This document shows, piece after piece, positions 1 through 64,000 of a DNA stretch of 64,000 nucleotides (positions within the stretch are counted from its first letter, which is position 1; each line of letters begins with the position of its first letter). Source of the DNA: an uncultured Phycisphaerales bacterium (GTDB lineage: Bacteria > Planctomycetota > B15-G4 > CAYZWU01). The translations under genes were made by a program, and so were the position numbers. The stretch covers positions 19,826 through 83,825 of the forward strand of contig CAZIUL010000003.1 of the NCBI GenBank assembly GCA_964542475.1. The letters are read 5' to 3'. The notes below the pieces were generated by a model. It was not told the DNA's origin. It ran no database searches and worked only from the letters and a program-made list of their open reading frames with translations.

Positions 1-15
1 AACCGAAAGCAAAAC

Positions 16-1191
16 ATGAAAATACTCTGCATCTATCCCTTCCTGGACCTGGACTACAACAGCATTGCCCAGTCGATCCTTTACCTGGGCGCGCAGGGCC
101 ACGAGGTCAAGGTGATCACCGTGCGCAAAGCCGTGACCACCAAGGGCGGAATCGAGTCCGAGCCCGTGTCTGAATACCACAACGTTACCATTTACCGGCC
201 GTTCGAAAGCTTCAAGGAACAGTTCTCCGCTTCCGAAGAATGTGTGGGTAAAGCGCTCGCTTGTGTAGGTGAATTCAGGCCCGATCTTGTGTACTGCTCG
301 CTTCAGCACAACATGAAACTGGCGCGCAAGCTGTCCGCGCATTTTAAGGTACCCCTTGTGTTGCTGGTGGAGTTCGCCAGGGACCCGGCCCGGCTCCTTC
401 CATGGAAGGGGATGGGGCTCATGAAAAGGTGGGGCCTATCCTGGATCCTGACACCGGCGGCCAGGCTCTACTGGCGCAGCCTGGTCAACAGCTCCGATGC
501 GGTCATGGTAACCAACCCCGCTGACAAGCGGTTCATGGAAGAGATGGCCGGGCGCGGCAAGGACGCGACCTATGTGCCCTGGTGTACCCAGGTGCCCGAG
601 CTGGACCCGGGCAAGCGAATGCCTTGCACAGCTCTCCACGCGGGCGGTCTTATACGAATGAAAAACGCAGGAGCGCTCGCCCCTGCCATGGAAATCCTGC
701 TCAACAAAACGCCCACGGAACATTTCATTGTGGTGGGCCGCGGCAGGTACGGGAAAGCGGTGAGAGGCCTGGTAAAGCGGTACCCCGGCCGTGTAACCTA
801 TCATGAAGAACTCCCCAGGGAAAAAGTTCTGGAGCTCATAGCCGAAGCCGGCTACGCCTTTTTACCTGCAAGGGAAGGCGCTCTCGCTTTTATCGGTGAC
901 TGCTGGGGATTGAAGCTTCCCCTGGTAAGCCTTTACAACCCGGCCGGCCTGCTTGTGCCCGGCAAGGATGCGATTGTTACCAATGGAATGCGGGGTCTTG
1001 CCGATTCGGTAAACCGGCTTCTCGAGGATCCCCGCCTCGGGAACAGGATCGCTGACGCGGCCCATGAGCGTTATCTCGCCCAAAACACGGCTGAGAGTGT
1101 CGGTTCCCATTTCGAGAAGGTATACAAGCGCGTGCTCGAGAGGCGACCAAGCGGCCGCTCGGACAAAACGCTCGTTTGCAGCGCATCGTAG
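16..1191 (+). CDS. Glycosyltransferase, family 1 (GT4-like)
   Basis: 391 aa. The N-terminus (MKILCIYPF...) is Rossmann-like and the C-terminal half is typical of retaining GT-B glycosyltransferases. GC is normal for the host. Confidence 0.55.
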   Translation: MKILCIYPFLDLDYNSIAQSILYLGAQGHEVKVITVRKAVTTKGGIESEPVSEYHNVTIYRPFESFKEQFSASEECVGKALACVGEFRPDLVYCSLQHNMKLARKLSAHFKVPLVLLVEFARDPARLLPWKGMGLMKRWGLSWILTPAARLYWRSLVNSSDAVMVTNPADKRFMEEMAGRGKDATYVPWCTQVPELDPGKRMPCTALHAGGLIRMKNAGALAPAMEILLNKTPTEHFIVVGRGRYGKAVRGLVKRYPGRVTYHEELPREKVLELIAEAGYAFLPAREGALAFIGDCWGLKLPLVSLYNPAGLLVPGKDAIVTNGMRGLADSVNRLLEDPRLGNRIADAAHERYLAQNTAESVGSHFEKVYKRVLERRPSGRSDKTLVCSAS

Positions 1192-1613
1192 AAGGGGCGG
1201 TTCGCGAGCCGATCCTCTCCGTCATATCCAAATCTCCGTTTTATTGACAATCTCCATAACAATGGTATCCTCCGTGTCATGTTCAACATTGGTTTTCGGG
1301 AGTTCCAGCCACGGTTAATAGTCAGTGACACCGGCATTCACACTTTAAGATGCCCCTGGACCGGAGTTCCGAAGCCGGGCTTGGGAAAAACGGTCAAGCG
1401 GCACAACGAGTTACACGGAAGATGGTCTTTGACCAGCAGGCCCGATGCGCGATGATTCCCGTTCGTCCGGCACGGCAGGACAGCCCGACTGCCCAGGACG
1501 CCGGGCGAGGAGTGAATGGAACGACGGACAAAAAGGGCTGCAAGAAGGAGAATGTCTAGAAGAACTAGTTATGTTTCAAAAGCGATATGCGGTTTTTACA
1601 TACATAGGAATAA

Positions 1614-3110
1614 ATGATGGCTACTCACATCATTAGACTGCCAGGCGGGGAATGGGAATACGATGACACAAAACCTCTAGGGAAAGCTGGTGGATTCGGC
1701 GAAGTCTTTCTCGGCAAGGGCAAAAACGAGGCAGTTGCCGTCAAGCGCCTGAAAATTAGCGCTGATCAAGCAGCACATCGCGAATTGAAAATCGGGCAAA
1801 GTCTACTGCAACAATCATTTGATCACGTTGTGCCAGTACTAGATGCGGGACAAGATTCAGAGACAGATCGGTATTTTCTAGTAATGCCCGTTTGCGATTT
1901 CAGCCTGCAAGATAAAATTAACGAAGCAGGAGGAGCAGTTGATGGAGCAATGGCGAAATCTGCAATTGTAGAAATTATTGCAGGGCTCTCTGAAGTATCG
2001 AATATCACGCATAGAGATTTGAAGCCTGCTAATGTCTTATACCATAAAGGTGCATGGAAAATCGCAGATTTCGGAATAGCAAAGTTTGTCGAAGACTCGA
2101 CGTCATTAGAAACACTTAGGAATAGCCTAACTCCCACGTACGCGGCTCCAGAGCAGTGGAAAGGAGAACGCCCCACCACACCCACCGACGTCTACGCGCT
2201 TGGCTGCATTATTCATGCACTATTTACTGGGAGCCCACCCTTCAATGGCTCTATAGACGATATCCGGGAGGGCCACTTACATAAAGCACCCGATACACTA
2301 GCTGTATTACCCCCGCGTTTTGCAGCATTTGTTTCGCACATGTTGAGAAAGCCACCGAACGCTAGGCCAACATTAGGCCGTTGTGAAAAAGTCTTTTCAG
2401 AATTCGATATTACCTCAAGCGATTCCGATTCAACACACCTATTAATTGAAGAAGCAGCAAAACAAGTGGCTGAGAGAGAGGCCCAAGAAGAAGCACGTAA
2501 TCAAGCGGCTGCTGCTTTACGTCAAGAACGAGAAGAACTCTTTGCCGACGCGAAGGCAAATTTGCTATCCATAAAAGAGCACCTGTTTTCAAAGATCAGA
2601 GAATCATCTGAAAGCGTGAAAACCGATCATAGAGGAGATTTGCAATTTGGAGAGGCAAAACTCAACTTCATGCTGGACCCGGAATTGTTAGAGGAGTTTG
2701 TTTTAGCGAGGCATTCAAAAGGTGGAAAGCCATACAGCTATACTGGCTGGGATGTCTTAGCATGGTCAATTATTAGCGTGACTTGTGCCCGAACTTCGTA
2801 TACATGGTCTGCTTCATTATTGTTTGCTGATTTGAAAGATGATAACGGATTCAGATGGTACGAATTGTCCTTCTGGACATTAGCGCAAAATAAAAGCAAG
2901 GATGAACCATATGGTTTAGAGGGCTATATAGCCGACATTGATCTTGCATGTGGAAATATTATACATAGTGTAAATGTCGCATACGGTCCGTTACCTATAG
3001 ATGGGGAAGATGAAGAAAGTTTTATTTCGAGATGGGTTGGGTTGGTTGCCAAAGCTGCAATTGGCAATCTTAATAGACCAAGCGGAATGCCGGTGCGTGA
3101 TTTCAGGTGA
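1614..3110 (+). CDS. Hanks-type (eukaryotic-like) Ser/Thr protein kinase with an uncharacterised C-terminal domain
   Basis: 498 aa. Glycine loop LGKAGGFGEV, VAVKRLK lysine, catalytic loop HRDLKPANVL, DFGIAKF and TPTYAAPE are all intact. Residues ~290-350 are coiled-coil-like (EAQEEARNQAAAALRQEREELF). There is then a ~170-aa Trp/Tyr-rich domain with no motif I recognise. A possible RBS (aggaa) sits ~7 nt upstream. The gene lies in a lower-GC segment. Confidence 0.85.
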   Translation: MMATHIIRLPGGEWEYDDTKPLGKAGGFGEVFLGKGKNEAVAVKRLKISADQAAHRELKIGQSLLQQSFDHVVPVLDAGQDSETDRYFLVMPVCDFSLQDKINEAGGAVDGAMAKSAIVEIIAGLSEVSNITHRDLKPANVLYHKGAWKIADFGIAKFVEDSTSLETLRNSLTPTYAAPEQWKGERPTTPTDVYALGCIIHALFTGSPPFNGSIDDIREGHLHKAPDTLAVLPPRFAAFVSHMLRKPPNARPTLGRCEKVFSEFDITSSDSDSTHLLIEEAAKQVAEREAQEEARNQAAAALRQEREELFADAKANLLSIKEHLFSKIRESSESVKTDHRGDLQFGEAKLNFMLDPELLEEFVLARHSKGGKPYSYTGWDVLAWSIISVTCARTSYTWSASLLFADLKDDNGFRWYELSFWTLAQNKSKDEPYGLEGYIADIDLACGNIIHSVNVAYGPLPIDGEDEESFISRWVGLVAKAAIGNLNRPSGMPVRDFR

Positions 3111-3154
3111 AAACATAACAATGCCATAAACACGGACCGCAAAAAGCTACACTG

Positions 3155-3535
3155 ATGGGTGAAGACAGTGCAACATTTCAACTGTGGCCGGTCACAGCTA
3201 AATTGGACAAATCCCTACCGGAAACAGAAAAGATTGAGACCCTTATCGTCTCGCTCAAGCAACTTGTCGGAGCCACCTTCATCCGCAATGGACAAGAGCA
3301 CACGCTGGATGATGCAATTACACACATGAGGGAAAAATGGGAACGGAAGAAGTCGGAGATCAAAACAGCAGACGACTTCATCAGGATCGCAGGTTCGAAA
3401 TCGTCAAACAGCGGCAAACCGTATGTCCTTAAGATGCCCGATGGGACTGAGGTCGAAACAGAAGAATGGTTCAGAAGGCAACTGGAAGCAATGGAGAAAC
3501 TCCCCAACAAAGCCATCGACAGCAGCAAGAAATAG
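3155..3535 (+). CDS. Hypothetical small protein (126 aa), co-oriented between the kinase and the ATPase
   Basis: The ORF is 45 bp downstream of the kinase stop and has lower GC. It has no recognisable motif and no clear Shine-Dalgarno sequence. Confidence 0.4.
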   Translation: MGEDSATFQLWPVTAKLDKSLPETEKIETLIVSLKQLVGATFIRNGQEHTLDDAITHMREKWERKKSEIKTADDFIRIAGSKSSNSGKPYVLKMPDGTEVETEEWFRRQLEAMEKLPNKAIDSSKK

Positions 3536-3915
3536 CCGCGCTTCGCACGGCCATTTCTTACATGTCATGGCGACCGTTAGCTGGACAAGAGAAATGGTTA
3601 ACAAGATCAAATCGTATACATCAAGAAACCCTTTGGTCTGCAAAACGCTGACTTGGTATGTACTTTTTTGTTTAATTTATCCACTGAGTCAAAATGTAAA
3701 TTCTATTCAAGGCCTTCAATTAGAAGCACGCCGCTGGAGTAGGGCTACCGACATATGAAACTGGCCAACATCTGCTTTCAGCAGACCAGCGCGTCTGTCA
3801 CTGCGGCAGCTGAAACCAATGTTGGGCTACAGCACCATTTACTTCTTAAGGTGCTGATATCAACAGAGTAACGGCGAATCAACCTTGCCATACACAATAA
3901 AGTAAATTTAGCCTC

Positions 3916-3944
3916 TTGTATAAATTTAGAATCTATGCTAAGTT
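3916..3944 (+). promoter_or_regulatory. Candidate sigma70-like promoter (TTGTAT-17 nt-TAAGTT) ~10 nt upstream of the ATPase ATG
   Basis: It lies in a 418-bp AT-rich spacer. The -35/-10-like hexamers have a 17-nt spacer. There is no SD before the ATG at 3954, which suggests a leaderless or non-SD start. Confidence 0.2.
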
Positions 3945-3953
3945 GCCCTTACT

Positions 3954-5174
3954 ATGGCTGAGGAATTCTCAAATCCATTTCGTCCGGGAGCGGGCCACAA
4001 ACCTCCATACCTAGCAGGTCGCGCCGAGGAGACCAAGGAATTTAGGCGTTTGCTTGAACAGAAGGTGATTCTGGAGAATCTCGTCCTCACAGGGCTACGG
4101 GGTGTTGGGAAGACGGTCCTCTTGGACACGTTGAAACCTATCGCTATCCAGGAAAAATGGCGCTGGGTTGGCACCGATTTATCCGAGTCATCCAGCATCA
4201 GCGAAGAGAGAATAGTCCTTCGTCTTCTCACAGATCTGTCCGTCCTGACGGCATCATTCGTAATCGGAGAACGCGAACGATCAAATATCGGATTTGGAGC
4301 GACCCCCTCCCGAGATGAAATCAAGCTTGATTTTCAGACTCTGCAGTCAATCTATACGTCCACACCAGGCCTGCCCTCCGACAAACTCAAGCGGGTCCTG
4401 GAGGTCGTTTGGTCTGTCCTGAAGCAGACCTCTGATAGCGGGTTGATCTTCGCCTATGACGAAGCCCAGAACTTGGCGGACCACGCCGCTAAAGACAACT
4501 ACCCACTTTCCTTGCTCCTTGACGTCTTTCAATCTATTCAGAAGAAAGACATCCCATTCATGCTTATCCTGGTTGGGCTCCCACCGCTCTTCCCCAAGCT
4601 GGTGGAGGCCCGAACCTTTGCTGAGCGTATGTTCCGTGTTGTGTTCTTAGATAGCCTCAAAAAGCCGGAAAGCCGAGACGCGATACTGAAACCAATCGAG
4701 AACGCCCACTGCCCTGTCAGGCTAGATGAGCTATCCATCAAACTCATCGTAGAAGTTTCAGGTGGCTACCCTTACCTCATTCAGTTCGTCTGTCACGAGG
4801 TCTATGACACATTCGCGCAGGGACAAACCTCGGTTCCAGTTGCCGAAATTACAAGAAAACTGGACTCTGATTTCTTTGCGGGTCGCTGGGCTCGCGCAAC
4901 TGACCGCCAGCGGGAATTGATGATAGTCATCGCGCAACTGGACACCTCCGCGGCCGAGTTTACCGTCCAGGAAATCGCCGAGAAGTCCAAGCAACTGTTG
5001 GACAGGCCGTTTAGCTCGAGTCACATCAATCAGATGCTCGTGGCGCTCTCGAACTCGGGTTTGATTTACAAGAACAGGCACGGACGTTACTCCTTCGCGG
5101 TGCCGTTGCTTAACCAGTTCATCCGCCGCCAGATATCAAACGAGTACGAGACACCGCCAAACGACGGGTTGTAG
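3954..5174 (+). CDS. AAA/STAND-like ATPase (Arch_ATPase / AAA_16-like) with a C-terminal winged-helix (DUF234-like) domain
   Basis: 406 aa. The N-terminus NPFRPGAGHKPPYLAGRAEE...LL is characteristic of this ATPase family. There is a Walker A (GLRGVGKT) and a Walker B-like motif (LIFAYDEAQN). The C-terminal tail (RYSFAVPLLNQFIRRQ) is wHTH-like. Confidence 0.7.
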   Translation: MAEEFSNPFRPGAGHKPPYLAGRAEETKEFRRLLEQKVILENLVLTGLRGVGKTVLLDTLKPIAIQEKWRWVGTDLSESSSISEERIVLRLLTDLSVLTASFVIGERERSNIGFGATPSRDEIKLDFQTLQSIYTSTPGLPSDKLKRVLEVVWSVLKQTSDSGLIFAYDEAQNLADHAAKDNYPLSLLLDVFQSIQKKDIPFMLILVGLPPLFPKLVEARTFAERMFRVVFLDSLKKPESRDAILKPIENAHCPVRLDELSIKLIVEVSGGYPYLIQFVCHEVYDTFAQGQTSVPVAEITRKLDSDFFAGRWARATDRQRELMIVIAQLDTSAAEFTVQEIAEKSKQLLDRPFSSSHINQMLVALSNSGLIYKNRHGRYSFAVPLLNQFIRRQISNEYETPPNDGL

Positions 5175-5377
5175 AAACTCTTCCAGGAGGCAAGGTTTCC
5201 ACGAGTTGGCAGCCCAACAGGGATTTCAGCAAATAATCGCCTTCGCCGGAGACGGAAAGCTTAGAGACGAAAGCGATGCTGCGGCGGATCTCCTGGACGA
5301 CATTTCTTTTCTTAGCCATTTCATTGCTCCGTAATCAGGCCCAGGTCCTAATGTACGGAGTCGAGACGCGTCGTCAA

Positions 5378-5412
5378 CCTCTTAGGGAATGGTTCTATGA
5401 ATCCCTAAGAGG
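5378..5412. repeat. Perfect 11-bp inverted repeat (CCTCTTAGGGA ... TCCCTAAGAGG) with a 13-nt loop
   Basis: Read directly from the sequence. It lies at the right edge of the lower-GC island, downstream of the ATPase gene. No U-tract follows it. Confidence 0.6.
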
Positions 5413-5557
5413 CTGTCGACTCTCACTTAGCTCGAAATTATTTCGTTTCTCAAATTGGTTGACGTTGAACAGTCTGCTATAGAGGCGATCATGAAATCCG
5501 GCCACTGAAGATCTTCCCCTTTTCAAGGCGCACTGAAATACGCGTGCTAATTAAAAA

Positions 5558-5613
5558 ATCCGTATTAATCCGTGTCCATCCGTGGTTCTCTTTTTCTTTC
5601 TTCCTCCTCTTCC
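5558..5613 (+). repeat. Repeat family A, copy 1: three 10-bp-phased ATCCGT direct repeats followed by a polypyrimidine tract
   Basis: The sequence is aATCCGTattaATCCGTgtccATCCGTggttctctttttctttcttcctcct. It lies 45-100 bp upstream of sirC. Near-identical copies occur at 8885-8929 (inverted) and 11606-11640. Confidence 0.7.
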
Positions 5614-5655
5614 TAAAGCTTCCCCTCCCTCTGGACGCCTTTCCGGGAATACACT

Positions 5656-6339
5656 ATGATGGCCGGCTGGAGCAAAAACGACATGGCGGACCTTTATCCC
5701 GTATTCATCGACCTCGAAAACAAACCCTGCCTCGTGGTGGGGGGCGGAAGGGTTGCGCTCAGAAAGATCGAGGCCCTGCTCGGGGCGGGCGCTGAAGTGA
5801 CGGTTGTTGACCCGCATCCGGACCCGGAGCTTTGTTCCATGGCCGGTGCCGGTAAGCTCGTGCTGTCGGAGCGCCCTTTTGAAAGCGGCCTTGTGTGCGG
5901 AATGTGGCTCGTCTTCTGCGCGACCGATGACAAGGAGGTGAACCGCTCCGTGTACGAGGCCTGCGAAAAGATGCGCATCCCGGCAAACGTTGCGGACGAC
6001 CCCGCGCTCTGCAGGTTCCACGTGCCTGCCAGGTACACCGAAGGCCTGCTCCAGGCGGCTGTTTCCACACGCGGAGGCAGCCCGGCGTTCAGCCGCCATC
6101 TCCGCATCGAGCTCGAAAAGCGGTTCTCCCCATGGGCCCCGCTCCTCGTGGAGTGGCTGAATGCGCTCCGGCCGCGGCTGAAAGAGATCGTGCCGGATGA
6201 TGCGAAACAGCGCGGTGAGTTCTTGAAAAAGCTCATCGAACACAACGGGAAAAAGATCGAAGCCTTTGCCCGTGAGGGTGATGTAAAATCGTTCGACAAG
6301 CTTGTCGCGGCAGAGCTTCGCAAGATAACAAAAGGCTGA
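5656..6339 (+). CDS. sirC: Precorrin-2 dehydrogenase / sirohydrochlorin ferrochelatase (siroheme synthase N-terminal-type, SirC/Met8-like)
   Basis: VVGGGRVALRKIEALLGAGAEVTVV is an NAD-binding motif that matches the CysG N-domain. The gene is 227 aa and is followed by hemC and cobA/hemD. Confidence 0.75.
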   Translation: MMAGWSKNDMADLYPVFIDLENKPCLVVGGGRVALRKIEALLGAGAEVTVVDPHPDPELCSMAGAGKLVLSERPFESGLVCGMWLVFCATDDKEVNRSVYEACEKMRIPANVADDPALCRFHVPARYTEGLLQAAVSTRGGSPAFSRHLRIELEKRFSPWAPLLVEWLNALRPRLKEIVPDDAKQRGEFLKKLIEHNGKKIEAFAREGDVKSFDKLVAAELRKITKG

Positions 6340-6395
6340 GCTTTCATGAAAGCCGGCAACAGCTCCCCGCTTTTGCGGCTTTTGAAAGGCTGTTC

Positions 6396-7334
6396 ATGCG
6401 TCCAAAGGAACAATCTGTAAGGATCGGCACGCGCGGAAGCAGGCTTGCGCTGATACAGGCGCATTCCGTGCAGTCGGCCCTGACAGCCCGCTGCCCCGGG
6501 CTTGGCACCGAAATCATGACCATCAAGAGCGAGGGGGAAAAGAAGCCGTCAACCGATCTCAGGGAGATCTCGGGGGACGGAATCTTTACAAAGGAGCTCG
6601 ACCTTGCCCTCATCGCGCGCCGCATCGACCTGGCCGTGCATTCCATGAAAGACCTCCCCACCAGCATGCACGAAGGTGTCGAGCTTGCAGCGGTTACAGG
6701 CAGGGAAGAGCCCGGGGAAGCGTTTGTATCCGATTCGTACGACAAGCTCGACGAGCTCCCAAAGGGCGCGCGTGTTGGAACAGGAAGCCCGCGCCGCAAG
6801 GCGCAGCTCCTTTTTGCGAGGCCTGATCTCGAAATCGTCTCCATGAGGGGCAACGTGGAAACCCGGCTCGACAAAATGGGGCGCGGCCAGGCTGACGCCC
6901 TGATCCTGGCGTGCGCAGGGCTGCACAGGCTCGGGCTCGAGGCAAGGATCAGGGAACGCCTTCCGATCGACGCCTTTGTGCCCCCGCCGGGCCAGGGCAC
7001 GATCGGCATAACAATGCGCTCGGGGGACGGCAAAACAGCTTCCCTTGCCTCGCTCGTGAACGACATTGAAACCGCCGCCGCAACAGCGGCTGAAAGGGCG
7101 TTCCTCGTGCGTCTCGGCGGCGGGTGCAAGACACCTATCGCGTGCCATGCCGTGTCAAAAGAAGGGCGGCTCGACGTGATCGGGTTCGTTGCTTCCCCGG
7201 ACGGCACCGCCGTGATAAAAGAAAGCGCATCCGGCCCCGCGGAAAACGGGGCTGATATCGGCGTGGCGCTCGCTCAAAAGCTCCTGTCGCTTGGCGCGGG
7301 CGCGATCCTCGCGGAGAACGAGCATGGCGGATAA
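6396..7334 (+). CDS. hemC: Porphobilinogen deaminase (hydroxymethylbilane synthase)
   Basis: VRIGTRGSRLALIQAHSV is the classic HemC N-terminal signature. The gene is 312 aa. Confidence 0.9.
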   Translation: MRPKEQSVRIGTRGSRLALIQAHSVQSALTARCPGLGTEIMTIKSEGEKKPSTDLREISGDGIFTKELDLALIARRIDLAVHSMKDLPTSMHEGVELAAVTGREEPGEAFVSDSYDKLDELPKGARVGTGSPRRKAQLLFARPDLEIVSMRGNVETRLDKMGRGQADALILACAGLHRLGLEARIRERLPIDAFVPPPGQGTIGITMRSGDGKTASLASLVNDIETAAATAAERAFLVRLGGGCKTPIACHAVSKEGRLDVIGFVASPDGTAVIKESASGPAENGADIGVALAQKLLSLGAGAILAENEHGG

Positions 7335-8868
7335 CCGTAAAAACGACCGCGAAATCGATCACAAGGTTTACCTCGTGGGCGCGGGCCCGGGCGACCCGGG
7401 GCTCATCACCGTAAAGGGGCTGGCGCTCCTGAAAAGGGCTGATGCTGTTGTGTACGATTTTCTCGCGAACAAGCAGCTCCTTGTCCACGCCCGGGAAAGC
7501 GCGGAAAAGGTGTGTGCCGGCAAAAGCGCGGGCAGGCACACCATGCCACAGGACGAGATAAACCGGCTTCTCGTCAAGCTCTGGCGCGAAGGCAAAACTG
7601 TCGTGCGCCTCAAGGGGGGCGACCCTTTCGTTTTCGGCCGGGGCGGGGAGGAGGCGCTCGCTCTTTCTGAATCGGGCGTGCCGTTCGAAGTCGTTCCCGG
7701 CATAACAGCCGGGCTCGCAGGGCTTGCTTACGCGGGGATCCCCCCGACACACCGCGGGCTCGCGGTGAGCACAACCCTTGTCACCGGCCACGAAGACCCG
7801 GCCAAGGAAGGCTCACACCTCGATCTCGAGGCCCTTGCCGCGTGCAAGGGCACGCTGGTCTTTTACATGGGTGTGCGAACCCTTCCGGCCACGGTGAAAG
7901 GGCTCGTTAAAGGAGGCCTTCCGCCCGGAACCCCTGCCGCCCTGGTGTACATGGCATCCACGCCCGAGCAGAAGGTCGTGTCATCCACCCTCGACAAAAT
8001 CGAAGCCGAATCAAAAAAAGCCGGCATCAAACCCCCGGCCCTTTTTGTTGTCGGGCGCGTTGCCGAGCTTCGGCCGCGGCTGAACTGGTTCGAGGATCTC
8101 CCGCTGTTCGGAAAACGGATAGTGATCACTCGCCCGCGCGAGCAGAGCTCGAGACAGCGGCTGTCACTGGAGAAACTCGGGGCCCATGTGGTGGATCACG
8201 CCTCGATCTCGATCCTGCCTCCCGAGGATTACTCTCCTCTCGACCGCGCGATCGATAACATAGAGGAGTATTTCTTCCTCATCTTCACCTCGCACAACGG
8301 GGTGAGGTTCTTTTTCGAGCGGCTGCGCACGCTCGGGCACGACGCGAGAAAACTCGCAAAAAACCGGATCTGCGTGATCGGGCCCGGAACCGGAAAAGCG
8401 CTCGAAAGACACGGCCTTCGCGCGGACCTGATGCCGGGCAGCTACACATCAGAAGAGCTGGTGCCCGCGATCGAACAGAAATGGAGTTGCTTGAACGGCA
8501 AAAAAGCCCTTCTTCCGCGGGCTGACATCGCGCCGGACCACATCCTGAAAAAACTCGTGAAGGCAGGGGTTTCCGCGGAATCCGTGATTGCATACCGCAC
8601 GGTCCCGGCATCGCAAGACAGCGAGGAGCTGAAAGGCATGATAAAGGCGGGCGGGATCCACGCGGCAACCTTTGCCAGCTCCTCGGCAGCCAGGAGCTTC
8701 GTGAACATGCTCGGTAAAGGCTTTCTTTCCGAATCAAAAGGAAAGATGGCTTTCGTGAGCATCGGACCTGTCACCACCAAGACCCTGAATGAGCTAGGAT
8801 TCCCGCCGGATGCCCAGGCGAGCGAACACACCATCGAGGGCCTGACCAGTGCCGTGGCAGGGTTATGA
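7324..8868 (+). CDS. cobA/hemD: Bifunctional uroporphyrinogen-III C-methyltransferase / uroporphyrinogen-III synthase (CobA-HemD fusion)
   Basis: VYLVGAGPGDPGLITVKGLALLKRADAVVYD is the CobA/SUMT signature, and the C-terminal half is HemD-like. The start at MADNRKN (7324) overlaps the hemC stop by 11 bp; the ORF-track start at 7291 is probably an over-extension. Confidence 0.85.
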   Translation: MADNRKNDREIDHKVYLVGAGPGDPGLITVKGLALLKRADAVVYDFLANKQLLVHARESAEKVCAGKSAGRHTMPQDEINRLLVKLWREGKTVVRLKGGDPFVFGRGGEEALALSESGVPFEVVPGITAGLAGLAYAGIPPTHRGLAVSTTLVTGHEDPAKEGSHLDLEALAACKGTLVFYMGVRTLPATVKGLVKGGLPPGTPAALVYMASTPEQKVVSSTLDKIEAESKKAGIKPPALFVVGRVAELRPRLNWFEDLPLFGKRIVITRPREQSSRQRLSLEKLGAHVVDHASISILPPEDYSPLDRAIDNIEEYFFLIFTSHNGVRFFFERLRTLGHDARKLAKNRICVIGPGTGKALERHGLRADLMPGSYTSEELVPAIEQKWSCLNGKKALLPRADIAPDHILKKLVKAGVSAESVIAYRTVPASQDSEELKGMIKAGGIHAATFASSSAARSFVNMLGKGFLSESKGKMAFVSIGPVTTKTLNELGFPPDAQASEHTIEGLTSAVAGL

Positions 8869-8884
8869 GGCTTTGAGCCACAGA

Positions 8885-8929
8885 AGGAGGAAGAAAGAAA
8901 GAGAACCACGGATGGACACGGATCTTTTT
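8885..8929 (-). repeat. Repeat family A, copy 2 (inverted orientation): two phased ATCCGT repeats plus a polypyrimidine tract
   Basis: The reverse complement reads aaaaagATCCGTgtccATCCGTggttctctttctttcttcctcc. It lies between the cobA/hemD stop and the phoD-like start. Its translation creates the artefactual RVHPWFSF peptides in the ORF track. Confidence 0.7.
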
Positions 8930-8986
8930 TACAGCGGCGGAGAAAGGCGAGGTAAACCAATAACAATTAACAAAGGGATTCATCCC

Positions 8987-11605
8987 ATGAAAAACAGGTC
9001 ATTAAAACGCTTCAACCCTTTGATTTACATGATCGCGGTTGCTTTCGCTCTTTCCTCCAATGCAGGAGCGGATGAGTTCAAAAGCGAATGGCCGGATGGA
9101 ATCGAGCGCGTCTGGGCCGGCCCTGAATACTGGGCGAACCGCCTCCAGGACTGGAGGGTGCGGGAGGGGAGGCTGGAAAACGTTTTCCAGGGCAAGAACC
9201 GGAATGTCCACCTTCTCACGCACCAGGTAAACGGTTCCGCGGGTGGTTTTTCCATTCGTGTGCGCCTCGGGCTCGTTCCCGGGGAGCGCGGATCAGCCCC
9301 TGCCCAGGGATGGGCCGGTTTTCTCGTGGGCGCCAAGGGCGAGTTCAACGACTACCGGGACAGCGCCGTTCACGGAAAGGGGTTGAGCGCGGGTGTCTCG
9401 TGTTCGGGAGAGCTTTTCATCGGCCAGTGGAAGGCTGTGGAAGCCAAAGCCCAAGAGCCGTGTTCCCGGCTGAGAACCGGAATCGAGCTCCTCTTCACGG
9501 CAAACCCGGAAGGGGAGAATTTCATTGTCGGGCTCACAGCATACGATCCCCGGACCGGATCCATGCTCAGCCACATCTGCAAAAGGAACCTGCCGCAGGA
9601 TGAGCTCAGCGGCAACCTGGCGCTTGTCAGCCATTTCAAAAACAAGAGCTCTTCTTCGGAAGACAAGGTCTGCGCCTGGTTCTCGGGCTGGACCGCTCAA
9701 GGGCCCGGCATTGAAGCCCGCCCGGACCGGGCTTTCGGCCCGGTGTTGTTCGCGCAGCACACGCTCAGCAGGGGGATCTTGAAGATGACGGCGCAGATGC
9801 CTCCCCTTTGCGACAAGGACGGAAGAGTGGTCAGCCTGCAGGTGAAAGGCGCGTCCAGCACCATCTGGAAAACGGTGTCCGAGGCAGCCATCGAACCGTT
9901 TTCGTGCACGGCAGCCCTGCGCGTTGAAAACTGGGATTCGTCAAGGGATGTGCCGTTCCGCGTCGAGCACGAGCTCTTCTCAGCGGGCGGTGTGCTGAAA
10001 AAGCACTACTGGCACGGAACAGTGCGCGCGGAGCCGTGGGAAAAGGATGTGATCGTTCTTGCCGCTTTCACCGGGAACAACGACCTCGGCTTTCCCAACA
10101 ACGACCTGGTCGCCCACGTGAAATCACACGATCCGGACCTTCTGTTCTTTTCGGGCGACCAGATCTACGAGGGCGTGGGGGGTTACGGAGCGCAGAGGGA
10201 ACCGGTTCACAAGGCTCGGCTGGACTACCTCAGGAAGTGGTACCTTTACGGCTGGGCGTACGGCGGCCTCCTGCGGGAGCGGCCTAGTGTGAGCATTCCC
10301 GACGATCACGATGTGTACCACGGCAACATCTGGGGAGCGGGCGGCAAGGCGACCGCAAAGGAAGGAAGCGGCAGCGTAAGGCAGGACAGCGGCGGATACA
10401 AGATGCCTCCCGAATGGGTCAACATGGTGGAGCGAACCCAGACCAGCCACCTGCCCGATCCTTTCGATCCCACGCCCGTGAAGCAGGGAATCGGCGTCTA
10501 CTACTGCGAGATGAACTACGCCGGCATCAGCTTTGCAATCATCGAGGACAGGAAGTTCAAGTCCGCGCCGAAAGCCCTCATCCCAAAGGCCGAGGTATGG
10601 AACGGGTGGCCTCAGAACAAGGAGTTCGCGGCCGCTGAGGAGGGTGATGTTCCGGAAGCGGATCTTCTCGGCGAGAGGCAGCTTCTCTTTTTGCGTGACT
10701 GGGCAGCCGATTGGAGCGGCAAGGCATGGATGAAGGCGGTGCTTTCGCAGACGGTCTTCACCAACATCGCGACCATTCCAAAGGAGGCGACAAGCGGCGC
10801 GGTGATCCCGGGGCTGCCCATTCTCGAGCCGGGTGTATATGTGGAAGGCGACAAGATGGCCGCGGACATGGATTCGAACGGGTGGCCGCAGTCCGGCAGA
10901 AGGCGCGCGCTGCACGAGATCAGGCGCGGATTCGCGCTGCACATCGCAGGGGATCAGCATCTCGGAAGCACTGTCCAGTACGGCGTGGACGAGTTCAACG
11001 ACGCGGCGTTCGCCATCTGCGTGCCGTCCATCTCGAACGTCTGGCCGCGGCGGTGGTTCCCGCCGGAGCCGGGCCGAAACCGCAGGCCGGGCTCCCCCGA
11101 ATACACCGGCGAGCTCAAGGACGGTTTCGGAAACCTGATGACCGTCCATGCCGTGTCCAACCCGCACAAGACCGGAAAAAAACCCTCACGGCTGTACGAC
11201 CGCGCAACCGGGTACGGCATCGTGCGGTTCAGGCGAAAGGACCGGGATGTCATCTTCGAGAACTGGCCGAGGTGGACCGATCCTGCGGCAAAAGGCGCGA
11301 AACCGTACCCCGGGTGGCCGGTGCGGTTCAACCAACTCGACAACTACGGCAAGACAGCCGCGGGCCTGCTTCCGCGGATCGAGGTGTCCGGATTGAAAGA
11401 CCCTGTGGTGCAGGTCATTCGCGAACACGATGAAGAAACGGTCTACACCATTCGCATAAACGGAACATCTTTCAGCCCGATGGTGTTCGAGGAGGGCAGC
11501 CACACCGTGCTGGTCGGCGACCCGGACACAAGGCAGATGAAGAGAATACCGGGGCTCGCGCCCGTGCCGCAACGCAATGAGCAGAAGGTCAAGGTCTCGT
11601 TCTGA
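8987..11605 (+). CDS. Secreted PhoD-like phosphodiesterase/alkaline phosphatase with a ~390-aa N-terminal extension
   Basis: A signal peptide (MKNRSLKRFNPLIYMIAVAFALSSNAGA) is present. The PhoD-type metallophosphatase motifs DLLFFSGDQIYE and IPDDHDVYHGN lie in the C-terminal half. The ORF-track start at 8849 runs through a repeat element, so I chose the 8987 ATG. Confidence 0.7.
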   Translation: MKNRSLKRFNPLIYMIAVAFALSSNAGADEFKSEWPDGIERVWAGPEYWANRLQDWRVREGRLENVFQGKNRNVHLLTHQVNGSAGGFSIRVRLGLVPGERGSAPAQGWAGFLVGAKGEFNDYRDSAVHGKGLSAGVSCSGELFIGQWKAVEAKAQEPCSRLRTGIELLFTANPEGENFIVGLTAYDPRTGSMLSHICKRNLPQDELSGNLALVSHFKNKSSSSEDKVCAWFSGWTAQGPGIEARPDRAFGPVLFAQHTLSRGILKMTAQMPPLCDKDGRVVSLQVKGASSTIWKTVSEAAIEPFSCTAALRVENWDSSRDVPFRVEHELFSAGGVLKKHYWHGTVRAEPWEKDVIVLAAFTGNNDLGFPNNDLVAHVKSHDPDLLFFSGDQIYEGVGGYGAQREPVHKARLDYLRKWYLYGWAYGGLLRERPSVSIPDDHDVYHGNIWGAGGKATAKEGSGSVRQDSGGYKMPPEWVNMVERTQTSHLPDPFDPTPVKQGIGVYYCEMNYAGISFAIIEDRKFKSAPKALIPKAEVWNGWPQNKEFAAAEEGDVPEADLLGERQLLFLRDWAADWSGKAWMKAVLSQTVFTNIATIPKEATSGAVIPGLPILEPGVYVEGDKMAADMDSNGWPQSGRRRALHEIRRGFALHIAGDQHLGSTVQYGVDEFNDAAFAICVPSISNVWPRRWFPPEPGRNRRPGSPEYTGELKDGFGNLMTVHAVSNPHKTGKKPSRLYDRATGYGIVRFRRKDRDVIFENWPRWTDPAAKGAKPYPGWPVRFNQLDNYGKTAAGLLPRIEVSGLKDPVVQVIREHDEETVYTIRINGTSFSPMVFEEGSHTVLVGDPDTRQMKRIPGLAPVPQRNEQKVKVSF

Positions 11606-11640
11606 TTCCATCCGTGTTCATCCGTGGTTCCTTTTCCGTC
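11606..11640 (+). repeat. Repeat family A, copy 3: two phased ATCCGT repeats
   Basis: The sequence is ccATCCGTgttcATCCGTggttcc, immediately after the phoD-like stop and between convergent genes. Confidence 0.6.
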
Positions 11641-11641
11641 T

Positions 11642-13486
11642 TCAATTCGTTCTGACTTCCAGAATGAACCGCTCGGGATTGTCCGCAACGCTGATCAGCT
11701 TGAATGCAACCGTGATCTCATCGTTTAGCTGTCTCGAGTATTCATGGAGAACGGCGCTCTCCCCGGTATTCCCGAAAAACGATTGCGCCCCCGAAGAGTA
11801 GCTCCGGCCGTTTTGCCTGATGCCCACCTCGGTGCGCTCGAACATGTACCTTCCGTCTCCTGCCGCCCCGGATATGTCAGGAGTCACCCGCAGGCACTCT
11901 ACCTTGAGGTCTCCGTTTTTACCTTTGGCGAAAAAACACACCTGTTCGTTCAGGCGGATCTCCATCTTCTCCGTCTTTGCTCCCGGCGTGAGCTCGGCAA
12001 TGCCCATCTCCTCGAAAAGGCCGGGCAGCTCCTCCACGGGCGGATCCGCAAGGCTTTCGTCACCCAGCTTCTTTGCCAGCTCCCGGATTTTTTTCTGGAG
12101 CTCCTGGTACTCCTTTAAAGTATAAAGCAGAGCCGCGGCTCTGGTCAGGGCCTTGCCTGCCTTCAGATCGTCCTTGAGCTGTTTGTGATAGTAATCGGCC
12201 AGGGCCAGCAGCAGTGCGGGATCGTCCGGAGGATTCTCTTCGATCAGCTTCATCACCCTTTCTTTTTGGCTTGTGGTCATGTTGTTGAAGAAAACGATCA
12301 GCTCCTTTGCCCGGGCTCCGGACTCGAAAAAACGTTCAATGGCCTCCACGATCTCGTCGCGCGAAAAGCTGTGGCAATAGACCATGCAGTAATCCGATGC
12401 GCCTTTTTCGGGCTGCTCTGTTGACTCCATTCCATTCACTATCTGATCTATGTCTATCTTGAAGGACCGGGGCGGATCAGGCCTCTTGTAGATGTACAGC
12501 TCCCGATTGCCCGAGGACATTTGAAAGACGCGCTTTTTGTCCACGCTCTGGTCCTGCCATCCCTTTTTTACGAGCTCTTTCTCGATTTCCGCGAACAGCT
12601 CCACAGGATCGCGGGACTCCTGAAACCTCCAGATCGCACGGTTGTGCGCGAACAGGCCCGCGCCCGATCCGACCGGTTCGATCCCTTCAATCCCGGCCCC
12701 GGCAAACGGAAGGTCCGCGTGCTCTGCGGCCTCTCCGAAAAAACAGGCCGGAAGATCCGGGAGCGTTCCAAGATTCCGGCTCCACTCTTTTGTCTTTTCT
12801 TCCAGGCTGCCCCACAACGAACCGGTAATGGATTCGGCTGCCGGTTTGTATTTAGCACCTGCTGAAAGCAGGCCTATGTACGTTCCATCGTGGTCGACAA
12901 CGGCTGTCATGTGCACATTTGCAACCGGCGGTGAGGACGGCGAAACTCTCACATACGCGGAATCCCACGGCGCGGGCCCGGCATCGAGACTGACCTGTGC
13001 CTCGAGCTTGAACCCCCCGGGCAAGCGGAACTCCTCGATGTCGAGGAGATCCAGCGTAATGACAAGCTCCGGCATGAGCTCGCAGGTCTCGGGAACCTGG
13101 CCGTACGGGACATAAACCGCCTCATCCACGAAAGGAAGCCCTGCAACCTTTTGGAGGACCATCCGCCCGATCTTCCGGACAAGGCAATGATCGGATGCGC
13201 TCATCACCCAGACACGCCGGGCCGCAAAACAGCCCCACTGCCCGCGGCTCGTTGTGTGGCTTGTTGACGAAAGAGAGTTGACAGCAGAGCTCACAACAGC
13301 ATGAAGGTTAAAACCGGAGCCTTCCTCGCCAAGCGCAACTTTCATCCGGCCCTCTTCATCACGTTTCATTTTCAACATGGAATCAACAGAAGATCCCATG
13401 GGCATGTAGGTAATGAAAACCAACAATCCAAGAAGCCCCAAGAGGATAAATAACAGTTTCCTGAACACGCTTTTCTTTTTTTTCAT
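11642..13486 (-). CDS. Hypothetical signal-anchored/secreted protein (614 aa)
   Basis: It has an N-terminal hydrophobic segment (LLFILLGLLGLLVFI) and no recognisable catalytic motif. Confidence 0.45.
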   Translation of the reverse strand: MKKKKSVFRKLLFILLGLLGLLVFITYMPMGSSVDSMLKMKRDEEGRMKVALGEEGSGFNLHAVVSSAVNSLSSTSHTTSRGQWGCFAARRVWVMSASDHCLVRKIGRMVLQKVAGLPFVDEAVYVPYGQVPETCELMPELVITLDLLDIEEFRLPGGFKLEAQVSLDAGPAPWDSAYVRVSPSSPPVANVHMTAVVDHDGTYIGLLSAGAKYKPAAESITGSLWGSLEEKTKEWSRNLGTLPDLPACFFGEAAEHADLPFAGAGIEGIEPVGSGAGLFAHNRAIWRFQESRDPVELFAEIEKELVKKGWQDQSVDKKRVFQMSSGNRELYIYKRPDPPRSFKIDIDQIVNGMESTEQPEKGASDYCMVYCHSFSRDEIVEAIERFFESGARAKELIVFFNNMTTSQKERVMKLIEENPPDDPALLLALADYYHKQLKDDLKAGKALTRAAALLYTLKEYQELQKKIRELAKKLGDESLADPPVEELPGLFEEMGIAELTPGAKTEKMEIRLNEQVCFFAKGKNGDLKVECLRVTPDISGAAGDGRYMFERTEVGIRQNGRSYSSGAQSFFGNTGESAVLHEYSRQLNDEITVAFKLISVADNPERFILEVRTN

Positions 13487-13652
13487 CTATCTCTCCGCAA
13501 TCATCTCTTGTTTGCGCGAATTAATCGGAAAACAAATACCAGTTCATTGTACAGATCTTCAAGACAAACAGGTTCAAAAAATCGGCTGGAGGCGGAGGAA
13601 GAAAAGGGGGGACGGTTTCCACGCCGTCCTCATTCGGTGTAGGTTCGTTTGC

Positions 13653-13728
13653 GGCGCCGACAAAGCGGCGCCCTCCATGCCGCCTCTTCTCTTCCGGTCG
13701 GGAAGAAATCCGACCCTCCATACCGTCC
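13653..13728 (+). repeat. Repeat family C: tandem hairpin-CTCCAT modules (GGCGCCGacaaagCGGCGCC-CTCCATG ... GGTCGGgaagaaatCCGACC-CTCCATA)
   Basis: Read directly from the sequence, in a divergent intergenic region. It is near-identical to 23558-23600 and related to 36693-36770. Confidence 0.6.
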
Positions 13729-13805
13729 TTTTCAGGTCACTCCTTTTTTGAGATAAGTTCCGCAACCGCGTGATTTACGTTCGATGAATATAAGGACCGA
13801 CCCGC

Positions 13806-15128
13806 TTGACGCCGGAAGGCTTTTACCTCCGGTCTGTGCGGTCTTTACGATACGTATTCAAAAGAAGCGAGGAAACCATGCTTGTAGAGAGGGAGCGCAT
13901 TCTTTCGTGGCTCAAGGGGCTCAAGCTCCCTGATTCTTCGGCAGGAACATACCGCCACAGCGCGTCATCCGACGCCACTGCTTTCAGCAGCTGTTTCGCT
14001 GTCTATATCATGGCCATGCTCGATGCCCTGGACGAACTTCCCGAAAAGGAACGTAAGTCCTGGTCCGACAGGTTAATAAGCCTTCAAAACCCTCAAACAG
14101 GCCTTTTTCGCGCCGATGACCTTCCGGCAGATTCAAACTCCGGAGGCCACGATGAAACATATGTCTCGTGGCAGCTCACAACCTTCTGCCTGTCAGCGCT
14201 GGCTGAGCTGGATCGAGCAATGCCGCGGCGAATCGCCCGGCTAAGCCGCTGGCATGACCGGGCTCGGGTTCGCGCCTGGCTGGAAAGCCTCAATTGGGAA
14301 GACCCGTGGTGCGCGGGAAACATGGTCATGTTCCTCTGCATCATGCTTTTGTGGGACGCGGAGCGGTTAGGCGAAGAAGCGTCCGGAAAAGCAGTGGATC
14401 ACATCCTTGACTGGCATGACGAGTTTCAGAGGCCGGACAGCGGTTTCTGGGGAAAGGGAACGCGTTCGGACTACATCGAAGGCATGGGCGGGGCGCTTCA
14501 TCAGTTTTTGATCTATTCTTTTGTGGGCAGGCCGATACCCCGGCACAAAAAAATCATCGACCGTATGCTTCAGCTCCAGCAGCGTGACGGCTTGTTCTAT
14601 CCCGGCATGGGCGGAGACGGCTGCCTGGATTACGACGCGGTAAATATCCTGGCCATGCTCCTTCACCAAAGCGACTATCGCCAAGGGGAGATCAAGGCAA
14701 CGCTGGAGAGGTCGCTCGAAGGAATGAAGAGCGTTGCCTGCCCACAGGGCGGCTTTGTATGGAACACGCCTGAAAGCTTTCGCTGGTACGACTGGGCAGG
14801 GCATGCTTTCTCCTTCCTGCGCCACCAAAGCCTGTATCACCTGTACTATAGCAGCCGCAGCCTTCTCTCGGCGCGCCTGCACAGGGGACGCCCAAGGATG
14901 CCCCGAGGATGGACCCGCACGGGCATCCCAGCCCAAGAGCCGGATCTTTTCGCGACCTTCATGCGCATGCAAGCGGCCTTTTTATCCCTGGAGGTTGTGG
15001 ACAACCATCATCCGGATCCGGTCGGCAGCTTCTTGAGAGCGCCCGGCCTTGGATGGCATTTTTCATCACCGCCGTTGAACACCACCGCACAGAAGGAGGA
15101 AGCTCTTGTTAGAGCAGGCCGTACGTGA
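13806..15128 (+). CDS. Prenyltransferase/squalene-oxidase-repeat (alpha/alpha-toroid) family protein
   Basis: Repeated Q-x-x-(D/G)-G-x-(F/W)-like motifs are present (LQNPQTGLF, QRPDSGFWG, LQQRDGLFYPGMGGDG, CPQGGFVWN). The true start may be the internal Met at ~13878. Confidence 0.4.
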   Translation: MTPEGFYLRSVRSLRYVFKRSEETMLVERERILSWLKGLKLPDSSAGTYRHSASSDATAFSSCFAVYIMAMLDALDELPEKERKSWSDRLISLQNPQTGLFRADDLPADSNSGGHDETYVSWQLTTFCLSALAELDRAMPRRIARLSRWHDRARVRAWLESLNWEDPWCAGNMVMFLCIMLLWDAERLGEEASGKAVDHILDWHDEFQRPDSGFWGKGTRSDYIEGMGGALHQFLIYSFVGRPIPRHKKIIDRMLQLQQRDGLFYPGMGGDGCLDYDAVNILAMLLHQSDYRQGEIKATLERSLEGMKSVACPQGGFVWNTPESFRWYDWAGHAFSFLRHQSLYHLYYSSRSLLSARLHRGRPRMPRGWTRTGIPAQEPDLFATFMRMQAAFLSLEVVDNHHPDPVGSFLRAPGLGWHFSSPPLNTTAQKEEALVRAGRT

Positions 15129-16194
15129 AACACAAAACGGTTGCGATCAAGCCGGTCTTTACGCATGCCCGGATTGCGGGGGAAGCCTGGACAGCCGGGA
15201 GCGAAACTTGCGCTGCCAAGGCTGCCAGGCGGAATGGCGGGTCAACATCAATAACATCCCCTCATTTACGCGGCATGCCCTTTCGTGGACCCCCATGGAA
15301 CAGGAAACCCTGCGGCGCATCGTGGAGGCGGCTGAAAAAGGGCAGGACTGGAAAGACGCGGTGTCAGAGCACGGCAGGGAGATATCCGGCTACACGAAAC
15401 GATACATCTTGGAAGAAGACAGGGCGGACTGGCTCTTTCTGCTGCCTGTGCGGCGCAGCTGGCGGGTGCTGGACGTGGGCAGCGGGTGGGGAAGCGTGTC
15501 CATTCCGGTCAGCCGCTGGGTAGGCGAAATCTTTTGCGCCGATGCCACCGAAATCAACTGCAGGTTCCTCAAGGCCCGGGCCGAACAGGAAGGCATCGAT
15601 AACCTCCATGTCTTCAACGCCAACCCATTGGATTTCCCCGCCTATCCCTTCCCGAACGGCTCTTTCGACCTGATCGTGCTGAACGGCGTCCTGGAGTGGA
15701 CAGGCAACGCGGACCGGGACACGCCTGTTTACGACCTTCAGGTCAATGCGCTGGCCGCGCTTAAGAAGCTGCTTGCGCCGGGCGGCTGCCTGTATATCGG
15801 CATCGAGAACCGGTTCGCCTACGGAGCGCTGCTGGGCCGGGCCATGCACCACGAGCTCCCCTTCACCGGGCTCATGCCCCGGCCCCTGGCAAACGCGTGG
15901 ATGAAGCTTTTCAAAAGGAGGCCCCACCGCACCTATATCCACGGCATGAAAGGGTACAGAAAGCTTCTCGCAAAAGCCGGGCTTGGAAACGTCGAGTTTT
16001 ACCTGCCGCGCACGAGCTACAGGGACCCATACTGGCTCATCCCCGGGGACACGGACCAGGGCGTGAAGATCTGGGCATCGAGGCTTGCCAAGCCCCGGAC
16101 CGTTACCCGCCGCCTGATACGCTGGTGGGCCGAGAGGCTCCCCATCCGGGGAATCTGGCCGTGTTATTCCATGGTCTGCAGGAAGGAGGGCTGA
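15106..16194 (+). CDS. Class I SAM-dependent methyltransferase with an N-terminal zinc-ribbon
   Basis: VLDVGSGWG is the SAM motif I, with an acidic motif II (DLIVLNGVLEW). The N-terminus has CPDCGG...CQGC. Confidence 0.6.
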   Translation: MLEQAVRETQNGCDQAGLYACPDCGGSLDSRERNLRCQGCQAEWRVNINNIPSFTRHALSWTPMEQETLRRIVEAAEKGQDWKDAVSEHGREISGYTKRYILEEDRADWLFLLPVRRSWRVLDVGSGWGSVSIPVSRWVGEIFCADATEINCRFLKARAEQEGIDNLHVFNANPLDFPAYPFPNGSFDLIVLNGVLEWTGNADRDTPVYDLQVNALAALKKLLAPGGCLYIGIENRFAYGALLGRAMHHELPFTGLMPRPLANAWMKLFKRRPHRTYIHGMKGYRKLLAKAGLGNVEFYLPRTSYRDPYWLIPGDTDQGVKIWASRLAKPRTVTRRLIRWWAERLPIRGIWPCYSMVCRKEG

Positions 16195-16195
16195 C

Positions 16196-17209
16196 ATGAT
16201 ACCTTTCCTTCTCGACCACATTCACACGAACTTCGACAGCCTCTTCCCGGGTAAGAAAGAGCCCCCTTCCCTCGTGCCCATAAAAGTGCCTGGAAAAACC
16301 GGGGCGGGCTCAAAGGTGAACGTCCTCGTGTTCGACGGAAAGGACGAACAGATGCTGGCTGCATGCGCATTTCCCCGTTCACCCGGGTCTGACGAAAGCA
16401 TCGCACAAGAGGCTGATAACCTTCTTAAGTTCCGGGAGGCGCTGAAACACGGCCCGGCCGCGGGCACGGTTCCCAGGGTCCTGTTCGACGGCGAAATCGA
16501 GGATGTGCGTGTCCTGATCCAGGAAGGAAAACCAGGGATCTCGCTCCAGCAGATCCTGGCTGCGGGCGCACCATACCGGAAACTGTTCATGATCTGCGGA
16601 GCCTGGCTTGCCGAGCTTCACGCCGCCACCACAACAGCCCGCGTGAAGGTTGCAAAGGAGCATCTCGATGCATGGCTTGTTCAACCCCTCGAGACCCTGA
16701 TCGAGAAGAACGCTTTTTTCGACGAAGCCCGGGCTGATAAAATGCGGCATTGGACAGCCGAAGCGGCCCGCGTCGTGAGCGGCCGGGAAATACCGATCTG
16801 CGGCCAGCACGGCGACTTCAACTCTCACAACATCCTGATCCACAGCCGCGGAATCGCTGTTATAGACTGGGAGGACGCGCTGTTTGAGTGCCCGCCGTTT
16901 CTGGACCTGAACCAGTTCATCATCTCAGGCGCTCATCAGCTCGACGCAAGCCTGAGCCCGTCCGAGAGCATGCGGCGTTTCGCGCTTTCCCGGGGCGCTT
17001 ACAGGAACACGGCACATGAAACGGCGTCCGCTTACTGCAAAAGGCTCGGGATCCACCCCGCCTTCCCCATGATGATGGCCCCGGCATGCATGATACATAT
17101 GGCGAACCTCTACACGGAAACACACAGGGCGCAAAAAACAGCGGCCGCTCACTGGATCGAACGGCTCGAAGTTTTCATCGAGAGGTGCGGCACAGGAGAA
17201 GCGTGGTGA
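16196..17209 (+). CDS. Aminoglycoside-phosphotransferase-like (APH/choline-kinase fold) phosphotransferase
   Basis: HGDFNSHNILI is the Brenner catalytic motif, and IDWEDA is the DxE/DFG-equivalent. Confidence 0.6.
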   Translation: MIPFLLDHIHTNFDSLFPGKKEPPSLVPIKVPGKTGAGSKVNVLVFDGKDEQMLAACAFPRSPGSDESIAQEADNLLKFREALKHGPAAGTVPRVLFDGEIEDVRVLIQEGKPGISLQQILAAGAPYRKLFMICGAWLAELHAATTTARVKVAKEHLDAWLVQPLETLIEKNAFFDEARADKMRHWTAEAARVVSGREIPICGQHGDFNSHNILIHSRGIAVIDWEDALFECPPFLDLNQFIISGAHQLDASLSPSESMRRFALSRGAYRNTAHETASAYCKRLGIHPAFPMMMAPACMIHMANLYTETHRAQKTAAAHWIERLEVFIERCGTGEAW

Positions 17210-17214
17210 AAAAA

Positions 17215-18729
17215 ATGAAGGCACCGTCCATGGAGCCCGATACCCTTCAAGGAAAGGGAAGAAAGAGCATCCCGTACGCTGCAATGGGTGTGCTCCTGGC
17301 CCGCGGTTTGAACTTCTTCTGCATCCTTTACATCGTGCACAACCTCTCCACGACCGACTGGGCGATCTACAGCCTGTTCCTGGGCATACTGGTTTACCTG
17401 AGCTTCTTCAGCAACCTTGGCATGTCCGGCACGCTCCAGAGGTTCATCCCGGAGTTCATGGCGGGAGGACACGCCGCTTCAGCAAGACGGGCCGCGGTGC
17501 GCGCTTTCGCGATTAGAAACATATTGATCCTGGCGCTTCTGACCGCAAGCCTGCTTCTTTTCAAGCCCCTGGGTGCTTTTCTCAATGTGTCCGAGGAGTA
17601 CTTCACTCCCTACGTAATATTCGCCCTGGCCATATTCAGCTTTGCCGTCACCGAAGTGCTGACCGTATCGATGAACGCGGTGTTTTATCACAAGTGGGTG
17701 GCCTTGTCCCAGGTCGCGCTCTTCTTGTGCAAAGCTTTGGGGCTGGTATGGATCTTCCGGTCCGGGTACGGCCTGATCGGCGTGGTTTCCGTGGAAGCAG
17801 GCTCCACAGCCCTGTCGATGATCATCCTCTTTGCGGTCTTCCTGGTCCGGATGCCGGGCAGGAGCCTGAAGGATGACGGTGCCCTGAAAAAACGGCTTCC
17901 TCGCATGGCGAGGTTCACCGGCTTCAACCTCGTGTTCGGCACAGGAAACCTGTTTCTCGAGCCTGCCACGGCCCTGATCATAATCTCTCACTTTCTCGAC
18001 AAGGTCGAGCTGGGGCTTTATGCGTTTGCCGTGCGCATGAACGTGCTTGCATTCAACGTTCTACCGACAATGGTGCTGCAGAGTGTGGTGCGGCCCCTGT
18101 TCTATACGAAATATTCCGAAAAGAGAGACTACGCGGTCCTGGACCGGATGTTCAGGACGCTTGTGCACCTCAACGTTCTCGTTCTCGCCCCCATGTTCGC
18201 GGCGTTTTTCCTGTTTGGAGAAAGCCTGGTCAGGATGTTGAAGCCGGAAATGTGCCCCGCCTTCACCCTGCTGCTGATTTTAGCCTTTTTCAACCTGCTG
18301 CGCCTGACAGAGCTTCCCGCCGACCTTGTGCTTCAATCACTTGAGCGCGTGGACATTCACTGCTACTCAAGGATCTTCTCCCTGGCGGGAGTGATCGGAA
18401 GCGTGCTGACCATAGAGCTCTGGGGAACAGCCGGGGTTGCCGTGATCTTCGGGCTCGGCATGCTCGCAAAAAACCTGTTCATGTACTTGTTCGCAAAAAG
18501 GTACGCGAAGCTCGGAATCGGGTGGGGCTCCATCGCGCGGGTGCTGATAAACACGGGCCTTGCCGCTGCCTGCTCCCTGCCCTTCAGAGGCGACGGGGCG
18601 GGCGCTTTCCTCGGGATCGGTGTCTTCTGCGCAGCCTATCTCGCGGTGTCCGTAATCCACCGGACCTTCAGCGCCGAACAGAGAACCGCCCTGAAATCTA
18701 TTGCACCGCGTTTGAGTTTCATGTTGTGA
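17215..18729 (+). CDS. wzx: Polysaccharide flippase (Wzx / MOP-superfamily polysaccharide biosynthesis protein)
   Basis: It has ~12 predicted hydrophobic helices and a Polysacc_synt-like N-terminus. I chose the start at MKAPS (17215); the ORF-track start is upstream inside the preceding gene. Confidence 0.6.
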   Translation: MKAPSMEPDTLQGKGRKSIPYAAMGVLLARGLNFFCILYIVHNLSTTDWAIYSLFLGILVYLSFFSNLGMSGTLQRFIPEFMAGGHAASARRAAVRAFAIRNILILALLTASLLLFKPLGAFLNVSEEYFTPYVIFALAIFSFAVTEVLTVSMNAVFYHKWVALSQVALFLCKALGLVWIFRSGYGLIGVVSVEAGSTALSMIILFAVFLVRMPGRSLKDDGALKKRLPRMARFTGFNLVFGTGNLFLEPATALIIISHFLDKVELGLYAFAVRMNVLAFNVLPTMVLQSVVRPLFYTKYSEKRDYAVLDRMFRTLVHLNVLVLAPMFAAFFLFGESLVRMLKPEMCPAFTLLLILAFFNLLRLTELPADLVLQSLERVDIHCYSRIFSLAGVIGSVLTIELWGTAGVAVIFGLGMLAKNLFMYLFAKRYAKLGIGWGSIARVLINTGLAAACSLPFRGDGAGAFLGIGVFCAAYLAVSVIHRTFSAEQRTALKSIAPRLSFML

Positions 18730-18739
18730 AGGGAAACAG

Positions 18740-19885
18740 ATGCGCATCCTCTACCTGAACGATGTTGTGGCTGACAGGGACGTCCACGTGACCAGCCGCT
18801 ATCAGATCAGCAGAAGCCTGGAAAAGCTGGGGCACAAGGTCAGGTGCACGCTTTTCTTCGAGGAAAAAATACCTGATGTCGCGGGTCTTCCCCTGGCGCG
18901 TTTCGTTCGGATGAAAGGCGGAAAGCGGTACTCGCCGCTCTTCAAGATGTGGAGCGCGGCAGGGGCGATCCTTTTCAGCAGGGCGGACGTGGTGCTGTAC
19001 GAGCCGAGCTTCTGGCCGGCGGCGGCAGTGAAAACAGCGCTGAGCTTCGGCCGCAAGCGCATGATCATGGACATCAGGAGCGTGCCCGTGGATGTGGAAT
19101 CAGGGCTGAAGGGGAAGCTTAGAGCGCTGCACTACCGCCTTGCGCTGAAAGCGGCGGCCCGGCTTTCACACGGCCTCACCGTGATCACTCCCGGCCTTCG
19201 GACCGAGGTCTGCTCCGCGCTCGGCCTGAACGAGTCAAGAGTGGGCACATGGAGCTCCGGGGTTGACATGAAACATTTCCTTTCCAAAAGGCCCGCGGGA
19301 ACACCTTCAGGGAACGGCTTCGATCTCTGCGCGGCCTACCACGGTGTTATCAGCCGCACGCGCGGTCTGCAGGAGGTGGTTCCCGCGATCAGGATGCTGA
19401 AGGATGAGGGTATAAAGGTCCGTCTCCTCCTGATAGGCGATGGACCGGCCGGAAAAGAGCTTGCGGCGCTTGCCTCCTCCGAGGGAGTGGAAGAACAGGT
19501 GGTTTTCGCTGGAAAGGTCCCTTACGACGATGTTCCCGGAATGATCGATCAATGCGATATCGGAGTCGTGCCGCTTCCGGATTGCCAGGGCTGGCGGGTC
19601 TCGAGCCCGCTGAAGCTCATGGAGTACAGCGCCATGGCAAGACCCGTTATCGTAAGCCCTATTGAAGCTCACAAGCAGGTGCTCGGCACCTCGAACGGCG
19701 CCTTTTACCTGGACGATGTGTCCGGCTGGAGCATTGCCGCCGCCCTGAAAACCGCGCTCTCGAAAAAAGACTCGCTTGCCGGTCTTGGCCTGGAAAACCG
19801 GCGGATCGTGGAGCAAGGCTACTCGTGGGATGCGCAGGCGGAGAAGCTGCAGGATTACATGTTGAGAATGAAAGCTACCCGATGA
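18740..19885 (+). CDS. Glycosyltransferase family 1
   Basis: 381 aa with GT-B architecture. The C-terminal region (VPYDDVPGMIDQCDIGVVP...) is typical of GT4. Confidence 0.65.
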   Translation: MRILYLNDVVADRDVHVTSRYQISRSLEKLGHKVRCTLFFEEKIPDVAGLPLARFVRMKGGKRYSPLFKMWSAAGAILFSRADVVLYEPSFWPAAAVKTALSFGRKRMIMDIRSVPVDVESGLKGKLRALHYRLALKAAARLSHGLTVITPGLRTEVCSALGLNESRVGTWSSGVDMKHFLSKRPAGTPSGNGFDLCAAYHGVISRTRGLQEVVPAIRMLKDEGIKVRLLLIGDGPAGKELAALASSEGVEEQVVFAGKVPYDDVPGMIDQCDIGVVPLPDCQGWRVSSPLKLMEYSAMARPVIVSPIEAHKQVLGTSNGAFYLDDVSGWSIAAALKTALSKKDSLAGLGLENRRIVEQGYSWDAQAEKLQDYMLRMKATR

Positions 19886-21321
19886 TCACAGAACAGAAAA
19901 GGTTCCTTGCGGTTGCAGGGCTTTCGCTCGCGGCGGTTGTGCTTGCCGTCGGGCTTTTCGTGACGCCGCTTGCGAGCCTGGGGGTTTTCGCGCTCGTGTT
20001 CATGACAGCCGCGGGCCTCATCACAGCCCTTGCCTTGGTCAGGCCGATCTGGGTGCTTTACGCCGCCGTGGCGCTCCTTCCGGTCTGGAGCTCCTTCGAA
20101 ATCGGCAAGATCAACTTCTCGCCGTTCGAGCTCATGGTCATGTTTCTCTTTTTTGTGTGCCTTTTGCGGTGGTTGACCAGCGGGCACATCCAGGCCGCTC
20201 TTTTTTCCATGCCCAATCCGTGGATATGGCTCGTTGTTGCGTCGGCGTTCGCCGGCGCCCTGGCAGGGGCTCCCGATACGATAGAAGCGATTAACATCAT
20301 GAGAAAATCGCTGCTGCTCCCACTCGCCTTTTACATCGTGCTGGTCGCGCTGGTAAAAAAACACGAAACCGTTATCCGCCTGCTATGGGTGTTCGTGCTC
20401 GCGAACTCGGTCATCGCCGCTTATTCCGTGTACGTCTACTACCAGCTTTCCAGGCAGTTCAGGGCCGGATATTCTCTTACCAGCTCGGTCTTCCTTGGGA
20501 TTTCATGCACATGCGGGATAATTATCTGCTATAAGCTGCGCGGTGATACGGGGAGGTGGAAACGCCGGATGCTGGAGCTGCTTCTGCTCACCCAGTTCAT
20601 GTGCCTGATACTCACGTTCACCAGGGTCGCCATAATCTGCCTGCTGGCAATGCCTGTTATCTACTGGCTGCTCTTCAAAACGAAACACAGGCGTGTGCTT
20701 GCCGTTTCCGCCTGCGTGGTTGTCTCTCTCCTTCTCTTCGGAATGTGCTTTTCCATGGACATGGATTTCGTATCAATCGTATACGGTTCCGGCTCCAGGG
20801 AGGCGGAAAGGGTTGTGAATCCGGCCCAGTACCAGGACGACCTTTTTCTCAGGTTCGAGAACTGGTCTCTTGCTTTCGATGTTTTTCTGGACAGCCCGCT
20901 TTTCGGCCATGGTTTTTATCCGTTTTACAAGCTGGCTGACACGTGGCGGACCACCCGCCTCAGCCATCCTCACTCCATCATCTTCAACCTGCTTGTATCG
21001 AGCGGGCTTGTCGGGGCCATCGCGTTTCTTCTCTTTTTTGGAGCAGCGCTGCGCATGATCTGGCCCGCGTGCTTCGAGCGCGCCAGGGAATCCTCCCTTC
21101 AGAGGATCCTTTTTCTTTGCCTCTGGTGCATGGTGCTGGATGGTTTGATGAACGGGATCTTCATCTGGGTTCCAATTGCGTCGCTCTTCTTTTTCTTTCT
21201 GGGGCTCTGCCTGTCAATGAGCGTCATCGTTGCGGGAAAGCCCTTTACAAAGCTCGTTGAGAATCGAGAAACTCATGAAACCGATACGGATAGTGACGGT
21301 TGCCCCTACCCCGCACCTTGA
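19883..21321 (+). CDS. wzy: Wzy-like O-antigen polymerase/ligase family membrane protein
   Basis: It has ~11-12 hydrophobic segments with a large loop near the C-terminus. The ATG overlaps the preceding stop (ATGA), which suggests translational coupling. Confidence 0.5.
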
Positions 21322-22507
21322 CGGTCCGGGAAAGGTGATCCTCGGCATATTCAAGCACTTGGACAGGAGCCGGTTCGAGCCGGGCTTCGTTTCGATCATC
21401 AAGCGTCCCGAATCCGAGTGTTACCCTTCCATTGCAGGCGCGCTCGAGGATATGAAGATACCTTTCGAAAGCCTGGACATCAAAAAACCCGCGGACCTTC
21501 TGTCTCCTGTACCCATAGCCTCGTTTCTGAAACGGTTTCGCGCCGACGCGGTACACACCCACCTTGTCCGGGGAAACATCAACGGAAGGGTGGCCGCGCG
21601 CATGGCCGGTATTCGGTCCGTTATCAGCACGGTCCATTCCTCGAAGCAATGGATGGAGTCCCATCCGCTGCTCGAGTTCAGCGCCGGTGTGCTGGACAGG
21701 CTGACCGTCAGGCTTGCATCCGTTGTAGTGGCTGTTTCAGAGGAGGTGAAACAAAGCGTTGCAAGGCTCGGAGGATACAAAAAAAACAGCATCCTGGTGA
21801 TACCAAACGGCACCGACACCGAACGTTTCACTCCGTCGCGGTCGGGCCGCACAAAGGCAAGGCGGGAGATTGGAGTTTCGGAAAGCGATTTCGTGGTGGG
21901 ATTCGCGGGGAGGATCGATGTGGAAAAGAACCCTTTTCTCATGCTCGACGTGATGAAGCGCGTCTTCGAAAAGAGGGGCGCGGCAAAGCTCGTTATCGCG
22001 GGAGAGGGACGGTTGAGCGGCGAGCTGGCGGCCCTGGTTCGCAAATCCGGTCTTTCAGAAAAGGTGATCATGTTGGGGCAGCGCGCCGACATCCCGTCAC
22101 TGCTTTCCGGTTTCGATTCCTTCTTCATGCCGTCGAGATGGGAAGGCCATCCTCTTGCGCTCTGCGAGGCGATGTCAACCGGGCTTCCCTGCGTCGCAAC
22201 CCCGGTGGGGGGAACCTCGCTGATGGTCAGGCACGGCGCCAACGGCTTTCTCGTACCCGAAGATGATCGTGACGGAATGGTCGATGCTTTCCTGACGCTG
22301 ATCGACAACCCTGAAACGGCCGCAGCCGTGGGAAAAGAGGCGCGGGAAACCATACAAACCGGCTTTTCCGAGGAAGGCATGTCAAACAGGTACCAGGAGC
22401 TCTACAGCGTGTTTTGCAACCCGGCCGGTGAGGGGGGTACTAAAAAACGCGAACCGGTCGGCATCGGCACGGCAAAAGGGCGGAAAGTTGGGGCGGGAAA
22501 GGAGTAA
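21275..22507 (+). CDS. Glycosyltransferase family 1
   Basis: MKPIRIVTV at the N-terminus; RWEGHPLALCEAMSTGLPCVATPVGG is the typical GT4 E-x7-E region. Confidence 0.7.
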   Translation: MKPIRIVTVAPTPHLDGPGKVILGIFKHLDRSRFEPGFVSIIKRPESECYPSIAGALEDMKIPFESLDIKKPADLLSPVPIASFLKRFRADAVHTHLVRGNINGRVAARMAGIRSVISTVHSSKQWMESHPLLEFSAGVLDRLTVRLASVVVAVSEEVKQSVARLGGYKKNSILVIPNGTDTERFTPSRSGRTKARREIGVSESDFVVGFAGRIDVEKNPFLMLDVMKRVFEKRGAAKLVIAGEGRLSGELAALVRKSGLSEKVIMLGQRADIPSLLSGFDSFFMPSRWEGHPLALCEAMSTGLPCVATPVGGTSLMVRHGANGFLVPEDDRDGMVDAFLTLIDNPETAAAVGKEARETIQTGFSEEGMSNRYQELYSVFCNPAGEGGTKKREPVGIGTAKGRKVGAGKE

Positions 22508-22512
22508 CGCCC

Positions 22513-23457
22513 ATGAAGACAGCGGAAAAACAGAAATCCTCCCAGTTGGTTAACAGGGACAAGCTCCCCGGAACAGGGCCCGATATCTCGGTTGTGGTCG
22601 TGAGCTACAACGTGAAAGCGCTCCTGGCGGATTGCCTGAACTCGATCAGGGGATCGGGGGGAAACCTCGCTGTGGAGGTTTTCGTGGTGGACAATGCCTC
22701 GGATGACGGCTCTCCTTCCATGATAAAGAAACGGTTTCCCGAGTGCACCCTGATCGAGAGCCGAAAAAACCTCGGGTTCAGCGGGGCCAACAACCTCGGG
22801 CTCGCCCGCGCCCGGGGCAGGTATGTTCTTCTGCTGAATCCGGACACGGTTATCGAGCCGGACGTGTTCGAGAAGATGGCCGCTTACATGGATGCGAACC
22901 CCGAGACGGGCATGGTCACGTGCAGGCTGCTTACCGAAGACGGATCGCTCGATCTCGCGTGCAGGCGAAGCTTCCCGAGCCTGTGGGACGGTTTCTGCCG
23001 GGCAAGCGGTTTGAGCCGGCTCCTGCCCGTGAGCAGGCTGTTTTCGAAATACAACCTCACCTATCTCGACGCGGAAGAGATGTGCGAGGTCGAGGCGGTG
23101 AACGGGGCTTTCATGTTCGTTCGAAAGGAAGCGCTTCTGGAGGTCGGCCAGCTCGACGAGGATTACTTCATGTACATCGAAGATCTCGACTGGTGTTTCC
23201 GTTTCAGGAAAGCTGGGTGGAAGATCGCGTACAACCCTGAAGCCACGACCGTGCATCTGAAGGGACAGAGCGGGAAAAAACGGTCCGCCGACATGATCAA
23301 CAGGCTTTTCGAATCCACGGGGATCTTCTACAGGAAGCACTATTTCGCAGACATGAGCGCGCCCCACCGCATCCTGGTTCTTTTCTGTCTGGGCCTTTGG
23401 AAACGTGCGACCCTCATCAAGAACAGCCTCCGGAAAAACAAGCGAACCCGGCCCTGA
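22513..23457 (+). CDS. Glycosyltransferase family 2 (rhamnosyltransferase-like)
   Basis: Motifs present: ISVVVVSYN, VVDNASDDGS, LLNPDTVIEPD. Confidence 0.75.
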   Translation: MKTAEKQKSSQLVNRDKLPGTGPDISVVVVSYNVKALLADCLNSIRGSGGNLAVEVFVVDNASDDGSPSMIKKRFPECTLIESRKNLGFSGANNLGLARARGRYVLLLNPDTVIEPDVFEKMAAYMDANPETGMVTCRLLTEDGSLDLACRRSFPSLWDGFCRASGLSRLLPVSRLFSKYNLTYLDAEEMCEVEAVNGAFMFVRKEALLEVGQLDEDYFMYIEDLDWCFRFRKAGWKIAYNPEATTVHLKGQSGKKRSADMINRLFESTGIFYRKHYFADMSAPHRILVLFCLGLWKRATLIKNSLRKNKRTRP

Positions 23458-23466
23458 ATTACGGGG

Positions 23467-23610
23467 GAGCAGAGGGCGAATAATTTTTTCGCCCCTACGG
23501 CGCCGACGGAGCGGCGCCCTCCATTGTTCAACCGGCGCATACCGTTTCTTCTCTTACGGCGTCGACAAAGCGACGCCCTCCATGCCGCCTCTTCCCTGCG
23601 GCGCCCTCTA
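23467..23610. repeat. Composite REP-like element: family B hairpin (GGGCGAAtaattttTTCGCCC, 23474-23494) plus two family C hairpin-CTCCAT modules (23499-23524, 23558-23584)
   Basis: It lies between convergent operon ends. The second C module carries compensatory changes (GGCGTCG/CGACGCC versus GGCGCCG/CGGCGCC), so the stem is conserved. Confidence 0.65.
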
Positions 23611-23617
23611 TTCGCTG

Positions 23618-26600
23618 TCACATCTCCCCGACGGCGGTGAGAAAGAACGGATTTCCGCTTTCACAGGTGAAGTTTTTCATACCGTGTTTACGGGGTGTTG
23701 GGGTTACGAAACCGATCCTCATGTAGCTGGTCCGCGTGGGATCATTCGAAAGCTCTCTCGTTTCCACAACCACTTCTCCGAAGCACGGAAAATCCACGGG
23801 GTACGGCCTGTCCATGCTCTGTATCCGGTGGTCGTCCTGGAAAACAACGCGCCAGTTCTCGTCGCAGAAATGCACGATGGGGTGATAGTTTTCGAACATG
23901 CGGTCATTAAAAAGCCAGAAGTACTTTATCGACCAGGACGCGTCCTTGCCGGGCTTTGCGTTTTCCTCCCTCGAAAACGTCAGCCCCAGGAGCTTCACCT
24001 TTCCGCTGAAGCTGACGCTGCAGGGAATCTCCGGGGTGAGCATGTCCAGGCGCTTTTCAAACGGCATGCCTTCATCCCCGGGCCCACCGGCCTGCTCCGT
24101 ACCCATCCCCTGCTTTTCGAGACGAACAAGCCTTTTCAGCGATTCCAGGTGCATGGGCACGATGCTTACGGCCTTGCCGTAGGCATCCCATGCCTTTGCC
24201 ATCTCACCCTTCTTTTCGTATCCCCTCCCAAGATAATGCCAAAGCAGATGGCGCTGGCGCCAGGACGCTCCCATTTCCGCGTCACCCGACATGATCCCCT
24301 TCAATTTGCTCAGCCCCTCATCCACCCGGCCAGTAAGAACTAGGCCGGCACCGCGAACCAGCCCTGCGGCGAGAAGGTCCCTGCCATCCTTCAGGCGGAG
24401 CGAATCGAGCGTGTCCAGGATCCTTTCAAGGGTTTCGTTATCCAGGGAAGTGCTGTTGATGACCAGCCTGAACAACAGGTCGATTGTGCGGTTGCATGGA
24501 GGAGCGATATCCGCCAAGCCCGGAAGAGACGCGAGGTCGGCCGCTTCGATCAACAGCTCCTGGTTTTTGGGAAAATCGTTCAAGAGGTCGAGGCATATTT
24601 CCAACGATTCCTCGTGCCTGCCGGATTCCCTCAGCATCCTGGCCCTCGCGAGCGTTTTTGCCGCGCTTCCTTGCGCGTACTCGCTGTAGCTGGACACCTC
24701 GCGCGTGCGCTCGGCCCACTTCCCAAGGATAGCCAGGACACAGCTCCGTTTGCTTGACAGGTCGAGCAACACATCATCGCGGGCCTTTTCTTTCACACGT
24801 AAGCTTTGCCCTGCGAAAGCCGTCCCCTCGACATCACCGGCAACAATGCCCGGCATCCGAGCGACCAATGCGTCGGTGTTTCCGGCCCCGCCCCCTGATC
24901 CCTCAGGCGCCAGCAGCAGCTTTTTCGAAACATCCAGGCATGCAAGCACATCCTCCCAGTCCCCTGCTTCCCAGAGCTCCCGGATCAGCTTGTCGTAGGT
25001 AGGTATCGTCTTGGGCGTCACCTTGATCAGCGCTTCTCTGCCTCCCATCGCGGCAGGCACCAGAGCGTACACCTTCTCGGCATATTTCGAGTCGGAAAGC
25101 ATGGCGCGCCTGAAGCAGGAAACCGCAAAGCTCATCGCCTTGCCGCTGGGATCGCTCTGCCCCGAGGCAAAGCTCTCAGCGGTAAAAATCTTGCCTGCGT
25201 CGAAGAGCACGGCAGGCTTGCCGGGCGCAAGCACAATCGCGCTTTCAGCCTCTTTCATCGCCTCTTCGGTCGAACTCGACCCGTCGCCCGCTGCGCTGTT
25301 TGCCGCAACGAGCTGGGCCAGCACACTGGAGAGGTTGAGGTGATAACGCGCAATGTGGGGAGAAAGGGATATCGCTTCCCTCAAACACTCTTCAGCCTTT
25401 GTAAGCGCCGGCTTGCATTCGGCTCCCATGCGGGATTTAAGGCTTTCTGTCAGCGAGGCCACGACTTTTTCGAAACCGGCCGGGTCGCTCGTTTCGATGT
25501 CGTCACCAAGCAGGCCCCGGGTTGTTTTCACGGCCTTGTCCCGAAGGACGCTTTCAGCCGCCTTGACGCATGCGATCGAGCTGTAGAAACAGTATTCCGC
25601 GTTATGCGGGTCCAGCTCGATGGCCTTTTGCAGGCTCTCGCGCGGGCACGCATCCCCGCCATCGCCGGGCTCCAGAAAATGGTAGTCGCTGACCCTGCCC
25701 CTGAACTCCTCGCCGGCAAGAAAGCGGTTGAAATGGATATCCGCGAGGCCGGTGCCGGCGGCCCGGGCAGCGGGAAACCAGAACGCGGCCGCAGCGAGAA
25801 TAACCATTGCGCAGCCAAGAACCGGCGACCGGACCGGGATGTCGAAATACCTCGGCCTCTTCATTGTCCTGCCGTTCAAGGGAATGGTTGCCGACACACT
25901 CAAAAGCCCCAGGATCACCGTGAAGATGATCCCGTTGGATGTGATCTTGTATAGGTTGTAGTCGAAAAAGCTGTGAAGCAGCATCGAGCAGACGCCCATC
26001 ATGGAACCGATTGCCACCCAGCGGCAAAACCGATCCTGCCTGCGCGTGGTCCTTCTGAAAAGCAGGATCATTACCCAGGCAATTCCCGCGACCACGGCTG
26101 TTCCGCCGACTACGCCGAGCTCGCAAAAAACCTGAAGCCAGTCGTTGTGCAGGTAATCCGCGTACCTGTCGCCGAACCGTATGGACTGGAACCCCTCGAA
26201 CGCGCCCTCAAAAGTTCCAAGCCCCGTGCCTAGCAGGGGAAAGCTGCTTATCATGGTCAACGCCGATTGCCAGAGGTCGATCCTGTCCGCCATGGAGGAT
26301 GCCTGGCCCGAGGCTGCGTCTTCGATGCTGCTGATGACCATGCCTGCGCCAATGCCCGTGGCGATGCAGATTATCAGGGCAACGAACATCAAAAGCGCCA
26401 ACGTGTACTTTCTGAACCCGGAGGCCATGGAGAGCACAATCGCGAAGCCGGCCCAGGAGAGCACCGCGCAAACGATGCCCGCGCGGGAAAGCGAGAAAAA
26501 GACGGCAACCGTTACAAGCACCAGGCTGATGCCCAGAATGACCTGCCGGTGCGTTCCCGCGGCTGAAAACGCGTTCACGATCCTGGCCCTCATGGATGGG

Positions 26601-27355
26601 CTCCGGTTGGCTTTCGGGCTCGCCGCAATGAACAGGCCGAGCAGAAGAGGAACGACCATTCCGAGAAGGCCCGCAAAGTGGTTCTTGTTGTGAAAGGTGC
26701 CTGTAACCGCTGATAGATGGTATTGCCTCTCGTTCCAGAACACATTACGGCCGCCGGAAAACTGCTCCGCAAAACCGTAGAGCGCCTCGAACGTTCCAAC
26801 CGCGACGAGCGCAAGAATCAAGGCCACCACCTGGCCTTTGCTCCGGACCGTGTTCACCACAACAAAGAAGATCATGGCAAGCATGGCCCAGTGAGTCAGC
26901 GTGCCCAGGGACGCGTGCATGTCCACTGAAACCGTTCTTGCCTCGCCGCTTGCCGGATAGCCGGGGACCGTCATCTCGTAGAGCGCTCCGGTTGAAGGGG
27001 AGACCGCCTTCAAGAGGTCGGGCGCCATCGGCAAAAGCTGGATCCCGATCAACAGCAGCACGGCCGCCATGAGAAACCACATTGGAGTCCTGAACACCCT
27101 TATCCTTTTGGCGCGTACGCTTTTTATGAGCCAGAGCCCAACCATGGCCAGGGAAAGCAGAAAAGCGAGGCTCTTCGCCCAGGGGGCTGCCGATCCGAAA
27201 GGCATGGGGGACAGTACGATCAATGCGATGAGCAGGAACCCTATGACGAAATCGAAAAGGCCGAGTCGTTCGTGCTGTTGCATGCTGTGTCTTCCTGTTG
27301 ACTGTTTTGTTTTGTTTGTGATCCGGTTTTCTTTGCCTACCGGTCCCGCTGTCAA
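23618..27355 (-). CDS. O-antigen ligase-domain membrane protein fused to a large C-terminal TPR-repeat domain (1245 aa)
   Basis: The N-terminal ~500 aa are polytopic and Wzy_C-like. The C-terminal ~700 aa contain TPR-like helical repeats. The start ATG overlaps the cpsB stop (ATGA). Confidence 0.55.
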   Translation of the reverse strand: MTAGPVGKENRITNKTKQSTGRHSMQQHERLGLFDFVIGFLLIALIVLSPMPFGSAAPWAKSLAFLLSLAMVGLWLIKSVRAKRIRVFRTPMWFLMAAVLLLIGIQLLPMAPDLLKAVSPSTGALYEMTVPGYPASGEARTVSVDMHASLGTLTHWAMLAMIFFVVVNTVRSKGQVVALILALVAVGTFEALYGFAEQFSGGRNVFWNERQYHLSAVTGTFHNKNHFAGLLGMVVPLLLGLFIAASPKANRSPSMRARIVNAFSAAGTHRQVILGISLVLVTVAVFFSLSRAGIVCAVLSWAGFAIVLSMASGFRKYTLALLMFVALIICIATGIGAGMVISSIEDAASGQASSMADRIDLWQSALTMISSFPLLGTGLGTFEGAFEGFQSIRFGDRYADYLHNDWLQVFCELGVVGGTAVVAGIAWVMILLFRRTTRRQDRFCRWVAIGSMMGVCSMLLHSFFDYNLYKITSNGIIFTVILGLLSVSATIPLNGRTMKRPRYFDIPVRSPVLGCAMVILAAAAFWFPAARAAGTGLADIHFNRFLAGEEFRGRVSDYHFLEPGDGGDACPRESLQKAIELDPHNAEYCFYSSIACVKAAESVLRDKAVKTTRGLLGDDIETSDPAGFEKVVASLTESLKSRMGAECKPALTKAEECLREAISLSPHIARYHLNLSSVLAQLVAANSAAGDGSSSTEEAMKEAESAIVLAPGKPAVLFDAGKIFTAESFASGQSDPSGKAMSFAVSCFRRAMLSDSKYAEKVYALVPAAMGGREALIKVTPKTIPTYDKLIRELWEAGDWEDVLACLDVSKKLLLAPEGSGGGAGNTDALVARMPGIVAGDVEGTAFAGQSLRVKEKARDDVLLDLSSKRSCVLAILGKWAERTREVSSYSEYAQGSAAKTLARARMLRESGRHEESLEICLDLLNDFPKNQELLIEAADLASLPGLADIAPPCNRTIDLLFRLVINSTSLDNETLERILDTLDSLRLKDGRDLLAAGLVRGAGLVLTGRVDEGLSKLKGIMSGDAEMGASWRQRHLLWHYLGRGYEKKGEMAKAWDAYGKAVSIVPMHLESLKRLVRLEKQGMGTEQAGGPGDEGMPFEKRLDMLTPEIPCSVSFSGKVKLLGLTFSREENAKPGKDASWSIKYFWLFNDRMFENYHPIVHFCDENWRVVFQDDHRIQSMDRPYPVDFPCFGEVVVETRELSNDPTRTSYMRIGFVTPTPRKHGMKNFTCESGNPFFLTAVGEM

Positions 27356-28137
27356 AAGCCCGGGATCCCCAGCCTGCCCAAAAGGCCGCCTCTGCTTTTT
27401 TCCCGCGCCTCCGGCACTTCCATTGCTTCCCCCGCGAGGATTTTTGCGGGCCTGTTGATGAACACCTCTTCCGCCTCAGCCCGCCCCATAACCTTTTCGA
27501 CCGCATCGAACGCCGCGCTCAGGCCGGGGGGACGGCGATCAGCGGCATGCGCGTCACTTGCTACCAGATGCGCCATTCCCATTTCCATGAGCCGGTGTGC
27601 CGTCTTGTGTCGCCCGCGGCCGGACTCGCCGGCCAGGGAAGCTGCCGTGATCTGGATAAGCGTGCCCGAAGATACGATCTCCATCAGCCTTTCCGGGGCC
27701 GACTGGATCTCGCGGTTACGTTCCGGGTGCGTGACTATCGGAACCACGCCTTCAACCTGAAGGGAAAAGAGATGGTGGTCCAGGCCTTGCGGAAGTATGT
27801 CGTCGGGCAGCTCCAGAAGAAGGTACCGACCCGCATCACCAAGGGTCATCACGCTGCCCTCTTTCAAAAACCGCACCAGGTCGGCGTGAATGTGGATATC
27901 AGCCCCGGGTTTCACGTCGACACGAATCCCCTCCTCCTTGAGGGCGCCTTGCAGCCTCTTGACTCCATCGAGCACCTGGTCGCGGGTGACATGGAAGACG
28001 CCGTTTAACATGTGAGGAGTGGCCGTGATTGTTTTTGTTCCGTCCTCGGCAGCCATCGCGCACATCTCGACGGATTCATCCATGCTTTTCGGCCCGTCAT
28101 CGAGCCCCGGCAGAACGTGCATGTGCAGGTCAATCAC
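27352..28137 (-). CDS. cpsB: PHP-family protein-tyrosine phosphatase (CpsB/Wzb/YwqE-type)
   Basis: MIDLHMHVLPGLDDGP at the N-terminus is diagnostic for CpsB. The start overlaps the upstream wzc stop (ATGA). Confidence 0.75.
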   Translation of the reverse strand: MIDLHMHVLPGLDDGPKSMDESVEMCAMAAEDGTKTITATPHMLNGVFHVTRDQVLDGVKRLQGALKEEGIRVDVKPGADIHIHADLVRFLKEGSVMTLGDAGRYLLLELPDDILPQGLDHHLFSLQVEGVVPIVTHPERNREIQSAPERLMEIVSSGTLIQITAASLAGESGRGRHKTAHRLMEMGMAHLVASDAHAADRRPPGLSAAFDAVEKVMGRAEAEEVFINRPAKILAGEAMEVPEAREKSRGGLLGRLGIPGF

Positions 28138-30366
28138 GACACCTTCTCCATTTCACGTCCTGTTTCTTTTGAAACGCTCCCGCTCTTCGAGCGACCGTGT
28201 CTTGTCTTATTCTTTTTCCCGCCTGCTCCCGATTCCTCGTGGTAATTCTTGCCGTAATAGTAGTAACCGCCGTAGCCGTACTGGCCGCCTTTGGGCATGT
28301 CCACGCTGTTGAGGACCGCGCCAACCAGCCTGCAACGGGCGCTTGAAAGAACCTCTCCGGCGCGCCGCACCGTATCCTTCTGTGTCGAGTGCGCCCTGAC
28401 CACCAGCAACGAGCCCTCCATGTACCCGCAAAGCACGGCAGCGTCGGTGGTGGTGACAACAGGAGGCGTGTCAAAGACAACGTATTCGTATCGGGAGCTC
28501 ATCTCGGCCAGCAGGCCGGGCACATTCTCGTTTCCGAGAAGTTCGGCCGGATTGGGCGGGACGGGACCGCTCGGGAGTATGTGAAGGTTCTCCACACCCG
28601 ACGAAACAGCAGCCGTTTCCAGCGTCACGCCTTCCTTGTTTACGAGCAAAGAGCTCAATCCCTGCATCGAGGACGATTCGAACACCCTGGAAAGGCGGGG
28701 TCTTCGCATGTCCGCATCCACAAGCAGCACCTTTTTCCCCGCCTTGGCCAGCGCTATGGCCGTGTTAAGACTAACGATCGTCTTTCCCTCGGACGGCACC
28801 GCGCTGGTTACGAGGAATGTCTTGAGGCCTTTGCCCCCGTTGCTGAAACTCAGCGCTGTTCGGATCGAACGAAACGCCTCTGCGAGCGCAGAATGTGGAT
28901 TCTCGACGGCCTCAAACTCCGCCTGTTTTTTACCGTTGCCGCCGTTCCTGCGGCCGTCCCCTCCGACAGGCGGAACGAATCCCATGACAGGCACGCCCAA
29001 AAACTGCTCCACGTCGCTTTTCGTCTTGATGGTCGTGTCCAGGTACTCCACGAAAAAGCAGAGCCCAATCCCAAGGAGCAGGCCCACCATCAGGCTCAGG
29101 GCAATGCTCAAAAGCTTGCGAGGCTTCGCCGGCCTGATCGGGATGCGGGGTTTGGCAATGATGAAAATGTTGTCTTCCTTGTCACCGGCGGCCATCGCTG
29201 TCTCGATCTCCTGGATCCTTTGGGTCACGACGCGGTAGGCCCTGTTCAGGTCCTCGTAGCTCTGGCTTATCAAGGTGTACTCGACCGACTTCTCGTTGAG
29301 CGCCATCACCTTCTTCTGCTGCTCGTCAAGCACCTTTTTCAGCTCGCCCTCCTGTTTCGCGGCGCGCGTGTATTCCGCTTCGGCCGATGCCAGGATCTGG
29401 CTGATTTCGCTCTTCATCTTCTCGGCCACGCTTGCGAGCTTGGCCTCTGCGGAAAGCGCTTCCGGGTGGTTGGGACCAAAGCGGTTTTCGAGATCGCTTA
29501 CTTCCTGTTCCGCATGGGTGAACTCCAGCTTGAGATCGCGAATGGCCTCGCTAGAAATGATCTCCGGCATCCGCTCCAGCGGCAGGTTCTCTTTCAAGGC
29601 GTTTGCGATGTCGTTGTACCGCGCCTGGGCCAGTATCCGCTTGTTCTCGGCGTCTGTAAGGTTCTGGTTGATCGCCTTCAGCCGTTCGACAACGATGTCC
29701 TGCGCCTTTTCGAACGAAACCATCTCGTTATGCGCCATGAAATGCTGCATGGCCTTGGCCTTCTCTTCCACCTGGGGTTTCAGGTCGGCCGCTTTCGCCC
29801 TGAGAGCTATCAGCCCCTCCTCGGACACGCCCAGCCTGCGCTTTCTGCAGTTGGACAGAAACTCATCGACATGATATTCGATTACGCGGGCGGCAAGCTC
29901 GGGATCCTTCCACTCGAAGGAGACTCCCACGAGACGCGTCCTCTTGATCGGGCTGACCAGAAAACAGCTCATGAACTTTACGATCGGGTCTCGAAGCTCG
30001 CGAAACTCCTTCATCTCGCCGAAACCGAAGTGCCTGAAGCTCTTTTCGATCAGGGGCCGCGACAGGAGAAGCTTGTACTGCGTTTCAAGAAAGGTCTGCC
30101 TGTTGAAATCGCCGTCACTCATGGCGGGATCGTAGACATCCTTGAACTCGGTTACGTTCGGACTCGATGGCTCGATCAGAAGAGTCGAACCCGCCCGATA
30201 GGTTGGAGTCTGGATAAAGACATATGCGGTGACGGACATCACCACTACAAAAAAGACGCTGACAAGTATCCACTTTCGCACATAGAGTATGCGAAGGTAG
30301 TCCTTGAGGTGCGGCTCGTTCGAGCTGTGCTTATCCGGATTCGGATCCACGCTCCTGGTCATGTTG
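28134..30366 (-). CDS. wzc: Polysaccharide co-polymerase / BY-tyrosine autokinase (Wzc/EpsB family)
   Basis: Features: an N-terminal Wzz-like domain with a TM segment and a long coiled coil, Walker A (SAVPSEGKT), Walker B (VVFDTPP), and a C-terminal Tyr cluster (QYGYGGYYYYGKNY). I chose the start at MTRSV (30366). Confidence 0.8.
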
Positions 30367-30438
30367 TCTCTCTTCACTGCTGCAGTTCCTTCTTGCAAGT
30401 ATAACCGTCGGGCGGTTGGCTTTGCCCGTTGCATGCCG

Positions 30439-31559
30439 CTAGTTGGCAAGATCCACGTTGTACCCGACGTGGAAGAGCCGCTTGAAAAAATCCAACGTCT
30501 CGATAAAAATCTTCTTCGAGGTTGTCTGGCGCACATCTATGATGTCGTTTGACTTGAGAAAAATGTTCGGTTCTTGGCCGCTCGAGATGGCCACCAAATC
30601 CAGGGGGATCACAACCTCTTCATCCGCAAGCCGCCTTTTCAGCACGCAGCTCCTGGGAGACGCTTCGTATTCCATCAACCCCTCTGCCAAAGCAACCCCG
30701 TCAAGAACGGTGGTCGGTCTTTTCAGCGCAAAACCGCCCGGCTTGCGCACAAAGCCCATAACGTAGAAAAGCGGGGCTTCGGGCACAAAGACCACGTCGT
30801 CATCTCTCAGCACCACGTTGAGCTCCATGTCGCCGCGCTCCAGCAGCTCCACGAGGTCGACGACAATAACTTCCTTTTTTGTATCACTGACAAGCGGGCC
30901 GGCAAGCCCGGCTCCCGCTCCTGTATCGAGAGCAGGGTCTGCCGCGCCTTCATCCGCGGCCTTTTTGTCCGCGTGCCTGGGGCGGAGAACATAAAGCACA
31001 TACCCGGCGCGTTCGTCGAGACCGCCCGCAAGAGCGATCGCGTCCAGCAGGGTTGTGACGTTCTGCCTGAGGTTGAACCGGCCGGGCGCCTCGAGGGCTC
31101 CTATGACCGCGATCGTTTTGCTGCGAAACTCCTTCACAACAACGCTAACACGCGGTGTCTTGATGAGCCCGCCGGCTATCAAGCGCGACACGATGTCCTG
31201 CTCGATTTCCTCAACGGTTTTGTTCTTTGCTTCGATCGTGCCCAGCAGGGGCAAGGTAATGATGCCGCTTTCCGAGATCCTCGGATCAATGGTCATGGGC
31301 TCGTCGCGCACCATCCACTCGAAGATGCTCACGGAGAGCACATCATCGGTGCCAACCCTGTAGTCTTCTTCCTGTTCCCGGATCCCGTCGAGAGTCTCCT
31401 TCGCCAGCCTCCTGCTCAACGCGTCTGTCGGCGAGATGCGCCTTGTTTTAACAGCCGTGTTAACAATGTTGACTTCATCCGAAGCGCAGCCGGCATGTAC
31501 AAGGACAACCAGTGCGATAAAGATGTGTGATGCCCGGAGTGTTCTTCGCTGAAGCATTT
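30439..31559 (-). CDS. wza: Outer-membrane polysaccharide export protein (Wza-like, Poly_export + SLBB)
   Basis: There is a signal peptide ending VHAGCAS (possible lipoprotein), and the size and position match Wza upstream of wzc. I chose the start at MLQRR (~31559). Confidence 0.65.
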
Positions 31560-31746
31560 CTCTCCTCTCTCTATACTTTCTACTCTCTAATCTCCACCCT
31601 CTCTGCACCGGGCCTGGTAAACGATTGAAATTCCTATCGGCAGGCAAAAGTATGCTTGCTTTAAAAAACAAATCTTTGTGTGGAAAAACAACACCGGCAG
31701 CAAGGCTGGCGGCGGGATGGTGGATCGGAATTGTTTGGGTGTGGGG

Positions 31747-32244
31747 CTATGGACTAACGTGGCTGCTGCCGCCGGATGATCCGTGGGAAGCGAGGGCGAC
31801 GACAGGCACGCCGACCACAATCACCGCTCCTCCTATTACGATGAGCGTCCAATGCAAAGGAGAAAGTCCTGCGCTTTCGGTGGGAAGCACGAACATCAGC
31901 ATGGACAAAGTGGCTTCTTTCGAAACCATGAGTGTTACAGCGGTTTCTCCGTCGATCTCCAGGATGTAGTTTCCCTCTGGAACACCACTTATCCGGTATA
32001 TTCCATACTTGTCGGAAACAGCGGACCCAACGACCTTTCCGTTGGGATCGATGATCCTGACCTGCTTTCCGGCCAGCTTCCTGCCGGTGGAATCGGAAAC
32101 TATCCCGCTAAGATCGCCGGGTTTGACCGTTTGCTGGCCAAGCTCCCCTCCCTTCGAAAACGCGTCGCCCGTCAAAAACAACATCAGCGGGAGCGCGCAG
32201 AGACACGCTGTGTATGAAACTCGCATTCTGAATGTGCTTTTCAT
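31747..32244 (-). CDS. Small secreted protein with a carboxypeptidase-regulatory-like (Ig-like) domain and a C-terminal TM plus Gly/Ser tail
   Basis: It has a signal peptide and the IIDPNGKVVGSAVSDKYGIYRISGVPEGNYILE motif. The C-terminus reads SPLHWTLIVIGGAVIVVGVPVVALASHGSSGGS. It is a paralogue of 32297-32794. Confidence 0.45.
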   Translation of the reverse strand: MKSTFRMRVSYTACLCALPLMLFLTGDAFSKGGELGQQTVKPGDLSGIVSDSTGRKLAGKQVRIIDPNGKVVGSAVSDKYGIYRISGVPEGNYILEIDGETAVTLMVSKEATLSMLMFVLPTESAGLSPLHWTLIVIGGAVIVVGVPVVALASHGSSGGSSHVSP

Positions 32245-32296
32245 TATAATCGTCAAGCCAGTCCGCATGTTTTCATGAATGAATCCGTGCGCTGCA

Positions 32297-32794
32297 TCAT
32301 GGACTCAGTGGAGGAACACCGCCGTGACCGCCGGAAGAAGAGCCTCCTCCAGCCGCCAAAGGGACACCAACCGCAACAGCGGTACCCCCTACGCCAATCA
32401 GCGTCCACTGAAGAGGGGAAAACGAGTACCACGATTCTTTTGCGGGTATCACTATTTTCAGCGATGAAACGGTTGCTTCCCTGGTAACCTGCAGCTTTGT
32501 AACCTCCTTATCCCCGAGCTTGAGAACATAATCTCCCTCCGGGAGGTTATTGATCTGGTACATGCCGTATTTGTTGGAAACCGAGGAAGCAACAACCTTT
32601 CCCTCGCTGTTTACAACAAGGATTTTTTTTCCGGCAATCTTTTCACCCGCGGAATCTGAAACGAAACCGCAAAAACGGCCGGGTTTGACCTTCTGGACAT
32701 CCAGCACGCCCTCTGCTGCAAAGGCGTTTTCAGCTGAACCGCAAAGGAACAAAAAACCAACCGCCGCTAGTAAAAAAACAATCCTCTTCTTCAT
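32297..32794 (-). CDS. Paralogous small secreted CarbopepD-reg-like protein with the same C-terminal motif
   Basis: MKKRIVFLLAAVGFLFLCGSAENAFA is a signal peptide. LVVNSEGKVVASSVSNKYGMYQINNLPEGDYVL is present. The C-terminus reads SPLQWTLIGVGGTAVAVGVPLAAGGGSSSGG. Confidence 0.45.
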   Translation of the reverse strand: MKKRIVFLLAAVGFLFLCGSAENAFAAEGVLDVQKVKPGRFCGFVSDSAGEKIAGKKILVVNSEGKVVASSVSNKYGMYQINNLPEGDYVLKLGDKEVTKLQVTREATVSSLKIVIPAKESWYSFSPLQWTLIGVGGTAVAVGVPLAAGGGSSSGGHGGVPPLSP

Positions 32795-32974
32795 GATCCG
32801 ATTACCTCCAGAACACCCGGACGAAGAACCGCATTGCATCAACAGATTCTTGGTCTTTAAATTTTATAACGGGTGGCGGTCGCGAGAAAGCATCTTGATT
32901 ACAGGAGTATTTTTCGGCAGAGGAAGGAGAAGACTTTTTACTAAATAAAACTAATTTTTTAATTATCCGTTTCG

Positions 32975-34945
32975 GTGGATACGTTAAAAAAAACAGAGTC
33001 GCGGACAGCGGCCGCCTTTATTCCCGTTTCAGAGGATGATATGACAGAGGAGATGAACGAAAAAGACACGTTGTTCCGTCTCGACGCAAAACCGCTCGAG
33101 CCTTCCGGCCTGTTGAGGGAGATCGAGAAGGAGTCGTTTATCTCCTTCCTCGGCAACAGGATCTACGGGAATACGGACCGCGGGTTTCTGGAGGCCCAGA
33201 GGAAGCGGTACATCCAAACGGTCGAGCTCCATGTAAAACGCTACGGCGAGCGACCCACGTTCCTTATCCGGGCGCCCGGCCGCCTCAACCTGTTCATGGA
33301 GTACCTGGATATGTGCGGGGGTGATCACATGTCCACAACCATAGACGGCGACATTCCGGCCGCGGTGAGTCCGGCGATGAACAGCTCCGGCAAAAGCCGG
33401 GGCCGTGTCAGGATCTGCAACACCAACCATCTTTTCGGGGAAGCTGAGTTTTCCATCGCCGAGGAGCTGGCAAGGTTCAAGAGCAGGTCCTGGTCAAAGG
33501 AAGCTGCGAACGGAATACCGGACAACTGGGAAGGGCGAAGCCTCATCAGCCCTCACCACGGAAGGCCGCGCGGGGATTGGCTGAACTATGTCCTGGCCCC
33601 CTACCTGCGTGCATCGTTCGAATGGCCGGAAATCGGCTTTTCAGGCTGCGACATGACGTTCGGCCCGTCCAGCATCCCCATCCGCGCGGGAACGAGCTCG
33701 TCCTCGGCGGTTGTCGTGCTTTCCCTGCTGTCGCTTATCCTCGCGGAGCAGGACAGGCTCCCGCGGCTCGGTGTCAGGAAGCTCTGCCGTTTTCTCGGCG
33801 AGGCGGAGTGGTACGTGGGAACGCGCGGCGGTGCAAACGACCAGACCACCATACTGCGCAACCGCACCAACTCCATACTTTACAACCTTCACCACCTCGA
33901 TCTGATCGATTCGCGCCCCGTTCCATGGCTCGACGGCATGGCTGTTCTGCTGTGCAACACCCTGTGGGAGGCGGACAAGGCGCTTGGGGCCAGGGATGTG
34001 TTCAACCTGCGCAAAGGCTGGATGGATCTTGCGCGCGATCTCCTGCTCGGGCTGACCGAGGCGGCAGCGGGCCATCTGGCGGCAGGCAGAAGCCGCGGAC
34101 CCGGTTGGCTCAGGGAATGTGTGGCCGCGGCCCTGCCGGGAATCGAGCCGCCCGCGTCCAGCTGTCTCGAATCACGCACCGGCCTGTGGAGCGTTTTGTC
34201 TGAGCGTTTCTCACACCTGGGCTCGCTCGACAACGAGCTGCTGGGCCTGGACACCGAAGCCATCGACGAGTTCATCGATCTGCTGCCGGAACGCATAACC
34301 GCTGAGCAGGCGGGACGCGCTCTTTCCAAGGACCTCGCAGCTATGGAGCGCGATTACACACTGCCGCTGCCGGAGGACGGCGGATACAAGCCCAGGCAGG
34401 CGGCGCGGTTCTTCCATATCGAAAACCGGATCGGCCGCAATCTCGAATCGGTGCTGTGTGAAGCGCACGCACGGGCGGGCAAGGGGGAGCTCGCTCCCGA
34501 ATCCGAAGAGTACGACGCGTACAGGGTAAAGGTGGCGGATCACTTGAACAGCCTTCAGGTCGTGCTTCGGGACCTTTTCGAGGTGAGCAACAGCCAGATC
34601 GAGCTGCTCCTGAGCATTGCCGGGAACGGTCCCGGTTTCATGGCGGGCAAGCTCACCGGAGCGGGAAGCGGCGGGTGCGTCTGCATACTTGTCCACGAGG
34701 AAGACGCGGCACCAATGCTCGACTGGCTGGATGCCGAGTACTTCGGAAAAGAGGAGAATTTTTCGGTTTACCGCAAAACCCTGTCCGAGCTTGCCGCTTC
34801 GCCGGACGAGGCGTACAGGCGTAAAGCCGCTGAACTGGTTGACAACCTCGAATCCGCGCTCTCGTCGCCCGAGGAGCACCGAAGGAAGGTGAGCTTCTCG
34901 AACGGAGCCGGGGTTATTTCTCCGGAGGAGTTCGGCGGGATGTAA
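32975..34945 (+). CDS. GHMP-family sugar kinase (galactokinase-like), unusually long (656 aa)
   Basis: RAPGRLNLFMEYLD matches the galactokinase signature; PIRAGTSSSSAVVVLSL is the GHMP ATP motif; GAGSGGCVCILV is the GHMP C-terminal motif. An alternative start at 33041 has an aggaggatgatATG-type RBS. Confidence 0.6.
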   Translation: MDTLKKTESRTAAAFIPVSEDDMTEEMNEKDTLFRLDAKPLEPSGLLREIEKESFISFLGNRIYGNTDRGFLEAQRKRYIQTVELHVKRYGERPTFLIRAPGRLNLFMEYLDMCGGDHMSTTIDGDIPAAVSPAMNSSGKSRGRVRICNTNHLFGEAEFSIAEELARFKSRSWSKEAANGIPDNWEGRSLISPHHGRPRGDWLNYVLAPYLRASFEWPEIGFSGCDMTFGPSSIPIRAGTSSSSAVVVLSLLSLILAEQDRLPRLGVRKLCRFLGEAEWYVGTRGGANDQTTILRNRTNSILYNLHHLDLIDSRPVPWLDGMAVLLCNTLWEADKALGARDVFNLRKGWMDLARDLLLGLTEAAAGHLAAGRSRGPGWLRECVAAALPGIEPPASSCLESRTGLWSVLSERFSHLGSLDNELLGLDTEAIDEFIDLLPERITAEQAGRALSKDLAAMERDYTLPLPEDGGYKPRQAARFFHIENRIGRNLESVLCEAHARAGKGELAPESEEYDAYRVKVADHLNSLQVVLRDLFEVSNSQIELLLSIAGNGPGFMAGKLTGAGSGGCVCILVHEEDAAPMLDWLDAEYFGKEENFSVYRKTLSELAASPDEAYRRKAAELVDNLESALSSPEEHRRKVSFSNGAGVISPEEFGGM

Positions 34946-35168
34946 AGGGAGCGCTGTCTCATTTCCGGAAGGCGCCGGCTAACCCGCATATTTCATCCTC
35001 TTCTGCTGCGGCACCGTAAACTGCACTGTGGCTGCGTTTCATGTCAGGAGACGATCCTCAACCTGTAAGAACAGGCCTGCGGTCGTCTCCTGACATGCGC
35101 CTTGCCACATCACAGATTACGGCACCTCGCGACGAAGAGTATGAAATAAGCGGGCTAACGAGGCGGAC

Positions 35169-35627
35169 TCAATCCTCTTCAGCCGGCCTCCTTCGCTCCT
35201 TCTTGATGCGGGAATCCCGTTTTTTCTGCTTGAGCCTGCGCTCCACCGAGGCGCGGGTAGGTTTGGTGGAAACTCGCTTTTTGGGCTTTCTTAGCCACCC
35301 GGCTATCCGCTTGCCGAGCTTCTTCATGCAGTCTTGCCGGTTCGTTTCCCTCGATCTTGAACTATCCGAAACCACCTGGAAGGAACCGTCTTCAGCCAAA
35401 AGCGGTTTCACTCTCTTCAGGAACCGTTCCAGCTCATTCGATGACAAAAACCCCTTCATCGCCGGGCTTGCCAAGGGGTTCCACTTCAGACGCGCCTTTG
35501 TGGCGGTCTTGTTCACCTTCTGCCCCCCGGGGCCTGATGAAGCGCAAAAGGTGAAGCTGATCTCGTCCATGGGAATGACGAGCCCTTTTTTCACCCTTAT
35601 TCCGTTTTCTTCGCGATCCAGGTCCAT
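35169..35627 (-). CDS. arfB: Alternative ribosome-rescue factor ArfB (peptidyl-tRNA hydrolase, GGQ family)
   Basis: SGPGGQKVNKT is the GGQ motif and the C-terminal tail is basic. The product is ~150 aa from MDLDRE. Confidence 0.7.
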   Translation of the reverse strand: MDLDREENGIRVKKGLVIPMDEISFTFCASSGPGGQKVNKTATKARLKWNPLASPAMKGFLSSNELERFLKRVKPLLAEDGSFQVVSDSSRSRETNRQDCMKKLGKRIAGWLRKPKKRVSTKPTRASVERRLKQKKRDSRIKKERRRPAEED

Positions 35628-35670
35628 GTTCTTCCGGTCTTTGATCCGGTTTCCGGACACAGGCTCCGGC

Positions 35671-36495
35671 TCACTCGAAAATGGCGCGGTACTCGGGCAC
35701 CACATCGTTGCAGAACGCGGCCATGCCCTCCTCTGTCTTGTGGTGGGACACCATGCTCTTGATCACCGAAAACGGAATGGTCGAGATATCCACGCCCGCC
35801 TCCGCGACCTCCCTGGCCTGCCTTGAGTTTCTCAGGCTCGCGGCAATGATCCGGCTGTCCATGTCGTGAATGGTGAGGATCTCGATTATGGACATGACCA
35901 GGTGCACGCCGCTCACGATACCGCCATCATCGAGCGGCTCATCGCTCTCTTCCGCTAGCGCGCCGTCCGCCGGGAAGTAGTCCGTCTTCTGGAAATCAAC
36001 GCCCGCCTGTTTCCTGATATCGTCGTCGATGCGGCCCGCGAACGGCGAGATGTAATCGGCCCCGGCCTTGGCGGCAAGCAGCGCCTGCTCGGGGCTCATC
36101 ACGAGCGTGCAGTTGGTGGGAATGTCATCCTGGTCAAGCTTTTTCAAAACCTTTAGCCCGGCATATATGTCACCCTCCTCGCCGGGAAGGCAGGGGTTTA
36201 CAGGCACCTTGATGACCACGTTCCCCGCTACGCCGTTGAACTTTTCATAAAGCAGGTGAGCCTCTCTCAGGATGGCTTCCTCCGAGGTGCTGATCACCTC
36301 CAGGCTGACGGGGCACTCCTCTCCGGCGGCCTCGAGGATCTGCTTTATATACCCGTCCATGCCCCCGCTCCCGCCCTTGTGCTTCTGCGAAGCCTTCTTG
36401 ATGAGCGAAGGGTTTGTTGTCACCCCATCCACGATTCCCCACGAAAAAGCCTCCCGGATCTCATCGATGTCAGCCGTGTCCACGTAAATCTGCAT
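35671..36495 (-). CDS. tal: Transaldolase / fructose-6-phosphate aldolase family protein (with insertions)
   Basis: MQIYVDTADIDEI, GVTTNPSL and VVIKVP (Schiff-base Lys) are present. At 274 aa it is longer than the ~215-aa short Tal/FSA forms. Confidence 0.7.
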   Translation of the reverse strand: MQIYVDTADIDEIREAFSWGIVDGVTTNPSLIKKASQKHKGGSGGMDGYIKQILEAAGEECPVSLEVISTSEEAILREAHLLYEKFNGVAGNVVIKVPVNPCLPGEEGDIYAGLKVLKKLDQDDIPTNCTLVMSPEQALLAAKAGADYISPFAGRIDDDIRKQAGVDFQKTDYFPADGALAEESDEPLDDGGIVSGVHLVMSIIEILTIHDMDSRIIAASLRNSRQAREVAEAGVDISTIPFSVIKSMVSHHKTEEGMAAFCNDVVPEYRAIFE

Positions 36496-36692
36496 TGCGT
36501 TCTCCTTAACCGGGCATAGCCGGAATTGTTAAAGCTTGCCCTTGCCGGGCCTGAAACAGTTGTCGTTTTCTTACAAACTAACCGGAGCGACCGGGAATGC
36601 CAAGTGATCATGTGATGATTATTTGGTAAGGGAGGGGTGTGTCCGGTTCTGGGCAGAAGATGGGAGTATATGTGGATGGTCACATCCTCGTA

Positions 36693-36770
36693 AGGCGCGC
36701 CGGTTGGACAATGGAGGGCGCCGCTCCGTCGGCGCCGGAAAGAAAGGCGGCAAGAGACTGCCGCCCTCCC
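36693..36770 (-). repeat. Repeat family C, inverted copy (ATGGAG-GGCGCCGctccgtCGGCGCC plus a second GGCGGCAagagacTGCCGCC hairpin)
   Basis: The reverse complement of 36717-36761 is near-identical to 23499-23543. It lies in the tal upstream / lptD downstream region. Confidence 0.6.
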
Positions 36771-37090
36771 AAAATAGACATGCGCCGGGAAAGGAGGAAA
36801 AAAGAAAGGGGCAATGGGCGGATCAAGCTTTCAGAATTTCAGAATCGACTTACCGGTCAACCAACTGAATCCGGAATTGTAGAGGAGTTAACTGCTACCA
36901 TCAGCTCAACGCGCCCATTGCCTACGTCAGGAAAATGGGTACATAAGTTTTATCGGTGGTCCCGGAGCTGAAGAGCAGATTTTTTTGTTTTTTTGGGGCG
37001 GTCTTTTTTGGAGGGGTTTTTGATAAATAAACTTTTATGTGTGTCCGCAATACACTCTTACCGGCCAAGCGCCCTCTCTCGTCCGGGGCA

Positions 37091-39571
37091 TCACTCGCCC
37101 TTCAATGGGTCAAAGATCGATCCCTTGTGTTTGTCGCTGAACAGCGCCAGGGGCGTGATGTTTAAAGAGACGCTCTTGTTGTTGTCCCCCCTGTCGATTT
37201 CACACTCGATCTCGAACAGCCACTGGTGAGCCCTTCTCCTGAAGATAAGCGACCTGTCCACCCAGGTTCTTTTAACGATATCGTACTGAACGCCGAGCTC
37301 CACTTCCCACTTGGGGGTGAGAAGGTACCGGAAAGCGGTTCCAAAATAGGAATGCCTGCTCCTGATCCATCTGTGGCGGAGAATCAAGGTGTAGTCGTCA
37401 TCAGGATTGATGTGAAGCCTTGAGTTCAGGGCGTCGAGCCCCTTGCGTGTCAGGTCGAACTCGCCTTCCTCGTTCAGGGTGAGCTTTTTTAGAAGCCGCC
37501 CGCTGAAAAGCGGCCTGAACCAGAGATCGAATCCGAGGTTTCCCATCCTGTGATCGTCCTCGCCGAGTCGCCTGTCCGGAAAGAACGGCAGCCTGAAGAG
37601 GCCGTCGTACATCGTATGCACCATGCCCGCCTCTTCAGGATCCCTTGTCTGGATTCTCTGCCTCACCTCGAGCGCAAGCGCGTCGCCGCGAACCGGAGTC
37701 TCCATCTCGTCGAACGGAATCAGCTTCCCCGCTTCCTTGTTTATCGCAAAGGTATCCCTGTAGACGAGCGCGGGCTCCACAATGTTGCGGATCCCGTCGA
37801 TGTTGAGAAGCCCGCTTTTGAAATCCGAAAGGGCATGGAAAAGAAGGCCGGACCTCACGCCGAACGATTCTGCAAGCCTGGCAGCCGGCTGCGAATCGTC
37901 AAGGGTTCTCTCGAAATAGGACATCCTGTTCTCATAAAAAGGGGTGATCTTCATGATCCCGGCCTTGAAAGGCGCCTCGACGAGCCCGTTGTAGTCTCCC
38001 CGGGTGAGCCTGTCGCCATCTTGCGCAAGCTCATCGTCCGGCCGGTATCGCACCTGGGAAAACTCGGTGCCGTGGCTGTAGAAAACACCGGGCATGCTGT
38101 GAACGATTGGATTGATCCCCCCGACCGGCACCGGAAGCGCGGAAAGATCCCATCGAGCCTGAGGGATGTACTCGTTCTGCGAGTCGAAATCGTTCAGCCT
38201 GAACCGTCCCAGCAACGAATAAGACTGATGGTCCTGCGCCTTGTGAAAATAGGCGTAGGTCTCCTGCTCCTTATCGGTCTTGAACTCGCTCTCGTAGTAT
38301 TCGTCCAGAAAATGGCGGTCCGTGATGTAGCTCAGCTCCAGGTCAAGGAGGTGGCCGTCCCCGAGCTCGACCCTGTTCTGGGTTCTGATCCTTCCGCGCT
38401 TGTTCTCCTCGATCGGAGCGCCGCCCCGGTCGCTGTCCGCGGAATCGTTTATGAAATACCCCTTCAGGTACCCCTTGTAGAGACCCTCGGATTCGTACTC
38501 GAGCGCAGGACCCAGGCCGATGCCCCTTTTGTCCAGCAGGCCCAGCTCCAGCTCGATGTCGCCGCGGAAACCGTTGTCGATTCCCAAGGCGGAATGCGCT
38601 TTCTTGCCGAGCTTGTCGAAGTTTTCTCCAAGGGTGATGATCGCATGGGGCCCGTACCTGGAAGATGTGCCCACTTTCAGGCGCTTGACGGGAAAGTACC
38701 AGTGCCGCCCGACCTGAAAAGATGTATCGAACAGTGGAATCTCCGCGCCTCTGATGGCAATCGATGTCCCGTTCAGCGACATTATTCCTTCCTTCGGATC
38801 GCCCTTGAGCTCGGAATGCTCTATCCTCAGCTCGTAGTGCGGGATCGAATGAACGCATGTGCTGAACGTTGCGTTTTCCATGGTATGCAGCCGGCCGCAG
38901 ACCTGTTTCAGCGCTTCAGCCTTGAAATGAAGAGGGTGCTTGCGGTCCAGGATATCCCTCTCGCCGAAGATTTGACCCGACAGAAGCACGCCCCGCTTCT
39001 CCGCCAGGTTCGTGTAAACCTGGTCACAGAGAAAAGTCGATCCCTCGTAAAGGATTTTCACATTCCCTTCCGCGTACAGCTCCATCGGTTCCCGCGCCCA
39101 GGGAGAATCGCTTTTCTCCTCGGAAGGCTTCTCCCCCTTTGCAGGCGCCTTCTCCTGATCTTCGGAAGGCGCGCCCGGACCGGCGCTTTCCGGCCACCCC
39201 CCGGGATCGCGGGTAAGGTAGCCGTACTCGTACTTGTCGCTCTTTAAGATGTTGAACAGCCTGTTCGACCCCGTGTAGTCGTACCACAGGACCGCGCTGT
39301 CAGCCCAGACCTGGGTATCGCTCATGGAGATGTGAACCGAGCCGTGCAGGATCACGATCCTGTAATCCCCGTCAACGAAAGACTGTACGTTCTTCCCATC
39401 CAAAGAAAGGATTTCGCCTTCGGGCGTGGGTGTCCGGATTACAACATCGGTGTCTTTTTCCTCTTCGTCGGCACAAAAAATGAACGGGGATTGCATGCAG
39501 AAAAACATGGCTGCCCACGCGGCAACAAGGATACGGGCCCTTCGCAGCCCTGCTTTTTCAGTAGCTGACAA
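37091..39571 (-). CDS. lptD: LPS-assembly outer-membrane protein LptD (OstA family)
   Basis: 826 aa. It has a signal peptide and an OstA-like N-domain motif (LYAEGNVKILYEGSTFLCDQVYTNLAEKRGVLL). The C-terminal half is beta-rich, and kdsD lies in the same neighbourhood. Confidence 0.55.
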   Translation of the reverse strand: MSATEKAGLRRARILVAAWAAMFFCMQSPFIFCADEEEKDTDVVIRTPTPEGEILSLDGKNVQSFVDGDYRIVILHGSVHISMSDTQVWADSAVLWYDYTGSNRLFNILKSDKYEYGYLTRDPGGWPESAGPGAPSEDQEKAPAKGEKPSEEKSDSPWAREPMELYAEGNVKILYEGSTFLCDQVYTNLAEKRGVLLSGQIFGERDILDRKHPLHFKAEALKQVCGRLHTMENATFSTCVHSIPHYELRIEHSELKGDPKEGIMSLNGTSIAIRGAEIPLFDTSFQVGRHWYFPVKRLKVGTSSRYGPHAIITLGENFDKLGKKAHSALGIDNGFRGDIELELGLLDKRGIGLGPALEYESEGLYKGYLKGYFINDSADSDRGGAPIEENKRGRIRTQNRVELGDGHLLDLELSYITDRHFLDEYYESEFKTDKEQETYAYFHKAQDHQSYSLLGRFRLNDFDSQNEYIPQARWDLSALPVPVGGINPIVHSMPGVFYSHGTEFSQVRYRPDDELAQDGDRLTRGDYNGLVEAPFKAGIMKITPFYENRMSYFERTLDDSQPAARLAESFGVRSGLLFHALSDFKSGLLNIDGIRNIVEPALVYRDTFAINKEAGKLIPFDEMETPVRGDALALEVRQRIQTRDPEEAGMVHTMYDGLFRLPFFPDRRLGEDDHRMGNLGFDLWFRPLFSGRLLKKLTLNEEGEFDLTRKGLDALNSRLHINPDDDYTLILRHRWIRSRHSYFGTAFRYLLTPKWEVELGVQYDIVKRTWVDRSLIFRRRAHQWLFEIECEIDRGDNNKSVSLNITPLALFSDKHKGSIFDPLKGE

Positions 39572-42500
39572 TCGCGATCTCCTCCATCACCGGGCGCACA
39601 ATAACCGTTTTTCCCCTGATGAACGTGCTCCCATCGATCACGATATTCACCGGCTCTCCCAGGCCGTCGGTTTGAATCTCGTCCTTCAGGAAATCCCAGC
39701 TCAACCGGTTGCAATCGATCGAGTAGCTCTTGCTCTTCATCGCGATGTTCAGCAGAACGTTGTCCATGGCCTCGATCCGCTTGATCATGTTTCCGTCCTC
39801 TTCCGGAACAGGCTCGCCGCCGTTTTTTATCATGGCCCTGTAAGATTCATAATCCATGGCGGAAGGCTTTGAAAGAAGAGGGCTCTGCAGAAAATAGACC
39901 AGGAGCAGATCGCAATCCAGTGTACGCTTTCCTTCCTGCGCCCCGCTGGTGTGGACCAGGGAAACCGGGCCCTTGAACTCGAGCACATCGTTGCGCAGCC
40001 GGATCTCATCGACGCAATCGATGCTGATACGGCTCCATGTGCTGCTGCCCTGGTCGTACTGGTTCAGGACAACCGTCCCGCCCCGATCGATAAAAGCAGT
40101 GGAATCCCCAAGGTTCATGTCCACTCTTGTGGATGTGACGGAATCCAGGATGGTGGGATCCAGGGCTGTTGGAATCGACACTTGTGCGGGGCTTTCCGCT
40201 GTTCCGACCAGGGACAGCACCTCGCTTTCGCTGCCGTAGTTAAAGTCCGTGCATGTGGAGCGCGGACCTTTTTCGCCGCTCCGGACAGACGAGCTCCCCT
40301 TGCCGCTGACATAGATGTGCTCCGCGCCTTCCGGGCGCTCGATCTCTATCGTGTCGGCGGATGCATACACCGTTTCCAGGCCGCCCTCACCCATCAAGGA
40401 CTGCCCGCTTTCGCTGTTGTCGCCGCCGTCTTTCTTCCGCTCGAACATTGCGGCTGGAATGACCGCGTCAGCTTTCCGGCGCGCGATCAGCCGAACATCA
40501 TCGCCTGTATAAACATCGATATCTCCGGCATGAATAGTACACGGGTCCGGCAAGCCGGGATCAATGAACGAAATCGAGGCGGAACAGTCGTCTGCCTCGG
40601 TGTGAAACTCCATGGATCCGGAGTCGCGGTTGCCAAGAGAAAGAAAGTCGCCTTCCGATGAAAAGCCCAGCTCCGGACAATCGAGATTTCCGTCCCCCCT
40701 GACCTCGAGGGAGGAAAGCGCCCCGTCAATGACCTGGAGGCTGAAAGCCTTGTTGCCTGTGATGTCGAGCACTCTTATCCCGCCCCTGAGCATCCGGATA
40801 TGGAAATCGCCGTTTTTGATGGATAACGTCTGCTTGGGTCCGGCCGGATCTTCTATGCCAAGAAGCCTGAACTCCCCGCAGCCGTTGATCTCGACCCTGC
40901 CGCCCGAGGCCTGCCCGGCGCCGGACATGGGTTCGGCTTCCCCGGTTTTTTCGGCTTCCTCCGTTTCCTCCGCTGCCGTGTCGAACAGGCTGAATGAGCG
41001 GATACGAGGAAGTTCTTCGACTTCTGATGTGCACACAAATGTGTCGTTTGCGGAGATCTCCGTAACATCCGGGTACAGCTCGATGTTGATGACAGCGGAA
41101 CGAATAGTCATTTGCTCGCCTTCGAGCCGGCTTTCTTCGGGATCCGACAGCACAAGGCTGCTGATGTAGCCGTCCGCCGCCTCGGTGTAGTTATAGGAAA
41201 AGCTGCTGCATGCCAGATCGAACTCCTGAATGTGGCCGGTAACATTTCCGTTGGCCTTGAACTCTTTCACCAGCAAGGCGGTGCCGTCCCCGTTGCTTTT
41301 ACCCGTGAAGGATCCTCCTTCTTTTTTTTCGTCCTTTGTCACCAGGAAGGAAACGGTATCGGCTTTCAAGAGGTGCGGGCCGGGATTCTCTTTTTCGTCC
41401 ATCAAAACGCCGCCGTCCATATTCACGATGAAGCGGTCTTTCGACGCATCCTCGGACTCGAACGATTCGATCTCGATACGTTCTCCGCAATCCAGCTTCA
41501 TCAGAGAAAGCGATTCATCCCTGGACAGCGAAGAGAAAAGCGGCATGGAAACGTTGTCGATCTCAGGGGTTCCGGTCAGGATGAAAACATCCTTATCTTT
41601 TTCCCTGCGAAAAGTCAGCTCATCGCAGTAAACCGTGTAACCCTCCCCATTCAGGGTGGTTCTGTTGGCCTCCGATGCTCCGTGCATCTCCTTTATCTCA
41701 ATCTCCCCCTGAGAAGATTCGATGAACTCGGCCACAAGAACGTCACAGGAAAAGCTCTGCTTCTCGCGGGTTACCACGACATCGTTTTTTATCTCCAAAC
41801 GGCTCGGGGATTTTTCAACACCATCATCATCCCGGCCTGATGAACCGTTGTTCGATGAAGCGGATCCGAGCTTGCCTGGCATCTTGAGAAGAAGCGGTCC
41901 TGCCGCGGAGATGTAAATTGGTGAAGAGGATTCCCGCCCCTTCGCCTCCTTCTCCTTCTTCTTCTCGGGAGCAGCATCTTCCCGAAAACCGGAAAGGTCG
42001 GAAAGTTCGAGGTTCTCGGCTTCGATTCGTATGTTTTTCTGCAGCACGAACTCCGACGATTCCAGGTCCAGCTCCATGCCGTCCCCGGCAACAACGATGC
42101 CTTCCCTGGAGATTGTAATCCGCTCCGTTGAATCGAAACGGCTTTTGCGGCAGATGAGGTCGTTGGTCCTCACCGAAAAGGACTGCTTTCCTGTTCGGGG
42201 ATCAAATGCGTTTATTTTTATGTTGTCCTTGAGCACGAAAAAGTCCGGCTTGAACTCCGTGCGCATATCCAACCCTTCAACCGGAGCAGGAGAATAGAAC
42301 TCCGCCCGGTCGGAGGTGCCCTTGGCGATGATGCGCTCCTCCAGCGGCTTCTCGTGCCTGGATTTGTCATAAAAAACGAAGCTGATCTCCTCGCCTTCGA
42401 ACTTCTTGGCCCCGGCCGGCGTGAGCTTGCCTATGGACAGGTGTCCGGTTTGAACCCTGATCTCGTTCCCCTGCTTGTCCTCTATGAGCTCGTAGCGTGG

Positions 42501-42689
42501 AAACTCACCCCCCAGGATGTACGGTTTTTTTTCCAGTGACGGGGGCAGATCAACAGGCGAGTCCGGGATGACCGGTAATATGAACTCCTTGCTCGGGGGA
42601 AGCTCCTTTTCCCGCGTTATCATCTGTATCACGGTGATAATGACTACCGCCAGCGCGGAAAGAACGATTATATAGATGAAGCGTTTCAT
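39558..42689 (-). CDS. Large membrane-anchored periplasmic protein (1043 aa), possibly with LptC/LptA (OstA_N)-like repeats
   Basis: It has a single N-terminal TM (IYIIVLSALAVVIITVI). Segments such as NDLICRKSRFDSTERITISREGIVVAGDGMELDLESSEFVLQKNIRI resemble the Lpt beta-jellyroll motif. It overlaps the lptD start by 14 bp. Confidence 0.4.
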   Translation of the reverse strand: MKRFIYIIVLSALAVVIITVIQMITREKELPPSKEFILPVIPDSPVDLPPSLEKKPYILGGEFPRYELIEDKQGNEIRVQTGHLSIGKLTPAGAKKFEGEEISFVFYDKSRHEKPLEERIIAKGTSDRAEFYSPAPVEGLDMRTEFKPDFFVLKDNIKINAFDPRTGKQSFSVRTNDLICRKSRFDSTERITISREGIVVAGDGMELDLESSEFVLQKNIRIEAENLELSDLSGFREDAAPEKKKEKEAKGRESSSPIYISAAGPLLLKMPGKLGSASSNNGSSGRDDDGVEKSPSRLEIKNDVVVTREKQSFSCDVLVAEFIESSQGEIEIKEMHGASEANRTTLNGEGYTVYCDELTFRREKDKDVFILTGTPEIDNVSMPLFSSLSRDESLSLMKLDCGERIEIESFESEDASKDRFIVNMDGGVLMDEKENPGPHLLKADTVSFLVTKDEKKEGGSFTGKSNGDGTALLVKEFKANGNVTGHIQEFDLACSSFSYNYTEAADGYISSLVLSDPEESRLEGEQMTIRSAVINIELYPDVTEISANDTFVCTSEVEELPRIRSFSLFDTAAEETEEAEKTGEAEPMSGAGQASGGRVEINGCGEFRLLGIEDPAGPKQTLSIKNGDFHIRMLRGGIRVLDITGNKAFSLQVIDGALSSLEVRGDGNLDCPELGFSSEGDFLSLGNRDSGSMEFHTEADDCSASISFIDPGLPDPCTIHAGDIDVYTGDDVRLIARRKADAVIPAAMFERKKDGGDNSESGQSLMGEGGLETVYASADTIEIERPEGAEHIYVSGKGSSSVRSGEKGPRSTCTDFNYGSESEVLSLVGTAESPAQVSIPTALDPTILDSVTSTRVDMNLGDSTAFIDRGGTVVLNQYDQGSSTWSRISIDCVDEIRLRNDVLEFKGPVSLVHTSGAQEGKRTLDCDLLLVYFLQSPLLSKPSAMDYESYRAMIKNGGEPVPEEDGNMIKRIEAMDNVLLNIAMKSKSYSIDCNRLSWDFLKDEIQTDGLGEPVNIVIDGSTFIRGKTVIVRPVMEEIAIVSY

Positions 42690-42738
42690 ATCTTCTGGAC
42701 TCTATCCGAACAACTGCCTTCCGGCCTGCACACAACCG

Positions 42739-43737
42739 TCAGACGATTCGTACTGTCAACAGATCCTGGACATCTACTATCCCGACCGGTTTCCCGTTTT
42801 CGTCGATCACCGGAATCTGGTCGATCTTGTTCTCTCTCAGGATGCGCAGGGCTTCCCCGGCAAGTTTGTCGTAAAAAATGGATTTGGGCTGCTGTGTCAT
42901 TATCCCGGCAATGGGTTTCTCGAAAACGGAGAAGTCGCCGCTTTCCATGGCTGCCTCCAGGCGCCGCCTGAGATCGCCGTCCGTGTAAAACCCGACAAGC
43001 TTGCCGTCCTTGTCAACGATGCTCACCGCTCCGGGCTTTCCTGGCGTATGCGTCATGACCGAGAGCGCTTCCATCACCTTTTTGTCCTCGCGGATCAACG
43101 GGTTCTGCTCTCCGGCCCGCATCACATCCGTGACCTTCAAAAGCTTCTGCCCCAGAGCGCCCGCCGGATGGAAGAGGGCGAACTCCTCCTTGGAGAAGTG
43201 CCGCCTTCGCAGCGTTGCCATTGCAACCGCGTCGCCGATGGCGAGCATGATGGTCGTGCTCGTGGTGGGTGTCAGCCCCAGCGGGCATGCCTCCGCCACC
43301 TCTCCGTAGCAGATGGGAACATCGCTGTACTTGGCAAGGGGAGATTTCGCGTCGCTGGTGATGGAGATCAGGCAGGCGCCGATCTTCTTGACAGCGTTGA
43401 GAAGGTTTACTATCTCCCGCGTTGTCCCGCTGTTGGACAGGGCCAGGACCACGTCCTCCTTTTTTATCCTCCCCAGGTCTCCGTGGAGCGCCTCCGCGGC
43501 GTGCAGGAAAAGCGACGGAGTCCCCGTGCTCGCCAGTGTCGCCGAAATCTTCTGCCCGATTATGCCGGCCTTTCCGATCCCGGTGACAACGACCCGCCCG
43601 TCGCAGGCGAGAACCTTGTCCACCGCCTCCACGATCGGGTTGTCAACGATTTCGCCGAGGTTCGCAATCGCCCGCGCCTCTGTCTCGAAAACGTGCCTGA
43701 CACCAGCGACAACATCTTTCCTTTTTTCCGGGTCCAT
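42739..43737 (-). CDS. kdsD: Arabinose-5-phosphate isomerase (KdsD/KpsF/GutQ; SIS + tandem CBS)
   Basis: It has an SIS domain (VVVTGIGKAGIIGQKISATLASTG) and two C-terminal CBS domains. The gene is 332 aa. Confidence 0.85.
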   Translation of the reverse strand: MDPEKRKDVVAGVRHVFETEARAIANLGEIVDNPIVEAVDKVLACDGRVVVTGIGKAGIIGQKISATLASTGTPSLFLHAAEALHGDLGRIKKEDVVLALSNSGTTREIVNLLNAVKKIGACLISITSDAKSPLAKYSDVPICYGEVAEACPLGLTPTTSTTIMLAIGDAVAMATLRRRHFSKEEFALFHPAGALGQKLLKVTDVMRAGEQNPLIREDKKVMEALSVMTHTPGKPGAVSIVDKDGKLVGFYTDGDLRRRLEAAMESGDFSVFEKPIAGIMTQQPKSIFYDKLAGEALRILRENKIDQIPVIDENGKPVGIVDVQDLLTVRIV

Positions 43738-43944
43738 TATGAAATCCTAGTCAAGGGCCTGCTCTGCCTCCCACTCGGGCAGATACGCAGATTTTAATCC
43801 GTTCGAAAAAGAAATCGAACCATAATCGGGCATTTTATTATAACCGAAACATAGGTATATTCCGCTGGATAAGAAAGGTGCTGATAAACGAATCATTGAG
43901 GGAAACGGTAAATACCGGCTGTGGCGGGTGCCGGCCGGAAACAA

Positions 43945-45661
43945 AGGAACAGTCATGAACCCTCTCGAAAAGAACGAAACGTTTCGCCCCAGGCCGGGGT
44001 CCCTTGTGCTTGTCATCATGGACGGAGTTGGCGAAGGCCCTGAAAACGAGGGAAACGCCGTCCGGCTGGCACACACGCCCACGCTCGACAGGATCCGGGA
44101 GAAACACCCCCGCATGCTGCTTTCGGCTCACGGACCGGCCGTGGGGATGCCGTCCGGGGACGACATGGGCAACTCGGAGGTGGGACACAACGCGCTGGGT
44201 GCCGGCCGCATCTTCGACCAGGGGGCCAAGCTTGTGAGCTCAGCCATCGAAGACCGCAGCCTGTTCGACGAAGAGACATGGAAAGCGCTCATGGACAGGT
44301 GCCTGTCCGGCAAGGGCGCGCTCCACCTGATCGGGCTGCTCTCCGACGGAAACGTGCACAGCCACATCGACCACCTGTTCGCCCTGATCAGGCAGGCGGA
44401 CAAGGCGGGCGTGAAAACCGTTTTCGTCCACACTCTGCTGGACGGCAGGGATGTTCCCGAGGACTCGGCCCTGGAGTACATCCGGCCGCTCGAGGCGCTT
44501 CTCGAAAAGGTTCGCGCAAAGTCCGGGCGGAACTACTGCATCGCTTCGGGCGGGGGCAGGATGAACGTTACAATGGACCGCTACTTTGCGGACTGGTCCG
44601 TTGTGAAGCGCGGCTGGGATGCTCATGTGCACGGAAAGGGAAGGGCTTTTGAGAGCGCGGAAGAGGCGATCCAGGCCTCTCGTGATGAGCAGGCAGGCAT
44701 TGGGGACCAGTTCCATTCCGAGTTTGTTGTTGTGCGAGACGGCAAGCCGAAGGGCACGATCCGGGACGGGGACGCGGTTGTTTTCTTCAACTTCAGGGGT
44801 GACAGGGCGATCGAGATCTCAATGGCTTTCGAGAACGAGGAGTTCAACGGATTCGACCGCGGGCAAAGGCCGGATGTCATGTACGCCGGCATGATGCAGT
44901 ACGACGGTGACCTGAAGCTGCCCAAGCGGTTCCTCGTTCCTCCGCCGGCAATAGACCGCACGGTCGGCGAGTACCTGGCAAAAAGCGGGGTGCGCCAGCT
45001 TGCGCTCTCCGAAACCCAAAAATACGGCCATGTCACCTACTTCTGGAACGGCAACCGGAGCGGCAAGTTCGACGACGAGCTGGAGACCTACATCGAAATC
45101 CCTTCCGATATCATTCCGTTCGAGCAGCGGCCGTGGATGAAGGCCGCGGAAATAACCGATGCCCTGCTGAAAGAGCTCGACACCGGCAGATACCCGTTCG
45201 CCAGGGTAAACCTCGCAAACGGCGACATGGTGGGGCACACCGGAGTCCTCCGGGCCACCAGGATCGGAGTCGAAGCGGTCGACCTTGCGCTCGAGCGGAT
45301 CATCAACAAGGTCGAGGCCCTGAAAGGGGTCGTACTGGTCACCGCGGACCACGGCAATGCGGACGAGATGTTCGAGCTGGACAAAAAAACCGGCAAGGTA
45401 AAAACGGAAAAAAGCGGACACCCCAAGGTCAGAACCAGCCACACCCTGAACCCGGTCCCCTTCATCATCGTGGACCCGGCGTTCCAGAACGAATACCGCT
45501 TCAACCGATCGATAGAAGAACCGGGCCTCGGCAACGTGGCTTCCACCATCCTCTTTTTCCTGGGGTACAAACCGCCGGAGGGGTATGAACCGGCATTGGT
45601 GGGAAATTCGGAATTCACCGTGCCCGTTCGAGACGGATTACCTGCTCAACCTCCTCGATGA
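43945..45661 (+). CDS. gpmI: 2,3-bisphosphoglycerate-independent phosphoglycerate mutase
   Basis: LVIMDGVGEGPENEGNAVRLAHTPTLD is the iPGM N-terminal signature. The product is ~570 aa. Confidence 0.9.
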
Positions 45662-48203
45662 TCTCCCAGCGGAAAATGATCCATTGGTCCTGGCGCTGGT
45701 CGATAATCTGCAGCTTGGCCCACAGATCGGTGTTCCTGTCGATGCTGTGGATCACGTAAACATGGCCTTTTACAGCGGGAGCCTCATCGGCTTTCTTGTA
45801 GGAATGTCCGTCTGCAACAGCCACGCTGTCGAAGTCGGCCGCACCGAGATCCCAGATCGAGCTCATGCCGAACAGATCGATCTCCGGACCGCCGTTACCG
45901 AACGCGATGTCCCAGTCGTTCTTGACCAGTTCGCGATCATCGCGCGTGGCGTACTCGAAGCTGAACGTTGAGACCCTGTAATCATCCGGCAGGTTGAGCA
46001 TGGACGCGTGGGAACGGCCGAGAAGTGCATCGACATGAACCTCTTTGCCGATGTTTTCGGCAAGGGAGGCTGCAAGGTTCCCGGCTTCACGATCGAGGTC
46101 AGCCAGTATCCGGCCCTCTAGAAGAGCAACCTTTTCCGCCGACTTCTCCAGGATAGACCAGTCGAATGTTACGCCATGCTCGGTTGATGTTTCGGCAGCG
46201 ACACTCTCGATGAAATTCGGCTCGTGTGCGTTGTAGGCGTACCTGATCGTGACGGGTTTCTCCTGCCAGGAACCCTGGTTGGACCGGGCCACAATGGCGA
46301 GCTTGGCCCACCCGCCGTAGCGCGTCCTGAGAATGAAAACATCGTCATAAGGATCCCGGGAATCGCCGTCAGCTGTCCATCCTAATGCGACCGTTTCCGG
46401 ATCGACAGACACGATGGCATCGAAAAGTTCATCCACACCGCAGCGACTGATCGCGCTGTCCCTGTCTCTGCCCCACTCCAGGTTGTTAATGCCCCCCTGT
46501 GCCTGCAAAGTCACGGAGCTGATGCCGCCGGCGCAGCCGGCGAAATATAGATCCCCTTTGTCATCCGGCACGATCTTGCCGAGGTCTATCGAGTAGGCCT
46601 GCTGGTAATGGATTCGGAACTCTCCTTTGCGGATCCCTTTCGGAGAAAGGTTGACAACAGCGCTTCCCGGAGCGGTTCGCCTTCCATGCTTGTCCACACA
46701 AACGGTACTGTACAAGAGGAAACGCTTCCCGCTTATTCGCCCATCGCGCGCCAATCCGTTCTTCACGGTTAAAAACCTCGCTTCGCTACCCACAGCATCT
46801 GTCACTTTTACCCTATCCGCCTTGTACCCTTCCGGTGCATCCACCGTGACAACAACGCAGCCCGCCTTTTTCTCCGCCACAACCTTCGGCCTGAGATCAA
46901 AATAGGCGGCGTCCGGGTTGGCCTCGTACTCGACAAGCACCTCCACTTGCGGAACAGGCTTCCAGGTGCATCTCGCCACACCGCCACCGCGAAGGTAAAC
47001 ATGAAACGGGATATGGGGTGGAATTTGTTTCCCCCAGCCGGAATATTGAGCGCCCAGTTGATTGGGAAGAGGAGTCGCGTGAACCCCGAAACAGTCGGCA
47101 AAAGATGCGGCTGACGAGCCGCCGTAGGTCCCGGTCAAGGTGATGTCGCCACCGCTGTCCACATGCTTTCCGGTCAAAAAATCGAAAGACCTCTTTCCCT
47201 TCGCAGACCGATCGAGCTCAAAAGATCCCGTGACCACGCCGCCGCAATCCGTTGTTCCATCCACTGTCGCCGGGAGGCTCTCGCACATGTTCGCTGCGAT
47301 GCCGGTGATCCTGTAAACATAGCGGCTCCCGGGCGCGACATCGTCATCCCTGAAAGGCCCTTTCCCAGGGGTGTCCAAGATATGGAAGGGTCCAGCCGCG
47401 CCGTCACTGCGCTCGACGCGATAGGACGAAAAAATGTCTGACGCCTCGAAATGGACCTCTATCCGTTTGCCGGTCCCGACACAGAAAAGGTTTCGAGGCG
47501 CGGGCAAAACGCTCTGCGTACTCGTCAGGGCCGTGTAGAACCGCACGCCCACCGGCGCAGACGTGCTTATGACCTGCACCCAGGCGCACCGCCCGAGATC
47601 GGTGTGAACCATGTGCCAGGGAGCGCTGTAAATCCGCTGCGCCAGGCCGGCCATTTCATGGTCGAGCCTGGAACCGTCAAGGAACACGACCTCATCGTTC
47701 CTGACCACCAGATCGGGCGCTGAGCCCGAACCGGACCGGATCGCATTGGTCACTCCGCCCGTGTCGAGGTCTAGAAACAACCCCTCGGGGATCACCTCCA
47801 CAGCGGATATGTATGACGATCCCGGTACACCTGTCGAGAGGCGAAGGATCTCCCGGGAGATGGCTGGGAGATCCCCGAAATCGGCGACAAGCTCCCGCAG
47901 AAGAGACGCGGCCTTCTTTTCGTTTCCCTGAAGGCGTTCGCACCGGATGAGCCCGGCCAATGCCTTGGCCTTCAGGATCCGCGGGGCGTTTCGATCCTTC
48001 CATATCTTTAGAAAGAGCCTTGCTGCTTCTTTTGGTTTGCGTTGACTGTCAAGCAGAAGCTCCGCGTCGAGAAAAAGAGTATCGAGCTCATCCTGATCGG
48101 ATGTGGGCGCCTTAGGAGTGTCTACCGCCTGGCAGGGTGCGCACTGAGCGGTCGGGCCGAAGAAAACGAACATGCCGAGCAAGAGTAAGATCAAGATCTT
48201 CAT
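45615..48203 (-). CDS. Hypothetical large secreted protein (862 aa)
   Basis: It has a signal peptide (MKILILLLLGMFVFFGPTAQC) and no recognisable catalytic motif. It lies downstream of, and co-oriented with, the two-component system. Confidence 0.5.
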   Translation of the reverse strand: MKILILLLLGMFVFFGPTAQCAPCQAVDTPKAPTSDQDELDTLFLDAELLLDSQRKPKEAARLFLKIWKDRNAPRILKAKALAGLIRCERLQGNEKKAASLLRELVADFGDLPAISREILRLSTGVPGSSYISAVEVIPEGLFLDLDTGGVTNAIRSGSGSAPDLVVRNDEVVFLDGSRLDHEMAGLAQRIYSAPWHMVHTDLGRCAWVQVISTSAPVGVRFYTALTSTQSVLPAPRNLFCVGTGKRIEVHFEASDIFSSYRVERSDGAAGPFHILDTPGKGPFRDDDVAPGSRYVYRITGIAANMCESLPATVDGTTDCGGVVTGSFELDRSAKGKRSFDFLTGKHVDSGGDITLTGTYGGSSAASFADCFGVHATPLPNQLGAQYSGWGKQIPPHIPFHVYLRGGGVARCTWKPVPQVEVLVEYEANPDAAYFDLRPKVVAEKKAGCVVVTVDAPEGYKADRVKVTDAVGSEARFLTVKNGLARDGRISGKRFLLYSTVCVDKHGRRTAPGSAVVNLSPKGIRKGEFRIHYQQAYSIDLGKIVPDDKGDLYFAGCAGGISSVTLQAQGGINNLEWGRDRDSAISRCGVDELFDAIVSVDPETVALGWTADGDSRDPYDDVFILRTRYGGWAKLAIVARSNQGSWQEKPVTIRYAYNAHEPNFIESVAAETSTEHGVTFDWSILEKSAEKVALLEGRILADLDREAGNLAASLAENIGKEVHVDALLGRSHASMLNLPDDYRVSTFSFEYATRDDRELVKNDWDIAFGNGGPEIDLFGMSSIWDLGAADFDSVAVADGHSYKKADEAPAVKGHVYVIHSIDRNTDLWAKLQIIDQRQDQWIIFRWEIIEEVEQVIRLERAR

Positions 48204-48333
48204 GGTTCACGCCTCCCTTCAAATGAGTTGATCGCGCTGAAACGAACTAGTCAAGCAACCGTTTCACGGTTATCATGGCATGCATTATCGGAAAAGGGAT
48301 CGCGCGCGTGGTCACGAAGATGCAACAATGTTG

Positions 48334-49011
48334 TTACAGCACCAGGCGGTAGCCCACGCCGTGGACAGTGACGAGATGTTCGGGGTGTGCGGGGTCTGAC
48401 TCGATCTTCTTCCTGAGCCGCGCCATGTGCGTGTCGAGCGTTCGCGTCGAGAATGTACCCGATCCCCAGATGGCGCGGACCAGGTCCTGCCTGGAGACCG
48501 GCCTGGGGGAGTGTCTCTTAAGCTCCCGGAGTATGTCGATCTCCGAGGGGGTCAGGCCAACGCTGCCTGACCGGCTCTCGAAGCTGAACCGGCTCAGAAC
48601 AACGGCGCCCTGGGAGAGTACGATCCTATCCTCGTCCGCTTCAGCCCCGGCCTTCTTCAGCCGCACGCGGATCCGGGCGAGCAGCTCGGCAACGCCGAAC
48701 GGTTTGGTCACGTAGTCGACCGCGCCGAGGTCGAATCCGCGGACCTTTTCGACCTCGTCGTCTATGGCCGATAGAATGAAGACCGGTACATCCGATCCGG
48801 CATCCCTAAGCTGCGACAGAACCTCCATCCCGGTCATTCCGGGCAGCATGAGGTCAAGCAGCACGAGATCGGGTGCCGCACTGAGGGCGCTCTCGAGCCC
48901 CTGCGGCCCGTCGCCTGCCATGACCACCTCGTACCCGGCCTGTTTCAGGTTGTACTCGAGACCGGCAGCCATGTTGGTGTCGTCTTCGACAATGAGAATC
49001 TTTTCGGTCAT
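48334..49011 (-). CDS. OmpR/PhoB-family response regulator
   Basis: The receiver domain has the DD...D...K pattern (ILIVEDD, LVLLDLMLPGM, KPF), and the C-terminal wHTH reads VHGVGYRLV. Confidence 0.85.
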   Translation of the reverse strand: MTEKILIVEDDTNMAAGLEYNLKQAGYEVVMAGDGPQGLESALSAAPDLVLLDLMLPGMTGMEVLSQLRDAGSDVPVFILSAIDDEVEKVRGFDLGAVDYVTKPFGVAELLARIRVRLKKAGAEADEDRIVLSQGAVVLSRFSFESRSGSVGLTPSEIDILRELKRHSPRPVSRQDLVRAIWGSGTFSTRTLDTHMARLRKKIESDPAHPEHLVTVHGVGYRLVL

Positions 49012-50714
49012 GATCTTGGGTACTCGATTCGAAAACTAGCGCCGCCCGCGGAGGAGCGGCCTGCGGTTACTCTACCCCCTCCGTTCTCCACGCACTGGCG
49101 CACAAAGGTCAGGCCGAGGCCCGTGCCGGAAGCGGTCCTGGTCGTGCTGTCCCCGAGCTGGACAAACGGTTCAAAGATCCTCTCCTTCTCGGACAGCCCG
49201 ACCCCCGGACCGTCATCCTCGATGTCGATCGTTATCTTGTGCTCATCCCCATAGACAGCCACCTTTACCGAGTGCTCGGCGAACTTGATCGCATTGTCCA
49301 GCACTCCGCTCACAGCCCTTTCCGCGAAATCCCTCGTTCCGGTCAGATGCATGGGCGCGTCAGGGCACGCTACGGACAGGTCGATCGATTTACGCTCTGC
49401 CGCCGGACTGTACTCCTTGGCTACCTTCTCGACAAGGGCGCACAGGTCGAACCTCTCCTCATCGAGGAAGGCCGACTCTTTTCCGGCAGCCACACCGAGA
49501 GCCTGCTGCACCATCCTGAGCAGCCGCTGCGCTTCGGAGCCGATCGTCTGGGCGAATCCGCTTACGCGCTCCGGGTCTTTTCCACCATGGCCGTGAATCG
49601 TTTCGGCATAAAGAAGAATGTTTGCGATGGGCGTTTTGAACTCGTGTGTGATCGACCACAGAAAATCTCGCTTGCGCTTCTCGAGCCGGGCGGTGCGCAG
49701 GTCGGAGAACAGCAGGAAGACCGAGCCGGTTAGAAGGAGCAGCGCCGGTATCGCGGCATAAGAGAACCTGCGCCAGAAAACCGATCGCTTGTGAGCGTCC
49801 AGCTCTGTGAGCGACGCCCCGCCGAGGCCCAGCCCGATCGTTGGAAAGGGCTCACCGAGCAGCACATCAGCCTCGCCGCTGATCGTCCATCGATCGGTGC
49901 TCCATCCGGGGAGCAGGGATCGGAGAAGCTCATCGAGCGGCACGGCCAGCATCTCGATCTCGTCTCCTGTTGCCGGGATGCGCCACGCTACCTCTTGTCC
50001 GGGAAGCGAGACCAGGTCGTCGGGCCGGTCCGCGGTGAAAACCGCTTCTGCCGCGTCGAGCGCTGTAATCCGGTCCCGGTCTCCGCCGAGCTTTTCGTGA
50101 ACATGCGCACGGCGGCCCGGGCTTGCGCCGGCGAAACCGCCCTCCTCGATCGCGGACACAAGCTTCCGCCCTTCGTCCTCGTCCTGCTCAGCCAGTTCGT
50201 AGAAAGCGAGGAGGCGTTCCTCGTCGGAGGCATTACCGATCAGAACAGCGTCCCTCAATGCGGCGACCCCCCGGGCAACGCTTCCCGCATCAAAGCTGAG
50301 ACGGGCGATGTTGCGCAGGGCCATGACACGTTCCGTTGGATCGAGCGTGCCCGCGATAAGGCTCTTGTACTTGTCAAGAGCAGCGGATGGTTTCTGATCC
50401 ACGAACTCGAGGCGTTCGGCAGGGAAAAAGACCTGGCCGAGCTCGGCCGGCCGCGGTTTTGGCTGGTAGCGCACGCGCAGCTTCCGGACCTCGAAAGGCA
50501 TCGAGTCGAACCGGTTATCCCTTGACCGGGTGATGATCGCGGTCATGGCTTTACGCGCCTCAGCCGCTTCGCCGGCAAGAATTGCCAGCATCTCACTTTT
50601 TCGCTGCTCGGCCGCTCTTGGCGCCTCGCCGAGCGCCCACCCGGCACCGAAAACGATAAGAAGAACCGTGGCCACAACCAGGAGGAGCTGAATGACAACG
50701 GCTTTTTTTGTCAT
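49008..50714 (-). CDS. Sensor histidine kinase (two TM segments, periplasmic sensor, HisKA + HATPase_c)
   Basis: The H-box is ITHEFKTPIANI and the G2 box is GTGLGLTFV. It overlaps the response regulator by 4 bp. Confidence 0.8.
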   Translation of the reverse strand: MTKKAVVIQLLLVVATVLLIVFGAGWALGEAPRAAEQRKSEMLAILAGEAAEARKAMTAIITRSRDNRFDSMPFEVRKLRVRYQPKPRPAELGQVFFPAERLEFVDQKPSAALDKYKSLIAGTLDPTERVMALRNIARLSFDAGSVARGVAALRDAVLIGNASDEERLLAFYELAEQDEDEGRKLVSAIEEGGFAGASPGRRAHVHEKLGGDRDRITALDAAEAVFTADRPDDLVSLPGQEVAWRIPATGDEIEMLAVPLDELLRSLLPGWSTDRWTISGEADVLLGEPFPTIGLGLGGASLTELDAHKRSVFWRRFSYAAIPALLLLTGSVFLLFSDLRTARLEKRKRDFLWSITHEFKTPIANILLYAETIHGHGGKDPERVSGFAQTIGSEAQRLLRMVQQALGVAAGKESAFLDEERFDLCALVEKVAKEYSPAAERKSIDLSVACPDAPMHLTGTRDFAERAVSGVLDNAIKFAEHSVKVAVYGDEHKITIDIEDDGPGVGLSEKERIFEPFVQLGDSTTRTASGTGLGLTFVRQCVENGGGRVTAGRSSAGGASFRIEYPRS

Positions 50715-50889
50715 CGGTTACCCCGATCACGTTTCCGGTCCCTTGAAAGCTGTCACGAGAAAGAAACTATCCCTAATTTTCCTTCATGTAAACAATAAAC
50801 CTGTCTCCGATGAATCCGGGGATTATAATGTGTTTGTGTCTCTTTCCAAGGGGAGGATAGGAAGGCCGGAGGAAGAGAAAGAAAGAAGA

Positions 50890-50909
50890 GGGCGAATAAT
50901 TTTTCGCCC
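50890..50909. repeat. Repeat family B hairpin (GGGCGAAtaattTTCGCCC)
   Basis: It lies in the divergent region between the histidine kinase and the BNR protein. Nearly the same element occurs at 23474-23494 and 57526-57545. Confidence 0.6.
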
Positions 50910-50941
50910 CTACGACATGAACAACTTAGGGAGGATGAACA

Positions 50942-53900
50942 TTGAAACGTCAACTGATGATCGCAGCGCTTTTTTTTATCTTTGCTTGGGGAGCTGTCTT
51001 TGCCCGGGAACAGAACCGGGAAGAGACAAAAACCGCGCAAGCACAAGAAACACAAGAAAAACCCGGGGATAAGGCGGCGGTGAAGGTGGATGAGGAAGCG
51101 ACCGGGAAAAAAACAGGTGAAGATGAAGGAGAAAAGGAAGAAGAAGAGGATAAAAGCCTCCTCAAGGCATCCACCTTTTCCGGGCTCAAATTCCGCTCCA
51201 TCGGGCCTGCCCTCATGTCCGGGAGGATCAGCGACATCGCGGTTCATCCGAAAAAGCACCATCACTGGTGGATCGCGGTGGCTTCGGGCGGCGTGTGGAA
51301 GACAACGAACGCGGGCACAACGTGGAAACCGGTGTTTGACAACGAAGGCTCCTACTCGATCGGCTGCGTGACGGTTGACCGCAACAACCCGCACATCGTG
51401 TGGGTGGGCACGGGGGAGAACAACAGCCAGCGTAGCGTCTCTTTCGGGGATGGTGTGTACAAGTCGACGAACGGGGGGAACTCCTGGAAAAACATGGGCC
51501 TGAAGGAGTCCGAGCACATCGCGAAGATCGTGGTGGATCCTCGGGATTCCGATGTGGTGTACGTCGCAGCCCAGGGCCCGCTCTGGGCGCCCGGCGGCGA
51601 CCGGGGGCTTTACAAGACCACGGACGGCGGAACGACCTGGAACCTGGCGCTCGAGATCAGCGAGAACACCGGCGTGACAGACGTGGTCATGGATCCGCGC
51701 GACCCGGATGTGCTCTATGCCGCATCGTACCAGCGGCGGCGCCACGTATGGACTCTTATAAACGGCGGCCCCGAGTCCGCGATCCACAAGACTACCGACG
51801 GAGGAAAGAGCTGGACAAAACTCGGCAGCGGCCTTCCAGGCGGTGATGTGGGCCGCATAGGGCTTGCCATCTCGCCGGTTGATGCGGATGTGCTTTTCGC
51901 CATCATCGAGGCGGCAGGTGATGCGAGCGGTTTCTTTCGCTCGACCAACAGGGGAGCGACCTGGGTGAAGCGCTCAGGTCACGTGAGTGTCAGTGCCCAG
52001 TACTACCAGGAGATCGTGCCCGATCCTGTGGATGTGAACCGAGTCTACTCGCTGAATACCCGCACCAAGGTCACGGACGACGGGGGGAAGACATGGACCA
52101 ATGTGGGAGGGTCGCGCAAGCACGTTGACGACCACGCGCTCTGGATCGACCCGGACGACACTGACCACCTCGTCATGGGGTGCGACGGCGGCTTGTACGA
52201 AAGCTTCGACCGCAGCGTAAGCTGGCGCTTCGTTCCCAACCTTCCCCTGACGCAGTTCTACAGGGTCAGCGTGGACAACAGCTTTCCGTTTTACTACGTG
52301 TACGGCGGAACCCAGGACAACTCCACACAGGGCGGCCCCTCCAGGACCCGCCGCTCCGGGGGGATCGTCAACTCCGACTGGTTCATCACCGTCGGAGGCG
52401 ACGGGTTCGAGACACAGATCGACCCGGAGGACCCCAACATCGTCTACTCCCAGTCGCAGTACGGCGTACTTGCCCGGTATGACAGGCTTACAGGCGAAAG
52501 GATCAACATCAAGCCCATGGCGGGGCCGGACGAAGAGCCGCTCCACTGGAACTGGGATTCCCCGCTCATCATCAGCCCGCATTTGCACACGAGGCTCTAC
52601 TTCGGCGCAAACAGGCTGTTTCGAAGCGATGACAGGGGCGACTCCTGGAGGGCTGTGAGCGGCAACCTCACGCGGCAAATCGACAGGAACAAGCTCGAGA
52701 TCATGGGAAAGATCCAGCCCCTGGACGCGGTTGCCAAGCACGACTCCACGTCGATCTTCGGAAACCTCGTGTACATCTGCGAATCGCCCCTGGTCGAGGG
52801 GCTGATCTACGCGGGCACGGACGACGGCCTGATCCAGGTCACCGAGGACAACGGAAAGAGCTGGCGGCGCGAGGACTCCTTTGCGAGCGTGCCGGATATG
52901 ACCTACGTGAGCAGGATCGAGGCATCGCTCCACGACGCGGACACAGTGTTCGCAGCGTTCGACAACCACAAGAACGGGGATTTCAAGCCGTACGTGGTGA
53001 AGAGCACGGACAGGGGAAGAAGCTGGACCTCCATTGCGGGAGACCTTCCCGAGCGGGGGCCGGTCCTGTCTCTGGCAGAGGACCACGCGGACAACGGACG
53101 GCTCCTGTTCGCAGGCACCGAGTTCGGCGTGTTCTTCACGATCAACAGCGGTGAAAACTGGATCCGGCTCAAGGGCGGGCTTCCAACCATCGCGATCAGG
53201 GACATGGAGATCCAGCGCAGGGAGAACGACCTTGTGCTCGGCACATTCGGCCGAAGTTTTTACATACTGGACGACTACACCCCGCTCAGACAGGTCACGG
53301 AGGAAAGCCTCGAACACGAGGCAATGCTGTTTCCTGTCGTGAAAAACACCTGGATGTACATACCTTCCAGGTCAAAGGCCGGGTCGCAGGGCGGCTCGTT
53401 CTACACGGCTTCCAACCCGCCTTTCGGAGCGGTTTTCACCTGCTACATCAAGGAAAGCTACGAGAGCCTGAAGCAGAAGCGTAAAAAGAAGGAAAAAGAG
53501 TCGCTTAAGGACTCCGGCGATGTTTACTACCCCACACTGGAGGAGCTCCGCGCTGAGAAGCGGGAGGAAAAAACCAGCCTCGTCCTGTGCGTGCGCGATT
53601 CAGCGGGAGAGCTGGTCCGGCGCATTAACGGGCCCGCGTCAGCAGGGTTCCATCGCGTGGCATGGGACCTCAGGTACCCGTCATCAAGGCCCGGGGGTCG
53701 CGGCAGCGGGCCGCTGGTATTGCCCGGAGAATACACCGTGACCATCGAAAAGAAGGCTGATGGAGAGCTCACGCTGCTATGCGGGCCTGAACGGTTCGAG
53801 ATCAAAATGCTGCAAACAGCTTCGCTCCCCGCCGAGGACCGTGAGGAGGCGCTTGCCTTTCAGATGAAGGCGGAAGATCTCCAGAGGGCTGTGCTGGGTG

Positions 53901-54313
53901 CGGACAGGGTTCTGCAGGAAACAAAGAGCCGCGTTGAAGAGATCAAAAAAGCGATCTTTGCAACGACCGGAGCCGACCAGTCGCTGGGCAAACGCGCGCG
54001 CGATATCGAGGTACGCCTCATGGATCTCGAGATGGAGCTTTCGGGTGATTCGCTCAAGCGGTCCCTTGACGAGGCCACGCTGCCATCCATCCAGAGCCGT
54101 GTGCGCCAGATCGTGGGCACGCACAGCAACTCAACATCCGCCATCACGCAGACCAGCCGCGACAACTATCAGATCGCTGGTAAAGCTTTCGAAAGAGCGC
54201 TTGAAAGGCTGCGAGTCCTGGTCGAGCAAGACCTGAAAAAGCTCGAGAATGAGCTCGATGCAAAGGGCGCGCCCTGGACCCCGGGGCGCATCCCGCACTG
54301 GACAATCGAATAG
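50942..54313 (+). CDS. Secreted BNR/Asp-box repeat (sortilin/VPS10-like) protein with an acidic low-complexity N-terminal region
   Basis: It has a signal peptide and at least nine S/T-x-D/N-x-G-x-S/T-W Asp-boxes (STNGGNSW, TTDGGTTW, TTDGGKSW, TDDGGKTW, TEDNGKSW, STDRGRSW ...). The gene is 1123 aa. Confidence 0.7.
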   Translation: MKRQLMIAALFFIFAWGAVFAREQNREETKTAQAQETQEKPGDKAAVKVDEEATGKKTGEDEGEKEEEEDKSLLKASTFSGLKFRSIGPALMSGRISDIAVHPKKHHHWWIAVASGGVWKTTNAGTTWKPVFDNEGSYSIGCVTVDRNNPHIVWVGTGENNSQRSVSFGDGVYKSTNGGNSWKNMGLKESEHIAKIVVDPRDSDVVYVAAQGPLWAPGGDRGLYKTTDGGTTWNLALEISENTGVTDVVMDPRDPDVLYAASYQRRRHVWTLINGGPESAIHKTTDGGKSWTKLGSGLPGGDVGRIGLAISPVDADVLFAIIEAAGDASGFFRSTNRGATWVKRSGHVSVSAQYYQEIVPDPVDVNRVYSLNTRTKVTDDGGKTWTNVGGSRKHVDDHALWIDPDDTDHLVMGCDGGLYESFDRSVSWRFVPNLPLTQFYRVSVDNSFPFYYVYGGTQDNSTQGGPSRTRRSGGIVNSDWFITVGGDGFETQIDPEDPNIVYSQSQYGVLARYDRLTGERINIKPMAGPDEEPLHWNWDSPLIISPHLHTRLYFGANRLFRSDDRGDSWRAVSGNLTRQIDRNKLEIMGKIQPLDAVAKHDSTSIFGNLVYICESPLVEGLIYAGTDDGLIQVTEDNGKSWRREDSFASVPDMTYVSRIEASLHDADTVFAAFDNHKNGDFKPYVVKSTDRGRSWTSIAGDLPERGPVLSLAEDHADNGRLLFAGTEFGVFFTINSGENWIRLKGGLPTIAIRDMEIQRRENDLVLGTFGRSFYILDDYTPLRQVTEESLEHEAMLFPVVKNTWMYIPSRSKAGSQGGSFYTASNPPFGAVFTCYIKESYESLKQKRKKKEKESLKDSGDVYYPTLEELRAEKREEKTSLVLCVRDSAGELVRRINGPASAGFHRVAWDLRYPSSRPGGRGSGPLVLPGEYTVTIEKKADGELTLLCGPERFEIKMLQTASLPAEDREEALAFQMKAEDLQRAVLGADRVLQETKSRVEEIKKAIFATTGADQSLGKRARDIEVRLMDLEMELSGDSLKRSLDEATLPSIQSRVRQIVGTHSNSTSAITQTSRDNYQIAGKAFERALERLRVLVEQDLKKLENELDAKGAPWTPGRIPHWTIE

Positions 54314-54457
54314 AAACCGGCCTGTAAAGAGAGCGCGTTCCAGCTGAGCCGCGGACAGGCAGCCGCCCCTCCACGGCAGCAAGTGCCCTACAAACAAATC
54401 GCCGTCATATATTGACTGCTTGTGTCATTGTTTGATATCACAGGACCGGGTCTCCGG

Positions 54458-55446
54458 TCACTGCCCCTCTGCCCGCATGAACTCCAGGAAAAGCTCCACC
54501 TCGAACCTGGACCCTATCACAAGGGGTGTGTACTGGTGCAGCTTTTCCGGTTTCTTGTCCAGGATATTTCCGTGTCCGTCGATTGCCATGCCCCCTGCCC
54601 GCTCGATGATGAATGCCATCGGGTTTGCCTCGTAAACAAGCCTCAGCCTGCCTCGCGGGAACTGTGGATATGCGGGATACAGGAACACGCCGCCCTTCAG
54701 AAGGTTCCTGTGAAAGTCCGCCACAAACGAGCCGATGTACCGGCCTGTATAGCGCCTCTCCTTGAAGTTTTTCAGGTACGAGACATACCGCTTGATCGCC
54801 GGCTCCCAGCCATCGAAGTTCGCCTCGTTCACCGCGTAGATCGATCCGTGATCCGGAGCTCTCATGTCAGGATGTGAAAGGATGAACTCGCCCACGCTTG
54901 GATCGAGCGTAAAGCCGCTCACGCCGTTTCCGGTAGTGTACACAAGCATTGTGCTCGACCCGTAAACAATGTAACCGGCGCACACGAGGCTGTTGCCCCG
55001 CTGGAGAAAATCTTCTTCCGAACCGCTCTCGTTGTGGGAAACCGCCCGGTACACGCCGAAAATCGTGCCTATGGCCACGTTCACGTCGATGTTGCTCGAT
55101 CCGTCTAGAGGATCGAAAACAACAGCATACCTGCCCTTGGGGTACTCGTCCGGAACATGGATGATGCCTTCCGCCTCTTCCGATGCCATTGCGCAGATCG
55201 TGCCTGTGTGCGCGAGAGCCTGGATCATCTTCTTGTTGGCGAAAACATCGAGCTTCTGCTGCTCCTCGCCGTGGACGTTCACGGAATGGGCTTTGCCGAC
55301 GATGTTTGCTATGCCGGCCTTGTTGACCTCCCGGCTGATGACTTTTGCGGCGAACGCGATCTGGTTGAAGATCATGGTCAAATCGCCGGTGGCTTTCGGG
55401 TTCTTGCGCTGTTCTTCCAGCACGAAGCTGTTGAGGTTGGTAACGC
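54458..55446 (-). CDS. fbp: Fructose-1,6-bisphosphatase class 1
   Basis: YAVVFDPLDGSSNIDVNVAIGTIFGVY is the class 1 FBPase signature. I chose the start at MQKGV (55446). Confidence 0.85.
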
Positions 55447-55764
55447 CTTTCTGCATGCTGCTCTCCGTCTTTTTTTTACTCCTTGTCGGATCCTCTCCTC
55501 CTGTTTCGGCATCTTTCCGGAAGATCGGGGGCAATCTGTAAAAAAAACCGTTGCCGGGCTGCCGCTTTTCGTGATCGGTTGCGGCCAGGCAGGGGCGCAC
55601 TGCACGGTACGGGCTCGATCATTTTGGTTCTGCCATGATCCGGTCTCGGTTAGTACACTGTTTTTGAATGAATCCCGTTGCGTTGAAAGGTAAATGAAGG
55701 TACGGTTTGGCGAAAACCTCTTGTCCACTGACGCTCTTCACAACCCGAAAAAGGGACAGAACAA

Positions 55765-56235
55765 ATGGCTGATGACTATTTCATGCGCCTCGCAATCGAC
55801 AAGGCCAAGGAAGGCGTTTTGAAAGGCAACGCGCCTTTCGGTGCCTGCATTGTAAAAGACGACGAGATCATAGTGTGTGAGCACAACAGGGTCTGGGGCG
55901 ACACGGATATCACAGCCCATGCCGAGATCGTGGCGATCCGGGAGGCCTGCAAAAAACTCGGCTCGATCGATCTGGGGGGGATGGTCCTTTACGCAACGTG
56001 CGAGCCGTGCCCCATGTGCTTCAGCGCGGCTCACTGGGCCGGGATAACGAAGATCGTTTTTGGCGCGAGAATCAAGGACGCGAAAAAGATGAAGTTCCGC
56101 GAACTGAACATCTCCAACGAAAAGATGATCGAAACGGCACGCAGCAAGGTCGAATCTGTGGGGCCGTTCATGCGCCAGGAGAACCTCGACCTGATGGACT
56201 ACTGGAACGACATACCAGGGACCAAGAGCTACTAA
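55765..56235 (+). CDS. Nucleoside/nucleotide deaminase (CDA/TadA/guanine-deaminase family)
   Basis: HAEIVAI...CEPCPMC is the zinc-binding deaminase motif. The gene is 156 aa. Confidence 0.75.
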   Translation: MADDYFMRLAIDKAKEGVLKGNAPFGACIVKDDEIIVCEHNRVWGDTDITAHAEIVAIREACKKLGSIDLGGMVLYATCEPCPMCFSAAHWAGITKIVFGARIKDAKKMKFRELNISNEKMIETARSKVESVGPFMRQENLDLMDYWNDIPGTKSY

Positions 56236-57485
56236 ACCTCGCTTTTCATTGCCTGGTCGATGTCGCGTATCAGGTCGTCGACACTTTCCACTCCAACCGA
56301 GATCCTTATGAGGCCGGGTGTGATTCCCACCTGTTTCAGAATGTGGCTGTCCACATCCGAGTGAGTCATTGTCATCGGATGTTCGATCAGCGTTTCGGTG
56401 CCGCCCAAACTCACGGCAAGTTTTGCAAGCTTCACGGAGTTCAGTATTTTGAACGCGGCCTTTTTGCCTCCCTTGACCTCGAACGCGATGAGCGATCCCG
56501 TACCGGTGCACTGTTTTTTGTAGATATCGTGCTGGATATCACCCTGTCGGAGAAGCCCGGGGAAATAAACCTTTTTCACCATCGGCTGATCCGACAGCCA
56601 ACCAGCCAGAAGCAGTGACGACCGCGCCTGCTGCTCCATCCTGATCTTTAATGTCTCGAGTGAACGAAGCATGAGCCACGACGCAAACGGAGGGGCCATG
56701 GTCCCAAGGATCGTCCGGTATGCCTTGACCTGGCTCACCAGCTCTTTTCGCCCCAGGATCGCCCCCGCGATAAGGTCCGAGTGACCCCCGATAAACTTGG
56801 TGGCCGAGTAAATCGAAAGGTCGGCTCCAAGCTTCAGGGGTGTCTGGAAGACCGGCCCGAGAAAGGTGTTGTCCACGACGAAATGGCAGGGCCTGTCCTT
56901 TTTTGACAGCCTGTCCGCCATCTTCCTCGCTGCGGACAGGTCGGTGAGTTTCATGTTGGGGTTGGCCGGCGTCTCCACGAAAAGCATTTGCGCCTTCCTT
57001 ATGCCCTCCTTCCTGATCCGCTCGCAAAACCGGCTTCCCGCGTCGATCGGTATTGCTTTTATCTTGAACCTGGGAAGGATGTTGTTGAAGAGGAAATCGG
57101 TCCCCCCGTAAACAGGAACCGAGTAAACCAGGGTGTCCCCGGGCATGAGCAGTGAAAGGCACACCGTGGAGATGGCAGCCATGCCGCTGGCAAAGGCAGC
57201 GCTTTCCTCGGCGCCCTCCCAGATGCTGAGCCTCTCCTCGAGAATCTCGAGAACCGGATTGTTCAGGCGCGAGTAAATCAGGCCCTGAGGATGCTTTTTG
57301 GTGCTCTTCTTCATGCCGTAGGCAATCTTGAAGAACTCTTCCCCATCCTCGGCGCTTGGAAACGCAAATGTGGATGTCTGAAAAATCGGTGGCTTTACCG
57401 CGCCTTCCGACCAGAATGCGTTGTACCCATGGCTCATCATGAGCGACCAGGGCTTGAACTTCTTCCAATCCTTCGAATCGGGCAT
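56232..57485 (-). CDS. PLP-dependent transsulfuration-family enzyme (cystathionine gamma-synthase/beta-lyase / methionine gamma-lyase type)
   Basis: YSATKFIGGHSD is the PLP-lysine motif. The start at MPDSK is preceded by the RBS gggagg; the ORF-track start (MGGGTM) translates that RBS. Confidence 0.8.
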   Translation of the reverse strand: MPDSKDWKKFKPWSLMMSHGYNAFWSEGAVKPPIFQTSTFAFPSAEDGEEFFKIAYGMKKSTKKHPQGLIYSRLNNPVLEILEERLSIWEGAEESAAFASGMAAISTVCLSLLMPGDTLVYSVPVYGGTDFLFNNILPRFKIKAIPIDAGSRFCERIRKEGIRKAQMLFVETPANPNMKLTDLSAARKMADRLSKKDRPCHFVVDNTFLGPVFQTPLKLGADLSIYSATKFIGGHSDLIAGAILGRKELVSQVKAYRTILGTMAPPFASWLMLRSLETLKIRMEQQARSSLLLAGWLSDQPMVKKVYFPGLLRQGDIQHDIYKKQCTGTGSLIAFEVKGGKKAAFKILNSVKLAKLAVSLGGTETLIEHPMTMTHSDVDSHILKQVGITPGLIRISVGVESVDDLIRDIDQAMKSEV

Positions 57486-57525
57486 GGTTCCGCCTCCCAA
57501 CGTTATTGAATTGCAAGGGCGGGAA

Positions 57526-57545
57526 GGGCGAAAGATTTTTCGCCC
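57526..57545. repeat. Repeat family B hairpin (GGGCGAAagatttTTCGCCC)
   Basis: It lies between the thioredoxin stop and the start of the PLP enzyme gene. Confidence 0.6.
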
Positions 57546-57558
57546 CCACAGGCCTTCT

Positions 57559-57873
57559 TCACGCCCTGCTCACCAGGTCGTCGAGATCCGTGTCCCTTTG
57601 CACACCCACCGACCTTGCGACCTCTTTTCCCTTGGAGAACAGTATAAGGGTCGGGATGCTGGTAATGCCGAACTTGGTGGCCAGGGCGGTTTCCTTTTCC
57701 ACGTCTATCTTGGCGACCAGCGCCTTGTCCTCGTTCTCGGCGCTCCAGCCCTCCAGAACCAGGCCCTGGTGCTTGCATGGTCCGCACCAATCCGCCCAAA
57801 AATCAACGAGCACGGGCTTGTCGTGGTTATCGATGGTGCTCTGAAAATCAGCTTCCGTGAGTTCCTTGGCCAT
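57559..57873 (-). CDS. trxA: Thioredoxin
   Basis: WADWCGPCK is the active site. The product is 104 aa from MAKEL. Confidence 0.9.
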   Translation of the reverse strand: MAKELTEADFQSTIDNHDKPVLVDFWADWCGPCKHQGLVLEGWSAENEDKALVAKIDVEKETALATKFGITSIPTLILFSKGKEVARSVGVQRDTDLDDLVSRA

Positions 57874-58326
57874 GTTGTCCTCTCCTTTACATTTCATTCA
57901 TTCGAATACGATCATTCTCGGTTTCCGGCCGCGGGGAATGGATGCGCTCCGGCGACTGTTGAATCCCGCACGCCGAAACATCGTCCATGATCATTTTCTC
58001 CTCTTCTCTCATTTTTCAACGAACTCTTCAAGAGATTTCCGCCGAACCTTGCGATCCTTGTCATTACCCTGTCAGCTCCGAAGACTATTAAGTAGATGGA
58101 GAAAGAATCAGCAGGGGATGCTGAATGAAAAATATGTTTCCTCTTCGCGGGGAACTTTTCGTATCTATATGAATCAAAAAAAGACCAATTATTCCGGACA
58201 GCCGGGCATCCGCTTTGCCCGGGCTTGTATCCTGCCTTGCGAGGAGCGCCCTCTTGTACGCATGGCATCGAAAAACATCCACACGTCAAATAAGCAATAA
58301 GGTTTCCAATCAGGGAGGACTGAAAA

Positions 58327-61300
58327 TGATCCCAGCGTCAACCCATTTTCGTATTCTTGCGGTCCTGCTGTTTTTCGCCGCGGCAACAACCGGCTCGGCT
58401 TCGATCCCGGCCGCACCCGCCTCAGGAGCGGAGCTGCCGGACACGGCGCCTTCGACCGAGCTGTCCTCCGCGGAAGATGCGCTCCTGGAAGGAAACCTGG
58501 AAGAAGCGGTCGGGCTGCTTCAAAAGGCCGCCCGCGGCCCGGACCGGGAAAAAGCGCTGTATCGCCTCGGCTCGTGCCTGCTGCACACCGGGCGCGCTCA
58601 AGAAGCGCTGACAGCTCTCGATTCATGCCTCGCGGAATACAGGGGCGGAACCTTTTTCAACAAGGTGCGCTTTTTAAAGGCCCGGGCCCTGGATGTGCTC
58701 AGGCGCTACGAGGATGCGTCCCTGATCTACGGGGAAGAGATCTCGCGCCTGCTCTCCAAGGAAAGGAAAGAAGAGGTCGCCCGTTTCTACATAAAGTACG
58801 CCGGATCCCTGGCTGATCCCGAGCGCGAGGGCGGGCCCGAATACAAAAAAGCGGTGGAGCTCTATCGGCTCGCTCTCGATCTCGAAGTGCCGGAGCCGCT
58901 CGATCAGGACCTCCGCCTGAAGATCGCGGATCTGTTCCACGAGATGAAGCAGTACCAGGAGGAGGACGATGCCCTGAGCAGGTTCAAGATACTCTACCCG
59001 GACAGCAACATGAAAGACGAGGTGGATTATCGCATTGGGGACGCCAGGCTGGAGCGGGGACGGCTCCCCGAAGCCCGCAACGCTTTCCGTGGATTTTTGC
59101 GCGACCATCCTGAATCCACGAGGGTGCCGGACGCACACCGCGGAATAGCCCGGACATACCACATGCCGGAACCGCTCAACGAACAGGAGCTCACCCTTGG
59201 AATCAAGGCGCTGGAAGACTTTCTCGCGATCGCCCCGAAAAGCGAGAAGGCGCCCTGGGTCCATTACGATGTGGGAAAAGCGTACTGCCATCTTGGCCGG
59301 TACGACGAGGCGGTGGCCGCCTACGAGAAGCTGCTGACCAAATACGAGGGCAAGCCCGGAATCGATGTGCTGCCCGATGTCCGCTTTCATATGGGAGACG
59401 CGCTATTGAAACAACGCCGCTTCTCGAAAGCGCTTTCCGCGTTCAACACCTTTCTCGTGGAACACCCCTCCCATCACCTCTGGGACGATGCTCAGCGCCT
59501 CATTGTTGATACCGAGTTCGCCAGGTGCATCGATCTCATGAAGGAAAAAAAGTACGGTGAAGCCCGGGATGCGTTCGGGACCTTCTGCATGAAACACCCC
59601 TTGGACAGCAGGGCCCCTGATGCCTACTTCGCGCTCGGCGTTCTCGAAAAGGACAGGAAAAACTTCAAGGCCGCTGTCAGCGACTGGAAGAGGCTCGTGT
59701 CCAAGTATCCGAAGACTCACCGGGGCTCGGAGGCCCAGTTCATGATCGGCCGCCTTTACGAGACCGAGCTTATGGATCTCGAAGCCGCGCTCGAAGCCTA
59801 CAAAAATGTGAGCGGGGATTACCGGGCCGAGGCCAACATGCGCATCGCCGCCATGAAAGCCAAATCGCTGAAAGTGGTCATCGAGCGGGCTTTCACCACA
59901 TCCGAGCCGGCCAAGGTGAAGATCACCACAAGGAACATCGAATCGCTCAGCTTCAGGGCGTACAAGGTGAACCTCGAGGATTACTTCCTGAAGCACCTGA
60001 ACACGAGCAGGGTTGAAAGCCTTGACATCGACCTGATCCAGCCGGACGAGAAATGGGAATCCGCAATAGAGAAGTACAAGGAGTACGCAGAGATCACGAG
60101 GGAGGAAGAGCTTCCCTTCGAGGAGCCAGGCGCGTACATCCTGAACGTGAGCGACAAGGAGAGATCGGCAACCGTGCTCGCGCTGATCACCGACCTTCAG
60201 ATGATCGTGAAGTCGGGGCGCGAGGACGTGCTCGTGTTCGTTGAGAACGTCCGAACTCAGGAGCCTCTCGATGGCGCCCGAATACTCGTAAGCGACGGGT
60301 GTAAAATGCTATTCCAGGGAAAGACCGGTGAAGACGGCGTGTTCCTGAAAGCGGACGAGAGCCTTAAGACGCTGAGCGCATTGAAGGTGCTTGTCGCTGC
60401 CGACAACGGTTTCGCATCGAACGAGCTCGGCCTTGCGGACATCTCGGTTGCAAAGGGATTAACCCCCAAGGCGTACCTCTTCACGGACAGGACCGTCTAC
60501 CGCCCGGGCAGCGAGGTAAGGCTGAAAGGGTTCGTGCGCGAGGCGGAAAAGGGCTGCTACTTCTTCGAAAACGATGCGTCCTACTCGCTTATCCTGCTGA
60601 GTCCGGCCGGTGCGGAAATTCTCATTCGCAAGGTGACGCTCGATCATTTCGGTGCGTTCGACACAAAGGTCGCCATCGATTCATCCGCGCCCACCGGCAG
60701 CTACAGGTTCATGCTCAAAGCGCCGACCGGCTGGTCGCAGCAGGTCACGTTTCCGGTGATGAAGTACACGAAGCCCAAAGCGGAGATCACGCTGGACATT
60801 CCAAGGGATGTCTTCTACCCGGGCGAAACGATCGAGGGAACCTTCAAGGTTCTCTACAGCTACGGAGAACCGGTGGTTGACAAGATGCTCCGTTACGGCT
60901 ACGGAACAGGCGTTACGATGGAAGAGGAGACCGATGAGAACGGGGAGGTGGATTTCAGCATAGATTCGCGCGATTTCGCTGAAAGCGGGGTTTACCCGCT
61001 CGTGGCGGAACTGCCCGCTGAGAACGCCACGCTCCTGAAGACCTTTCATTTTTCCACAACCGGGTTCAGCCTGAAAGCGGTGCCTTCGAGAGAGGTGCTG
61101 CTCGCGGGCGAGACCCTTACCGTGGAGGTTAAGGCGTCTGATCCGGGAGCAAAGCCGTGCGAGGCGGAAGCGGAGCTCCGGGTGATCCGGCTCGTGGAAG
61201 AGGAAGGCATGACATTCGAGCGCGAGATCGAGCGGATCCCCGTTGCCATAACAAAAGACAGCGGAAGCGGAACGGCAAAGGTTACACTCGACAAAGGCGG

Positions 61301-64000
61301 CTCCTACAGGTTCCGCGCCGCGGCCGCGGACCGCTTCGGCAACATGATCACTGCGGATTGCGAGGCCTTTGTCTCGGGCGAAAGCGACGAGAAGAAGCTC
61401 CGTATCTTCATGGACGACGTGGCGCTCGACGCCGGCACATCCGTTGAGGCGGGGGTTCACCTGCGGTGCCCTGAAAACCTCGTGCTCCTGACCCGGGAAG
61501 GGGAGCGGATCTTCGGATACGAAATAAGGCGCCTCCATGAGGGCATGAACAAGATCGACATCGATATAAAAGATCAGCTCGCGCCGAACTTCACCTATGC
61601 GGCCGCAGTCATGGACAGTCACCATTTTCACAAGGCCCGGATCGATTTGAAAGTCAGGTCCTCCCTGAAGGTCGAGCTCGAGCCCGAAAAGAAAGTGGCC
61701 CTTCCGGGCGAAAAGGTCGGCCTGAACGTGAAGATCACCGACAGGACAGGAAAGCCGGTTAAGGGCCAGGTGGCTGTTGCCTTGGTGGATTCGGCGCTGC
61801 TTTCCAGCTTTCCCGACGAGTCAACCCCGATCCACGAGTTCTTCTTCGGTAGGGAGCGCAAGGGCAGGATGAAGACGGATAGCTCCTGCACATTCGCGTT
61901 CGAGGCGAAAACCGTGACCATTGACAGGGCGGTTATCGAGGAGATGGGCCGGCGGGAGAGAGGCCTGATGGCGGGAATGGCGCTCGATTTTGAAGCGGAT
62001 GAAGACAGCCTGGTCATGGAGGAGTTCGAATCGATTCTCGACGCGCCGAATGTCGCCGGATTCGCAAAGCTGCTGGAAACACAAAGCCATGAGTTGCGCC
62101 CCGGTCCGGGAGGGCCGACATCTCCGGGGCCGGCTAGACCAAGAGGAGCAACAACCGGCGGGATGGCGCGGAAGAGAAGCTCCTTTGCCGTCGGGAAAGA
62201 GGATTTGGATCAGGAAGTTCTGCAACAACTGAAATCGCTCGGGTACAACGGTGGAGGAGGCGCCAGGCACAAGGATGCCAAACTAAACAAGTCGATCGGT
62301 TTAGGCGGCGGCGCAGGCGGTACGTTTCGCGGGCGGTTTAATGGCAAGGCGGTAAGCGGATCCGCCGGTTTTCTTGCGGGTAGAGGCCGGAAGGAAAGCC
62401 AAGGGTCAGCCGTGCCGGATGAAACGCGCAAGCGCTTCCTGGAGACCGCTTTCTGGAATCCTTCCGTCTTCACGGGGGCTGACGGCAGTGCAACGATCGA
62501 GATCGAGCTTCCCGACAACATCACGAAATGGACGGTGCTCGCAAAAGGGCTCGACAGGGATGCTGCCGGCGGCCAGGGTATGGCAGAGCTGAGTGTTCGC
62601 AAGAAGCTGTTCGCTTTTCTCGAATGCCCGCAGCTTCTCGTTGAAGGGGATACCGCCATCTTCAGGGCGAATGTCGTGAACAGCTCGGAAGAAAAAGCTG
62701 AGGCCGGGGTGACCCTAGAGCTCAAGGGCGCATGCGGATCCAAGGAGCTGACCGATGAACTTCAAATCGAGCCCGGCGCAAAAGGGATCATCGAGTTCGA
62801 GATAAAAGCGGAGAAACCGGGCACGATCAATGCCGCGCTCGCTGTTGAAGCCAGCGGCTTGAAAGATTCTCTCAAAAGCTCGATCGAGGTGATTCCTTAT
62901 AGCATTCCCGTGTCAGCGGGAATGAGCGGAAGCGAGGATGCGCCCGCCGTGATAAAGGTGTCCCTCCCCGAGGGAAAAAAGTACACGCACAAAACCATGG
63001 AAATCGTGCTGGGGCCCACCTTTTCCGATTTTCTGCTGCACCTGGCGACCAGGCCCGGTTACTCCTGCTGCCTGCCTACCGTTGCCGACACGGCTGACAG
63101 GCTACTCGTCAACCTGTACGCGCTCGACTATTCGAGACGATGCGGGAACACGGAGCAGCTACGCTCTTCGAACATCGAGCACAGGATCGAGGCTAGCCTG
63201 GCAGCTCTTATTCTCGCCCAGAAAAAATCAGGAGCGTTCCCATGGATCAGCGATAAGTATGATTCCCTGCTCGCAACCGGGCAGGCCCTGAAAGCAATGT
63301 CTTTGGCATCGCGACTCGGGTTCAACGTGCCGGAGAAGCACCGCGTGAAAGCCGCGGACTGGATAAAAAACCTTCAGCGCACCCTGGAGGGCGCTGAGAA
63401 GATCTTTTGCATCCACGCCCTTTCCTTCGAGGACAAGCCGGATTTCACCGAGCTCAACAGGTTCTATCGCACGAGAAACAGCCTGAGCAACAGCGAGCTC
63501 GCCATGCTGTCCCTGGCGTTTCTCGGAGGGGATCATGCGGACAAGGCGTCTTCTCTCGTGCGGATCCTGCTCGAAAGGGGCGCTTTCAGCGGGCAGTCGA
63601 GCGGTTCGCGATCGAAGGAGAAGATCGTCCAGACAAGCGCCCCCTGGATCGAAGACGACCTGTTCAGCCTCTCTGTTTGTGTTCAGGCTCTCTCGCTCAC
63701 AGAGCCCGGCCACCCGTCTCTCGAGAAGGGGATCAAGGAGCTCATGAAGAGCCTGACGTGTAAATGGCACTCAAGCCATGCCACATCCGCTGCGGCCGGG
63801 GCGCTTTCCGAGTACCTTTCGGGCGCTTCCCAGGAGCAGGCCAACTACGAGCTGGATGTGCTGGTAAACGGAACGCTCGTCAAATCGCTGAAGGTGAACG
63901 CGCCCTCGCCGGTGGAAAGGATCTACGTGCCCGAGGAGCTTATCAGCGACCGGGATAACAACGTGAAGTTCGCGTTCAACGGCGCCGGAACCTATGCCTG
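58327..64000 (+). CDS. Alpha-2-macroglobulin family protein with an N-terminal TPR array (partial; the ORF continues past the window end)
   Basis: The RBS gggagga lies 7 nt upstream and there is a signal peptide. TPR-like repeats are present (GRYDEAVAAYEKLL ...). The A2M_N_2 motif is RKRFLETAFWNPSVFTGADGSATIEIELPDNITKWTV. The TED region is YALDY...ILAQKKSGAFPW. The thioester position reads YSCCLPT rather than CGEQ. The frame is open for ~1890 codons to the window end, which is why it is missing from the supplied ORF track. Confidence 0.75.

Follow-up and report, generated by a model that had tools for sequence, protein, structure and literature searches.

A giant TPR-alpha-2-macroglobulin protein without a thioester site in an uncultured Phycisphaerales bacterium

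The DNA analysed here, a 64,000-nucleotide stretch of a contig from an uncultured Phycisphaerales bacterium (the window), ends inside a forward-strand gene for a single Sec-exported protein of ~2,640 aa, which is not a lipoprotein. The part encoded in the window comprises, in this order, a signal peptide, a TPR solenoid, two MG-type sandwiches, an MG array, a BRD, a candidate bait, MG7, and a CUB domain with an inserted TED. The protein represents a large family, known from Planctomycetota and Verrucomicrobiota, with a distinct and widespread architecture. In our opinion, the best explanation overall, which we regard as moderately probable, is that this TPR-alpha-2-macroglobulin (A2M) protein may serve as a periplasmic or cell-surface, bait-triggered, non-covalent protease trap like MagD. 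Protease trapping is proposed here solely on the grounds of homology and of a bait-like variable region.

The gene starts with the ATG at 58326–58328 (+), which is preceded, at a distance of 6 nt, by a Shine-Dalgarno-like GGGAGGA (58313..58319, +; read directly from the sequence). An earlier sequence-only reading had recognized this ribosome-binding site but gave its spacing as 7 nt and placed the start at 58327, from which translation is full of stops. The closest upstream in-frame stop is at 58170, and only two TTG alternatives lie between it and the ATG. The same reading described an uninterrupted frame of more than 1890 aa, vulnerable to an overlooked stop or frameshift; from 58326, 1891 codons are indeed free of stops, and the frame is still open at the window end (last complete codon ending at 63998). 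In DNA of ~58% GC, we infer, such a frame is much too long to have arisen by chance. GC at the three codon positions (0.60/0.42/0.74) follows the typical coding pattern, and one homologue shares 54% identity across 98% of the length. Judged from the open frame, the coding GC pattern, and the homologue lengths, 58326..64000 (+) holds the 5′ 72% of the coding sequence, the remaining ~752 codons lying outside the window. As noticed previously, the ORF track misses this gene; it does so because the track leaves out ORFs running past the source end. The listed frames 58674–59390 and 60681–61631 are, as proposed, antisense artefacts: both are minus-strand, show shadow-ORF composition, and have a GC1 that mirrors the sense GC3. 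The third such frame, 62210–62743, lacks the shadow-ORF GC pattern and is judged an artefact solely because it runs antisense inside a conserved gene.

The N-terminus (aa 1 to ~25; 58326..58400, +) resembles a Sec type I signal and reads MIPASTHFR-ILAVLLFFAAATTG-SA up to the predicted cleavage site, which a heuristic places between SA and the following S. Its hydrophobic core spans aa 10–20 (Kyte-Doolittle 2.99). No lipobox cysteine is present in the N-terminus, the first Cys being residue 84. The signal peptide is followed by a TPR solenoid of 25 helices, or ~12 repeats, of the BamD/CpoB (TPR_6) type (aa 45–511; 58458..59858, +), whose repeats match the solved YbgF (2xev) and BamD structures. 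Next come two beta-sandwich domains (aa 514–630 and 634–702; 59865..60431, +), equivalents of the NIE/MG1 N-terminal domains of bacterial A2Ms. The TPR repeats and the two beta-sandwiches form a module that is found again at the C-terminus of family members. The fusion of TPRs to an A2M, recognized in the sequence-only reading, is borne out by Pfam: TPR_6, TPR_16, YfiO, MG2, MG3, A2M_BRD, and A2M all exceed their gathering scores.

Public annotation of the relatives, auto-named “TPR protein”, “YbgF-like” or, in NCBI, “BamD”, suggests another identity, namely a true BamD or CpoB/YbgF orthologue. The curated models seem to agree, since TIGR02795 (the ybgF equivalog) scores 128.8 bits against a cutoff of 90.1, and TIGR03302 (BamD) 82.3 against 81.4. 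These scores, however, are sums over stretches of 3–4 repeats in a protein of ~2,640 aa, ~70% of which is an A2M body, and the gene has neither a lipobox nor tol-pal or bam neighbours. BamD and CpoB (YbgF) share with it the TPR_6 subtype of repeat, but they are proteins of ~250 aa with 3–5 repeats and dedicated partners, BamD being a lipoprotein, whereas in this giant A2M-type protein ~12 repeats make up just one of the modules. Orthology with BamD or CpoB is therefore rejected on architecture, the cutoffs being passed only through summed repeats, and we give it practically no credence.

The A2M body begins with an array of MG domains (60468..61445, +) composed of MG2 (aa 715–802; Pfam 58.1 bits), MG3 (aa 813–884; 25.4 bits; both above cutoff), and a conserved region, aa 885–1040, which is without Pfam assignment and presumably forms further beta domains. 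The bait-region domain A2M_BRD/MG6 follows at aa 1041–1159 (61446..61802, +; PF07703, formerly A2M_N_2, 35.3–38.3 bits, cutoff 22.7), and MG7 at aa 1374–1464 (62445..62717, +; PF00207, 60.9 bits, cutoff 21). MG7 opens with an FLETAFW...PDNITKW motif and matches human A2M in phmmer at 2.5e-9. The sequence FLETAFWNPSVFTGADGSATIEIELPDNITKW, once put forward as an A2M_N_2 motif, is present at aa 1371–1402, but it belongs to PF00207 “A2M” (MG7) and not to PF07703. Of the profile searches called for by that earlier reading, those with A2M and A2M_N_2 thus return matches, while the Pfam TED model has no match to the window protein.

The TED region claimed in the same reading nevertheless stands, on the evidence of the family profile, which matches TEP1, the ECAM fragment 4ziu, and C3 alpha, and of structure prediction. 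In an AlphaFold model of the MG7-CUB-TED part (pLDDT 82), CUB-like strands forming the first half of that domain (aa ~1473–1562; 62742..63011, +; model strands 114–203) lead into a thioester-less alpha/alpha toroid, the predicted TED (aa ~1569–1835; 63030..63830, +; model helices 210–476, pLDDT mostly >90), after which the chain returns to the CUB (aa ~1840–1887; 63843..63986, +; model strands 481–528). Foldseek comparison of this model with C3, C5, C4, Salmonella A2M, ECAM, and human A2M gives E values of 2e-21 to 6e-18, and the alignments cover the MG7-CUB-TED of C3/C5/A2M over ~560–650 columns. The protein thus carries the features of the A2M/C3/TEP superfamily: an MG array, a BRD with MG7, and a CUB with an inserted alpha/alpha-toroid TED.

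The thioester of this superfamily is missing. CxEQ is absent from all 1891 aa of the window protein, and in MAFFT and HMM alignments the CLEQ of YfhM (YPYGCLEQT) and of P0025 (FPYGCLEQT) falls on T1585-V-A-D1588; YfaS has GVIN at this site. The degenerate site as a whole, YSCCLP-TVAD, occupies aa 1579–1588 (63060..63089, +). The sequence-only reading, which had asked for a CxEQ check by alignment, was therefore correct that YSCCLPT (aa 1579–1585) exists and that the thioester does not; the thioester position itself, however, is taken by TVAD, which follows YSCCLP. Loss is the rule in the family, CxEQ at the TED site being kept in only 3–4 of 128 full-length members (lost in ~97%).

The adjacent cysteines could be thought to replace the Cys-Gln thioester, making the protein a covalent trap by other chemistry. 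The pair does lie just 3–4 residues ahead of the thioester position, and CCLP, CCPLP, GCLP, and RCLP variants are seen among the window protein (CCLP) and four relatives, namely P0001, P0003, P0004, and P0021. On the other hand, neither the syntenic orthologue P0002 (KRYFP) nor most family members have the cysteines, and no Gln partner is present. Because CLEQ aligns to TVAD, the CC pair is an upstream insertion in the HMM alignment and not the thioester Cys. We consider covalent trapping of this kind very improbable.

By sequence, the nearest relatives of the A2M core are the Type II bacterial A2Ms (YfaS/MagD), which lack a thioester. The family HMM scores 301.8 bits (E 4.6e-93) with YfaS, its best sequence match, including one continuous 600-residue match of 220 bits, versus 153.2 bits with YfhM. 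The MG array, the BRD, the MG7-CUB-TED body, and the lack of CxEQ are shared with Type II, as is a Sec signal peptide that has no lipoprotein Cys (for MagD, see PMC3735191). The Type II combination of a lost CxEQ with a retained bait region is likewise seen in the sequence, the bait being a candidate only. The earlier label, a non-thioester A2M of the YfaS type, is thus apt as to the missing thioester and the closer relative, yet this is no ordinary YfaS/MagD, given its ~2,640 aa, TPR-MG modules at both ends, and the failure to find YfaA/T/Q/P. Type II proteins are ~1,500–1,650 aa long, consist of A2M domains only, and are encoded by Proteobacteria in a six-gene mag/yfa operon (DUF2138, DUF1175, DUF2300, and DUF2135 partners). 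The present family, from Planctomycetota and Verrucomicrobiota, is ~1,000 aa longer, with a TPR solenoid of 12 repeats preceding the A2M core, a second TPR-MG module following it, a far longer candidate bait, and no magABCEF/yfaATQP near the genes examined. From Type I proteins (E. coli ECAM/YfhM and Salmonella Sa-A2M), the window protein differs in the absence of a thioester (TVAD at CLEQ) and of a lipobox, and the family in its extra TPR modules and in having no pbpC nearby in the related contexts examined. Eukaryotic A2M, complement C3–C5, TEP1, and CD109 have the same topology of MG7-CUB-TED (Foldseek E to 2e-21) and the MG7 motif FxETWxW...PDxITxW; the window protein differs from this group in being without a thioester and without anaphylatoxin or C345C domains, and in having bacterial-type N-terminal MG domains and TPR arms.

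Between BRD and MG7, the place where A2M baits lie (PMC5764988), is a hypervariable Gly/Arg/Lys-rich stretch (aa 1201–1368; 61926..62429, +; G30 A18 R15 in 168 aa), a candidate bait by its position and its drop in identity. Identity to 20 family members in this stretch is 0.10–0.13, with 36–67% gaps, versus 0.3–0.45 in the flanks. At 168 aa and Gly-rich, it is unusually long for a bait and could be a mere disordered linker.

Homologues of 2593–2663 aa (family median 2,674 aa) reach 751–752 aa beyond the window end. By homology, an MG8-like domain and then a second module of TPRs and two beta-sandwiches would follow there. Profile positions 1892–2006 match YfhM aa 1424–1555 (i-E 8.4e-6), consistent with a C-terminal MG8/receptor-binding domain that the homologues probably have, and the N- and C-terminal TPR-sandwich modules are paralogous (hhalign E 8.9e-39). 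An N-terminal TPR array, previously called uncommon for an A2M, is so in comparison with characterised A2Ms only, the architecture being common to no fewer than 150 clusters formed at 50% identity. Named members come from Planctomycetota, Phycisphaerales, and Verrucomicrobia, a range that rests on few named proteins. The unusual fusion and the incomplete ORF might raise the suspicion that assembly or sequencing error joined a TPR gene to an A2M gene, or that the gene is a decaying pseudogene, but we found nothing else in its favour. The identical junction recurs at the same position in the 150 best independent representatives (most of 2,550–2,900 aa) as well as in 26 proteins of diverse origin, conservation is even across it, and the 1891 codons contain no stop; we regard an artefact as having a negligible chance.

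The gene stands alone, both in the window and in the related contexts, without mag/yfa partners or pbpC nearby. Tblastn of the 64-kb window and of five related loci (L001–L005) returned nothing at E<0.39 for YfaA/T/Q/P and no homologue of PbpC. Neither mag/yfa partners nor pbpC are listed among the genes of eight distinct related contexts (nine loci, including the syntenic L001). The expected pairing with pbpC holds for Type I A2Ms only (PMC5764988), and pbpC is near no relative examined. On its upstream side the gene is flanked by trx and a Cys/Met PLP enzyme, encoded on the opposite strand. An LpoB-like neighbour is not kept in other related loci.

How might such a protein work? MagD has been shown experimentally to hold protease non-covalently once its bait is cut (PMC5764988). 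By analogy, cleavage of the exposed variable bait by a protease would make the MG/CUB/TED body rearrange, and the rearranged body would hold the protease sterically. MagD depends on MagB and other partners to be stable, and as none of these were found here, this counts against a trap. Speculatively, the two TPR-MG arms may stand in for the thioester of Type I or the Mag partners of Type II, either as added walls or lids on a monomer cage or by docking the trap to envelope partners via peptide-binding TPR grooves. An extension of the former idea, which we offer as an unlikely conjecture, would make the family a third architectural class: a self-sufficient, monomeric, thioester-less cage whose paralogous TPR-MG arms, one at each end of a YfaS-like core, close over or hold the protease and so take the place of both the Type I covalent tether and the Type II Mag complex, serving as standard envelope defence in Planctomycetota and Verrucomicrobiota.

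The protein could instead be an envelope scaffold or adaptor, with the A2M body as a rigid spacer without inhibitor chemistry and with BamD/CpoB-type TPR arms that bind envelope machines, a possibility that we find somewhat doubtful. Its candidate partners would be, for example, peptidoglycan synthases, outer-membrane assembly factors, or secretion factors, but the LpoB-like neighbour fails to recur in other loci. Moreover, a scaffold fits poorly with a hypervariable insert retained precisely at the bait position in all members, with conservation of the entire MG7-CUB-TED conformational machinery, and with the fact that the nearest characterised relatives, thioester-less Type II A2Ms, trap proteases (PMC5764988). 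We favour a MagD-like trap, at the strength stated above.

Public pipelines call these 2,600-aa proteins “BamD”, “YbgF-like”, or “TPR protein” because their summed TPR repeats exceed curated cutoffs; mislabelled giants can therefore mislead anyone searching Planctomycetes and Verrucomicrobia for BamD or CpoB. For MagD it is an open question how a thioester-less A2M retains its protease (PMC5764988), and the family, with ~97% thioester loss, two conserved TPR-MG arms gained, and no operon partners found, offers a natural experiment on it. It may also provide a protein of envelope defence in the PVC bacteria, a group with poorly understood envelopes.

A continuous frame of 1891 codons opens at 58326 and runs off the window end, as the sequence-only reading had described. 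Its ATG occupies 58326-58328, one base away from the start proposed there (58327), from which the frame is riddled with stops; the ribosome-binding site GGGAGGA is indeed present (58313-58319), with a spacing to the ATG of 6 nt, not 7. The first in-frame stop 5' of this ATG is at 58170, just two TTG codons lie between them, and a scan of the first 60 codons revealed no alternative start. The GC content of codon positions 1, 2, and 3 (0.60, 0.42, and 0.74, in sequence of ~58% GC) is a normal coding signature. The ORF tool leaves out reading frames cut by the end of the source, hence the absence of this gene from the ORF track. The three minus-strand ORFs that had been taken for antisense artifacts all exist; two of them (58674-59390 and 60681-61631) show the mirrored composition of shadow ORFs, whereas the third (62210-62743) does not and is judged an artifact only because it lies antisense inside a conserved gene. 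Rfam returned zero matches in 57500-64000, and a promoter and terminator scan of the upstream spacer yielded weak consensus matches at most.

Pfam profiles scoring above curated cutoffs support the proposed succession of TPR-like repeats and A2M domains. TPR_6, TPR_16, TPR_2, and YfiO match aa ~50-510 (numbered from the ATG at 58326), MG2 aa 715-802, MG3 aa 813-884, A2M_BRD aa 1041-1159, and A2M (PF00207, MG7) aa 1374-1464; at aa 621-685, bMG3 matches below cutoff. Both sequence motifs quoted earlier are found in the translated protein, although FLETAFW...PDNITKW, which had been assigned to A2M_N_2, starts PF00207 (MG7) instead. The charged n-region, the hydrophobic core at aa 10-20, and the lack of any Cys before aa 84 indicate a predicted Sec signal peptide rather than a lipoprotein signal. 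Foldseek comparison of the N-terminal model with the PDB retrieved just generic long TPR superhelices, e.g., those of OGT, APC/C, and SPY.

The Pfam TED model did not match the last 433 aa (aa 1459-1891); for this reason, the TED claimed for this region was examined by family profile and structure, both of which support it. A profile built from 21 family members matches ECAM/YfhM (2e-44), Salmonella A2M, human A2M, and CD109, and spans MG7-CUB-TED in TEP1, the ECAM C-terminal fragment, and C3 alpha. The AlphaFold model of aa 1360-1891 (pLDDT 82.2) passes from beta-sandwiches through a toroid of 12-13 helices (aa ~1569-1835) to beta strands, and Foldseek aligned ~560-650 columns of it (E 2e-21 to 6e-18) with C5, C3, C4, Salmonella A2M, human A2M, CD109, A2ML1, and ECAM.

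CxEQ is absent from all 1891 aa, in line with the sequence-only reading, but YSCCLPT, which had been placed at the thioester position, is slightly displaced from it. In the MAFFT alignment and, independently, in an HMM alignment, T1585-V-A-D1588, the four residues right after YSCCLP, take the place of CLEQ in E. coli YfhM and in P0025 (FPYGCLEQT), a distant member of the family; the aligned residues of YfaS are GVIN. The Cys-Cys pair belongs to an upstream insertion, which only a few close relatives have and which is missing in the syntenic orthologue P0002; this lack of conservation led to the rejection of the pair as an alternative thioester. Among 128 full-length members, CxEQ occurs at the TED position only in P0025, P0185, P0085, and possibly P0173. 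The distant members P0025 (L008:1753-9777), P0185, and P0085, whose motifs are canonical (FPYGCLEQ / GGGCTEQT), may represent the ancestral, covalent form, and the retention of CxEQ in so few members suggests that the family ancestor probably had a thioester, which has since been almost wholly lost. A small TPR protein is encoded directly downstream of P0025.

Between the BRD and MG7, in the usual place of A2M baits, aa 1201-1368 share an identity of only 0.10-0.13 with the family, with 36-67% gaps, compared with 0.3-0.45 in the flanks, and are rich in Gly, Ala, and Arg. At 168 aa, this candidate bait is much longer than the baits known from other A2Ms.

Close homologues extend 751-752 aa past the window end. 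In the family profile, positions 1892-2006 correspond to the MG8/RBD portion at the C-terminus of YfhM, and the rest of the homologue C-terminus contains weak Pfam TPR matches and a bMG3/CarboxypepD_reg-like tail. This C-terminal module of ~500 aa, a TPR block with two beta-sandwiches (P0002, L001:15398-17929; columns of alignment A1 after window aa 1891; consensus RNV..VYRVDLMKLYL..GAYLVV), is, on profile-profile evidence, a paralogue of the N-terminal module (window aa ~80-710): hhalign matched window aa 40-720 to the family columns past the window end (probability 99.96%, E 8.9e-39, 490 aligned columns). The match implies two paralogous end modules, each of TPRs and two beta-sandwiches, enclosing an A2M core.

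A word-index search recovered 26 proteins of 2,554-3,292 aa with identical Pfam content and a top identity of 54%. Exhaustive phmmer with aa 400-1200, a query placed across the TPR/MG junction, gave 8,414 matches, 680 of them at E<=1e-30; the best 150 all have E<1e-115, are mostly 2,550-2,900 aa long, and keep the junction in the same position. The related-locus search from five close sequences reached only three Phycisphaerales MAGs (46-52% identity). Members with names come from Planctomycetota, Phycisphaerales, Planctomycetia, and Verrucomicrobia, and are labeled "tetratricopeptide repeat protein," "alpha-2-macroglobulin," or "outer membrane protein assembly factor BamD." The last label arises as summed TPR repeat scores exceed NCBIfam cutoffs: the TPR part of the window gene (58326-59858) scores 128.8 with the YbgF/CpoB equivalog (cutoff 90.1) and 82.3 with BamD (cutoff 81.4). 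CpoB/BamD-type TPRs are central to the main rival explanation, less likely but possible, in which the protein would be a non-inhibitory envelope scaffold working through them. The BamD name that NCBI gives to public relatives of ~2,600-2,800 aa, such as P0017 and P0125, is probably a systematic misannotation across PVC genomes. A literature search of limited coverage found no paper on a TPR + macroglobulin architecture, in Planctomycetes or elsewhere. The architecture is a variant new to the literature searched, and public databases already list the proteins, with names that are generic or wrong; in our opinion, it is of moderate relevance to researchers of A2Ms and of the PVC envelope.

Upstream, on the opposite strand, lie genes for a thioredoxin (57559-57897), a Cys/Met PLP enzyme (56232-57500), and FBPase (54458-55600). 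The locus encoding P0002, L001, is syntenic (PLP enzyme 78%, thioredoxin 63%, and A2M-like protein 51% identical). Downstream of the orthologue, on the opposite (minus) strand (L001:18156-22422), are genes for an LpoB-like lipoprotein, an unknown 411-aa protein, and a 714-aa transglutaminase-like/DUF3108 protein, which may also lie just past the window end; this arrangement is not kept in more distant loci, and the other related loci have unrelated neighbors. No conserved neighbor, whether pbpC, mag genes, or any other, was found in eight distinct contexts; only the divergent trx recurs, and only in the closest clade, which is attributable to local synteny. tblastn with E. coli YfaA, YfaT, YfaQ, YfaP, and PbpC had no match in either the window or L001-L005, a search that very remote homologues could escape. 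The TPR-A2M gene appears to stand alone.

Elsewhere in the window, a 1123-aa ORF (50942-54313, plus strand) with Sortilin-Vps10/BNR repeats and a FlgD_ig-like domain probably encodes a secreted beta-propeller protein. A polysaccharide-synthesis neighborhood comprises a 1245-aa Wzy_C (O-antigen ligase-like) protein with C-terminal TPRs, a GNVR/AAA_31 tyrosine-kinase-type co-polymerase, and a Polysacc_synt flippase (23618-27355 and 28134-30536, minus; 17086-18729, plus). Four long minus-strand candidate ORFs (39558-42689, 37091-39571, 45615-48203, and 11642-13486; 1043, 826, 862, and 614 aa) lack Pfam matches at E<=1e-5, or at E<=1e-3 for 45615-48203. GC is 0.45 at 2001-4000 and 0.55-0.62 in the rest of the window; the low-GC segment could be foreign or non-coding DNA.

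Type I bacterial A2Ms are lipoproteins with CxEQ and an adjoining pbpC, whereas those of Type II (MagD/YfaS) lack CxEQ, keep the bait, and carry a plain signal peptide; Type II genes usually belong to a six-gene operon, the products of which stabilize the A2M, and MagD traps proteases non-covalently once its bait is cleaved (PMC5764988, PMC3735191). The family profile scores 301.8 bits with YfaS, 220 of them in one 600-residue stretch, vs. 153.2 bits with YfhM. The designation "YfaS type" proposed by the sequence-only reading therefore holds for the core and the absent thioester, in which the window protein resembles Type II; in operon, size, and architecture it differs.

The analysis thus shows an exported protein with an A2M body that lacks the thioester and carries a variable insert where A2Ms have their bait, with TPR-MG modules on both sides. 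By analogy with MagD, we infer bait-triggered protease entrapment, in which a cut in the candidate bait would leave the protease held non-covalently. The TPR-MG arms might, speculatively, form extra walls of the cage or serve to attach the trap to partners in the envelope, and would thereby compensate for the absent thioester and the absent Mag partners.
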